Positions 1 to 64,000 of a DNA stretch of 64,000 nucleotides are shown here, one piece after another (position 1 is the stretch's first letter; each line of letters opens with the position of its first letter). The position numbers and the translations under genes are program-made. Source of the DNA: Basidiobolus meristosporus CBS 931.73. Taxonomy: Eukaryota; Fungi; Basidiobolomycota. The notes beneath the pieces are model-generated. The model was given only the letters and a program-made list of their open reading frames with translations. It had not been told where the DNA came from and did no database searches. Where the stretch lies: positions 1-64,000 of the forward strand of contig MCFE01000413.1 in assembly GCA_002104905.1 (NCBI GenBank). Direction: 5' to 3'.

Positions 1-628
1 AGTAGTAATAAATCCTCAAAGCCCTTATTACTGATATTAGTGGAAATGCGCCACTTCTCTAGCCACAACATTATATCATTCACCAGTAGATGGATTACTG
101 GGCCCACTTGGCTCCATAACATATCCTTGGCATTTGTTTCAACTGGTGTTGTCTCATTGCATAAAAGGATTTGACTGGGCTCATACATGATACTGTTGTT
201 AGGGGAGATAGGCTCAAAATCCATCATTGAACCTTCTTTGTCAGAGCTATCACTCTGTGTGCCATATTCAGAAGGCTGAGGTGAGCCTAAAGGCGTCACA
301 AACTCACCTGACTCAGTTTGCACAAGGTGATAAAGATGGCCAGGTGTCAATATAGAAGTATCAACTGGCTGGCAAGATAATGTTGGTACAGTAGCAACCA
401 ATGAATGGTCAAATATGACTTGGATGGCAAAACACTGGCCATGATCCATGTAATACTTACTATGCTGTCTGTGTGCTTCATGGCTGAGAGGCTTGCCACA
501 ATAGCCACATGGTCTTTTTTCTCTTCTCTTACGGTGTTGAGTCAAAGTAGTCTTGTCCATGGGGCAAACAGTTTGACCTTCAACAACTTGATGCTATTAT
601 ATCACTTTTTGGTCAATACTCATGTGAA
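1..628 (-). mobile_element. tnp2/CACTA(EnSpm)-type transposase element remnant, 5' part (copy 1)
   Basis: Reverse complement aligns by eye with 11790-12430 and 48520-49130, e.g. the PCGYCxKPLSH-encoding block and the QIPLCNETTP block. Confidence 0.6.
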
Positions 629-629
629 T

Positions 630-1145
630 AAGGGCAAAATACGGCCAACACTTCTCAAGTGTGAATGTGTGTGGGGTGTTCACTGGGTGCAATAACCTCT
701 GGCAAAAGCTTGCTAGGAATACTGGGTCTTTTGTCTAATCTAATGTGAAGGGGGATAAAGCCTCAAGCTTGTCAAGGGAAAACTATTGAACTACAATCCC
801 CAACTTAGTTGGCATCTTAACAAAAGTTTATAATGGCTTTGACATCCTTTGAGATGACAATGTACTAAAGCTTCCAAAGTCAAAACAACTGTAAACTCCA
901 CCAACAGGGACTTGATAAGAATGCAGCTTTGACCAATAGTTACAAAGACTTAAAAGTATCTTTGCCTGTACAAGAACAAACTTGGGAAAACAAACAAATA
1001 TAATAAAATATATCTACTCTGAGTATTCCTCACAAGTAGTGCCTCCACGGTCAGTTGGCTGTCAGCGCGGTTTCCTGGGAGTATTGTCAGGTCTGAGTCA
1101 GAAAATAGTGGTCATAGGTAGCGGTGATCTCACTAATCAATAAGT
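630..1145 (-). repeat. Unclassified interspersed repeat (family Y), copy 1
   Basis: Reverse complement matches 35685-36210, e.g. atactcccaggaaacc..gctgacagccaactgacc and gactttggaagctttagtacat. Confidence 0.65.
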
Positions 1146-1659
1146 TGGAATATTGAAAGAGGGATGATTTATTTTAAGGGATAGCCTCCCTTATATATTT
1201 TTTTGCTGCTCAATTTCTTGCTAGAAAATACTTTCCAGAAGTTTCAAGAAGGTAGTAAACAGCCAATCACGTCATTGTGTACTCAAAATAGCGCAAATTC
1301 TTGGCAGATTGTTCCATGAGACATAGTAGCACCTAGCCAATCAGGTAGTGTTAATATGAAACTCCTGTGTCATGTGGTTGCCCCTTATGGTAGTAGGATA
1401 GGGGGGTTATGAAACCAAGATGGTCACATGACATGGGCACTGTTGGGGGTACTTGCCTTATATGGTAACTATCTTATCTTGGTATCTTGGCAAGGAATAG
1501 GAATAGCTTGTGCAATGGGATAATAGTGACAAATAGTTTGTCAGGTTGCATGTAATAATCACATAGACAGAATAGAAAATATTGCAATATGGGATGATAC
1601 TAATATAGGGGGGGTAATCCTTTTTAGGGAAGTGGATGTATGAGAATGAGCACATCTGC

Positions 1660-2190
1660 CTGTGGGTGTCACTGTGACCCCACTACACTGTTGGGTTCCC
1701 ACCAAAGTTGTGGAACCAGAGCATTAGAGCAGAAATACTTATTGAGTGGTGGATTTTAATGGAGTTACTTGTTGAGTGTGGGGTTGGGCTTAATGTTAGT
1801 GTAGGGCATAGAGACTTGCATAGGTCAATACAATTGGCAATTGAGGTACAACTGAAGTTTCAACGGAAATAAATCAATTTGTATGCATGAAAAGTAAGAG
1901 AAACAGTTGAATCAAGAAGTAAGGAGTGTGAAAAGAGGCAATAGCCAATCAATTCACACAAACATAGGAGGCAATAGAGTGTCTGGGATCAGAAAGTGAG
2001 CAAACTGGCAGGGAACCAATCAAAAGCCACTTATACATTGTTGTGTTGAAAAATTTTGACAAAGTTTTTTGTGAAATCTGGGGTGCAATTATTTTTCAAC
2101 GGTCTCTAGATGGTGTCCTGACAAGATCAGTACCTCTCAGTCACCGGACATTAACTTTGTGACAACCTTTTGATGGGATCTTCTCTATAA
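1660..2190 (+). repeat. Unclassified ORF-bearing repeat (family X), 3' fragment
   Basis: Matches 37700-38020 (+) and 13240-13750 (-); decayed frame SIQLAIEVQLKFQRK..INLYA..KVRETVESRSK. Confidence 0.7.
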
Positions 2191-2194
2191 TTTT

Positions 2195-4258
2195 TCATAG
2201 GGTTTTGTATTGTTCAAGTGTACCATCAGCCTTATACTTTGTCTTAAAGACCCATCTGCATCCAACTGATTTTTGGTTGATAGGTATTTTGACTAAGTCC
2301 TAAGTTTGACCTTCCATCAGAGCCTGATATTCCTCAATCATTGTAGATCTCCAAAACCTTGTCTGAGGGCTTTTTAGGGCCTCTTTTACAGTCTGGAGCT
2401 CATCAATATGGTCTGAATAGGCTTAGGCTAAGTTTGTACCTTCATTTATATAGTAATGTGGGCTATTTCTTGTCCAGTTGGATCTCCAGGAAGTTGATAC
2501 AGGAATGATCACTTCTGGGATATACCTGGGAGCTGAATCAGGCTGAACCATGTTTGTAGAGTCCTCCAGAGTGAAAAAGCTTTCATAGTTTTGCTCTGAT
2601 TCAATCTTCAATATTGGTGGACTTGAGATCAAGTTTTTGTCGTCATCTGATGTCAGTTCTTGTAAGAATTTTGAATTTTCATCAAATATCACATCCCTGA
2701 GCTTGATAAGCTTCTTTGCTTTGGTATTGTAGAGTCTGTATGCTTTACTCTCATTGCAGTAGCCCAAAAATATATTTTTTTTGCTTTTTGGCTCAAATCT
2801 TAACTGATTTCTTGGCAGTTTTTGGCATATGCTGTGTACCCAAATATTCTTGGATGTTCTGCACTTGGTCTGTACCCATACCATGCTTAAAATGGAGTAG
2901 AATCATAACGTATCTTGCTATAACTCCTATTTTTAAGGTATACAACTGTGGCAACTGATTCCAGTCAAAAATAATTTGATCATTTTTGATCATGGATTGT
3001 GGATCCTGACGTAACAATTTTTGATCTGTTAACATGTTCTGCTACTCCATTTTGCTGTGGGGAGTATGGTACAGCAGTCTCTTGCTTTATCCCATGAATT
3101 TTGCAGAAGTGGATGGAGAGTTTTGAGGTGTATTCTCCACCATTGTCAGAGCCTATTTTCTTGATTTTTTCACCAGTTTCTCTCTCCACCATGACTTTAA
3201 GCTCACTGAGTTTAGACAGAGCTTCTTCCTTTGTATCCATGAAGTAGACCCATGTGTATTTTGTATAATCATCAATAAAAGTGACCAAGTACTTCATCCC
3301 ACCTAAGGATGAATTTTGCACAGGTCCACACAGATCTGAGTGAATTAGATCTAATTTTTTCTTAGTTTTGATTAGCCCAGAGCTCTTGAACAGTTGCCTG
3401 GCTTGATTCACTAACATGTAGGCTTCACAGAGCTCCAAATTAGCTGGGAGACCAATTTTTACTCCGGAAATTAGCTGATCTCTGATCATTTTGCACAAAT
3501 AATCAAAATTGATGTGCCCAAATCTCCTGTGCCAAAGCACTGTTGTTTCTTCTTTCAAGTTACTTATATTGGCTTCCAGATATGATGGAATATAAGTTAA
3601 CTTATGCAGATTGTGATCTCTGATACCCAAAGTAATATGAGCACCATTGTGATTAGTGAACCTGCATCCAGAATGCCAAAGCTGAAGCCTAGTCCTTCTG
3701 CTGTGGCCTTGCTTACAGATAGTAGGTTTCTGGCTATTTCTGATACATAAAGTGCTTCTTTAAAGGTCTGTGTACGGCTTCCATCACTGCTTCTAAGGTT
3801 TACTTGGATAGTTCCTTCTCCCACTGCATCAAGTGTTCTATTGACACCTGTGAAAAACTTCTTCACTGGAGTTTCTTGGTATTCATTAAAAGTTCTTTTT
3901 GGTATGTAAAGTGTTGGGATGCTCCAGAATCAATGTACCACAACTGGGAATCCTTGTTTGTGGCCATATTTAGTGCAGATATGAATAGTCTATCTTTGGT
4001 TGTTGCAGCTTTTCCATATGCAGGCTTCTTTTGCTGATTATCTCTGTTTTTGAGACACTGGTCTGGTGTATGTCCTTTCCTCATGCAGTAGTTGCAAAAC
4101 AGGTTGCTGTTGCCTTTGTAAGGTCTTGGGTACCTTCTTTGTTGATTATCATTGCTTATTAAGGCATTTTCTTCTTCCTTCTTATTGGCACTTGATTTCC
4201 TTATTTCCAGGCAACAGTTTAATACATTTAGACAACTTCACTGTATGTCCATTTTAGG
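2195..4258 (-). mobile_element. Ty1/copia family 2 internal region (gag zinc knuckle, protease, integrase, start of RT), degenerate
   Basis: ORFs with WYIDSGASQH (protease), LWHRRFGH and LDLIHSDLCGP...YLVTFIDDYTKY...SDNGGEY...PQQNGVAE (GAG-pre-integrase/rve), GIFLGYCNESKAYRL. Confidence 0.9.
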
Positions 4259-4295
4259 CTCAGGGACAATTAATTTCCTCATATGGACTCTGTAT

Positions 4296-4638
4296 TGTTG
4301 TAAAAGCTTGTAATTCCACCTAAATATTTACCTAACTTAGTCACTTAGATCATTACCATCAAATCCTGGAGAATACTGACCAAATTCCTTGTTGGGATTT
4401 ACTTAGAATATTTTCACCAAAATACCAGGTACCCAGAACATTCTCAAAGCTGTTCAAACAGCCCAAAGCTTTGCACACATGTTCTTGGGACCTTCCTTAA
4501 CCTATTCAATGTGTTTGTTATGTCAAGACCATGTAAAAGTATAAATGCTACTTTTACATTCAATAAATCATTAAGTGAAAAACACATAATCTACTTGTTC
4601 TCCTAATCACTTCAAATATCTCCAAGACTCTTGCAGCA
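4296..4638 (+). mobile_element. Solo LTR, copia family 2
   Basis: TGTTG...GCAGCA ends; similar to 52082-52427 and 56018-56366; flanks tgtat/tatat (TSD with one mismatch). Confidence 0.75.
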
Positions 4639-5521
4639 TATATGAGGTAAAAGAAATGCCCTATATTGGGCTAAGTTAAGGACTTGCCATTTATGCCTGA
4701 TCCAGATTACCCTCATTTCCTGGCATTATAGCACATATAACATTGCCAAAAAAATATTTTTGATCTACTCTGAGCTGAGATGGTCTGCTACCACTTGACC
4801 ACATCTGTTTAGTGATTCAAATCCACAAAAATGGTCTAGCATGGTGTTCTTTGTCTTCTTTAAGTAGGAGTAACTATTTTTTGGACTGATTACTTCATTG
4901 ATGGTGGATTCAGAGTCCATTTGCTTCTTGATTTACCCAGTTTGGTATCTGAGAGTACCATAGGCTGTTTGGTAGCTGTTTTTAGATTGCTTCTACTGAT
5001 CTGGATTGATGCAGCTGCTTTTGTCTTATCAGAATATACTTGTAGAGTAGCAATTGTGCTTTTCTGGTTGTGAAACTCTCCTTAATAAGGGCTTTGATTA
5101 TCCTTATTCTCCTGATAGTTATTTTCGACCTTGAACATGGTTTGCAAGTTTAGCTGAAGTTATCATTGTCTCAAAGTCCATAAAAGCCATCTGATTGCTC
5201 CTTGACCTTTTTCTTTCAGCTCCATAGACAGCAGACATCAGGACTCTGCATTAGATAATCTGCTCCAATATATACTACAATAACTGACAGATCTTGTTGA
5301 GGTTTCAAGGATCTTCTGGGGTTTCTGGCATGAGAACTTTGTACAAATGGCTCCATGGAACATATCTGCATTGCCAGATAGTCCAAATATAGCATACATA
5401 GGTTTTGGCTCCATTTTGGAAGCACACCAAGTTGCGGTAGTAGTATTTTCCCTTTTTCTTCTTTTTCTTTTTTTGCCTTAGAGTTCAAAACTGAATATTT
5501 GACCTTAAATTACATATATGG

Positions 5522-5871
5522 TGTAGTAATTATTAAGTTATCACCTAAATATTCCTGCTAACTCAGTCACATAGATCTTGTTCTTTGATTAGCATTCTGT
5601 GCTGACCAAATTTCTTGTTGCAATTTACTTCAAATATTTTCACCAAAATACCAGGTACCCAGAACATGGGAATTCTCAAAGTTGTCCAAAAGCCCCCAAA
5701 CTTTGTACACATACTCTTGAGACCTTTCTTAGCAAGCTCTACATGTTTGCTTGCTCTACTTTATCTATAAATATATATACCATACATTTGATCTATAAGC
5801 CTACAAGTGAATAACATGAAAATTCTCTAGTTCTCCACATGACTTCCAATACTCCTCAGAATATTGCAGCA
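5522..5871 (+). mobile_element. Solo LTR, copia family 2 (older)
   Basis: Similar to the 4296-4638 LTR; flanks tatgg/tatag. Confidence 0.65.
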
Positions 5872-5874
5872 TAT

Positions 5875-7800
5875 AGATGGCACCTGGATGAAGAATTAAG
5901 AAAATCAAGCACCAACCCAAAGGTATTGTAAGAGTCTTGAAGATATTGGAAGTGATTGGGAGGACAAGTAAATTATGTGGTTTTCACTTAATGATTTATT
6001 GAATGTAAAAGTAGTATTTGTACTTTTACATGGTCTTGGCATAAAAAACACAGATAATAGGCTAAGGAAGGTCCCAAGAACATAGGCTCAAAGTTTAGGG
6101 CTGTTTGGACAACTTTGAGAATTCCCATGTTCTGGGTACCTGCTATTTTGGTAAGAAAATTTTAAGTAAATCCTGACAAGGAATCTGGCCAGTATTCTCT
6201 AGGATTTGAAGGTAATGATCTAAGTGACTAAGTTAGGTGAATATTCAGGTGGAGTTTCTGATTTTTACAACAAAAGGAAGTGGAGAATGCTTCAGTAGGC
6301 AATGATAACCAACAGAGGAGATATCCAACACCATTTAAAGGCAATGGCAACCTGTTTTGCAACCACTGCAAAGGACAGAACACACATTGGACTGGTGCCT
6401 CTAAAAGAGAGATAGCCAGCAGAAAAAGCAGAAATATGGGAATGCTGCACTAACTGAAGATAGACTATTAATATCTGCACTCAATATTACCACAAACAAG
6501 GATTCTCAGATATGGCATATTTTATCTAGAGCATCTCAATATCTTACATTCCAAAAAGAACCTTTTACCTAATATCAAGATATTCATATTGAAAAGGCTT
6601 TCATAAGTGACAATAAAACACTTGATGCAGTGGGAAAAGGAACTATCCAGGTAAACCTTAGAAGCAGTGAAGGGAGCAACTCACTTGCCTTTAGAGAAGT
6701 ACTCTATGTAGCAGAAACAGCCACAAACCTACTATAAGTAAGCAAGACCACTAAAGAAGAACTCAGATTCAGCTTCAACAGTTCTGGATGTAGGATCACT
6801 GATCAAAATGGTGCTCATATTGCTTGGGGTATCAGAGATCAGAATCTGTGTAAGTTGACCTATATTCCATCACATCTGGAAGCCAATATAAGTAACTTAA
6901 CAGGAGAAACACCAATGCTTTGGCCCTGGAGATTTGGGCATATTAATTTTGATTATTTGAAAAATGATCAAAGATCAGCTAATTTCTGGGGTAAAATTGA
7001 TCTCCCAGCTAATTTGGAGCACTCTAAGCCTGCATATATGGGAATCAAGCCCTGCAACTGTTCAAGAGCTCTGGGTTAATCAAAATTAAGAAAAAATTTG
7101 ATCTAATTCACTCCAATCTGTGCGGACTTATGCAAAATTCATCCTTAGGCTGAATGAAGTATTTAATCATCTTTATCAATGATTATAAAAGATACATGTA
7201 GGCATACTTGATGGAGAAAAGGAAGAAGCTCTGTCTAAGCTGAGGGAACTTGAAGCCATAGTAGAGAGAGAAACTGGTTAAAAAATCAAGAAATATGCTC
7301 TTACAATGGTGAATAATATAACTCAAACTCTTCATCCACTTCTGCAAATTCATGGGGTAAAGCAAGAGACTATTGTACCATACTCCATACTGAAAAATGG
7401 AGTAGCAGAACATGTAAACAAATCAATAATTCATATGGCAAGATTTATGATTCATGATCAAAAATTATCCTTTGATTTTTGGGCAAAATAAGATGCCAAA
7501 GCTTTATATCATAAAAATAGAAGTTATGGCAGAATACTTTGCGATTCTACTCCATTTGAAGCATGGTATGTATACAGACCAAGTGCACAACAACCAAGAA
7601 TATTTAGGTGTGCAGCATATGCCAAGAAACTACACAGTAATCAGGCAAAATTTGAGCCAAAGAGTGCAAAATATATATTTTTGTGCTACTGCAATGAGAG
7701 TAAAGTATATAGACTCTACACTATCCAAGCAAATATGCTGATCAAGTCCAGGGATATGTTTTTTGATGAAAATTCAAAATTCTCACTGAAAATTGCATCA
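5875..7800 (+). mobile_element. Ty1/copia family 2 internal region, degenerate, gag interrupted by a solo LTR
   Basis: Fragments LWPWRFGHINFDYL, KNGVAEHVNKSIIHMARFMIHDQKL and a protease-like YLEHLNILHS region; homologous to 2195-4258 on the opposite strand. Confidence 0.85.
5924..6272 (-). mobile_element. Solo LTR, copia family 2, with perfect 5-bp TSD AAAGG
   Basis: aaagg|tattgtaagagtcttg ... tttttacaaca|aaagg; reverse orientation relative to the 4296 LTR. Confidence 0.85.
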
Positions 7801-7851
7801 GATGCGTGGTAAGGGCCTTGTATCAGGCCTAGAGTCCAGAACCAAAGATTC

Positions 7852-8340
7852 TGTTGTAAGAGTCTTGGAGATATTAGAAGTGATTTGGGAGGACAGGTAG
7901 ATAATGTGGTTTTCACTTAATGATCTATTGAATGTAGAAGTAGTATTTATAATTTTGCATGGTCTTGGCATAACAAACATGTTGAGTAGGTTAAGGAAGG
8001 TCCCAAAAACATGCGTGCAAGGTTTGGGGCTATTTGCATAACTTTGATAATTCCCATGTTCTGGGCACCTGCATTTTGGTGAAATTATTCTAAGTAAATC
8101 CCAACAAGGAATTTGGTCAGTATTCTCTAGTAATTGAAGGTAATGATCTAAGTGACTAAGTTAGGTAAATATTTAGGTGAAATTACAATTTTTTACAACA
8201 CTCACACTCAGCTAAATGTTCATACTGACTAGTCCTAATTTTGACCTAAGATATTTGAACTTGTCTCTAGCTGATGGTGAGGTAAATATATGTGCAATCA
8301 TTTGCTCTGAAGGACATTAAACTAAGCTAACTAAGTTATT
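7852..8340 (-). mobile_element. 3' LTR (7852-8200) plus 3' end of pol of a minus-strand copia family 2 element, truncated by the Harbinger element
   Basis: tgttgtaagagtcttggag...ttttacaaca followed by a PPT-side sequence ctcacactca; the adjacent internal sequence resembles 55900-56017 reversed. Confidence 0.75.
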
Positions 8341-9069
8341 AGACTTGTTCCATTGTACCGTGCCAGGGTGTGCGGCGCAATCTGCAGTTGTAAAGAACAA
8401 TTGGGCATGATATTATAGCTACCAGAAGGCAGGATTGCTCTTGGACAATTTTGCACTATGTGGGACAATCTTGCACACTATGGCACAATCTGACATGATG
8501 AGGTTGGCACGGATGATTGCGCCAACTTGTAATGTTTGCATCACATGCGCAATCCAATACCACTATAATGGCAGGTAAAATCCGGTATTTGGATATGTTT
8601 CTTTAATGTAAATGGAAATAAATGTGTATCACACTATAAACTACACTGATACTTACCATTTTGGTTACCCTCACTCCAATTGGATGGTATCTCAGTGGTT
8701 AATTGGTCCAAAAGTATCCTGAAGCTGGCAGCCCCCAACTGGCTCATTGACTACTGAAAAAGCTACCTGATTTGCCATCAAATATCCCATTTTGCCCATT
8801 GAGCAAGTAAATCCCTGATCCTAGTGATTGGACAAGGTGTCATAGCTAGCATGCAAGCAATTGTGTAGGTGCAAAACAGATCCAATAGCTGCACTGGTAT
8901 CACAGATGACGTATATATATGCAGGGTGTTTATTTATAGGGGTTCTGTCTCAAATGTGAGATGACCTTGATATTACTTATATCAAAAATTTGATGATCAC
9001 TGATTTGCAATGGCTCAATTTGGATCGCAAAAAAAAAGGGTTGTTGGGATCATTACAAATGTGAGCAAT

Positions 9070-10332
9070 TCAAAGTGATTGCATCATCTTCTCCTGGGTT
9101 TTTTTTCTCACAGGGATTACTACTGAAGCATTTGGTAGTGACTCACTTTGCACACCTATACTACTTCCTGGCTGACTATCATCTTGGCTACTTGTGTATT
9201 TGTAGTCAGTATTTTGCCTCCTAGTTGATGAGTGCAATGCTGCAGCTTGGCCACGCTGAATTGTTCCAACCAAACCAACTGAACCCGCCTGTAGTGCCAC
9301 GTGCTGACGCATTCTTTTACTTGCCAAGGGCTCCGGTGGTTGAGGCACTTCATGTTGGTCATCATCAGTCAGTTCACCAGAAGTAACTTGCTGATGGTCA
9401 GGCAAAACGGCACGCGCAGGCGCGCCTTGACGTGTTGAGATGGCCCTTGGCTGAGTTTGATGTGATGCCACATGTTGACACGACTTGGTCCGCTCCAATG
9501 GACATGTGTCTAAATGAGCAGTTTGGCAAGTTCTCGTAGTTTTGCTCTGAAGCGCAAGCGTTGACGCAACACGCCTTGACTCAACGCAGGGTGTTCTGGT
9601 AAAGGGTGTTGGCGTGGTCTGGACTGACGTGCGCCGGCGTGCTGTGGTTGCAAGTGATGGTAGGGAATCCACCAAGGTGTGCTGGCGCAATCTGGACAAT
9701 GTTGCTTGCAGTCTGTATTCTTCCTCCTGAAGCTCACCATCTGATCCCTCAAGGTATTCACTTACCCTCTGTCTGATACTATGGAGCTGTTGCCTGGATG
9801 AGACCTGTGTATATTGCTCTTGGAAGCCACTTAGCTCTACTAATATATCATGTAGTACATTAGTCATTTGAGGCAAAAACTCATTCAAAATCTCTTTGGT
9901 TCCCAAAGTTGAGGCACAAACGGATGCGTCCAACCCGTACTGTGCAAATTGCGTGCAAAATTGTTCCTGCGTGGCTTCTTTGTCAAATCCCCTCACTCTC
10001 AGCTCATTCTTGATTTCAATACTTGTCTTGTTATATATCTTTTTACATACATTGGCTGGCATCTTGATGTAGAACTCATGCCACAGCTTTCTACTCAAAT
10101 TATTCCATCTTTGTCAACTCTCCAAGGTATCTAGTTCTGCTAGATTAATCAGTAGTGCCCAAATATCTGTATGAAGGCTCATCATAGACACTTGGGCCAT
10201 ACTAAAATCATTTGGCAAGAACTTGAACGGATCTGACATCAACTTCTCCAGTCCGGACCTTGCCTGTGAGCCGGGGGATGGGTTTTGTCTGGGTTGTACT
10301 AAAGGTGAGTTGAGACTTGGTATGGGGACCAT
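9070..10332 (-). pseudogene. Harbinger accessory Myb/SANT(trihelix)-like DNA-binding ORF; 342-aa frame open at 9070-10098, N-terminus cut off by one stop
   Basis: IWALLINLAELDTLES*QRWNNLSRKLWHEFYIKMPANVCKKIYNK resembles a SANT/trihelix W..L...L....R...C...Y/W pattern; long low-complexity tail; homologs at 43923-45170 and 39646-40700. Confidence 0.6.
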
Positions 10333-10691
10333 AGCAACGGATTTGGATACTTATACAGCAGTATATTGGCATCAACCTGGTCTTATATGAAATATATATG
10401 AAAACTAATGTGATTGTTGAATTTTCCATATATTATGCATGATGCATCTCAGATTGCATTGACATGGATCAGATCACATCAATTGCAGATTTCCTATTTG
10501 ATTATAGACCTATGATTAAAGCATCAATAAAAGTACCAAGGCATTGTTTGCAGATGACTTTTGCAACATAATGATGGGATACATGGCAATTGATGGAGAT
10601 TTAACCATAATGTATTAAAAATCAGATAAATAACACAGATTGCGCCAAATCAATTCAAACAGCCTCCATAAAATCATCCATCAATTTTAAT

Positions 10692-11575
10692 ATGACTTAC
10701 TCATCTGAATGGTCTTTTCTCATCAATCCCATCACTACCACTGGATTTCCTTTTGACACACTGGAGGAGATCTATTCCAAGTACTGTGGACCATCAACCC
10801 CAATCTACTCAAGGAGATCCCTTGTTAAGCTTCTCTGCTATTACAAGGACTATTGCCCTACAAGGTTTCATCCCACCATCCATGGCAACAAAAGTCCTAG
10901 AAGCTTTCACTCCCAGCTGACAGCAATGGAGAACTACCTTGCAGAGGGTATGAATGACTTAGAGCAAGCTTGAATACTAGGTTCAGAAGCTCCAAAAGAC
11001 TTCCATATCCCAGAGTGTTCAGCAACAGGTTCCATACCAGGAGTATTATGGATACCTTCCCAGTGAGGATTAACAGACCTTCTAGAGGGCAGAGGCACTT
11101 TTATTCTGGCAAGTACAAGGCACACTGCGTGAAGTTTCAAGCACTGTCTGATGTTGAGGGTAACATCATCTGGTTTAGTGGGCCATTTGCTGGAAGTAGG
11201 CATGACAAAGCACTCTGGGTAGGGAATCATCATGAATTCAGTAGAGGGGAGAGATGTATGGCAGACATAGCCTATATTGGAGAGGATTGTCAGAGATTAG
11301 GATGTATTACAGCTTATAGGAAGCCAAGAAATGGTATGCTCAGCAGGAAGCAGAAGCTCTACGATGAGATATTTAATCATTTCAGAGTGAGGGTAGAGCA
11401 CACATTTGGATATCTGAAGAGATTCAGCATATTGGCAGGTAGATGCAGTGGAAAGTCATATTTAGGAGAAAACAGCAGAATAGGTAAAGTAGTTAAGATA
11501 CTTATTGATGCACAGTATGCTCATACAAGAAGACATCCACTGAGAGAAATGTGTCTGGAGCATTATAAAGAGTAA
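10692..11575 (+). pseudogene. Harbinger/IS5-like DDE transposase (DDE_Tnp_4 type), one in-frame stop near 10971
   Basis: MDTFPV..RP...FYSGKYKAHCVKFQALSD..G.I...SGPFAGSRHD, MADIAYIG, FNHFRVRVEHTFGYLKRFSIL. Confidence 0.9.
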
Positions 11576-11759
11576 ATAAAGCAAGGAAAGCACTACTCTG
11601 AGCAACATAAGCAAGATTGAGTAAAATTAACAGTAACTGTGTTGTACCACTGGCATCATGGTAGAAATTATAGTGCCAGATAGTCCTGTAGGGTGCCAGA
11701 TTGATCCAGCACTATAAACAGGCTGGCACTATTTGACACTATCCAACAGAACAAGTCTA

Positions 11760-13240
11760 ATGTCTCAAATACAAGACTGTCTTAAATTCACATGAATATT
11801 GACCAAAAAGTGATTTAATAGCATTACATTGTTAAAGGTCAAACTGTTTGCCCCATGGACAAGACTAATCTGCTTCAACACTGTAAGAAAGTAAAAAAAG
11901 AACATTTGGCTATTTTGGCAAGCCACTCAGCCACAAAGCACACAGACAGTATAGGAAGTATTATAAGGATCACAGTAAAGTGTTTTGCCACACAAGTCAT
12001 ATTTGACAATTCATTGGTAATTACTGTACCAATATAATCTCGCCAGCCAGTTGATACTTCTATATTGGCACCTTGCTGTCTTTATCACCTTGCACAAACT
12101 GAGTAAGTTGAGTTTATGACAACTTAAGGCTCACCTCAGCCTCCTGAATATGGCATGCAGACTAATAGCTCCAACAAAGAAGGCTCACAAAAGGATTGTG
12201 AGCCTATCTCCACTGACAACAGTACCATGCATGAGCCCAGTCAAATCCCACTATGCAATGAGACAACACCTATTGAAACAACTGCCAGGAATACTTTATG
12301 GAGCCAAGTGAGCCAAGTAATTCTTCTACAGGTGAATGATGTAATGTTGTGGCTAGAGAAGTGGCATGTTTCCAACAATATCAGTAATGGGGGCTTTAGG
12401 ATTTGTTACTACTTTGTGCAAAAATCATTCTAAGATGTATCTACCATGTACATGATACAAGCAGACAACCATCATGTGGCTGGCAACATAAGACCTAGAG
12501 ACTGTCCTGATTCCTGCATTTGATACCAGTTGCATGGCATTCACATTCAAAAATGCAACCATTGCAACATATACAATTTGTCAGGAATCCACCACCATAG
12601 AGGGAAAACATTGCTCACACTCCAGATACATTCCAGTAATACCCCATCTGAAGAAGCTAATGCAGTCCAACTAATATTGCAAAGTTATGCGGTACTGCAC
12701 TCAGTTTCAATCATGCACAAACATATCCGATATGTTTGATAGTAAATATTACAAACAGCTAAGATGCAAGTGCTACTCTGAAGGTATATATGATCATGCC
12801 TTTGCCTTAGCACTTGCTGGATTCTTATTAAACAACTACTCTACCAGCAAATCCTGCTGGCCACTGAATCTCATTAACCTAAATCTCTGCCAATTTTATG
12901 GTATCAGCGCAAGAATCTGATGGTAGTCTCACTGGTTTCTGGGCCTAAATCACTGTCCAACCTGGATAACTACCAATGTTCATTGCTGGGTGAGTTTTGT
13001 ATGCTTTCCAGTTGAATAACAGTAAATGGCTTTCATGTAAAAGCACATATTATTATCTGCATTGGAGATACGCAGCAATCAGCAAGATAGCTGGCATTTC
13101 TGACCACAATGGACAGTATTGCTTTAAATGTGTGAGATCCAGCAGATTTACTCCATAACTCACACTTATTATTATTACCCAAACACTGACTCTAAGTACA
13201 TTATCTTCCCACAGAGAGAATGTGCAGACCCTATGAAAAT
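11760..13240 (+). mobile_element. tnp2/CACTA(EnSpm)-type transposase remnant (copy 2)
   Basis: Decayed motifs (CxxxCMAFT, RYIPVIP.L, HAFALAL.GF, GD..AISKIAG.S.H..QYC.KC) colinear with 48480-50315. Confidence 0.7.
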
Positions 13241-15560
13241 TATTGCAATGTTCCCATCAAAAGGCCATCACAAAGTAAAGTCCTGTGACTAAGAGGCATT
13301 GATTCTGTCAGGACACAGTCCAGAGACCTTTGAAAAATAATTGCACCCCACATTTTATAAAAAACTTGGTCAAAAAATTTTATCACAACAATGTATAAGT
13401 GGCTTGTGATTAGTACCCTGCCAATTTGCTCACTTTCTGATCCAGGACACTCTGTCACCTCCTATATTTGTGTGTATTGATTGGCTAGTGCCTCTTTTCA
13501 TACTACTTACTTCCTGACTCAACTGTTTCTCTTACATCTCATTCATACAAATTGATTTATTTCTATTGCAACTTCAGTTGTACCTCAATTGCCAATTATA
13601 TTAACCTATCCAAGTCCCTCTACTCTACACTTACATTAAGTCCACCCTACACTCAATAAGCATTTCTGCTATAATGCTCTGGTTCCACAACTTTGGCAGG
13701 AACCCAATGGCTTTATGCCACTGTTCATTCACTGATTCCCACATGTTCTGGTCTTCTGCTAGCACTGCAAGGTCTAGCACCTCATCTGCCAGTCTTTGCA
13801 ATAAATCCTTGCAATATTCCAGTGTGTTTTCTTGAGCACAGCTCTTGAAGAAGTGCTGCAACCTCTTGGTATGCCTATTAGTGTTCCAAAATTCCACTGA
13901 AGGAATTATGATAGTCTTTTGAGGTCTTGATGTTGTAGCCTTGTTACAAGTCTTGGTATAAGAGTAATAGAGGAATAAGGAGTTTAGCTAGTATTGTATT
14001 CACTAAAACTTGAACTGATTTTTATTGAGGTTCCAACTGCTACTTATATATATTTTGCCAGATCATTTGCTGACTAATTGTATTTCCTAATGTAGGGTGT
14101 GGCAAATGACTCATTTGACTGTATCATCATCACCCAATTAGATCCTACTTAATATAACTATTTCTGTTTGATAAGGATCTGCTAATTCATCTGCTGATCA
14201 ATACTACAGATCTGATAGATTACATTGATGTACTGGTAGGCTAAACATAAAACTAATTGATTTAACTAAAAACTGATCTAACTTAAACATTCAATCAGTA
14301 GATCATAACAGCCTTGTCTGTCAGTGGGATCTGCACTCTCTCAACAATGGAGGATGTGGAAGCTGTGGCAGACAAATTGCCTTTATCAGCAAACTCATCT
14401 ACCTTGCTGGAGTGTAACTCAGCTGGCTACGCTTCAAGCTCTTGTCAAAACAGCTGCTTTCTTGTTGGTAATTCTTCTTGGCTATGGTGGGATTCAGTCT
14501 GTTCTGGGCTTGTGCTTTTAATTGGCAAGAACTGCAGTTTTTTTGGCATGCCTCCCTGTCTCAGGCTTGGGTAGACATTTTTCCCTTTACTGTTTCCTCT
14601 ATCACTGCCAGGTCTTTCACTGCTACTTTGTCTGAGTGCTTCTTGTAAAGAACTACATTCTCTACTTGATAAATTCTGCTCTGACGCATCTGTTTTGCCT
14701 GCTTGTCCCTTGCTGGTACGCTTCTGGCAACCTGTTGTTTCATTTCCATTTGTTTCAAGCTCTCAACTGTAGCTGTGATGGGCTCCTGTAAATGACACTG
14801 GTATCATCACTGCCAGGTCCTTCACAGCTACATTGACTGAGTGCTTCTTGAGTAGTACTATGCTTCTTACTTGATTAATGTAGTGCCAGAGCATCTGTGT
14901 CCACCTGATTGTCCCTAATTGGCACTCTGCCAGCTACCTGACATCTCTTTGACACTTGTCTGGAGCTTTTAGCCCTGCTTGTAATGGGCTCATGAGAAAG
15001 CTGCTGGTTTTTAGCCATGGCACCCTTGTTCCTCTGCCTTTGATAGTTTCTACTACTCATAAGATACTTTCTTAGCATACTAATGCTGGCCAGAAATCTG
15101 TTTGCCTGTTTGGATCCAGGATAATACTCATGGAACAAGTCAAGTGCATTCTGCTTGGCCTTGAGTTCCTGATGGTCCCATGGTATGCCAGCCTTAAGGT
15201 GATGGTGTGTTAGACTTCTGACAACCTCTTGAATATTGGATCACTGTTCATTATTGCACTCAATGGCTTCACAGATCTTCAATGTTTTTTGACTTTTATG
15301 CCTTGGTATAAACACCACATTGTCTCCCTCCCATACTGTGATTGGTTTTTCTGTGGGCTTTATCTTTGGACACTTTTGTTGTGCTACAAAGACTGTACAA
15401 TGTTCCTCTGCAGTTATACCAGGAAATTGCTCAATTATTGGCTGTGACAATGAGCTACCTGAGTTCCTTCTTTACAGCAAAGATAATGCTTTCTCTACCT
15501 GGCATATAGATTGCTCTACATGTATTTCCCACTCATTCTGTTTCTGGACTATTTCCTGAT
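13240..15560 (-). repeat. Unclassified ORF-bearing repeat (family X), long copy interrupted by a solo gypsy LTR
   Basis: Colinear with 46540-47960; fragments EEHCTVFVAQQKCPKIKP, LFHEYYPGSKQ, LQRLADEVLDLAVLAEDQNMW. Confidence 0.75.
13942..14310 (-). mobile_element. Solo LTR of the Ty3/gypsy family at 31225, 4-bp TSD GCCT
   Basis: gcct|tgttacaagtcttgg...gatcataaca|gcct; reverse complement of 31225-31594; the empty site is seen in the family X copy near 46710. Confidence 0.85.
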
Positions 15561-15589
15561 TTCATTAGGTCATTGTTTCTATCAAATTA

Positions 15590-15780
15590 GCCACGGCACC
15601 TAGACCTGAAGTAAAGCAAAAACTGGCACCACTTATGTCAAAGAAATAATGGAAACTTTATCAAAGGATGACTTCACTATCTAGACCACTCTGCCTTTGG
15701 CTTGTGTCATGCCACTATTACATTTCAGAGGATGGTCAATAATGTGTTAGAAATATGCAATGGCAATGCTCTCTTGTGTA
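15590..15780 (+). mobile_element. Small Ty3/gypsy reverse transcriptase fragment
   Basis: Frame AFGLCHATITFQRMVNNVLE matches the RT motif PFGL.NAP.TFQR.MN.VL. Confidence 0.6.
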
Positions 15781-15789
15781 TGAGGATTA

Positions 15790-16645
15790 AATGACATTAT
15801 CCCTAACCACTCATATCCATCAGGTTATCATGCACCCCTCTCTCTTCCATGCCTGTACCAACATCCTACAGAATATTTTGACAAATATGGTGTCAATGCT
15901 AACATCTCCCACTCCCACACTTATGTCTTGCAAAGATTCAAATCTAAGCTCAAGGAAAAATTTGGTCATGACATAAAACTTAACCCCCTAAAATTCACCC
16001 CCATGATGCAATTGCTCAACGTATAACTTGGAAAGGACATCACATGCACCACAACAGCCAACTTGTCTGCAAACTCCCCCTTATTAACCACAGAGGATAC
16101 TACTTCATTGATGGCATTGAACATGTACCTTTAATTCAAAAATTATGCAACATTGTTGTCCCTTACATCTCCGCTGCTGATAATGCTGTCTCCTGCAAAA
16201 ACAGCTTCAGGGGCTCCCTTCTCCCATTATGTGCTTGCATTGAAAATTCCATTGACCTTTATCTAGACATCTCCTCTACCCATAAGGATCTTTATGGTTT
16301 TAAGTGCTTGTCAATCTATTGGATCCTGAATAATCTTGATTTTGACTTCAATAAAATTTACAAAATACTTGCCCTCCTTGTTGCCAACCATTTTCATGTA
16401 AATACTTTCTCCACCATCTTCATGGCCTCCATGATCAACTCTGAAAACATCATCTCCCCCAAAGATCTACACATTGTAGAATCCAAATATTTCCCCATGC
16501 AAGCTAAATATAGCATTGTCAATACCCTTGGCCTGTTATCTTAACTTGCCCTTATGACCTCTATGGATCTTCTCCAACCCATGGATTGTGATGATTATGG
16601 AAACAAACTTGGCAAATCTTCCAACATCCTTTGAGACCAAATCTT
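15790..16645 (+). pseudogene. Rpb2-family (RNA polymerase second-largest subunit) pseudogene, 5' part, probably of large-DNA-virus origin
   Basis: TPHDAIAQRITWKG (cf. P.EARLR.LTY; needs one frameshift), KLPLINHRGYYFIDGIEHVPLIQ (cf. GGYFIINGSEKVLIAQ), MDCDDYGNK (cf. DDRDHFGKK). Confidence 0.85.
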
Positions 16646-19600
16646 TGTCAAAATATTGGACTATTTGGTATCATTCTGTAGCTGAAAATTTACTTAACAA
16701 TTCTGGATTAGTCTTGGTCACTGTGAGACTAATTTACAGCTCTAACTTTGCCACTCTCTTCAGATCTATGAACTTATGATTATTCTGTTGCAATTTAAGA
16801 AGTGATTTGGATATATAAGAACTTATCAAGAAATAGTGATAATAGTTGAACTGTTGTTTATTCATAAAAAAGCTCAGTATTTATACCTTTGTAGAAGTTA
16901 TAGAGCTGCAACACTAAGTAGGGAGGGTTTCTCAATATTCAGGAGCATTCTGTAACAGTTTCAGGGTTAGTACATAATGTTTGGTAATAGTGCTAATTTG
17001 ATCCTGACTATAGGGGAATAATAATAAGATCATATATCTGGAGAAAGTGGCAAAGTTAAGGCAGTAAATGAGTCCTAAAGTGACTAAGACTAGCCTAGAA
17101 TTGTTAAGTAAATTTTTAGCTGCTGAATGATACCAAATAGTCCAATATTTCAACACTCCCCCTCAACTAAATAATTTCTTAATCCCATTTTCTCTCTAAG
17201 AATCTCAAACTGTGGCCTAGCTAGTGGTTTTGTCAATATGTCTGCCACCATTTTGTCAGTTGGGCAGTAAACCAGCTCTACTAAGTTATTTTCTACAGCT
17301 TCCCTCACAAAGTGATGCTGTATATGAATGTGCTTAGTTCTGGCATGATTAGTAGGATTTCTAGCTAATGAAATACAACTTTGATTATCCTTGTAAATAC
17401 ATGTTGATTCACCTGAATTAAAACCTAAATCTTTGAATAATTTTCGTAGCCATAAAGCCTCCTTAGTTGCTTGACATGCAGCCATATATTTGGCATCAGT
17501 TGTAGATAGTGCCACAGTTGGTTGTTTCTTGCAATTCCAAGTAATAGCTGCACCAGCATAAAGAAATACATAGCCTGTGGTAGAGCGTCTGTCAATCAGA
17601 TCCCTACCCCAATCTGAATCACTATGACCATCAAATTTTTGCCTATTAGCTGCTCCAGAGTATTCCAGTACCATATTTATGGTACCTTGTAGATATCTGA
17701 AAATCCGCTTAACTGCTGCAATTAGATCTGATCCATAATTCTGCATGAATTGACTGACTATTCCAACTGCTACTGCAATATCTGGACATGTAGACACCAT
17801 CAAGTATATTAGGCTACCAACCATTGATTGATAGGGAAAGTTTGGTCCATATTTGAGCCGTTTTCATCTATAACTGGCTGAGATTTGCTTAATTTCAGGG
17901 TATTGTCCTTAGGGGTTGCTGCAGGCTTGCAATTTTCCATTTTGAAGCATCTAACAATGTCCCTGATGTACTTAGACTGATTCAGCACAATTTTCTGCGT
18001 AGGTATGTCAAATTTGACCTCAATTCCAAGAAAATAGCTCAATTTTCCAAGATCTTTCATCTCAAACTTGCTGAAGAGATCTGATTTCGTCTGTTTAAGT
18101 GCCTCTTGATCACTTGTAGCTATACTTAGGTTGTCCACATAAAGAACTAGGATGATCGCACCCTTTTTGAGCTGTTTCACATATATACTGTGATCTGCAG
18201 TGCTGTGAGAGACCCCAATTTCCTCTAGATATGTGTCAATATTGTTATACCATGCTCTGGGTGCCTGCTTAAGCCCATACAATGATTTTCTAAGTTTGTA
18301 CCCCTTATGGGGGTCTTTTGGATTGGTAAAGCCATCTGGTTGCTCCATATATATAGTTTCTTGCAAATCCCCATTTAGAAAGGCTGTTTTAACGTCCATT
18401 TGGTGTAGATCTAGACTGTGTACAGCTGCCAGGGCTAGAACTGTCATAATAGAGTTAAATTTGGCAACCGGAGCAAATGTTTCCTTAAAGTCTAGTCCCT
18501 GGATCTGGAAATAGCCTTTAGCTACTAATCTAGCCTTTTACTTATCAACGGCACCATTTGAGGTTATCTTGATCTTGTAGACCCATCTACATCCTATTGG
18601 CTTTCTCCCATTTGGTAAATCTACCAGTTCCCACGTTTTTGCCTTGATCAGTGATTGGTACTCCTCCTGCATGGCTTGTTGCCTCTTAGTAGCATCTGGA
18701 CCTTGCATTGCCTGTTCCAAATTCTGAGGTTTGGCACATAAGGCAAGATAAGCCTCTTCATGATCATTAGATGTCTGCCACCAGGATCCAGGGGCATTTC
18801 TTATTCTGGTAGATCTCCTAACTGGGATAATCTGTTCTGATCTGGAACTGGTAGAAGTATCTTCCATCTCAGGCTGGATTTGGTACGTATCTTCTTCATT
18901 TGTGTTGATTGCATCATCAGGCAGCTGGCCAATGATTTCTGTGGCTTTCTGATCTGAATTCTCCTCAAATACAACGTCCCTGCTCTTGATCAGCTTCTGA
19001 ATTTTGCCATCATACACTCTATACCCTTTAGTATCTTCACAATACCCAAGAAAGATCCCTTTTCTACTCTTTGGTTCCAACTTTGAGTGTTTTTTGTCAG
19101 GGATGTGATAAAAAACATCACTGCCAAAGATCCTGAGGTGCCGGAGATCTGGCTTTTTGCCTGTATATGCTTCAAAGGGTGTAGAATCATGTAGTGCTGT
19201 TGTTGGGCATCTGTTCATGATGTATACAGCAGTAGCAACAGATTCAGCCCAAAACTTGTAGTCCATTCCCTTATCATGTAGCATAGATCTTCCCATCTCT
19301 ACAATTGTCCTATTTGCACGTTCTGCTACTCCATTTTGCTGTGGAGTATAAGAACTGTGGTCTACTGAAGTATACCAGTAGACAAGCAGTACTTTGCAAA
19401 TTCCTTTGAGAAGTATTCTCCTCCATTGTCACTTTGTAGTACCTTCAATTTACACCCAGTTTGTGTTTCTGCCATGTTCTTGAAGTGCTTGAACATCTCT
19501 AAAGCTTCATCCTTTGTTTTGAGGAAGTACACCCATGTATATCTTGTCTTGTCATCAATAAACGTCATAAAGTATCTCTTGGCTCCAAAGGACAGTATTC

Positions 19601-22600
19601 TCATGGGGCCACATATGTCTGAGTGTAAAATAGCCAATATTTCGGTGGTATTGATGCCTTCTGAGCTCTTGAAACGTTGCCTAGCTTGTTTGCCATATGA
19701 ACATCCCTTACAAACATTCAATTTGATCAGAATTGAGTATTTTAGGCCCAAAACAAGCTAATTTTTCACCAATTGGCTCATTTTCTGTTCCCCTATGTGT
19801 CCTAGCCTCCTATGCCACGTCTCCCAGTTAGTTTCATCAGTTTCAGCAATGTAGACATACTCAAGCACAATGATCTTGCATTGTAACTTGTATATATTGT
19901 GATCTCTGATTCCCAAAGCTAATTTTTGTCCATTTTCACTCAATATTGAGCAGCTCAGCTTAGTAAAAGCAAATTTCAGTCCATGAGTAGTTGCTTTACT
20001 GACTGAGAGTAGGTTCTTAGCTATTCCAGGTACATAGAGTACGTCAGTCAGTTTTGCTGTTGTTGCCCCTGAGTTATCACTCATATTTAGTTGTATAGAC
20101 CCACTGGCGGGAGCTTCCAATGCAGAGCTATCTCCCAGATAAACCTTTCTTACAGGAATAGTCTTTAAGTTGCTGAACCAATCCTTTATACCACAAATAT
20201 ACTGTGATGCTCCAGAGTCAATATACCAATCATTACTTCGGTTACTTGCACTCTCTTGTACAGTGACAAATAGCTGTTCATCAGTAGTTATATGGTTTGC
20301 CTGCTCTAGTTTCTATTTTTTGTCTGCTTGTTTCTTCTTGCATTCTCTTGCCCAGTGTCCTGGCTTCTTACAGTAGTTACAGCAGCCAGGTTTTCTTTGG
20401 TTTTGTTGCTTTCCCTTCTTTTCTGTATGCCTTTCTGAACTGAATAAAGTATTATCTTCAATTTTCTCTGCTTGATCATTACGTCTGAGTTCTTCATGGA
20501 GGAGCCTTCCTTTGACATAGTCTAAAGTCAGGTTGTCTTCTCTGCTTTCAAAAGAAAGTATGAGTGGCTCATACTTGTCTGGTAGGCTGCAAAGCAGACA
20601 GAGTATCTTTTCTTCATCATCTACACTACCATTAATACTGTAAAGTTCTTCTGCAAGTGTCTCCATTCTGGTAATGAGTTGTAGAATGTCATCATCTGGC
20701 TTTTTTCTCATGTTGAAGAACTTTTGTTTCAAATAAAGCTTGCTTGACACTGACTTTGCTCTAAAGATCTTCTCTAAGGATTCCCATGCTGCTTTGGCAG
20801 TATTTGAGGCATGGATTTGTCCAATGAAGGAGTCTTGCACATTGATGCATATTGCATTGAAGGCCTTTCTCTCCTTCTCTTGAAACTTCTCCACATCTTC
20901 TGCTGTTCCTTTGGGCTCAACTTTCTTTCCTGTTACTATGTTCCAAAGCTTTCTTTCCTCAAGGTGGATCTGCATCTTGAATTCTCCAAAGTCTGTAGTT
21001 CTTCCCATCAAACCTCTCCTTTACAGGGAAGATGTTGGTATTGCTTTGTTTGCTGGTAGAAGTCATCTTTCGAATAGATTAAGGCAATTGGGGCTCATAA
21101 CCTGTTGCAATTCAAGAAGTGATTTGGATATAAAGAACTTATCAAGAAATAGTGATAATAGTTAAACTGTGGTTTATTCATAAAGAAGCTCAGTATTTAT
21201 TCCTTTGTAGAAGTTATAGAGCTGCAACACTAAGTAGGGAGGGTTTCTCAATATTCAGGAGCATTCTGTAACAGTTTCAGGGTTAGTACGTAATGTTTGG
21301 TAATAGTGCTAATTTGATCCTGACTATAGGGGAATAATCATAAGATCATGTATCTGGAGAAAGTGGCAAAGTTAAGGCAGTAAATGAGTCCTAAAGTGAC
21401 TAAGACTAGCCTAGAATTGCTAAGTAAATTTTTAGCTGCTGAATGATACCAAATAGTCCAATATTTCAACATATTCCCCTATAGTCAGGATCAAATTTGC
21501 ACTATTACCAAACATTATGTACTAACCCTGAAACTGTTACAAAATGCTCCTGAATATTGAGAAACCCTTCTTACTTAGTGTTACAGCTGTATTACTACTA
21601 CAAAGGTATAAATACTGTGCTTCTTTACTAATAAACTACAGCTCAACTACTATCACTATTTCTTGATAAGTTCCTTATATCCAAATCACTACTTAGATTG
21701 CAGTAGGTTATGCGCCCCAAATGCCTTAATCTATTCTAAAGATGACTTCTACCAGTAAACAGAACAACACAAACATCTTCCCTGTAAAGGAGAGGTCTGA
21801 TGGAAAGAACTACAGACTTTGGAGAATTAAGATGCAGATCCACCTTGAGGAAAGGAAGCTTTGGAATATAGTAACAGGAAAAGAAGTTAAGCCCAAAGGA
21901 AAAGCAGAAGAAGTGGAGAAGTTTCAAGAGGAGAGAAAGGCCTTTAATGCCATATGTATCAATGTGCAAGATTTCTACATTGGTCAAATCCATGCTTCAA
22001 ATACTGCCAAAGCAGCATGGGAATCCTTAGTGAAGATCTTTAGAGCAAAGTCAGTATCAAGCAAGCTTTATTTAAAACAAAAGTTCTTCAACATGAGGAA
22101 GAAGCCAGATGATGACATGCTGCTACTTGTTACCAAAATGGAGACACTTGCAGAAGAACTTTACAGTTTTAATGCTGGTGTAGGTGATAAAGAAAAGATA
22201 CTCTGTCTGCTTTGCAGCCTACCAGAAATTGAATGCAGAGAAGACAATTTCACTTTAGACTATGTCAAAGGAAGACTTCTCCATGAAAAACTCCGACATA
22301 ATGATCAAGCAGAAAAAACTGAAGATAATGCTTTATTTGGTTCAGTGTGGCACACAGAAAAGAAGGGAAAGCAACAAAACCAAAGAAGCCTGGTTGCTGC
22401 AACTATTGTAAAAGGCCAGGACACTGGGCAAGAGAATGCAAGAAGAAACAAGCAGGCAAAAAACAGAAACTAGAGCAGGCACACCATATAACTGCCGATG
22501 AACAGCCACTTGTAATTGTACAAGAGAGTGCAAGTAACCAAAGTAATGAATGATATATTGACTCTGGTGCATCACAGCATATTTGTGGTATAAAGGAGTG

Positions 22601-25600
22601 GTTCAGCAACTTAAGCACTATTCCTTTAAGAAAGGTTTCTCTGGGATATAACTCTGCTCTGGAAGCTACCACAAGTGGGTCTATACAACTAAATATGAGC
22701 AATAGCTCAGGGGCAACAACAGCAAGACTCACTGACGTACTCTATGTGCCTAGAATAGCTAAGAACCTACTCTCAGTCAGTAAAGCAACTGCTCAGGGAC
22801 TAAAATTTGTTTTTACTAGGAAGAGCTGCTCAATAGTGAGTGAGAATGGACAAAAACTAGCTTTGGGAATCAAAGATCATAATATATACAGGTTACAATG
22901 CAAGATCATTGTACCTGGGTATGTCAAAACTGCTGAAACTGATGAAACCAACTGGGAGACGTGGCATAGGAGGCTAGGAAAAATTGGGGAACAGAAAATG
23001 AGCAAATTAGTGAAAAATCAGCTTGTTTTGGGCCTATAGTACTCAATTCTAATCAAATTGAATGTTTGTAAGGGATGTTCGTATGGAAAACAAGTTAGGC
23101 AACATTTAAAAAGCTCAGAAGGCTGCAATACCACCAAAATATTGGCAATGGTACACTTAGAGATACTTTATGACGTTTATTGATGACAAGACAAGATATA
23201 CATGGGTGTACTTCCTCAAAACAAAGGATGAAGCTTTAGAGATGTTCAAGCACTTCAAGAACACGGCAGAAACACAAACTGGGTGTAAATTGAAGGTACT
23301 ACAAAGTGACAATGGGGGAGAATACTGCTCAGAGGAGTTTGCAAAAAACTGCTTGTCTACTGGTATACTTCAGTCAACCACAGTTCTTATACTCCACAGC
23401 AAAATGGATTAGCAGAACATTCAAATAGAACAATAGTAGAGATGGAAAGATATATGCTACATGATAAGGGAATGGACTACAAGTTTTGGGCTGAATCTGT
23501 TGCTACCTCAGTATGCATTAAGAACACATACCCAGCACTATGTGATTCTACACCCTTTGAAGCATATACAGGCAAAAAACCAGATCTCCAGCACCTCAGG
23601 ATTATCCCAGTTAGGAGATTCACCAGAATAAGAAATGCCCCTGGATCCTGGTGGCAGTCATCTAATGATCATGACAAAGCTTGTTTTGTCTTATGTGCTG
23701 AACCTCAGAATCTGGAACAGGCAACGCAAAGTCCACATGCTACTATGTGGCAACAAGCCATGCAGGAGGAGTACCAATCACTGATCAAGACAAAAATGTG
23801 GGAACTGGTAGATATACCAAATGGGAGAAAGCCAATAGAATGTAGATGGTTCTACAAGATCGAGATAACCTCAAATGGTGCCATTAATAAGTACAAGGCT
23901 AGATTGATGGCTAAAGGCTACTCCCAGCTTCAGGGACTAGATTTTAAGGAAACATTTGCCCCAGTTGCCAAATTTAACTCCATTAGGGCAGTTCTAGCCC
24001 TGTCAGCTGTACACAGTTTAGATCTACACCAAATGGGCATCAGAAGAGCCTTTCTAAATGGGGATTTGCAAGAAACTATATATATGGAGCAACCAGATGG
24101 CTTTACCAATCCAAAAGACCCCCATAAGGGGTACAAACTTAGAAAATTGTTGTATGGGCTTGAGCAGGCACCTAGAGCATGGTATAACAAGATTGACATA
24201 TATCCAGAGGAAACTGGGTACTCTTGTAGCACTGCAGATCACATTATGTACATGAAACAGCTCAAAAAGGGTGTGATCATCATAGTTCTTTACGTGGACA
24301 ACCTAGTTATAGCCACAAGTAACCAAGAGGCACTTAAACATATGGATCAGATCTCTTCAGCAAGTTTAAGATGAAAGATCTTGGAAAATTGAGCTATATT
24401 GTTGGAATTGAGGTCAAATTTGACATCCCTACACAGAATATTGTGCTAAATCAGTCCAACTACACCAGGGATACTAGAAGATGCTTTAAATGGATAATTG
24501 CAGACCTGCAGCTGCCCCTATGTACAATAACCTGAAGTTAAGCAAATCTCAGCCAGTTATAGATGAAAATGGCTCACATATGGACCAGAACTTTTCTAAT
24601 CAATCAATTGTTGGTAGTCTTATGTACTTGACAGTGTCTACATGTCTAGATATTGCAGTGACTGTTGGAATAGACATTCAATTCATGCAGAATTATGGAT
24701 CAGATCAAATTGTAGTAGTTAAGTGGATTTTTGGATATCTACAAGATACCATAAATATGGTACTGGAATACTCTGGAGCAGCTAATAGGCAAAAATTGAT
24801 GGTTGTAGTGATTCAGATTGGGATAGGGATCTGATTGACTGACGCTCACTACAAGCTATGTATTTCTCTATGCTGGTGCAGCAATTACTTGGAATTGCAA
24901 GAAACAACCAACTGTGGCCCTATCTACAACTGAAGCAGAATATATGGCTGCATGTAAAGCAACTAAGGAGGCTATATGGCTACAAAGATTACTCAAAGAC
25001 TTAGATTTTAATTCACATGAGCCAACATGTATTTACAAGGATAATCAAAGTTGTATTTCATTAGCTAGAAATCCTACTAACCATACCAGCACTAAGCACA
25101 TTGATATACAGCATCACTTTGTGAGGGAAGCTGTAGAAAATATCTTAGTAGAGTTGGTGTGCTGCCCAACTAACAAAATGATGGCAGATATATTGACAAA
25201 GCCACTAGCTAGGACACTATTTGAGAATCTCAGGGAGGAATCAGGATTAAGAAATTATTTAGTTGAGGTGGAGTGTTGCAGTATTGGACTATTTGGTATC
25301 ATTCTGCAGCTAAAAATTTACTTAACAATACTGGATTAGTCTTGGTCACTGTGACACTAATTTGTTGCTCTAACTTTGCCACTTTCTTCAGATTTATGAT
25401 CTTATGATTATTCCCCTATAGTCAGGATCAAATTAGCACTAATACTAACTATTATGTACTAACCCTGAAACTGCTACAAAATGCTCCTGAACTTTGAGAA
25501 ACCCTCCTTACTTAGTGTTACAGCTGTATTACTACTACAAAGGTATAAATACTGAGCTTCTTTACTAATAAACAACAGCTCAACTGCTATCACTATTTCT

Positions 25601-25642
25601 TGATAAATTCCTTATATGCAAATCACTTCCTGAATTGCAACA
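16646..25642 (+). mobile_element. Ty1/copia family 1, element A (outer), TSD ATCTT; 5' LTR 16646-16785 plus 21472-21706 (split by element B), 3' LTR 25274-25642
   Basis: atctt|tgtcaaaatattggac ... gaattgcaaca|atctt; PBS ggttatgcgcccc at 21707; gag (UBN2-like), CCHC knuckle, YIDSGASQH protease, integrase, RT (YKARLMAKG, LVLYVD), RNase H (LSTTEAEY, TKHIDI.HHFVRE). Confidence 0.95.
16786..21471 (-). mobile_element. Ty1/copia family 1, element B (inner, younger), inserted antisense into the 5' LTR of A, TSD TATTC
   Basis: tattc|tgttgcaatt ... tttcaaca|tattc; LTRs 16786-17155 and 21103-21471 differ by about 9 substitutions and 1 indel (manual count, ~97% identical); PBS ggttatgagcccc; PPT next to the 3' LTR; gag-pro-int-RT-RNaseH ORFs with few disruptions. 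Confidence 0.97.
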
Positions 25643-25647
25643 ATCTT

Positions 25648-27245
25648 TTCTTGTGCCATCAAACTCTCTGGCATAAAAAGTTTTCTGCAAACTTTTTTGG
25701 AGGATATACTCTTTACCATGCTAAAGAAGGTCAACAAATTATAAACAACAAAATCAATCCCAAGATAGTTGACTTGGTCTTGTGCAAATCCACCATTGAC
25801 AAGCTCTCCATGGTTTGCAAAATTAATGTCCCCTGTGACAAAAATACTTCTAACATTCACATGCAAGCCATTCACCCCAGCCTGTTGGGTTACATCTGTC
25901 TCTGCAAAACCCCTGAAGGCAAAATTGTTGTTATTATTTAACATCTTTCCCTCACTTGTTTGCTCCCACCATCTCCAATGAAAAATTTTGCAAAGCTCAA
26001 GCTTAACTAAAAAATAATTTATCCTTCAACAATTGTGACGTCAAACATCCTGTTCTCTTAGACAGGTACATCATTGGCTTTTATGGTAGCACCTTGGCAC
26101 ATCTTCAAAAAAAACTTAAACAAATTCATCCCATGAACTTTGTCCTCTATTACAAACCCATCCCCAGAATTATTTACATCAAAACTTCTTCTGACCAACT
26201 TATGAGACCACCTTTTACACTCTCTGGCACACCAATAGATTGAAACAAGTTAAATTCTCTCTCCTGGGATTCTCTTTTAGAACCTGGTAAGATAGAACTT
26301 GTCAATCCTGGTGAACAATCCCAGATCACCCTGGGTGGCATTGGATATCATGGACACCATCATATGTATACTCACATGAAAATTCATCCCTGGGTAATGA
26401 TGGGTATTCCTGCCTCTATGGTCCCCAATGGCAACCACAACCAGTCTGCATGTAATTTCTTTGCTTCTGCCATGATCAAACAAGGTATGCAACTACACTC
26501 CCCTCCTACTATAGCTTCTGGAGATACAAACTTCTTGGAATCTGCCCAGGTGCCATTGGTCAATACATTTGCTTATAATCTATTAAAAATGGATAAACAA
26601 CCCAACAGGGTTAAATTAGTTGTCATGATACAATCTTATACTGGATATAACCAAAATGATGGTGTTATTATTTCCAAACTGCCGTTGACCAAGGTTTGTT
26701 TCAATCTTTTACCCAACATGTCAATGTTTGTGAACTTTTGGGTAACAAATCTGAAATCATTGTAACCAGGGAAATGTTTGATGAAACTAAATATGTAAAT
26801 GGTGTTTCAACAGTTGGTGGCATACTGGAAGATGGTGACTTATAACGTACCATAGTTGATGGAATTACCAAAAAAATTTGGGTTGTCAAATGTCATAAGG
26901 GTAAGGCCACCAAGGTTTCACATCCTAAACACTTGCATATCAAGGTTATTTCAATTTTCATAAATACATTGAAGTTGGTGACAAAGTTGCTTCTAGACAT
27001 GTGCAGAAAGGTGTTGTCACAATTACTCTACCACAGAAAGATTTGCCATATACAGAAGAAGGTATTGTGCCTGATATATTTATTAGTCCACATGCTATTC
27101 CTGGACATATGACAATTGACCAACTTTTGGAAGGTTTTGGTTGGTAAAGATTGTTCTATACATGGATAGACAAAAGATGGAACACCATTTACAGCAGATG
27201 CATACAAATGTATGAAAGATATACAATGGGTCTTGTGAGCACTCT
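25648..27245 (+). pseudogene. Rpb2-family RNA polymerase pseudogene, 3' part (C-terminal clamp region missing)
   Basis: [110 protein letters not shown]...[36 protein letters not shown], all in Rpb2 order. Confidence 0.93.
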
Positions 27246-27455
27246 GTTGGAACTAGCTTGAACCCCTCCTCAAGATGTTCCATTCCACTTATACAGTGCT
27301 GTTATTCCTGAGCCACAAAATCTTAACACACAGGATATACCCATCCACTCAGTGTGTTTAAGACAGTTCTATTTGAGGCATTGCATGTTAATGAATATAG
27401 AGTTAGATGATGACTATGTTTCAATGTAAGCCCCTAATTCTCATCAATCTTGATA

Positions 27456-27828
27456 TGTTGCAATTTCAAAAGTGTTTTGGATATAAGGTACTTATCAGCA
27501 AGTAATGCTAATAGTTGAGCTGTTATTAATTCATAAAATTCCTCAGTATTTATATCATTGTAAAAGTAATACATCTGTAACACTAACTTGGAAGAACTTC
27601 TTGATATTCAGAATCTTACTGTAAAAGTCTTAAGGTCAATACATGAAGCATGGTCAAAGTCCTACTTGATAATAACTGTAGGGGAATAATCATAGAACCA
27701 TAGATCTGAGAAAGAGTGCCAAACTTAACAATGTAAACTAGTCCTGTAGTGACTGATACTAGTCTGGAATTGCTAAGTCAATTTATAGCTGCTGCACAAC
27801 ACCACATGATCAGCATATTACTTCAAAC
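27456..27828 (-). mobile_element. Diverged solo LTR related to copia family 1
   Basis: Starts tgttgcaatttcaaaagtgttttggatataag and follows the 16786-17155 LTR with many substitutions. Confidence 0.7.
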
Positions 27829-27849
27829 TTTGCTATAGTACCCCAGCTT

Positions 27850-29800
27850 TCTTCTTAGTACTGGCAAATTTCTGCATCTTTCAATGTAGAATTTGCACAA
27901 AAGGTGTCAGTTTACTCCTATAATAGAGACATGAACTCAGCAATGTGAAGAATTGTATTGGCCAAGTAATGAAAAGTATTTTGGAAGATTCAGGAGGTGT
28001 TCAGCCTGGCATTTACTTGTAAGATACTAATTTTATCTGAGAAACAAGGTATGTTGCAACTTTGAAAGTATCACACCTAATAGTATAAAGTCAAGGTGAT
28101 GGGGCTGTGCTACTTGCAGTGGGTATACTCATATGTAAATGTTGGTAAGCAGGAAGCCATCACTTATTTCCATTCTGGCTCCAAATGAAATGCCCATGGT
28201 AGTAATGTGTAAGCAATTAAAGAGGTGTGACTCTCTTGAAAACTCCATGGTGGTGTTAGAAATGATTAGGAGGAGAAATGAGATGATAAGCTAGGCAAAT
28301 ATTAGGGTGGAATCAACAGCTTCCCAACACTCTTACATATCAAAGTATCCACATTGGCTTCAAATATGCAACAATACCAATGTAACCACTGGAAGAACTG
28401 GGTAAGTAGTTCTCAAGTTACACACTGCAAAAGTATTAACACTGGGTCAATGAAGGTATTTGGATTTATGTGCTCTGATTATAAGAATATTTATCCAGAA
28501 GCAGCTTACCAATGCCAAATTAAAACATCTACAGCTTTGATGCAGGGAATTTGAGTAAGGAAATGAGCAGCTACATCCAAACTTAAGGCTGAATATGGAG
28601 ATCCCTGCCACTACTGAATGCACTCTGTACTTTATCTTGCTTGATGTGTGGAAAATATTGAACCATGCTTTACCTTTAGGGAGTTTCTATGGATCAGATC
28701 TATGGGTAGCTGGGTAGCCAGTTGGGGCTGCAAGAACTGCAATATCTCAATCTCATCAAAAATATTAGTTTCAGGTCCATTAGGATGTGCTGGGTTTGCA
28801 CATGGAAGACAGCCTGGAAGAATCAGAAAACTCTGAGCACAACAATATAAATCAGAGGACCCATGACTTTGGTATCAAGAAGCTAACCAGTGTGAGTATG
28901 CATGTAAATAGCAGAGTATTGTTAGCTTGAGTGAAATGCTGCAGGCAACTATTTCCATTAGGACTACTGTACTTAGTGTGTCTGATCTTCCTGAGTAAAA
29001 GCCCATTCTGTTGCTTGTTGATATAGAATAGGCACAACAAGGCCCAGAGCTTGCTTATAAGTGGGGAGAGGGTCCAAAAGGGTGAAAGGATATGTTGGCA
29101 TAGTACTGAAAAGTATTTTGCAAATACTGATGAGGTATTTATGGCAAGAGTAGTGATATTTATGCATGTGTTTGCAAGAAGTACGTGCTTTCAGCAATAG
29201 AAGGTTTTTGACAAATTTGCAAGAAGCACACTGAAGAGCCGCAAAGTAGGGGAATTGGTAGTAAAATATAATAATGGTGCAAAGGGAGGTGAAAAATATA
29301 GTACAATTTGGTGAGCTGGCATTAAAGTATTTTAGGCTACTCTCTGTAGGCTGCTGTACTGCCAAGACAATGCCATCAGAGGTACACTTTCAGGTCAGCG
29401 GAGCACCAATAGGTCTTTTCATCTATAATGCATTTGCAATCATTGGCTAATTGGGTAGACTTAAATAAATGCAGAAGGTATTAAGAGCATCAGAATGCCA
29501 TTGAAGTCCCCCTAAGGGATAATTAAGACACTATCATGTTTTACAGTAAAAATATCAAACACTATCACAATCCTCCCATATAATTGTGAAGAGGAACCAC
29601 AGTTCTAAGTTGTTGGCAAAATGATAGTCTGATAGCTGCATACTGATGACCTATCTGAGGTAAATGGATTGGCAAGCCCAGATGATTATTTATAGGTACT
29701 TGCATGAGCACCTGCTGACTTGATGCCCATTTATGTTGCCACTACATAATTAAGACTCTTCCAGGTTGAGGGCATTAATATGTGAGCATTGCTGCTTCTG
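27850..29800 (-). mobile_element. Probable non-LTR retrotransposon (LINE) ORF2 fossil: APE endonuclease plus RT motifs
   Basis: Minus-strand motifs in order, with frameshifts: GDFNG (~29510), TYPFTLLDPL..YK (~29090), GFYSGRS (~29000), ILMDLK../FDEI (~28770), (R)QGSPYS (~28600), AVDVLI (~28520). Confidence 0.5.
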
Positions 29801-29899
29801 TATTATGCTTCTCTGCCCCTGTGTTGCATTAGCTCTCTCTCTCATCTATTATTACCACTAGCGCATTCACTTGCACCTTGGCAGAATGCTGTTTGTCTT

Positions 29900-30620
29900 G
29901 TGTAATGTTTTCTCTTGATAAATGCAACACTATAGTATCTGTCTTGACCAACTTGACTCTAAAAAGCACTCCTCTTGCTACCTGTAAAGTCTTTGCTGCT
30001 TGTCTGGTGCTGACAGCCCTTTTTGTGATAGAATCTTGAGGGAGCCACTGGTGTTTAGCTGCAACAACTATACTCTTCTGTCTTTGGCATTTGGTACTAT
30101 TGATGAGGCATATTTTATGCACACCAATACAGGCCTAATACCCATTGCTTGTTTGATTACAGTATAATGATTGAGGAACAGGTCAAGTATATTCAGATTG
30201 GTCTTGAGGTATTGATGGTCCCATGATGTGCAGCATAGAGACAGTGCCATGCCAGACATTGAATAGCCTCTTGAATATTATCCCATTCTTCATCATTGCA
30301 CTCAATGGCTTCACAAATCTTCAATGCCTTTTGACTCTCAGGCTATGATATAAATATTTCTGTTCTTGCTCCTATTCTGTAATTGATCAATATGTAAGCT
30401 TTCTCTTTAGGCACTTTTTTTACTACAAAGACTGTGCAGTGCTCTTGTGCAGTTACATTGCAAAATTACTCAGTTCTTGTCTTTGACATGAGTTTATAGA
30501 TCTCATACTTTGCAGCAAAAAAACTGCATTCTTGACCTGGAATAATAATTGCTCCACACATGTTACATTTTCATGCTGTGTCTGGACTGTTCCATAATCT
30601 CTCTGTGCTATTGCACCGAT
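29900..30620 (-). repeat. Family X repeat, 5'/middle fragment
   Basis: Matches 14900-15560 and 47350-47960 (gtcccatgat..gc...gccagac, ttgcactcaatggcttcac). Confidence 0.7.
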
Positions 30621-30659
30621 CTTATTAGCCTTCACACCTACTTAATTCATTAATGCCTT

Positions 30660-31224
30660 GTTATATAGCTGATTGTTAAATATATGGCACTATAATCTCT
30701 ACCATAATGCCAGTGGTAGGATATAGTTACTGGTAACTTTATTCAATCTTACTTATGTTGCTCAGAATAGTGCTTTGCTTGCTGTATTTACTTTTCATAA
30801 TGCTCCCAACACATTTCTCTCAGTGGATGTCTTCTTGTATGAGTATACTGTGCATTAATAAGTATCTTGACTCTTTTACCTTTTCTGCTGCTTTCTGCTA
30901 TATATGACTTTCCTCAAAATTTACCAGTCAATATGCTGAATCTCTTCAAATATACAAATGTATGCTCTACCCTCACTCTGAAATGATTAAATATCTCATT
31001 GTAGAGCTTCTGCTTCCTGCAAAGCACACAATTCCTTTGCTTCCTATATGCTGTAATACATCCAAATCTCTGACAATCCTCTCCTATATAAGCTAAGTCT
31101 ACTATACATTTCTCCCCTCTACTGCATTCTAGATGATCTTCTGCCCAGAGTGCTTTGTCATGCCTACTTCCAGCAAATGGCCCACTAAACCAGATAATAT
31201 TACCCTTAATGTCATACAGTGCTG
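30660..31224 (-). mobile_element. Harbinger transposase 3' fragment
   Basis: Near-colinear with 42590-43110 (reverse of the RVEHTF..LKRF.I region). Confidence 0.8.
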
Positions 31225-34200
31225 TGTTATGTTCTACCGCTTGAATGTTTAAGTTTGATCAGTTTCTTAGTCAAATCAACTAGTTATATGTTTAGCCTAC
31301 CAGTATATCAGTATAATCTATCAAATCAGTAGCATTAGTCAGCAAGTGTATCAGCAGATCCTTATCTGACTGAATTAGATATATTAAGTAGGATCTTATT
31401 GTGTGATGATGATGCAATTAAATGAGTCATCAGCCACAGCCTACATTAGGAGGTACAATTAGTCAGCAATTGATCTGGAAAAATAGATGTAAGGAGCTGT
31501 TGGAACCTCAATAAAAATCAGTTCAAGTTTTAGTGAATACAATACTAGCTTAACTCCCTATTCCTCTACAACTCTTATACCAAGACTTGTAACATTAGTA
31601 GCAGCAATAACCAGCAACCTCCCTCCTGAAGAAAGAAGAAACCTTCCTCAAGATGTTTGAAAATCAAGAATGGAAGAATGCTATGCAGCAAATCCTAGCC
31701 CAACAGCAACAGCTACTCCAGATCCTTAGCCAGCAGCAACAAAGAATGACTACCACAGCCCAAAGCCAGCAAAACCCTATCAAGAGTAACTTTAGTGTGA
31801 AGGTCAACCAGTGCCATGGTAGAGTCAATGAAAACCTGGGAACTTGGCTCTTCCAGATTGAAGAAGCTTTCAAGGCTAAGAAAATTGCTCCAGAAAGCAG
31901 GTTACATTATGCAGCCTCTTACCTGGCAGATGCAGCTTTACAATAGTACCACAACAAGATCAGGTCAGTCACCATGAAGGGATGCTTTACAATCTCTACC
32001 TGAGTTGAGTTTGTGTTGGAGATTCAAGAAGCCTTTGAACCCCCACACCAACACACACTACTAAGAAGAAAGTTGAAGACACTCAGACAGAAAGGGATGC
32101 TCCAAGAGTACATCTATGTTTATAGAAGTCTACCTGGACAAATTGAAAGAATGGACTCTCTGGATCAAGTTGAATACTTTATTGATGGGTTGAAAGAAAG
32201 AACTTGTAAGGAAGTGAATTATTGGAGACCTCATACTATAGAAGAAGCCGTCAATATTGCCATTGACTATGACTCAGCTATGTTTGGAGTTGAGAAGCCC
32301 ACAATGACTGATCAGAGAGGCTACAATCACTATGAAAGGAGACAATAAGAAGCAGTGCCAATGGAAATAGATGCTATGCAGAAGAATCCTACCTCAGAAG
32401 AATGTAAGACGAAGAGGCTTTGCTTTAGTTGCCACCAGCAGGGACATATTCCAAAGTACTGCCCTCAGAGAAGAAATGGACACCGGCCATCAAGAGCCTT
32501 TAGCCATATTGAAGCTGTGGAGCATAGTAGCATGGAGGATGAACCTGAAGAAGACTCATCACTCACCTTCCATATGACACAAGAATACCTATCACAGATG
32601 ACCTCAAACTCAGGAAAGCAATTATAGTTGAATGGAGTAATCAATGAAGTACCTGCCAAGATCATGATTGACTCAGGAGCATCACAATAGTACATGTCAG
32701 AGCAATTTGCTTTGAATGCTGGAGTCAACTTGGAACTCACCAAATCAACTTTAGTCTCAATAGCTGATGGGAACTCTCACATAATCAACCATATTACTCA
32801 GCCAGTAAGGATGAAGTTCAATGACTACAAAGAAGACCTACAGGCCTATATATCTGGGAACTGCAAGTTTGATCTTGTACTTGGAAAAAACTGGCAAATT
32901 TTGTAGTAATACGTCAATAAACTGGAGAAACCATGCTACTAAGATCCAGAAGGACAACAAGACCTATGAGCTATTACCAGCCAGACTGGATTTCAACTTG
33001 GTCAATTCCAGTGTGTGTGAAACAAGTGAACTTAGCAAGACACAGTTTTGTACAGCACTTAGAAAAGGTACCCAGATATTCCTCAGGGCAGTACTACAGG
33101 GGGATTCCTCTACTCCAGTACCACAGAAAATTCAGACTTTTTTGAAGGAATATTCAGACGTATTTCCAGATGAAGTTGTAAGCCTACCACCAGTCAGAGA
33201 TGTGGATCATGCCATTGACACAGGAGATAGCCCTCCAATGAGTAAGACACCATACCAAATGAGTCCATTGGAGTTGGAAGAGATGAAGAGAAAAATAGAT
33301 CAGTAATTGGAGCAAGGATATTTCAGACCCACCAAGTCACCTTGGGGAGCACTAGTACTTTTTGTGAAGAAGAAGGATGGAGCACTTAGGATGTGCATTA
33401 ACTACAGAGCCCTTAACTCAGTTACTGTGAAGAATAAGTACCCCATACCTTAGATTGATGAGCTTTTGGACCAACTCAATGGAGCCACTATATTCAGCAA
33501 GAGTGACCTCATGTCAGGATACAACCAGACTAGGTTGAAGCCAGAAGACATCCCTACAACAGCATTCAGGAACAGATATGGATATTATAAGTACTTAGTC
33601 ATGAGTTTTGTCCTCACCAATGCCCCTGTAACATTCATGACCCTGATGCAGACTGTCTTCCAGGAGTACTTGGATCAGTTTGGAACCATCTACTTAGATG
33701 ACATATCAGTATACAGCACAACAGAAGAGGATTGTTAGTACACATTGAAAAGGTCTTGAACAAGCTAAGAGAGAACAAGCTTAATGGCAAGCTGCCCAAG
33801 TGTGAATTCCTCAAGGAACATGTTGAATATCTGGGACACATAGTGACTTGCACAGGAGTAACCTTAGATCCTAAGAAGGTTGAAGTTATCAAGAATCTGA
33901 AGCAGCCCCATAGTATAGCAGAACTCAGATCAATCCTTGGAATGGTCTCCTATTATTGGATATTTGTCAAGTCCTTTGCAAGTATTGCAGCTCCTTTAAC
34001 TGATATCCTCAGGAAAGACAATACCTACCAGTGGGACATAGCTTGTGAGACTGCCTTTCAGACACTCAAGAATGAACTTGCTAAGCTACAAAGCTTAAGA
34101 ATCATAGACTCCAGAAAAGAGTTTACTCTGTGCACCAATACTTCAGACTATGCAATTGGTGAAGTGCTGAGCCAAGAACACAAGGGAAAGGACTACCCAG

Positions 34201-35530
34201 TTGCCTTTGAATCCAAGAAACAGAACTCAGCAGAACAAGACTATTCAGTGCATGAGAAGGAGATGCTTGCTATAATACACTGTTTGAAGACATGGAGATG
34301 CAATAAAGAAGGAGTCAAATGCACCGTGAAGACTGAACATGCCTCCCTCAGGTATATATTTACTCGGAAGGTACTCTCTAGATGAATGACAAGCTGAAGT
34401 GAATACATTCAGCAATTTGGGGATTGTCTACTGCACTGGGAAAAACAACATAGTTGCTGATGCCTTATCAAGATTAGAACAAGTTGCACAACTCAACTTG
34501 GTGCATGAATCAGATTGGCCTAGCCTATTACCAAAGTACTTGGAGGACCAAGCCATTCCCAATGAGGTGGATGAAGATATCAAGAAGATAATCTGGGATG
34601 AAGCCAGCAAATTTGTGGTTCAGGATGAAACACTCTACCAAATTGCTGATGGAAGCCCTATTGCCTATTGCCCTTATGTTGCTTGCCTGGATTTAATACA
34701 TATGCTACACAATGGATATGGACATCTTGGTATTGTAGGAACCTATAGCCTTGTGAAAGCCAGAGCATGGTGGCCCAGAGTGAAACATGACATTAAGAAG
34801 CTAGTGAAAATATGCCCAAATTGCCAAACCAACCAAGGCCAACCACAGAGAATTGCTTAACTCTTTCCCTTGGAGCTTGTAAGACCATTTGAAAGATGGG
34901 GAATTGACTTTATTAGAAGACTGCCAACTACCAGGAAATGTGACCATTGGATCCTAGTAGCAATTGGCCATGCCCCCAAATGACCAGTTGCTAAAGCTTT
35001 AGCTATAGCCAGTGGACAAGAAGTTGCAAGTTTCATCTACCATACAATCCTTATGAAGTGTAGATGCCCTGAAGAGATTGTATCCAATAGAGGTGAAAAC
35101 TTCATGGCAAAGACATTGGAAGCTTACCTGGAAATGCAGCAGATCAAACACTTCAATACCTTGGCATTTCACCCCAGAACTAATGGAGTCACTGAATGGT
35201 TCAATGGATTTTTGGGTAAAATGCAGACCAAGTATGCAAAAGGTGTTGTCAGTAGATGGGATGAGTATATAGATCAAGCACTCTTTGCATGCAGAGTCAG
35301 TGTACACAACACCACCCAACAATTGCCATTTAATGTGGTGTATGGATGTGAACCAAGCATTTCAGGAGATCTCACACTACTAAAGCTTACAGACACCTTA
35401 GAAGATTAACTTGGTCAGCCAAGTAGACACCAGCAGCTGGAACAAATATGTTAAGAGGCTCAGACCAAAGTATCTCAAAGCAAATAAAAGATGGAGCAGA
35501 GATTTGATAAGACTATATCACCAGAAAAGT
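31225..35530 (+). mobile_element. Ty3/gypsy LTR retrotransposon, 5' LTR (31225-31594) plus degenerate gag-pol; 3' LTR not seen
   Basis: LTR TG...ACA; gag LGTWLFQIEEAF, CFSCHQQGHIPKYC knuckle, IMIDSGAS protease, RT ([19 protein letters not shown]), RNase H (TNTSDYAIG), integrase (HNGYGHLG, WGIDF, HPRTNG) in gypsy order. Confidence 0.93.
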
Positions 35531-35564
35531 GTGTGAGATTGTTGTAATGGTGCAAAATTTTCCA

Positions 35565-35665
35565 AGAGTGATCCTGCCTACTGGTAGCTATTATATTGCA
35601 CCCAATTGCTCTTAGAGACTGTGGATTGCACTGTGTGCCCTGGCATGGTACAATGGAACAAGTCT
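35565..35665 (+). mobile_element. Isolated Harbinger terminal fragment
   Basis: Ends ggtacaatggaacaagtct|att, like the 45912 end of Harbinger copy 2. Confidence 0.75.
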
Positions 35666-35684
35666 ATTATAACAGCTTGTTGAT

Positions 35685-36210
35685 CAGTGTGATCACTGCT
35701 ACTTGTAGATACCTGCTACTAACAAAACTTCCAATTTAAGACCACAGGATACTCCCAGGAAACCATGCTGACAGCCAACTGACCTTGGAGGCACTACTGA
35801 TTAAAAATACCCAGAGTTAGTATCTTTTTTTATGTTTGATTTTTTCCCAAGTTTTTACATGCACAAGCAAAGATACTTTTCTGGCTTTGTAAATACTTGC
35901 CACAGCTGCAATCTTATTAAGTCCCTGCTGTTGGAGTATACGGTTATTTTGACTTTGGAAGCTTTAGTACATCATTATTGCAAAGGACACTGAGCCCAGC
36001 ACATACACTTGTTAAGATGCTTACTAAATTGGGGATTGTAGCTCAATAGTTCTCCCTTGTCAAGCTTGTAGCATTATTCCTCTTAACATTAGAGTAGGGA
36101 AAAAACTCAAGTATTTCTAGCAAGCTTCTACAACAATTATTACATCCAGTGAAAACCCATGAACAGAACACTTGAGAAGTGTTTGATGTATTTCCCCATT
36201 TGACTTATCA
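35685..36210 (+). repeat. Family Y repeat, copy 2
   Basis: Inverted homolog of 630-1145. Confidence 0.65.
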
Positions 36211-36275
36211 ACCACCACAGCAGCATATATCAACATGTTCAGCTTTATGCCTGTAGTATAGCTGCTCAAATCCCA

Positions 36276-36571
36276 TCAAGCTAAAAGTTTTTCTGTTAAA
36301 GCAAGTTTAGATTAAGATAAATAACTTTGAGAAATAATTTCATCAAACCAAATTAGATTTTTATATTTGAGATAAAAAAGTTTTTAGAAAATAGTTTGTC
36401 AAGCTAAAAGTTTCTTTGTTAAAGCAAATTTGGATTTGATATAAATAACTTTAAGAAATAATTTCATCAAACCAAATTAGATTAATATATTTGAGATAAA
36501 AAAGTTTTTAAAAAATAGTTTGTCAAGCTAAAAGTTTTTTTGTTAAAGCAAATTTAGATTTGATATAAAAA
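36276..36571. repeat. AT-rich tandem repeat, ~123-124 bp unit, about 2.4 copies
   Basis: tcaagctaaaagttt begins at 36276, 36399 and 36523. Confidence 0.9.
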
Positions 36572-37305
36572 AGACTTGTTCTGTTGGATAGTGCCACATT
36601 GAGCCATGAGTGCCAAATGATGCCATAGTGTGCCAGAGTGGCCAAGTGAGCCTATACTTGGCCACAGAGTGTGAAACATAGATCTGCATCTTCACGCAAA
36701 GCAGCCCCTGTGTTTCACCTATGATGCAGGAGAAAATCCATTTTTTGATGTTTTTTTGTGGATCATTGTTATGCAGGATGTATAAGAGCATAGAAGAACT
36801 GAAGACATGCATCAGGTACTCAATACCCATGGCACTCTGAATCTAGCTCCTGTGGCTTGTAACATGTCACAAAAATGCATGGCACTATCTTGGTCCACTG
36901 GTACTATCTGGCGCTATATTTAATTATTAGCCCTAAAGTAAGATCTATACAAAGTACTTATAGTGCCAGATAGTACCAGTGGACCAAGATAGTGCCATGC
37001 ATTTTTGTGACATGTTACAAGCCACAGGAGCTAGATTCAGAGTGCCATGGGTATTGAGTACCAAATGCATATTTTCAATCCTTTTGTGCTCTTACACATC
37101 CTGCACAACATTGACCTAAAAAAAAAGGTCAAAAAACGGATTTTCTCCAACACAATTGGTGAAGCACAGGGGCTGCTTTGCGTGAAGATGCAGATCTATG
37201 TTTCACACTCTGTGGCCAAGTATAGGCTCACTTGGCCACTCTGGCACACTATGGCATCATTTGGCACTCATGGCTTAATGTGGCACTATCCAACAGAACA
37301 AGTCT
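36572..37305. mobile_element. Foldback (palindromic) MITE of the Harbinger family, copy 1
   Basis: AGACTTGTTCTGTTGGATAGTGCC ... GGCACTATCCAACAGAACAAGTCT; ~340-bp inverted arms around a ~40-50 bp spacer; same TIR as the autonomous-type elements. Confidence 0.9.
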
Positions 37306-37319
37306 TTTTTATATATATA

Positions 37320-38020
37320 GCCAAGAAGAATTACCAACAAGAAAGCAGCAATTTACTCACAAGTTGAAGGTTCAGCCAGCAGCACTACACCGCAGTGAAG
37401 TAGATGAGTTTGCAGAGAAAAGCAACTTTTTACCGCTGCCTCCATATCCTCCATTGTAGACAGAGCTGAGAACCCACTTACAGACAAAGCAACAACATCA
37501 TGTACTCATAAGTATATCACAATGCCTACAGTGGAATATTCAAGCGTTGCTATGCACACCAAGAGGTTGCAGCACCACTTCAGGAGTGGTGCTCAAGAAA
37601 ATGGGCTCAAATATTGGAAGGATTTATTGTAAAGACTGGCAGATGAGGTGCTAGACCTTACAGTATTGGCTGGAGGCCAGGACACATGGGAACCAGAGAA
37701 TGTGTAATGGCATAAAGCATTGGGGTTCCCACCAAAGTTAAGGAAAAAGGGTAGTATAGCAGAAATAGTTGATGAATAGTCAATTTCAAAGGAGTTGCAT
37801 GTTGAGGGTGCAGCTGGGCTTAATGATTGTGTAGGGCATAGGGACTTGCATAGATCAATACAATTGGCAATTGAGGTACAACAGAAGTTTCAACAGAAAT
37901 AAATCAATTTGTATGCATGAAAAGTAAGAAAAACAGTTAAGTCAGGAAGTAAGCTGTGTGAAAAGGAGGCAATAACCAATCAACATCCACAAATGTGGGA
38001 GTTTGAGTGTTCAGGATCAG
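37320..38020 (+). repeat. Family X repeat, 3' part
   Basis: VQPAALHRSEVDEFAEKSNFLP and LADEVLDLTVLAGGQDTW frames match 46551-46841 and 13631-13897. Confidence 0.75.
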
Positions 38021-38945
38021 AAAGTCTCCCATATATTTCTCCCCTGTACTAAATTCTGGATGATTCTCTATCCTGAGAGCATTGTCATGCCTACCTCCAG
38101 CAAAGGGCCCACTGAACCAAAAGATTTTACCCTGAATGGTAGACAGTTTTTGAAACTTTGCAAAGTGTGCCTTGCATTTGCAAGAATAAAAGTATCTCCA
38201 CCCTCTGGAAGGTCTTTTAATTCTCACAGCAAATTAATCAAAAATACCTCTGCTGTGGAGCCTTCTGATGAGTACTCTGCAGTATCAAAGTTGATCAGAG
38301 CTTCTGGACCTAGTATTCCAAGCTTGTGCCAAGCCATTCATACCCTCTGCAAGGAGGTTCTCCAATGCTGTCAGCTGGAACTGCAAGCAGCTAGGACTTT
38401 TGTTGCCATGAAATTTGAGTTGAAACCTTGTAGAGCAATAGCTTTTGTAATATTAGAAAGGCTCAACTAGGGATTTCCTTGAGTACATTGGGGTAAATTT
38501 TCCACAGTACTTAGTATAGCTCTCCTGTAATGTGTCAAAAGAAAAGCAGCGGTAGTAATGGGATATATGAGAAAAGACCATTCAGATGAGTCAGGCATAT
38601 CAAGATTTGTATATGATTGCAGTGGGATGAGTTCAGTTGATCTGGCACAATCAGCTTAATTTATCTGTTTTTTTCATGCATTATAATTAAATTTTAAACA
38701 ATAGCATATATCCATCAGTATGCTGCAAAAATCTTCTTCTAGTTATGACTTGGTGCATCACTTGATGAATTACTCAGTAGTCTTGATTCCAATAGGAAAT
38801 CTGCAACTGATGTTATTTTTCTGTGTCAGTGCAATCCAAAATGCATTATGCATAACATATGGAGAACTCAATGATCACCTTAGTTTTCATATGTATTCTG
38901 TATAAGACAGAGTTGATGCCAATGTACTGCTATTTTAGTAAAAAA

Positions 38946-39645
38946 TGTTGCATGCAAGAGAAAAGTGTACTAAAACTCTTGAATGGTTTAGCTGAACCCA
39001 AGTGGCAACCAAGTGCAGTATCTTGGAATGGTCAGGGAATTGCAGAAATATTAGCAGAGAGGTTCTGGTCCAATATTGGACTTTTCTATAGCTGTGCTTA
39101 GCTATAATGGTAACAGTGCTGGTTTGCTATGCAGGCTTGGCTTGGTTTTCTTGGGAGTGTTAGATATGCTAGGCTTAGGTAAAGACTAGAATGTAATTGT
39201 TGAGTTCTTAATTTAGCTGAGATATAATCTTGATTTTGTTGGAGGACACACTAAGCCAAAAGGTTCAGTAAACTTTGTTTATACTTTTCTGATCAAGCTG
39301 AGTTAAAAAGTGCCAAGATACTGGACTAATTGCAATCTGTTGGGGTGTTGATAGGTGCATAAGATAAGTGAAAAACTACACCATTAGTCAGCTGATGTCT
39401 TGGCAATTACTAAGTGGTTAGATGGATCTCAGATGACTAATCACTTGGAAAGGCTAAGCATATCAGTACAGGACATAAAGACCACATGAAAATTCCTCAG
39501 GTGTGACAGCTGAAAGCAGATTCTGAGAAGTAATAATTTAAAACATTACAGGGATTAGTTATGTTTGGGTTAGGGAAAATTAGTTATTGTACTAGATTAT
39601 CTATTGGAGTAAAATAGGCTGAGGTTTAAATGTTGATGCACAACA
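38946..39645. mobile_element. Possible solo LTR (~700 bp) of a third family
   Basis: Non-Harbinger insert bounded by TGTTG...CAACA; no TSD seen and flanking Harbinger sequence is partly deleted. Confidence 0.4.
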
Positions 39646-40783
39646 CTACTCACTAATCTAGCAGAACAGGATACTCAGAGAATTGACAGAGATGAAAGAG
39701 TCCAAGTAGAAAGTTGTGGCTAGAGATCTACATCTAGATGCCAGCGGATTTATGTAAGAAGATACTTAACATGACAAGTATTGAAATCATTATTGGGGTG
39801 AGAGTGAGGTGATAGGATGAGGCAGCTGTGTGCAAGCAATTCCACATGAGACTTGTGCTGTACAGTACAGATGCATCCACTTGTGCCCCAGCTTTGGGAA
39901 CCAAGGAGATTTTGAGTGAGTTTTTGCCTCTGATGACCAATGTGCTGCATGATATATTACTAGTGCCAAGTGGAGTCCAAGAGCAATATTCACAGGACTC
40001 ATGAATGCAGAAGTTTTGATATATGAGTCAGAGGGTAGTAAGTACCTTGTGAATCAGAAGGTGAGCTTCTAGAGGAAGAATACTAACCATGGGCAACTGG
40101 GTAAGGATTGCACCAGCATGCCCCGCTGGATTCTGCACTAAGCATTGCAATGTCAGCACACCAGTTCACATGAGTCCAACCCATGCCAACAACCTTTACC
40201 AGGGCACTACAAACCAATATAACATGTGTCAGGTCATCATGTGTGCACTAGAACAAAGCTACAGAACTTATCAAATTGCTCAATTCAACATATGTCCACC
40301 AGAATAGGCTGTATTGCATTTACACATGGCATTGCATTGAGCTCAGCTAAGGGCCATGTCATAACATCAGGACTCACCTGTGCATGCATTTAGACCAGAC
40401 CATCAGCATGTTACTTCTGGATATGTAGCTAACGAAGACCCACTGGAGGTACCTCCACAACAGGAGCCTTTGGCAGAAAAAAGAATATGCCAGCATGTGG
40501 CACTTTAGGCAGGTTCCATAGCATCCTCTGGAGCACCTCAGTGCAGCCAAGTGGCAGCATTGCGCTCATCAGCCAGTAAGTTGAATACTGACTATGAGAA
40601 TACTGGTGGCCAAGATGATAGTCAACAATGAAACAGAACCACTATGAGTAAATACCCTGCATACTTTAACAACATCTGTGACACCAGTGCAGCCATTTGA
40701 TCTATTATGCAGCAACCCAATTAGTTGCATGCCAGCTATTATACTTTGTCCAATTACCAAAGTCAGGTGGCTACTTGCGCAAT

Positions 40784-41515
40784 AGACTTGTTCCATTGGA
40801 TAGTGCCACATTGCGCCATGAGTGCCAAATGATGCCATAGTATGTCCGGGAGGCCAACTGAGCCTATACTTGGCCACTGAGTGTCAAGCATAGCTCTGCA
40901 TCTTCATGCAAAGCATCCCTGTGTTTCACCCATTGTGCTGGAGAATATCCATTTTTTGACCTTTTTTTTCAGGTCAATGTTGTGAAGGATGTGTAAAAGC
41001 ACAAAAGGATTGAAGTTATGCATCTAGTACTTGATACCCATGGCACTCTGAATCTAGCTCCTGTGGCTTGTAACATGTCACAAAAATGCATGGCACTATC
41101 TTGGTCCACTGGTACTATCTGGCACTATAAGTGCTTTGTACAGATCTTACTTTGGGGCTAATGATTAAATATAGTGCCAGATAGTACCAGTGGACCAAGA
41201 TAGTGCCATGCATTTTTGTGACATGTTACAAGCCACAGGAGCTAGATTCAGAGTGCCATGGGTATTGAGTACCTGATGCAAGTCTTCAGTTCTTCTGTGC
41301 TCTTACATATCTGCACAACATTGATCCACAAAAAAACATCCAAAAATGGATTTTCTCCAACACAAAGGGTGAAACACAGGGGCTGTTTTGCATGGAGATG
41401 CAGAGCTAAGCTTCACACTCTGTGGCCAAGTATAGGTTCACTTGATCTCTCTGGCACACTATAGCATCATATGGCACTCATAGCTCAATGTGGCACTATC
41501 CAACGGAACAAGTCT
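40784..41515. mobile_element. Foldback MITE copy 2 with TSD AAT
   Basis: aat|agacttgttcc ... ggaacaagtct|aat; inverted relative to copy 1. Confidence 0.92.
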
Positions 41516-41689
41516 AATAGGCAAAATGGGATAATTGATGGCAAATTAGGTAGCTTGTGTATGGACAACTCGTTTATTGGGGCTCACTGCTTCAGGATAC
41601 TCTTAGACCAATCAATCACTAACATACTATTCTATTGGAGCAATGGTAACTAAAATGGTAAATGTTAGGATAGCTTATAGGGTGATACA

Positions 41690-42445
41690 CACTAATTTCC
41701 ATTTGTATTGAACAAACATGTCACTATACCAAATTTGACTTGCAATAATACAGGTATGTAATTGCATATGTGAAGGACACATTGCAAGATAGAGAATGCA
41801 ATATCTAGTCTACAAAGAAGGAAATCAAGTAGCTCAGTGTTAGAGCAAAGAATTAAGCCGTATCCCAGTGTAACTGCAGAGGAACACTTTACAGTCTTTG
41901 TAACACTGCAACAGTGCCCAAAGATAAAGCCCACAAAATAACCTATCGCAGCATGGGAGGGAGAGACTGTGATCTCTATACCTAAGTGCAAAGATCACAA
42001 GACATTGAATATCTTCAAAGCTATTGAGTGCCAAGATGAAGAGTGCACTAATATTGATGAGGCTGTAAGAAGTCTAGCACAGCTTCACCCTAAGGCTAAC
42101 ATACCATGGAACTATCAGGAACTCTAGGCCAAGCAGAATGCACTTGTCCTGTTCCATGAGCATTAACCTGGAATCAAGTAAGCAAACATACTTTACACCA
42201 GCATTGGTATGCTAAGAAAGTACTACAAGAGTAGAAGAAACTATCAAACTCAGAAGAATATGGGTGTCAAGGCTAAAACCAGCAGTTTCCACAGGCAAAA
42301 AGCTCTAAACAAACATCAAAGAAACATCAGGTAGTGGGAAAAGTAACAGTTAGGGAAATGCAAGTAGACACAGATGCACAAGTGCAACATTTATCAAGGA
42401 AAGAGAGTACTTCTATTCAAAAAGCTCTCAGTCAAGGTAGCACTG
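41690..42445 (+). repeat. Family X repeat, 5'/middle fragment
   Basis: Frames EEHFTVFVTLQQCPKIKP and QAECTCPVP match the 15241-15450 and 47461-47736 ORFs. Confidence 0.7.
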
Positions 42446-42448
42446 CAG

Positions 42449-45400
42449 TGTTGCACAAGTCTTGGAGATATTGAAGGTGATTGGGAGGGCAGTAGATTAG
42501 ACTTGCTCCATTAGATAGTGCCACATAGTGCCAGCCTGTTTATAGTGCTGGATCAGTCCAGCACTCTACAGAACTATCTGGCACTAGAATTTCTACTATA
42601 ATGGCAATGGTCGGATATAGTTACTGGTAATTTTATTCAATCTTACTTATGTTGCTTAGAATAGCACTTTCTTTGCTTTATTTACTTTTCATAATGCCCC
42701 AGACACATTTCTCTCAATGGATGTCTTCTTGTATAAATATACTGTGCATTGATAAGTATCTTAACTATTTTACCTATTCTGCTGTTTTCTCCTATACATG
42801 CATTTCTACTGCATTTACCAGCATATATGCTAAATCTCCTCAGATATCCAAATGTATGCTCTACCCTCACTCTGAAATGATTAAATATCTCAATGTAGAG
42901 CTTCTGCTTCCTGCTAAGCACATCATTCCTTGTCTTCCTACATGCTGTAATGCATTCTGATATCTGACAATTCTCTCCTATATAAGCTAAGTCTGCCATA
43001 CATTTCTCCCTTCCACTGAATTCTGAATGATTCTCTGCCCCAGGTGCTTTGTCATGCCTACTTGCAGCAAATGGCCCACTAAGCCTGATAATGTTACCCT
43101 CATTGTCAGACAGTGCTTGAAGCTTCACACAGTGTGCCTTGTACTTGCCAGAATAAAAGTGCCTCTGCCCTCTGGAAGGTCTGTTAATCCTCACTGGGAA
43201 GGTATCCAAAATACTCCTGGTATGGAACCTGTTGCTGAACACTCTGGGATATGGAAGTCTATTGGAGCTTCTGAACCTAGTATTCCAAGCTTGCTCTAAG
43301 TCATTCATACCCTCTGCAAGGTGGTTCTCCATTGCTGTCACCTGGGAATGAAAGCTTCTAGGACTTTTGTTGCCATGGATGGTGGGATGAAACCTTGTTG
43401 GGCAATAGTTCTTGTAATAGCAGAGAAGCTTAACAAGGATCTCCTTGAGTAGATTGGGGTAGATGGTCCACAATATTGGTATAGATCTCCTCTAGTATGT
43501 CAAATGGAAATCCAGTGATAATGATGGGATGATGAGAAAAGACCATTCCAATGAGTAAGTCATATAAAATTTGGTAGGTGATTGGGCTAAGGCTAATTGA
43601 TTTGATTTGGTGCAATTAGTATTATGTATCTGATTCTCATTGCATTACGATTAAATCTGCATCAATTGCCATGAATTTCAACATTATGTTGCAAAAATCA
43701 TCCTCAAACAATGACTTATTATTTTTGTTGATGCATTACTCACAAGTCTATAATCAACTAGGAAATCTGCAATTGATGGAATCTGATCTGTGTCAATGCA
43801 ATCCAAGATGCATCATGCACAATATATGGAAAACTCAATAATCACATTAGTTTTCACATATATCTCATATAAGACCAGGTTAATACCAATATACTACTGT
43901 ATAAGTATCCAAATCCGGCACTATGATCCCTATACCAAGTCTCCACTCATCTTTAGTACTACCCAGACAAAACCCATCCCCCAGTTCACAAGAACAGTCC
44001 CAACCAGGGAAGTCAATGTCAAACTTGTTCAAGTTCTTGCCAAATTATTTTAGTATAGCCCAAGCATCTATGATGAGCCTTCATACAGATATTTGGGCAC
44101 TACTCATCAATCTAGCAGAACTATATACCTCAGAGAGTCAACAGAAATGGAAGAACCTGAGTAGAATGCTGTGGCCTGAGTTCAACATAAGGATGCCAGT
44201 GGATGTATGTAAGAAGACCTATAACAAGACAAGTTTTGAAATCAAGAATGAGCTGAGAGTGTGGTGATTTGATGAGGAGGCCACACAGGAACAGTTTTGC
44301 ACATAATTTACACAGTACAGGCCAGACACGTCTGCTTGCGCCTCAACTTTGGGAACCAAAGAGCTTTTGAATAAGTTTTTGCCTCAAATGACTAATGTAT
44401 TATATAATATATTAGCAGAGTTGAGTGGCTTCCAAGAGCAATATACACAGGACTCATCCAGGCAACACTTCCAAAGTATCAGACAGAGGGTAAGTGAATA
44501 CCTTGAGGAATCAAATGGTGAGCTTCAAGAGAAAGAATACATACCACAAGCAACTGCGTGTAGATTGCACCAGCACTCCTTGCTGAATTCATTAACATCC
44601 CCTGCAATTTCAGCGCACCAGCACACCTCAGTCCAAACTACTCCAACACCCTTCACAAGAGCACCCTGCATTGAGTAAATACATGTTGGGTCAATGCATG
44701 CGCTTCAGAGCAAAACCACTAGAACTTGCTAAACTGCTCATTTAGACACAAGTCCATTGGAGCAGGCCAAGTTGTGTCAATAAGCAGCATCATATCAAAC
44801 TCAGCCAAGGGCCTTGCCAGCACATCAAGTTGCGCCTGTGCATGCCATTACACCTGACCATCAGTGAGTTTCTTCTGGTGAACTGACAGATGATGACCCA
44901 CATGAAGTGCCTCTGCCTCCAGAGCCTTTGGCAAGTAAAAGAATGCATCAGTGCATTGCACTGCAGGCTGGCTCAGCAGCATCATCTGGAGCAATTAAGC
45001 ATGGCCAAGCTGCATCATTGCACTCATCAACTAGGAGGCAAAATACTGACTACAAATACATAAGTAGCCAAGAGGATAGTCAACAAGGAAGTAGTTTAGG
45101 TGTACCAAGTGAATCACTACCAAATGCTTCAGTAGTAATCCCTGTGAGGAAAAAACCTAGGAGAAGATGATGCAACTGCATTGAATTGATATTATTTGTC
45201 ATGATCCAAACAACTCATTTTTTTTGCAATCCAACTCACACCACCACAAATCAGTGATCACTAAAACTCTGATATAAGCAATATTAAGGTTGTCTCACAT
45301 TTGAGACAGAACTCCTATAAATAAACACCCTACATATATATATATCATCTGTTACACCAGTGTAGCCATTTGATCCATTTTGCATCTGCTTGATTGGTTG

Positions 45401-46540
45401 CATGTGGGCTATGATGCCTTGTTGAATCACTAGGATCAGGGATTTACTTGCTCAATAGGCAAAATGGGATACTTAATGGCAAATCAGGTAGCTTGTGTAT
45501 TGGCCAAAGAGCCAATTGGGGACTTGCAGCTTCAGGATACTTTTGGACCAATTAACTGCTGAGATACCATCCAATTAGAGTGATGGCAACCAAAATGGTA
45601 AGTATCAGTGTAGTTTATAGTGTGATACTCATTTATCTCTATTTGCATTAAAGAAACGTATCCAAATACCAGATTATACCTACCATAATAGCAGTATCTA
45701 ATTGTGCACATGCTGCAAACAGTACAAGTTGGTGCAATCATCCGTGTCAACCTCATTGTGTCAGGTTGTGCAATAGTGTGCAAGATCATCCCACATGGTA
45801 CAAAATTGTCCAAGAGCAATCCTGCCTACTGGTAGTTAAAATATTGTGCCCAATTGTTCTTAGAGACCATGGATTGTGCCATGCACCCTGGACAGTACAA
45901 TGGAACAAGTCTATTATGTGATTTTCACTTAATGACTTATTGGGTGCAAAAGTGGTATTAATACTTTTACATAGTCTTGGCATAACTAGCATATAGATTA
46001 GGCTTAAGGAGGTCCCAAGAGCATGTGTGCAAAGCTTGGGGCTGCTTGGACAACTTCTAGATTTTTTGTGTTCTGGGAACTCAACATTTTGGTGAAAAAT
46101 ATTATAAGTCCCAACAATGAATTTGTCAATTATAGCCAAGATTTGAAGGTAATGATCTGAGTGACTAACTTAGGTGAGTATTTAGGTAGAATTGCAAATT
46201 TTACAACACTTCCACTTAACTAAGTGTTCATACTGACTGGTCCTATTTGTGGCCTAAGATATTCAAATTTGTTTCTAGCAAATGGGTTGGTAAATATGTC
46301 TGAACTCATTTCATCTGTAGGCCAGTATACAAAGTTAACTAGTCATTCTCTATAGCTTCACATATGAAATGATGTGCATTATCTATGCTCTTAGTTCTGG
46401 CATAAAATTTGGATTTCTACCAAATTGTATGAATCCTTGATTATCATGATATAAAGCAATTGGTGGTTTGTTACATAAGCCTAAATCTTCAAAAAGCCAT
46501 CTTAGCCGCATTGCTTCTTTTGTAGCTTCCCAGCTGGTGC
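42449..46540 (-). mobile_element. Copia family 2 3' LTR (42449-42498 plus 45913-46208, split by Harbinger copy 2) and adjacent 3' pol remnant
   Basis: Rejoined LTR reads ...gggagggcagtagATTatgtgattttcactt..., matching the other family 2 LTRs; the internal part resembles 8200-8340. Confidence 0.8.
42499..45912. mobile_element. PIF/Harbinger-superfamily transposon copy 2, complete ends, TSD ATT; transposase on - (42682-43560), Myb-like ORF on + (43923-45170, several stops)
   Basis: att|agacttgctcc ... ggaacaagtct|att inside a copia LTR; 263-aa DDE_Tnp_4-type ORF. Confidence 0.93.
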
Positions 46541-48400
46541 ACTGCAAGGTCTACCACCTCATCTGCCAGTATTTGCAATAAATCTTTGCAATATTCAAGT
46601 GCATTTCTTGAGCACTGCTCTTGAAGAAGTGCTGCAACCTCTTGGTGTGCCTATTAACATTCCAAAACTCCATTGAAGGCATCAAGATAGTCTTTTGAGC
46701 TCTTGATGTTGTAGTCTTGCCTGTCAGTGGGATTTCCACTCTGTCACCAATGGAGGATGTGGAGGCTATGGTAGACAAATTGCCTTTTTCTGCAAACTCA
46801 TCTACCTGGCTGGAGTGTAGCTCAACTGGCTGCACATCCAACTCTTGTGAGAACAGCTGTTTTCTTGTTGGAAATTCTTGTGAGCTATGATGGGAATCAG
46901 TGTGTTCTGGGCTTGCATCATTGATTGGCCAGAACTGCAGTTTTTTGCATACCTCCCTGTCTCAGGCTTGGGTAGACATTTTTCCCTTTACCATTTCCTT
47001 TTTCTCTGCCAGGTCTTTCACTGCTACTCTGTCTGAGTGCTTCTTTTAATGAAATACATTTTCTCTTTGATATGTTCTGCTCTGATGCATCTGTTTTGGC
47101 CTGCTTGTCCCTTGCTGGCACTCTTCTGGCAACCTGATGTTTCTTTTCCGCTTGTTTTGAGCTCTCAACTATAGTTGTGACAGGCTCCTGTAAGAACCAC
47201 TGGTTTTTGTTGCTGCCAGGTCCTTCACTGATACTTTGACTGAATGCTTCTTGAGTAGTACTATGCTTTCTCCTTGATAAATGTTGTGCTGGTGCATCCA
47301 TGTCTCCCTGCTTGTCCCTAATTGGCACTCTTCTAGCTACCTGACATCTCATTGACACTTGTCTGGAGCTTTGGCCCTGCCTGTAACAGGCTCTTGTGGA
47401 GGTGACTGGTTTTTAACCATGGCACCCTTGTACTTCTGCCTTTGCTGGTTTCTGCTATTCTCAAGATACTCTCTTAGCACACCAATACTGCCCAAAATCC
47501 GTATGCCTGTTTGAATCCGGGATAATGCTCATGGAACAAGTCAAGTGCTTCTGCTTGGCCTTGAGTTCCTGATGGTCCCATGATATGCCAGCCTTGAGAT
47601 GATAGCATGCTAGACTTCTGACAGCCTCTTGAATATTAGCCTGCTCTTTATTGTTGCACTCAATGGCTGCACAGATCTTCAATATCTCTTGATCTTTATG
47701 CTTTGGTATAAACACCTCATTGTCCCCCTCCCACACTGTGATTAGTTTTGCTGTGGGCTTTATCTTTCAACACTATTGTTGTGCTTCAAAGACTGTACAA
47801 TGTTCCTCTGCTGTTACATTGGGAAATGACTCAATTCTTGGCTATGATATTGAGCTACTCAAGTTCCTTCTTTGCAGCAAAGATACTGCTTTCTCTAACT
47901 GGGATATTAATTGCTCTACACATATTATTCACTCATCCTGTTTCTGTACTATTTCCTGATTTATCTGGGCCAGCACATCTATCCCATCAGCCACTGCACC
48001 TGATTGCTTCATTAATGCTTTGGTATGAGTTGACAGCATACTTGGTAATATGGGTGGTAGTGGTGTTGTGATGGACACTTGCTGGTCTTCAACCAAGGGT
48101 ACTACATTTACTACATTCTCATCTGCCTGAGCATAGCCGTAAGCTTGTGGCTCTACAGCGGTTCTCAATTGCCTACTTGACTGAGAGCCTGACAAGTCTA
48201 CATTATTACCTTCAGTGGGCAAACTGTTAACATGGCCTTTTTTGGATGTAGTCCTGCTTATTGTACTGAATGTCAAAGCAAGCTGTTGTCCAACCATTCT
48301 TCTGTTGCTGTCAGTAGTGGGGTTTGGTTGGGAACCAGACAACTTTGCTTTATTTTTTGGCAGCATATGTATGAAAGTGAGTCAAACAAAGGGAAAGTAG
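46540..48400 (-). repeat. Family X repeat, longest copy (decayed ORF of roughly 600 codons here)
   Basis: ORF fragments 47929-48366, 47461-47736, 46918-47358 and 46551-46841 are consecutive on the minus strand and shared with the other copies. Confidence 0.75.
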
Positions 48401-48479
48401 TGTTACATATGCATGTGTATGTGGTGCCACAACTTTATTTATAATGCTTACTATGGTGGGTCATCATTGAATCTTACAT

Positions 48480-50315
48480 TCATGTAGGTGCAATGTCTCA
48501 AACACAAGACTGCCTTAAATTCACATGAGTATTGACCAAAAAGTGATATAATAGTGTTACATTGTTGAAGGTCAAATTGTTTGCCTCATGGTCAAGACTA
48601 CTTTGACTCTACACCATAAGAGAAGAGAAAAAAGCCATGTGGCTATTGTAGCAAGCCTCTCAGCCATGAAGCATGCAGACAGCATAGGAGTATTACAAGG
48701 ATCATGGGTGGTGTTCTGCCACACAACTCATATTTGACCATTCATTGGTCACTATCTTACCAATATTATCTTGTTGGCCAGTTAATACTTCTATATTGGC
48801 ACCCAGCTGTATTTGTCACCTTGCGCAAACTGAGTCAAATGAGTTTGTGATGTCTTTAGGCTCACCTCAGCCTTCTGAATATGGCACACAGAGTGATAGC
48901 TCTGACAAAGAAGGTTCACTGACAGATTGTGAGCCTATCTCCCTTAACAACAGTACAATGTATGAGCCTAGTCAAATCCCAATATTCAATGAGACAACAC
49001 CCATTGAGACAAATGCCAAGGATACATTATGGAGCCAAGTGAGCTCAGTAATCCATCTATTGGTGAGTGATGTAATGTTGTGGCTAGAGAAGTGGCACAT
49101 TTCTGCTAATATCAGTAATGGAGGCTTTTAGGATTTATCACTACTTCTTACTAAAATCATTCCTGGAAGCAACTTACTATGTACATGGTACAAGTGGACA
49201 ACCATTATGAGGCTGGCAACATATGATGCAGAGACTGTCCTGATTCCAGCATGCGTTAACAGTTGTATGGCGTTCACATCCAAAAATGCTACCATTGCAA
49301 CAAGTCCAAATTGTCAGGAATCCACCACCACTGAGGGAAAACATTGTTCACACTCCGGATACATTCCGGTCATACCCTGTCTGAGGAAGCTGATGTAGTC
49401 CAACAAATATTGCAAAGCTATACAGTACAGCACTCAGTATTAATCAAGCTCTAGCATATCCAATATAATTGATGGCAAACATTACAAACAGCTAAGAAGC
49501 AAGGGCTACTTTGAAGGTATGTATGGCCATGCCTTTGTCTTTGCACTTGATGGGGTCTCATTGAACAAGTACTCTACCAGTAAATCCTGCTGGCCATGGA
49601 TTCTCATCAATCTGATTCTGCTACCCATCTAACGGTACCAGAGCCATAATCTGATGGTAGTGTCACTGGTATCTAGCCCTAAATCACTGTCCAACCTGGA
49701 TAGATACCTGTATCCATTGCTGAATGGATTTATATGCTTTCCAGCAGGATAGCAGTAAATGGCCATCATGCAAAAGCGCATATTAGTATCTACATTGGAG
49801 ATACCCCAGCCATCAGCAACATAGCAGGTTTTTCTGGGCACATTGAGCTGTATTGTTGTCAGATGTGTGAGATCCATGGGATTTACTCCATAACTCTCAC
49901 ACATTATTATCACCCAAACACCAGCACTAAGAACATCATCTTCCCACAGAGAGAATGTACAGAAGTCAGCATGCAATTGCAGCAAAGTTGGCAAGCTATC
50001 AGCCATTGGCCAGAATATGGAATCAATTAGAAACCAGAGATACTTAAGATAGAGGATATCTGTTGGAGCAAAAGCTTTACACTGGGAGCAATGCATTTGC
50101 TTTTCAATAATATTTCTAAACTGATGACCAAGTTGTACATGGGGCATTTCAAGCTAAATGAGCCCTTTGAGATACCAGAGAAACTTGAAAAATTGGTAAG
50201 ATATTAAAGAGTATCTGCTACTCTAAGTACTTCTCACAGGCTCCAATCAATATTCATAAGCATATGCAACAACTCAAATGCAAAGACTGGATGACCTGGA
50301 TATGTATTTATTTAG
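48480..50315 (+). mobile_element. tnp2/CACTA(EnSpm)-type transposase remnant (copy 3, most complete)
   Basis: PCGYCSKPLSH N-terminal Cys/His motif, ACVNSCMAFT, SGYIPVIP.L, HAFVFALDG, IGDTPAISNIAGFSGH..YCCQMCEIHG, AMHLLFNNI, AKDWMTW; these resemble fungal Transposase_21 proteins. CACTA termini not found. Confidence 0.75.
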
Positions 50316-50319
50316 GAGG

Positions 50320-51752
50320 CATTCTGAAGATAAGTCAACTTGTATAGATTCCAATCTCTAATACCCAAAGCAATATGGGCACCATTTTGATCAGTAATCT
50401 TGCATTCAGAATTGTCAAAGCTGAAACTGAGTCCTTCTGCATTGGCCTTTCTTACCAAAAGTAGGTTCTTGGATATTTCTGATACATAGAGTACTTCTTT
50501 GTTGGTAAGTGTGTGGCTTCCTTCTCTGCTTCTATGGCTTACTAGGATAGTTCCTTCTCCCACTGCAACAAGCATTTGATTGTCACCCATGAAACCCTTC
50601 TCAACTGGAACTACTTGATGTTTGTAAAAAGAACTTTCTGGTGTGTAAAGTGTTGAGATACTCTCTAGACAGTATACCACTTCACAGAATTCCTGTTTGT
50701 GGTCATACTTAGTGCAGATATGAATAGTCTATCTTCAGTTGTTGCAGCATTGCCATACTTAGGTATCTTCTGCTTATATCTCTCTTTTGGTGGCACTTGT
50801 CTAATATGTGTCCTTTCTGTTTACAGTGGTAGCAAAACAGGTTGCTGTTGCCTTTAAAGGGTCCTGAGTATGTTCTTTGTTGGTTATCATTGCTTATTAA
50901 AGAATCCTCCCCTTCCTTCTTATTGGCACTTGATTCTACTCAGTAGCTGGTACACCTGCAGATTCCATCTCATTCTCCTGCAGGGTAATTTTGTAATTAG
51001 ATTTTTTATTTCATCTCCTGGCAGCATCTTTGTATTAAAGAAAAATTGTCTAAGATACATCTTCTTAGCAGCTGAAAATAACTGGTATGTATCTCTGATG
51101 CCTTCCAGGCATTCTTTGCCAGTTTTGCCCTTGAGAATTGAATTAGCAATTTGTCATTAATGTTGTGGCAATTGCTGTAAAAGGCACTTTATTCTTTTTG
51201 CAGTACTTTGAGGCCTTCTTTCCCATGTTCTGAGCAGGTCATTCTTCTCCCATGATGATATCCCAAAGGCCTCTTTTGTGCAGCAGCATCATCATCTTCA
51301 ACTTCCATATTTGATAGAGAGAATCTTCCCACTTTTCAGCGGAGGGAATAAATGCAGTAATAACAGTAGTAGACATAGCAGAGAGTACAGCTCTGGGCTT
51401 ATAACCTGTTGTAAGTGTCTTGGAGATACTGGAAGTGATATGATAGGATAAGTAGATTCTGTGGTTTTCACTGAATGATATATTGAATGTAAAGGTATCA
51501 TTTATATCACAACATTCTCTTGCAATAACAAACACACAGAATAAGCTTGGGAAGACCCCAAGAAAGTTTATACAAAGTTTGGGCCTGCTTAGAAAACCTT
51601 GTAAGTGTCATGTTTGAGTGCCTGATATTTGGGGAAAAAATCCAGGTGAATCCCAACATGGAATTTGGTCAGTTTTTCTCTAAGATTTGTAGGTAATGAT
51701 CTAAGTGACTAACTTAGGTGAGTACTTAGTTGGATTTACATGTGTTTACAAG
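50320..51752 (-). mobile_element. Copia family 2, 5' LTR (51407-51752) plus gag/protease, 3'-truncated
   Basis: PBS ggttataagccc next to the LTR; FIPSAEKWEDS.YQIWKLKM.MLL..RGLWDI gag start; protease-region homology to 3600-4050. Confidence 0.85.
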
Positions 51753-51759
51753 AGTAAAA

Positions 51760-54700
51760 AGGGTAAACAATTCAAACCAGCTGGCACTATGATGGCCTCA
51801 TTGCAGCATCTAGATGGCTGAATCAGATGAGGTCCACCCATGGGACCAAGCTATTTCCATAGGTATCTCTCTTTTGAGGGACTGGTGTGATCAGCTTCCT
51901 TTCCTATCACAGTAGACACACAAAAGGTTGCTTCTTTGATTTATAGTTCTTACAAGATATGTGGAACTTGGAATACAGATGATACTTTTGTGCACTTGGT
52001 TGCCCATGTACTAAAATAATTTAGAACTGCTAGGTCTTGAGTATTGTTGATATTCACCAGGAGCCTTACATGACCTAGTTTTGTTGTAAGTATTTGTAAT
52101 TTCATCTAAATATTCAAATAATGTAGTCACTCAGATCATTACTTTCAGATCCCAGAGAATACTGGCCATATTCCTTGTTGGGATTTACTTGAAATACTTT
52201 TGCCAAAGTATCAGGCACCCAGCAGATGAAGATTCTCAAAGTTGTCCAAATAGCTCCAGACTCTGCACACATGTTCTTGGGACCTTTTAAGCCTATTCTA
52301 TGCACTTCTTATGCCAAGACCATGTAAAATAAAAATACTACTTTTACATTCAATAAGTCATTAAGTGAGAACCACATAATCACGTATCCTCCCAATCACT
52401 TCCAATAGCTCTAAGTCTCTTACCACAGGTTATGACCACAAAGCTCTTACTCTCTGCAATGTTTACTTTTGCTATTACTGAAGCTTTTCCCTCTGCTGAA
52501 TGGTGGGATGGATCTAACTACCAAATGTGGAAGGTGAAGATGAAGATGCTGCTGCAAGAAAGAGGCCTTTGTGATATTGACATGAGAGAAAAATACCCTC
52601 CCAACAATGTAGTAGAGGAATCCTTGGAGTATCAGGAGTAAGAACAAGTGCCTTTGATGGCATTTGCCTCAATGGAAAAGAATGTATGGAAGGCATCAGA
52701 AGAGCCATACTGGTCATCTTCAGCTGCTAAGGGAATGTTTCTTGGATAAAGTTTTTTTCATACAAAGATGCTGCCAGGAGGATAAGAATAAATCTTGATA
52801 ACACAGTTACCTTGCTGGTGTACAAGATGGATTCTATGGGTGTACCAGCCACTGAGATGTATGTGAAAGTAGCCATCCTGAATAGCCTGAGAGACAGGTT
52901 TCAGGGCCTTGTATCAGCCCTAGAGTCCAGAACTGAAGATTTCACCTTAAATTGCATATATAGAAGGCCCCTGGATGAAGAATCAAGTCATTCACGGACC
53001 AAATAAGAAGGAAGAAGAAAATGCTTTAGGCAAGTATAGGGCACTTGATGCAGTGGGAGAAGCAATTATTCAAGTAAATCTTCAAAGCAGTGAAGGAAGC
53101 CATACTTTTACCTTCCAAGAAGCTCACTCTGGACCAGAAATAGCCAAGAACCTATTATATATTAGGAAGGCTACTGTTTAAGGACTCAGTTTCAGCTTTG
53201 ACAATTCTGGATGCAGAATCACTGATCAATATGGTGCCAATGTTGCCTTGGGTATCAAAAACCAGAATCTTTACAAGTTGACTTATATTCCTTCATACCT
53301 GTAAGCCCATATTAGTAGCTTAAATGCCGAAGCATTGATGTTTTGGCGCAGAATACTTGGACACATCAGTTTTAATTATTTTTGCAAAATGATCCAGGAT
53401 CAATTAGTTTCCAGAGTACAGTTGATTGTCCAGTTAATTGGGAGCACTATAAAGCCTAGATACATAGAAAACATGCCAGACAACTTTCCAAGAGCTCTGG
53501 GCCAATTAAAACTGAGAAAAAACTAGATCTAATTCACTCTGATCTGTGTGGCCCTATGCATAAGTTATCCTTAGGTGAAATGAAGTATTGAATCACTTTT
53601 ATTGATGACTATACAAGAAACATGGAGGCCCACTTCATGGAGAAAAATGAAGAAGCTCTGTCTAAGTCTAGGGAGCTTAAAGCCATGGTGGAAAGAGAAA
53701 CTAGTGAAAAAATCATGAAAATATGCTGACAGCAGTGGGGAATATACCCCAAAACCCCTCATCCATTACTGCAAAATTCACAGGATAAAGCAAGAAATTA
53801 ATCAATCATACTCCCCATAGTAAAATGAAGTAGCAGAGCAAGTCAAAAGATCAATAATAGATATAGCAAGATCTATGATGCATGATCAAAAATTATCCTA
53901 TGATATTTTTGTGGATCCAGTTGCAACAGGTGTATACCATAGAATATGAGTTATAACAGAATATTTTGTGATTCTACTCCATTTGAAGCATGGTATGGAT
54001 GCACACCAAGTGCAGGACATCTCAGAATACTTAGGTGTACCACACATGCCCAGATATCAGTCAAACTTTGAGCCAAAAAGTGTAAATGCAATAAAGCATG
54101 CAGACTCTGCAATACCAAGGCAAAGAAGCAAATCAAGTCCAGAGATGTGTTGCTTGATGAAAGTTCAAAATTGCAACATAAAATGACAACAGATGATGAC
54201 AAAATCTGATTCTAAGTCCACCAAATGTCAGGATTAAATCAGAGCAAAACAATGAAAAGTTTTTCACTCCAGAGCACTCTGCAACCATGGTTCATCCTAA
54301 AGCAGCACCCAGGAATATCCCAAAAGTGAATATTCCAGTATCAAATTCCCAGGGATCCAACAGGACAAGAAATAGCCCAAATTATTACATCAGTGAGGGT
54401 ACAAATTTAGCCTATGCCTATTTAGTCCATATTGATGAACCCCATACTGTAAAAGAGACCATAGATAGCCCTCAGACAAAGCTTTGGAGATCTGCCATGA
54501 CTGAGGAATATCAGGCCCTGATGGAAAATCAAACTTGGAACTTGGTTGAATTACCAATCAACCAAAAATCAATTGAGTGCAGAGGGGTCTTTTAGACAAA
54601 ATACTAGGCTGATGGTACAACTGAAAGATTCAAAGCAAGACTTGTGGCCAAAGAATACTCTCAAACAGAAGGACTTGACTATACTGAGGCCTTTGTACTG

Positions 54701-57108
54701 GTAGCCAAGTTTAATTCCATCAGATTAATGTTGGCTATTGTGGCCAAATATAAGTTTTTTATTTATCAAATGGATATAAAAACTGCATTTTTGAATGGAA
54801 AACTAGATGAGTACATGTATATGGACCAGCCTGATGGATTTGCTGACCAAGATTACCCCCATTGTCTGCAAGCTTGAAAAGTCTCTATATGGACTCAAAC
54901 AATGACCACTAGCCTGGAATTGCAAAATAGATTCTTATTTGAAATCTTTGAGTCTCAAAGGAGTAATGCTGACTATAGTTTTTACTATAAGCTAGATAGA
55001 GCAAGTCCAGTTCTATTAGCTCTTGATGTGAATGATCCTATTATAGCCACCAATAACCTAGAAACACTGGAAAAGACTAAATCCAGCCAATCTAAAGAGT
55101 TTGAGATGTCCAATCTAGGAGAAGTTGGTTGCTACTTAGGGATAGAGTTCTCCATAAATAGTAGTACCCAAACTATCACCCTAAGCCAATCCAAGTATAT
55201 TTGAGATATACTGAAGAAGTACCAGATGGCAGACTGTAAACCAGCAGCTACCCCAATGGAGACAAACCTTAACTTGGTCAAAGCTCAACCAAATCAAGTG
55301 GGCTTGGTGTTGTCTGAAAGCCCTGAGTTTTCTAATAAATCTATGGTCAGCAGACTGATGTATATCATGCTTGGAACATGTCCAGATATCTCATATTCAG
55401 AGTGAGTTGTCAGCCAGCAAAATCAGAACTATGGATTTGATCTTATTGTAGCAGTTAAGTGTATTTTTAAATACCTAAGAGAAACTGCTGATATCTGCTT
55501 AGGGTACACCTATAAGGATTCAGAACAAGATCTTGCAGGATACTCTGATGCTGATTGGGGACAAAATTTAGAAGATGGAAGATCCACCACTGGATACACC
55601 TTTCTTTACCCTGAAAGAGCAATTTCATGGAATTCAAGGGAGCAACCAACTGTAGCACTTTCTACCACAGAGACAGAGTAATATGACAGTCTGTGAAGCT
55701 ACAAAAGAAGCAATGTGGTTAAGGAAGCTTTTTAGAGAATTAGGCTTATGTTAAAAAATGCTTATTACTTTATTTCAAGATGAACAAGGATGTATATAGT
55801 TAGGTAGAAATCCAACTTTTCATGCTAGAACTAAGCACATATATATTATACACCATTTCATATGTGAAGCTATAGAGGATAACCTGTTTGACTTAGCTTA
55901 CTGTCCCACAGATGAAATGATTGCAGGTATACTCAGCAAACCATTAGCTAGAGACAAGTTTGAATATCATAGGTCAAAATTAGGACTAGTCAGTATGAAC
56001 ATTTAGTTGAGTGGCTGTGTTGTAAGAGCTTGCAATTTCACCTAAATATTCAGCTAGCCTAGTCACTTAGATCATTACCTTCAGATCCTAGAGAATACTG
56101 ACCAAATCCCTGGTTGGGATTCATTCAGAATATATTCACCAAAATATCAGGTACCCAGAGCATGAAAATTCACCTAGTTGTCCAAACACCCCCAGGCTTT
56201 GCAAGCATGTACTTGGGACATTCCTAAACCAATACTGCATGTTTGTTATGCCAAGACCATGTAAAAGTATAAATACTAATTTTACACTCAATAAATCATT
56301 AAGTGAAAACCACATAGTCTGACAGTCCTCCTAATCACCTCCAATTTCTCCAAGTCTCTTACAGCAAGTTTGAAGTCTCATTTACAGTTCTGTGCTCTAC
56401 AGCTGCTACAAGGCCCTGAGACTCATCTTTCAGGCAATTTTGCAGGGCATCAATGATTTTTATATCATCTCCTTGCACTTCAGCTGATTTAATCTTGTCA
56501 AGCTGGATAGTAACTCTGCTAACCAGATTTTGCATCACTTTGCCTGCCAGTACTTAGTAGTGAGGAGTTCCTGCTTCAGATATACTTTGAGAGGGCACTC
56601 ATCTCCAATGATGACATCAGCAAGGCTATTTTCTTGCAGCATTGACTTCATCTTTGTCTTCCCCATAGGGTAGTTAGATCCATCCATGTTCTCAGTGGGT
56701 AGGAAAATTCCAGAAATGGTAGTAATGGACATCTCAGCAAGTGACAGCTTAATTCTCATAACTTGTTGTGGGAGTTTTGAAGTTACTGGAAGTGACCAGG
56801 AGCACAAACTCTTTATATTGCTTTCACTCAATTGTTTATTGAATGGGAAGTAGTGTTTGTGATTTTACATGATGGTGGTGGGACAACCATTTGGAGCTTA
56901 CCCACAATGGACCCATGAGCACCTGTTCAAGAGTTTGAGGTAGCTTGGACAGCACTGAGACTTCATCCTGTCCTGGCCATGTGATATATTGGTGGGATAT
57001 TCTATGAAAATTCCAACAAAGAGTTTGGGCAGAATTCTCAATGATTTGTAGTCTATTTTCCAAGTGACTAAGTTGGGTGAATATTTGGGTGTGAGTACAG
57101 CATCTACA
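51760..57108 (-). mobile_element. Old copia family 2 element (5' LTR ~56766-57108, gag), split by element C
   Basis: LTR tgttgtgggag...ctacaaca with a ctcataac PBS remnant; gag FLPTENMDGSNYPMGKTKMKSML; gag-like sequence continues on both sides of the 52082-56366 insertion. Confidence 0.6.
52082..56366 (+). mobile_element. Copia family 2, element C, both LTRs (52082-52427 and 56018-56366), TSD AGTTT, heavily degenerate gag-pol
   Basis: agttt|tgttgtaag ... ttacagca|agttt; PBS-like ggttatgacc at 52428; FPSAEWWDGSNYQMWKVKMK gag, AKEYSQ.EGLDY, MDIKTAFLNG RT, RNase H remnants; the two LTRs are visibly much more diverged than those of element B. Confidence 0.9.
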
Positions 57109-57189
57109 ACATGTATCTCATATACAATGATGGAAATGTGGAGAGATGGATACTTGCTGGATGCAGGCCTGGTTGGGGTGGTTTGAGAG

Positions 57190-57300
57190 ATTTTGAGAGG
57201 TTTGGTCACCACTGGCATTTCCACTGCCACCAAAAATTGCAGAGTGTCATTATGGAAGCACATGATGCTGGTCATTATCAAGCACACATCAGAGTAAAAT
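57190..57300 (+). mobile_element. Gypsy integrase zinc-binding fragment
   Basis: KLQSVIMEAHDAGH resembles the integrase H2C2 motif IL.EAHD..GH. Confidence 0.4.
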
Positions 57301-57379
57301 CACCCATCATAGGAACAAACAAGATGTAGTCTAAAATGATACCATGCAGGATAGTGAGGATATGTGGCTTAGTCACTTA

Positions 57380-57927
57380 CAGACCATGTCACCGGCGGGG
57401 ATGCCATAGCAATACATTTGGAATCCATGGGGGAGGGGTGTGACATCGAAGTGCCCTGCGTGCTCTAACAGGAGGTGGGTAGACCAAGCCAGCTGATGCA
57501 TGTGGGCGGGTCTGGGGATGACAGGGCTGGGGAGCGTGCAAGAGTGGAGCTAACCGCAGACCCTGGCCGGCAACCCAAATCGGGGGTCTATCCAGATGGA
57601 GGCCGGATTGCGGAAGGGCCGAGATCGTGATCACGATCGCGACCTTGATCTTGACCATTCTAAGGTGAACCGTAGGCTACGGATTAGTCAGGGATTTGAG
57701 TTGTCAGGAGTGAGGTTCGTGGGCCACTTATCGGCCACATCCCTCTCCCACCAATTCCCTCCCTAATCAACCAGGCTCCAAGAGGATTCCCCACCGCCTT
57801 CTCTTTTCGCCCTACACGCTTAGTTTGTACATTACCTAATCCACGCCAAGCGGTGACGATTCCCCCTACCTCTTCCATCTTGGTCTTAACGTAGCTTGTC
57901 AGTTCTCCACCACCTCACACATACACT

Positions 57928-57959
<32 letters not shown>

Positions 57960-58010
57960 AACACAAACACACAAACCCCTTCTACCCCCGCCTAACCATA
58001 TTCCCTTGCG
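57380..58010 (+). promoter_or_regulatory. CpG-rich upstream region (probable promoter/5' UTR of the GHKL-DUF3684 gene)
   Basis: CpG reappears abruptly near 57390; pyrimidine-rich tracts and an AC-rich repeat lie just before the ATG. Function is inferred from position only. Confidence 0.5.
57914..57974. repeat. Imperfect (ACACAT)n/(AC)n microsatellite
   Basis: tcacacatacacttacacatacacatacacatacacacacacaaacacaaacacacaaa. Confidence 0.9.
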
Positions 58011-61000
58011 ATGGACCTAGACCTATCGGCGTTCAAGTCCTTGGTCATCCACGACTCCGCTGCGGAAGAGCGGGTCCAGGTGAACCAACGCCATCTGATC
58101 GACAAGATCCTGGCCAGATACTCGGCCCCGTTCACCATCTATCGGGAGTTACTTCAGAACGCCAATGATGCCGGGGCGACGGAGGCGAAGATCCACTTCC
58201 GGACCAAAACCCCCGACGACGCCCAGTCGAACCCCAACCCTAACCCCAACCCCAAACCAAAACCCTTCACCAAGGAGTTCTTCCGAACTAACTCCTCCGA
58301 GCCGAAGGAGAGCAACCCCACCTCCTTCGACCCGAACGCCTCCTGCCACACCGTGCTCTTCCAGAACAACGGTCGCCCCTTCCAGCCGGAGGACTGGAAC
58401 CGACTGAAGAAGATCGCGGAGGGGAACCCGGACGAGCAGAAGATCGGGTTCTTCGGGGTGGGCTTCTACAGTCTGTTCTCCATCTGCGAGGAGCCGTTCG
58501 TGGTGTCGGACCAGGAGTGCATGGCGTTCTTCTGGAAGGGAGACCAGTTGTACACGAAGCGGCTGGCGGTCCCGGAGCCCATGAGGCAGCTCGGTGGGTG
58601 GACCACGTTCTCGTTGGACCTCCGGGAGCCGGTGACCGTGCCGGAGGTCGAGGAGTTCGGCCGGTTCCTGGCGTGCTCGATCGCGTTCACCCAGAACCTG
58701 CGCTCGGTGTCGCTGTACCTGGACGACCAGCTGCTGGTGAAGGTGAGCAAGAAGGTGTCGGAGCCGAACCCGCTCTCCTGCACCCACCCCACCGGACAGC
58801 GCCTCACGAACGAGGCTTGCCAGTCGCTGCACACCCGGTCGCCCCACGGGGTGTTCCAGCTGAGCGCGGTGTACGGGCTCCAGGTGCAAATCGACGCCGA
58901 GTACCTCAAGTGCACCAAGACCAGCGGGATGTTCTGGAGTTCGGGGCCGAAATTCAGCCGCATCAGCTCCACCCTCTTCCTCAAGATCGCCCAGGCCCAC
59001 CTGACCACCCACGTCACGCCCGCGTTCGCGGACCAGATGGAGAGGACGACGAAGAAGTCCCCGCCCAAGACCACCCTCGTCCAGATGATCTACACCGGGC
59101 TCGAGGAGTACGAGGCGTCGATCAGCGTGCACCAGGACTTCCCCATCTTCCGGGACCTGCTCCCGTACCCCCACCAGGGGAAGGTGTTCATCGGGTTCCC
59201 CACCCACCAGACCACCGGGTGCTCCGTCCATCTCGCCGCCCACCTGATCCCCACCGTGGAGCGGGAGTCGATCGACTTCGTGGACCCCCACCTCGCCCGC
59301 TGGAACCAGGAGATGCTCAGCATGTGCGCGCTGCTGGCCCGGGTCCTCTACGACGAGGAGATCGCCGACATCTCCCAGCGGTACCTCCGCCTCGTGGACG
59401 GCCCCAAGCCCAAAGAGGGCAGCCCCAGCGGGGAGCCGGATCCGGCGATGACGTGGCTCGAGCGACGCTGCATCCACGCCATGACCTCCTTCTGCTTCCA
59501 CCCGGCCACGCCGATCAAGACGGTGGGGAAGCTGATGGAGAAGTGTTTCTTCGCCAGCGGGAAGGTCCCCCCGGGACTCCTCTCCTCGTGCGGCGTGAAG
59601 CCGTGTGACCAGGTGCGGCTCCCGGACCCGGAGCTCGTCCCCTTCCTTCGCACGACCCCCTACCTTCCGTCCAAGATTCAGAAAGAGGCTGGCGAGATGC
59701 TGAGCAGCCTGCAGGAGCGCTACCACCTGGTCAAGGTTGGCCTCCCCGATCTGATCCGGGACGTGAGTGGATATGCGATCACGGTAGATCAGGCGGTAGC
59801 TCTCCTACGCTGGTGGCTCGGGTTCAAGGAATCCCAAGGTCGCGGCCACCTTCCCCCGGAGCATGGGCAGCAGTTGTTGCGGGCCATCACCCTTCTGAAC
59901 CCGTTGCCCAGCTTCTCGCTGGGCAGCCCGGAGATCGGGGCCAAGGACGCGGTCGGGCCCACCATGCCGGTCGCGTTGGCGGAGTTCCGCTACTTCCTGA
60001 ACCCCAAGGTGGTCCACCAGGGTCTGCCGGTCCCCCAGGAGACCCTCCCGTTCGAACTCACCCGGCATTTCAACCAGCGGGAGCTGCGAGAGGCGTTCGG
60101 CACGTGGAAGGAGCTGACGCTCGCCATCTGGACGGAGCACGTCGTGCAGCAACACCGCTCGGAGCTCACCACCTCCCCGGTCTTCTCCGAGAAGATCCAC
60201 CATGTGCTCTACCGTGGGTTCTACCAGCAATCGCCGAACGACCGGGCCCTGATGCTTAGCCTGCTGGAGGGGGTGGCGTGCATCCCCACCCAGCTAGGCC
60301 AGCGCCTCCCCAAGGAGACCTACTTCAAGAACGTGAAACTCTTCTCCGACCTGCCCATCGTCCAGCTGGCCAAGTTCCCGAGCGGCATGGAGCGATTCCT
60401 CGGGGACCTAGGCGTGCGCACCCACGTGGACCTGCAGCTGGTCTTCGACCGTCTGGAGCATCTCAACTGGGACTTCATGAAGCTTCTCAAATACCTCGCC
60501 TCCGTGAAATCCCAGCTCTCGGAGGCGGAGATGGAGAAGCTGAGCCAGACCCCGCTCTTCCCCGCCCGGAGCCTCATCCGGCCAAAGCCCCACCAAAGCA
60601 CCGAGCGCCAAGAGCCAGGAGCCCAGCCCGCCGCCGGCTCGATTCAAGGCCAGCGAGCTGTACGCCCCGGTCGAACCCCTGTCCAACCTTGGGCTACCGG
60701 TGATCGCGTGGCCCGACAAGTGGCGCGACTCGTCGGAGGAGGCGAAGTTCCTTCAGAGGTTGGGTCTGAGAACCAACCCGCCGCTGGACAGGCTCATGCT
60801 GATCGCGGCAACCGCGGAATCCCCGGAAACCCGGATGAATGCGTTGAGATTCTTCATCGAGCACTTGCCTCCCACTACCAGTGGGTGTACCGTCGGGAGG
60901 AGATCCAGATCCCCTTGATTCCCTGCACCCGCCTTAGCCCCCGGCCGGGGACTGGGGACTCGATGGCGAAGGGGGCCACCCTGGGCGATCAGTTCACGAA

Positions 61001-63674
61001 GACGGAGGCGATGGCGAAACCTACGGAATGCTACGCCAACCCCGCCTCCGAGGTGATGGGATTCAAGATAGTGCATCCGGAGCTGCGACGGGACGCGGAG
61101 AAATTCGGGATCCTGGAGCAGCCACCGGTGGCCGCGCTCATCACCTTCCTGCAGGCAAGCCCGCCCGGACATCCGACCTACGGCAGATGGGTGTTCGAGT
61201 ACCTGGCCAGCCGACAGGCGGACTTTACCTCGGCCGATTGGGAGAAGCTTCGGTTCCTAAAGTTCATCCCTGTCCAGAGCAGCAACGAGACCCCGGTTTA
61301 CTGGATGGCCCCGGGCGAATGCTATTTCATCAACGACACGGTCGACTTCAAGTACGACTTCTTCACCTACATCCACTTCGGCCCGATCGCCAACCTGTTC
61401 CTGAAAGCGTGCGGCGTCCAAGAGGAGCCATCCCCAGTCGACCTGGCCCGCATCATCACGAAAGACCCTCCGAAGTTCCTCGAGGCCTGTCAGCGAAACC
61501 CGGCCCACACCTCGGGCCAAGCCTCTCGTGACCACGGATACGAGCATTACCTGCAAGTGCTGCGACAGTTGGCCATCCAGATGCCGACGTTGTCCCGGCA
61601 CTCTGACATCATGAGGGCCATGAGGAGTCGACCCTTCCTGATCGCGGTCCGGGAGAAAGGCGGCCAGTCGATGGCGGAGAAGAAGAGCGACCAACACCCG
61701 ATGGACGTATCGGAAGCCTCGGTGCTGGAGTATCGCCTAGAATCCCCGGGCAACATCTGTCTGGTGGACGACACGGTCCTCCAGAAGACATTCAACCCGT
61801 GGTACGCGCCGATGGAGACGTTACTGGAGACGTTCTACGAGCAGCTGGGCAGCACCTGGATATCGAAGCAAGTGACCGAGTCTTCCCGGCCAACGGGGGC
61901 GATCACCCAGAGTGGCCGATCCCAAGCTTTGCAGAATCTGATCCGAGAGCGTGCCCCGCTGCTGATCTACGACTACCAACGAGAACAGTCCACGAAAGTG
62001 CTCCGCTCCAGCGAGTGGTTGGCCACGAAACTGCGGGTGCTTGAGGTGGATCAGATCCACATCCACCGCAAGTTCCTCCCCACCCACCAGGTCCACACCG
62101 AAGCCACTACCGCCTGCTTGGAGCGGGGGCTACGCGGGGTGGACGCGCCGAGGGACGCCGTGTTCCTCCTGATCTCCCGTCAGGACTACAACGAGTTCGA
62201 CATTGCCACCTGTCTATGCAAGATCCTTTTCTCCAAATCCCGGCTGAACGACGCGCTGCTACTCGAGACCCTACTCTCCACCAGCTTGCAGCACCTGAAG
62301 CGCAAAGGTTTCCCTGTCGATCGAATCCTCAACCACCAGAAGGCGGTGACCCCGGCGGCAACGCCGAAACCCGTTGAGCCCGCTCCACCCCGGTCCTCCA
62401 CCCCGCCGAAGGGATCACCGGCCAGTGACCAGCCACCACCTTACGAGCCCAAGGGCCCGACGCAACCCGCACCGCTACCCGCCCACCTGAATCCCTACTT
62501 CAGCCAGCTTCAAGCCATGTTCCCGGATTGCGATCCGAATTACCTGAAGTCCTGCCTGTTGGAGGAGAAACGGGATCACGTTGCCCGAGTGAGCAACCGG
62601 CTGCTGGACGACACGTACCCTCGCCTCCCCAACCACACCACGCAGAAGGAACGAACAGCCGTGGGTGGCAAGCAGCCCGCTCCCCAGCCACCGGCCACCA
62701 CACCGCCCACCCCCGTCCCCACCTCGTCAAATCTGATGGACAGGCTTAGCCGTCGCTTCCAGAGCGGGATCAACGATTGGTACAAGAGCTACGACAAGCC
62801 ATCCGGCCCGTCCACCACGACGATCGACGATTCCGAGAGCAAGCATCAGCCGATCCCTGGTGGGTTCCCCAGCCTTCCCCGACCTCCCAAGAGCCAGAGC
62901 CAGAGCTCGAGCTCGAGCCCGAACCCGAGCCAGCCCGGCGGGGAGCCGGTGAACACGGTCGGACCCGACCACACGGAGCTGCTGCAACGATCGCTGAAAT
63001 CCTCGGTGGATTCGTGTGTTCGTAACGTCAACGCCTTCGACGGTCGCGAGCCGGAGAAGGCGGCCACCCCACCCCCGCCGAAGGACTACACCGGGGAGGC
63101 CCACCACCATTACTGCAGCGTGATCCCACCGCAGAAACTCGCTCATTGCGCGCGAATCGGTCAGTTCGACCTCTACCTTGAGACCGGGATGGCCTCCAGC
63201 GAGTTGTTCGCGTGCGATCTGGCCGGGCAAAGCGTCCCCTTGGTGCAGTTCGATCGGCTGACCGGCTCACTCACCGCCCCCGACGGTAGCACCATGGCGC
63301 CGGGAAGTAATCTGCACTCGCTGCACCTGATGGGCCACACGTTGACCACTCTAGTCCAGGTGTTCCAGCTGAACCCCGCTTCGGTGCACCTCTACTACGA
63401 CCGGGAGGGGCCCACCGTAGCATTCAATCGGGGCCGCTCGCTCTTCTTCAACCTACGGTACTTCCTGCTCCTCCATCACCCCCGGATGGCGGTGTCCCCG
63501 ACGGAGGCGGCCGACGTTCACTTCTACTGGTTCATGGTCGCCTGCCACGAGCTCGCCCACAACTTCGTCTCCGATCACAACGCTCAGCACGAGTTCTACC
63601 TGTCGTCGTTTGCGGAGCAGTATCTCGGCCCCTTGGTCCGCTCCCTCCTCCGAATGGGAAAGGTGAGCGCGTGA
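58011..63674 (+). CDS. Large protein (~1887 aa): sacsin-like GHKL (Hsp90-fold) ATPase, DUF3684-like region, CUE motif, C-terminal HExxH zinc-metalloprotease motif; apparently intronless; internal compensating frameshift pair at ~60567 and ~60866
   Basis: ERVQVNQRHLIDKILARYS..FTIYRELLQNANDA, NNGRPF..EDWNRLKKIAEGNPDEQKIGFFGVGFYSLF, GKVFIGFPTHQTTG...HLAAHLIPTVERESIDF, LQAMFPDCDP..L......V....LL (62496-62612), CHELAHN (63543-63563); strong GC3 bias in this frame. The family assignment is from recalled motifs. Confidence 0.9.
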   Translation: MDLDLSAFKSLVIHDSAAEERVQVNQRHLIDKILARYSAPFTIYRELLQNANDAGATEAKIHFRTKTPDDAQSNPNPNPNPKPKPFTKEFFRTNSSEPKESNPTSFDPNASCHTVLFQNNGRPFQPEDWNRLKKIAEGNPDEQKIGFFGVGFYSLFSICEEPFVVSDQECMAFFWKGDQLYTKRLAVPEPMRQLGGWTTFSLDLREPVTVPEVEEFGRFLACSIAFTQNLRSVSLYLDDQLLVKVSKKVSEPNPLSCTHPTGQRLTNEACQSLHTRSPHGVFQLSAVYGLQVQIDAEYLKCTKTSGMFWSSGPKFSRISSTLFLKIAQAHLTTHVTPAFADQMERTTKKSPPKTTLVQMIYTGLEEYEASISVHQDFPIFRDLLPYPHQGKVFIGFPTHQTTGCSVHLAAHLIPTVERESIDFVDPHLARWNQEMLSMCALLARVLYDEEIADISQRYLRLVDGPKPKEGSPSGEPDPAMTWLERRCIHAMTSFCFHPATPIKTVGKLMEKCFFASGKVPPGLLSSCGVKPCDQVRLPDPELVPFLRTTPYLPSKIQKEAGEMLSSLQERYHLVKVGLPDLIRDVSGYAITVDQAVALLRWWLGFKESQGRGHLPPEHGQQLLRAITLLNPLPSFSLGSPEIGAKDAVGPTMPVALAEFRYFLNPKVVHQGLPVPQETLPFELTRHFNQRELREAFGTWKELTLAIWTEHVVQQHRSELTTSPVFSEKIHHVLYRGFYQQSPNDRALMLSLLEGVACIPTQLGQRLPKETYFKNVKLFSDLPIVQLAKFPSGMERFLGDLGVRTHVDLQLVFDRLEHLNWDFMKLLKYLASVKSQLSEAEMEKLSQTPLFPARSLIRPKPHQSTERQEPGAQPAAGSIQGQRAVRPGRTPVQPWATGDRVARQVARLVGGGEVPSEVGSENQPAAGQAHADRGNRGIPGNPDECVEILHRALASHYQWVYRREEIQIPLIPCTRLSPRPGTGDSMAKGATLGDQFTKTEAMAKPTECYANPASEVMGFKIVHPELRRDAEKFGILEQPPVAALITFLQASPPGHPTYGRWVFEYLASRQADFTSADWEKLRFLKFIPVQSSNETPVYWMAPGECYFINDTVDFKYDFFTYIHFGPIANLFLKACGVQEEPSPVDLARIITKDPPKFLEACQRNPAHTSGQASRDHGYEHYLQVLRQLAIQMPTLSRHSDIMRAMRSRPFLIAVREKGGQSMAEKKSDQHPMDVSEASVLEYRLESPGNICLVDDTVLQKTFNPWYAPMETLLETFYEQLGSTWISKQVTESSRPTGAITQSGRSQALQNLIRERAPLLIYDYQREQSTKVLRSSEWLATKLRVLEVDQIHIHRKFLPTHQVHTEATTACLERGLRGVDAPRDAVFLLISRQDYNEFDIATCLCKILFSKSRLNDALLLETLLSTSLQHLKRKGFPVDRILNHQKAVTPAATPKPVEPAPPRSSTPPKGSPASDQPPPYEPKGPTQPAPLPAHLNPYFSQLQAMFPDCDPNYLKSCLLEEKRDHVARVSNRLLDDTYPRLPNHTTQKERTAVGGKQPAPQPPATTPPTPVPTSSNLMDRLSRRFQSGINDWYKSYDKPSGPSTTTIDDSESKHQPIPGGFPSLPRPPKSQSQSSSSSPNPSQPGGEPVNTVGPDHTELLQRSLKSSVDSCVRNVNAFDGREPEKAATPPPPKDYTGEAHHHYCSVIPPQKLAHCARIGQFDLYLETGMASSELFACDLAGQSVPLVQFDRLTGSLTAPDGSTMAPGSNLHSLHLMGHTLTTLVQVFQLNPASVHLYYDREGPTVAFNRGRSLFFNLRYFLLLHHPRMAVSPTEAADVHFYWFMVACHELAHNFVSDHNAQHEFYLSSFAEQYLGPLVRSLLRMGKVSA

Positions 63675-63791
63675 ACACCATCGCCGCCTCAGTAGTCACT
63701 CCTCTCCCCTCACCGCCCCCCCCCTACCATTTACCCAACTCATACACCCGTCCACTAATGTTTATACCCCGATCCCCGCCGTAAGATCCGA

Positions 63792-63797
63792 AATAAA
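63792..63797 (+). promoter_or_regulatory. Possible polyadenylation signal AATAAA
   Basis: AATAAA ~120 bp after the stop codon, in otherwise GC-rich sequence. Confidence 0.3.
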
Positions 63798-64000
63798 TCA
63801 CTTGATGCGCTTAAAACCCCAACGCTGCGGTCCATATTTTGGCAGTTTCCCCATGCCCCTCCGAGCCAATACCGCATCTTGAGTTTCCACTTGACTGACA
63901 GCCAGATTGGAGATTACTCATTGACGGTTCGGTTTGCTAGTCAATCCGGGCTCCTTCGAGTCAGTGAGGCTCCAGAAATTGTTTGCTTTTTCAGTCTGGT

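Follow-up and report, generated by a model that had tools for sequence, protein, structure and literature searches.

A fungal protein family joining a sacsin-type GHKL ATPase, a CUE domain and a Wss1-like zincin, and a Basidiobolus meristosporus copy with Dimargaritales affinity

Wss1 and SPRTN depend on separate ATPases and on separate readers of ubiquitin or SUMO. Among GHKL proteins, sacsin, which is cytoplasmic, is relevant to disease, and NO VEIN is relevant to development. ATPase activity has been shown for a bacterial relative, and proteins joining an ATPase to DUF3684 often carry a metallopeptidase domain at their end (bioRxiv 10.64898/2026.09.30.754977). In this work, we describe a gene of Basidiobolus meristosporus CBS 931.73, a genuine protein-coding member of a large, conserved and uncharacterised fungal family. 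The elements of the family are arranged in the order GHKL ATPase of the sacsin/Tiamat type, DUF3684 core, Pro/Ser linker, CUE domain, second linker and zincin with a HExxHx5H motif. The initial annotation named no described function for this combination of domains, and none was found for the family in the literature searched, where DUF3684 is mentioned only in the 2026 Tiamat preprint, without this architecture.

The window, i.e. the whole stretch of 64,000 nucleotides analysed (contig MCFE01000413.1), contains on its forward strand a single open reading frame of 1887 codons plus stop (58011-63674), as obtained from the ORF listing and its translation; its features are collected in Table 1. 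All motifs named by the initial annotation are present in this ORF: the GHKL set, consisting of ELLQNANDA (residues 46-54, 58146-58172), NNG (residues 119-121, 58365-58373) and IGFFGVGF (residues 145-152, 58443-58466), the CUE motif, with MFP at residues 1503-1505 (62517-62525) and LL at residues 1531-1532, and the zinc motif HELAHNFVSDH (residues 1846-1856, 63546-63578), followed by another His at 1860. Their conservation in homologs places them beyond chance. The same annotation had assigned all of them to one polypeptide: the ORF is indeed open throughout, but it does not encode the conserved peptide in frame over positions 60579-60865. Comparison of two loci identifies the window copy as a second copy of B. 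meristosporus K493DRAFT_272766, 99.3% identical to it. The deposited protein of this sister locus was taken as the in-frame reference, while the window ORF was used in pieces, uncorrected. Two short in-frame stretches are removed as introns in the deposited model. Removal of the first, a 90-nt stretch in which the window and sister copies differ by four substitutions and one 6-nt indel, brings a loop back to the length usual in the family; the second is doubtful, being only about 33 nt long.

Table 1. Features of the GHKL-DUF3684-CUE-zincin locus, in window coordinates
Feature	Position	Strand	Basis or remarks
GC-rich island	57214..64000		GC about 0.63; GC3 0.84 in ORF; rest of window GC 0.39
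GHKL-DUF3684-CUE-zincin protein gene	58011..63674	+	ORF translation; Pfam; match to K493DRAFT_272766
Sacsin-type GHKL (Hsp90-like) ATPase domain	58011..58760	+	Pfam SACS, NCBIfam, PDB and PADLOC matches
Predicted intron 1, removed in deposited model	58224..58313	+	GT..CTAAC..AG; in-frame, Pro/Asn-rich when translated
DUF3684 core	58965..61970 (approximate)	+	Pfam PF12449
Out-of-frame segment	60579..60865	+	extra C at 60578 and missing T at 60864 relative to sister locus
Predicted intron 2, removed in deposited model (doubtful)	61488..61523	+	in-frame; only about 33 nt
Pro/Ser-rich linkers flanking CUE	about 62343-62480 and 62613-62960	+	one on either side of CUE
CUE domain, three helices	62481..62612	+	MFP 62517-62525; LL in NRLLDD 62595-62612
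WLM-like zincin domain	62961..63671	+	AF2 model; VIA-align; invariant columns; profile matches
Invariant Cys in YCSV	63111-63122	+	alignment
Zinc-site residues	HELAH 63546-63560; third His 63576-63578; fourth invariant His 63588-63590	+	alignment

The N-terminal region, read from its motifs as a sacsin-type GHKL module, is recognized as such by profile searches. On the window ORF, Pfam SACS (PF25794) scores 54.5 bits against a cut-off of 32.8 (E 2e-14) and NCBIfam NF047352 (P_loop_sacsin) 56.7 bits against a cut-off of 50 (E 2.4e-15); SACS reaches 64.9 bits on K493DRAFT_272766. PDB matches of the N-terminus are the Sr1 region of sacsin (5v44, E 1.2e-10) and Hsp90 N-domains, and sacsin and Hsp90 are the only proteins among the 60 matches listed for the full-length profile. 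About 400 residues at the start of the protein are covered by the PADLOC models of TmtA (Tiamat), the best of which aligns with residues 45-413 (E 2.8e-19). In the 50-sequence alignment, conservation is 90% or more for the Glu, Asn and Asp of motif I and for GxxGxG. In motif II, the residues NNG align with the NN of sacsin and differ from the canonical DxGxG, so that the adenine-binding Asp of Hsp90 is replaced by the same Asn found in sacsin. The D79N mutant of yeast Hsp90 does not bind ATP. Because of this Asn, shared with sacsin, at the position equivalent to Hsp90 Asp79, ATP binding by the predicted GHKL domain is not certain.

The core is matched by DUF3684 (PF12449) with 750.8 bits, in three stretches, on the window ORF and with 860.3 bits on K493DRAFT_272766 (residues 290-1280, model positions 135-1098). 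The window ORF and K493DRAFT_272766 gave no Pfam match to the PD-(D/E)xK nuclease (NOV_C/DUF3883) and no match to DnaJ or HEPN domains; both have a single, N-terminal sacsin-type module. Like sacsin, the protein features an Hsp90-like module of the same subtype at the N-terminus, down to the Asn-Asn of motif II, and joins an ATPase with an element of the ubiquitin system in a very large protein. Sacsin, however, is built of three repeat regions with an N-terminal ubiquitin-like, a DnaJ and a HEPN domain, whereas the present protein has one ATPase, a CUE domain and a zincin, without J or HEPN domains. The combination of GHKL ATPase and DUF3684 core, to the first part of which (about 400 residues) the TmtA HMMs match, is shared with Tiamat, NO VEIN and "Tiamat-like" proteins, a superfamily in which C-terminal effectors are swapped and a Wss1-like fold is recurrent (bioRxiv 10.64898/2026.09.30.754977). 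In contrast to Tiamat, the family ends with a zincin rather than a PD-(D/E)xK nuclease, and its Wss1-like domain, tethered by long linkers with the CUE domain in between, keeps the full catalytic motif. This architecture is absent from Tiamat types I-XI, where the peptidase type, V-A, is bacterial and contains a Schlafen-like domain (bioRxiv 10.64898/2026.09.30.754977).

The C-terminal domain had been annotated as a Wss1/WLM-like HExxH protease. The AF2 model of the last 240 residues is, with high confidence, a zincin (pLDDT 88.5, pTM 0.86). VIA-align, a Foldseek-independent comparison with 48,161 chains, places yeast and fission-yeast Wss1 at the first two ranks, both with Z scores in the ambiguous range of the tool (<8): 5xbn (Z 6.1, rmsd 3.3 A, 111 of 128 residues aligned) and 5ln5 (Z 5.9, rmsd 2.6 A, 95 of 113 residues aligned). 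The next best chain has Z 4.8, and SPRTN Z 4.2. Foldseek found nothing in the PDB at E<=0.001, and its top matches, all of which are zinc peptidases, have weak E-values (0.03-0.5). Residues H1846, E1847, H1850, H1856 and H1860, and with them the HExxH motif and the third His, show no variation across 50 sequences drawn from the sampled fungal lineages and an amoebozoan, and 105 of 120 homologs contain the motif H[ED]xxHx5H within their last 150 residues. The Pfam WLM model (PF08325), on the other hand, stays below threshold (14.1 bits against a cut-off of 26) and matches only 18 residues around the motif; similarly, neither phmmer nor hmmsearch with a 6-sequence profile matched the domain to PDB sequences. 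What holds of the original assignment is therefore the zincin fold, the invariant HExxHx5H and Wss1 as the first-ranked structural match, at an ambiguous Z: the domain is WLM-like, but not a demonstrable member of the WLM family. A feature search of the ESM Atlas with this domain was uninformative, returning viral clusters without names and a single DUF3684 cluster from a rotifer.

The comparison with Wss1 and SPRTN can be drawn along the same lines. The family shares with them the zincin fold and the principle by which a protease is linked to an ATPase and to an element binding ubiquitin or SUMO; the zinc-site spacing HELxHNxxxxH is identical to that of Wss1, whose structures are the best two matches. 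Unlike theirs, its domain escapes detection as WLM both with Pfam and with HMMER searches of PDB sequences; it contains additional elements at its N-terminus, together with an invariant Cys and a fourth invariant His. The ATPase, of the GHKL type, acts in cis, as opposed to the AAA+ Cdc48/p97 acting in trans, and the reader is a CUE domain instead of SIM, UBZ, SHP or VIM motifs. The family is not known to depend on DNA.

Between the two Pro/Ser-rich linkers, the CUE-like segment pointed out in the initial annotation proved to be both conserved and predicted to fold. Pfam CUE (PF02845) gives a borderline match, with 22.1 bits on the isolated 74-residue segment, above the cut-off of 21.1, and 15.8 bits within the full protein. 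The hydrophobic-Phe-Pro and di-Leu positions are conserved in about 47 of 49 rows of the alignment; the Phe itself is found in 47 of 50 rows, the Pro in 35, and the two Leu positions in 36 and 30, respectively. The AF2 model features a bundle of three helices (segment residues 15-27, 33-42 and 47-57; pLDDT 81-89), for which the top Foldseek matches are the CUE domains of gp78, AMFR, CUEDC1 and Tollip, all at E>1, the domain being small; superposition on several of the matched structures gives an rmsd of 1.6-2.1 A over 43-47 columns. By sequence, the sole PDB match of the segment is the CUE domain of Vps9.

A profile search with the zincin domain recovered 934 cluster representatives, 582 of them at E<=1e-10, and the matches sampled have the same architecture or are fragments thereof. 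A search restricted by length to short zincin-bearing proteins returned only five, all fragments; among these matches the domain is constantly paired with the GHKL-DUF3684-CUE architecture. The family spans the sampled early-diverging fungal lineages, with members in Mucor, Rhizopus, Phycomyces, Mortierella, Spizellomyces and Batrachochytrium, and at least one amoebozoan. Most lineages have a single well-conserved copy and the family tree largely tracks fungal phylogeny, while Rhizophagus has many paralogs, some with extra domains. Conservation in the 50-sequence alignment is very high over the whole length of the protein.

The sister locus is an uninterrupted ORF of 1889 codons. In the window copy, a +1 frameshift at 60578 and a -1 frameshift at 60864 scramble about 96 residues of the core; the conserved peptide of this segment is encoded in frame +1 (60580-60864), and it is the GC-richness of the sequence alone that keeps frame 0 open across it. 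The window copy might accordingly be a decaying duplicate, or contain two assembly errors, in which case the 1887-residue ORF as read would not be a functional product. Both indels lie in short homopolymer runs, the sister locus is intact, and the window ORF scores 110 bits less than K493DRAFT_272766 with DUF3684. However, the frame is regained after 286 nt, all three terminal domains remain in frame, and the two copies differ by 9 synonymous and only 4 non-synonymous changes. We regard this explanation as plausible, though less probable than not.

The gene lies in a GC-rich island of 6.8 kb, surrounded by transposon-rich B. meristosporus DNA, and the limits of the island coincide with those of the 99.3%-identity block common to the window and the sister locus. 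In the family tree, for which an AU topology test was carried out on 16 rows under LG+G4, the window gene nests within the Dimargaritales clade. Such nesting suggests a fungus-to-fungus transfer, and the window copy was probably derived from a Dimargaritales-like donor. Acquisitions so far known in the Basidiobolus genome are mainly bacterial (PMC7466969). A chimeric assembly or a contaminant is an unlikely source of the jump in GC content, the same junctions being present in two diverged contigs, with AT-rich repeat DNA on both sides of the island at the sister locus. Carriage of the island by a mobile element was also considered: a repeat of about 250 nt flanks the island on both sides at the sister locus, but occurs in 8 copies in the window, so that its position is probably due to chance. 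The flanks are more diverged between the two copies than the gene itself; RIP-like hypermutation was rejected as a cause, since substitutions are symmetric, with no excess of C-to-T changes. The foreign composition of the gene, its Dimargaritales affinity and the details of the local frameshifts had not been part of the initial annotation.

We favour, with moderate confidence, the view that these proteins are putative ubiquitin-guided ATPase-proteases, the window copy being a probably Dimargaritales-derived one with two compensating frameshifts. The initial annotation had proposed that ubiquitylated substrates may be recognized, remodelled with ATP and cleaved. The function may reasonably be proposed by analogy with described systems. 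As in the GHKL dimers of Hsp90, MutL, MORC and Tiamat, the protein would be a clamp, or a machine resembling a chaperone, driven by ATP; the tethered CUE domain would recruit it to ubiquitylated clients, and the tethered zinc protease would cut these clients or something bound to them. DNA-bound adducts and misfolded cytosolic proteins are candidate clients. One chain would thereby unite what Wss1 and SPRTN do with a separate Cdc48/p97 ATPase and SUMO- or ubiquitin-binding motifs.

A protease for DNA-protein crosslinks, in which GHKL-DUF3684 clamps DNA and the Wss1-like domain degrades an adduct whose ubiquitin mark is read by the CUE domain, is a special case of the ubiquitin-guided ATPase-protease, with the substrate defined. 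MutL, MORC and GyrB act on DNA, and the top-ranked structures are those of the crosslink-repair protease Wss1, SPRTN being listed as well (Z 4.2); fold similarity, however, says nothing on the substrate, and sacsin, the other close relative, is cytoplasmic. DNA is cut by TmtA/Tiamat relatives, and a nuclear location is given for NO VEIN (bioRxiv 10.64898/2026.09.30.754977), but neither a DNA-binding domain, nor a nuclease domain, nor a nuclear localisation signal was detected in the window ORF or in K493DRAFT_272766, and we deem such a specialization unlikely.

The family could also represent a conflict or immune module, in which a Tiamat-like sensor has exchanged its nuclease effector for a protease directed against mycoviruses, mycoparasites or non-self and has no housekeeping role. 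The matches to TmtA models, the many Rhizophagus paralogs, some with extra domains, and a window copy which looks horizontally acquired and lies among transposons are all compatible with this role, and swapping of effectors, peptidases included, is documented (bioRxiv 10.64898/2026.09.30.754977). Fast-evolving sensors, in contrast, are not so highly conserved over the whole protein, and most lineages have one well-conserved copy, with a tree tracking the species phylogeny; furthermore, the peptidase type of the preprint, V-A, is bacterial and of a different architecture (bioRxiv 10.64898/2026.09.30.754977). This role, too, has a small probability. That the zincin is a non-catalytic binding module, either a pseudo-protease or an adaptor dependent on metal, a role proposed for the Wss1-like fold of the Tiamat core, is improbable: inactive Wss1-like folds are reported in the superfamily (bioRxiv 10.64898/2026.09.30.754977) and WLM membership is not reached, but whereas Tiamat is reported to have lost the motif, all 50 sequences retain HExxH with its catalytic Glu, and the third His.

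Rather speculatively, the ubiquitin-guided ATPase-protease may be pictured as a eukaryotic, Tiamat-related "clamp protease", in which an ATP-gated GHKL dimer would capture ubiquitin-marked targets and cut them at an active Wss1-type zinc site; the catalytically dead Wss1-like fold in the cores of Tiamat and NO VEIN could in that case be seen as its degenerate relative, and the gene would be mobile between fungi. Mobility from a Dimargaritales-like donor to Basidiobolus, if true, would suit a module for conflict or repair that functions on its own, and the locus is a clean candidate for gene transfer from fungus to fungus. The family, widespread in fungi, hard-wires a sacsin-type ATPase to a predicted reader of ubiquitin and to a Wss1-like protease that appears to be active. 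It offers a genetically tractable way into how the sacsin/NO VEIN branch of GHKL proteins engages its substrates, and into the past role of the metalloprotease-like fold in Tiamat-type proteins.

Each motif named in the initial annotation was found in the window ORF where that annotation had placed it. The top database match of this ORF is K493DRAFT_272766 (P0001, 1847 aa), a deposited protein of B. meristosporus CBS 931.73, to which it is identical save for two removed stretches, one frame-shifted segment and a few substitutions. The locus of the deposited protein, L001, is MCFE01000001.1:169305-194974; the window thus holds a second copy, distinct from it. Between aa ~857 and 954 window ORF and P0001 are wholly discordant, P0001 mapping here to frame +1 at 60580-60864. 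Base-by-base comparison with L001, which features one unbroken ORF of 1889 codons, revealed an extra C at 60578 and a missing T at 60864, both in short homopolymer runs; in the window copy, about 96 residues of a conserved core segment are therefore read in the wrong frame. The ORF stays open through this segment because GC-rich sequence has few stop codons, and the out-of-frame residues are reflected in the DUF3684 score, which drops from 860.3 bits in P0001 to 750.8 bits in the window ORF. The two indels are either a sequencing error or a real variant. The remaining differences, 9 synonymous and 4 non-synonymous, are in a ratio which suggests purifying selection. Analyses requiring the correct frame were run on pieces of the window or on P0001.

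Features of the gene and of its surroundings (window coordinates unless stated; aa numbers refer to the window ORF unless stated)
Feature	Position	Strand	Remarks
Window ORF	58011-63674	+	single ORF, 1887 codons
Intron 1 of deposited model	58224-58313	+	GT..CTAAC..AG; in frame with the ORF
Intron 2 of deposited model	61488-61523	+	about 33-36 nt; very short for an intron
ELLQNANDA (GHKL)	aa 46-54
NNG (GHKL)	aa 119-121
IGFFGVGF (GHKL)	aa 145-152
DUF3684 core	~aa 290-1280 of P0001		Pfam match
MFP (CUE)	aa 1503-1505
LL (CUE)	aa 1531-1532
HELAHNFVSDH (zinc site)	aa 1846-1856		further His at 1860
GC island, one gene	57214-64000; L001 9212-15998		GC 0.63; set in transposon-rich DNA
Stretch missing from L001	56684-57213		530 nt; window only
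Dispersed repeat, flanking the island	L001 8624-8838, 16200-16464 (inverted), 16639-16852		~250 nt
Dispersed repeat, window copies	e.g. 4352-4635, 5565-5868, 56074-56345		8 copies in window

The proposed GHKL ATPase of the sacsin type was borne out by matches to Pfam SACS (2e-14) and NCBIfam P_loop_sacsin (2.4e-15), both past their cut-offs. The nearest solved structures are those of the sacsin Sr1 domain (5v44-5v47, E ~1e-10), followed by the N-domains of Hsp90, Grp94, HtpG and TRAP1, and PADLOC models of Tiamat (TmtA) match aa 45-413, with a best E of 2.8e-19. Motif II, Asn-Asn-Gly, aligns with the Asn-Asn of sacsin, and the domain is therefore of the sacsin subtype, rather than of the canonical Asp-x-Gly-x-Gly one. 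The position of the adenine-binding Asp of Hsp90 is occupied by Asn, a weak point for a reading of the domain as an ATP clamp.

The CUE-like segment, also predicted from sequence, holds up by its conserved positions, three predicted helices and best fold matches. The 74-aa segment alone has a borderline CUE score (22.1 bits, cut-off 21.1), and its sole match in a search of PDB sequences, the Vps9 CUE, is not significant. Of 50 aligned rows, 47 keep the Phe and 35 the Pro; the two Leu are kept in 36 and 30 rows. AlphaFold2 models the segment as three helices (block-mean pLDDT 81-89), and the top Foldseek matches are the CUE domains of CUEDC1, gp78/AMFR, Tollip and SMARCAD1, several at an rmsd of 1.6-2.1 A over 43-47 columns; their E values exceed 1, which is expected with a domain of ~45 residues.

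For the C-terminal domain, the initial annotation had proposed a Wss1/WLM-like HExxH protease. An AlphaFold2 model of aa 1647-1887 has a mean pLDDT of 88.5 and a pTM of 0.86. Foldseek returned weak matches only, the leading ones all being zinc peptidases (selecase, Wss1, M1 aminopeptidases, ZmpB). A VIA-align search of 48,161 chains, independent of Foldseek, ranked first the Wss1 of S. cerevisiae (5xbn, Z 6.1, rmsd 3.3 A, 111/128 residues aligned) and second that of S. pombe (5ln5, Z 5.9, rmsd 2.6 A, 95/113 residues), the next match having a Z of 4.8 and SPRTN one of 4.2. Ten residues are invariant in 50 sequences: C1702, A1804, F1805, Y1839, W1840, H1846, E1847, H1850, H1856 and H1860 (fragment position + 1646). 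Of 120 homologs, 105 carry the H[ED]xxHx5H motif; among the 15 lacking it, at least 6 have a partial annotation and several fall short of the other homologs in length. By sequence, the domain is not assigned to the WLM family: Pfam WLM reaches 14 bits over 18 residues, below the cut-off of 26, and HMMER found no match among PDB sequences. Since the two best-ranked fold matches are Wss1 and the catalytic motif is intact, but WLM sequence scores fail, we call the domain a WLM-like zincin, not a WLM member.

The family is large. A word-based search with a limit of E<=0.001 identified 538 full-length relatives, of which the best 120 come from the early-diverging fungal lineages that were sampled (chytrids, Blastocladiomycota, Neocallimastigomycota, Monoblepharidomycetes, Zoopagomycota, Glomeromycotina, Mortierellomycotina and Mucoromycotina) and the amoebozoan Planoprotostelium. 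No Dikarya were found among the matches listed, from which absence from Dikarya does not follow. A profile HMM of the zincin domain, searched exhaustively, matched 934 cluster representatives, of which 582 have E<=1e-10; among the 150 listed, most have the domain ending at or near the C-terminus. Fragments of this architecture, with a DUF3684 tail and/or CUE ahead of the zincin, account for the short matches sampled, and a length-restricted search for stand-alone zincins returned only five short proteins, all fragment-like; the zincin thus occurs almost solely within this architecture. One long exception, a fusion with alcohol-dehydrogenase domains, is probably a merged gene model. Glomeromycotina (Rhizophagus and others, P0263-P0285) feature a large paralog expansion, some members being 2000-2900 aa long, with additional Pfam domains (PF08825, PF03196, PF04769, PF06369).

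A maximum-likelihood tree of 39 sequences, built without Entomophthoromycotina, largely tracks fungal phylogeny. The B. meristosporus protein falls within Dimargaritales (Tieghemiomyces, Dispira, Dimargaris) with an SH-aLRT of 100; BLASTP gives it 53% identity with the Tieghemiomyces protein (60% in the aligned columns of the tree) and 31-42% with matches outside Dimargaritales. In an AU test on a 16-row set, placement outside Kickxellomycotina, a group defined after inspection of the tree, was rejected (delta lnL 142.6, p 2.9e-7). As a caveat, deviant amino-acid composition was flagged for rows including P0001 and the three Dimargaritales proteins. The Tieghemiomyces gene has no introns, a GC of 0.64 and a GC3 of 0.74; B. 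meristosporus genes of fungal origin have a mean GC of 0.49 and a median of two introns (PMC7466969), and the B. ranarum family gene has a GC of ~0.42 and ~970 nt of intron sequence. Recent acquisition from a Dimargaritales-like donor is the simplest reading, which makes the gene a candidate for horizontal transfer between fungi, with Basidiobolus as the recipient. The B. ranarum protein, P0008 (locus L003, JASJQH010007729.1), groups instead with Mortierellomycotina at an SH-aLRT of 100, with 62-65% identity to most of their proteins (56-65% overall) and ~40-45% to other lineages; a true affinity, another transfer or a contaminant contig could each account for this. Among the matches listed, none was a B. 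meristosporus protein resembling P0008.

The gene stands out in composition, with a GC of 0.60-0.67 versus 0.36-0.43 across the remaining 57 kb; the ORF as a whole has a GC of 0.63 and a GC3 of 0.84, the rest of the window a GC of 0.39. At L001 the GC-rich stretch is the gene alone, flanked on both sides by AT-rich repeat DNA. The two copies of the island are 99.3% identical and their flanks (e.g. 47354-56683) 92-96%, the drop in divergence, from 4-8% to 0.7%, coinciding exactly with the edge of the island. Possible explanations are gene conversion, later spread of the island or unequal mutation rates; RIP-like hypermutation of the flanks was ruled out, their substitutions being symmetric. The dispersed repeat, given its copy number in the window, is probably a small transposable-element family rather than the boundary of a mobile unit. 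Long ORFs are scarce at window positions 1-57000, where 11 reach 200 aa, and repeated segments are numerous.

The three modules are real, two low-complexity linkers connect them, and conservation extends to the residues that zincin catalysis and the chemistry of GHKL motifs I and III would require. The observation in the initial annotation was confirmed, its interpretation partly supported. By analogy, we give about even chances to a single-chain machine, in which the GHKL part would act as an ATP-operated dimeric clamp, as in GHKL proteins, the CUE, on a flexible tether, would deliver ubiquitylated clients, and these would be cleaved by the zincin, which has a tether of its own; the borderline WLM and CUE scores are weak points. 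Wss1 or SPRTN work in a comparable way with Cdc48/p97 and with SUMO or ubiquitin readers, but as separate partners rather than in a single chain; a role of the clamp-protease in crosslink repair, a sub-case of this reading, seems unlikely. Comparably improbable, in our view, is a role in conflict or immunity, to which kinship with Tiamat, the many Rhizophagus paralogs and the mobile look of the window copy would point. A non-catalytic zincin is very unlikely, because the catalytic motif is invariant.

The literature source found for DUF3684 is the Tiamat preprint of October 2026 (bioRxiv 10.64898/2026.09.30.754977). It describes B. cereus Tiamat as an ATPase and ssDNase, with NO VEIN and sacsin as its kin, and DUF3684 as TPR-like folds, a "Fold B" and a motif-less Wss1-like metalloprotease fold, and reports that, per InterPro, a metallopeptidase domain often ends ATPase-DUF3684 proteins. 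Its catalogue of "Tiamat-like" types contains no CUE-plus-zincin fungal type, nor the word CUE. Nothing relevant emerged from literature searches that combined sacsin with WLM or with fungal CUE domains. In UniProt, such proteins are named "CUE domain-containing protein" or "Sacsin/Nov domain-containing protein". The architecture, unstudied and undescribed in the literature searched, is hence catalogued in databases, and we place the protein among the Tiamat/sacsin-type GHKL-DUF3684 proteins.
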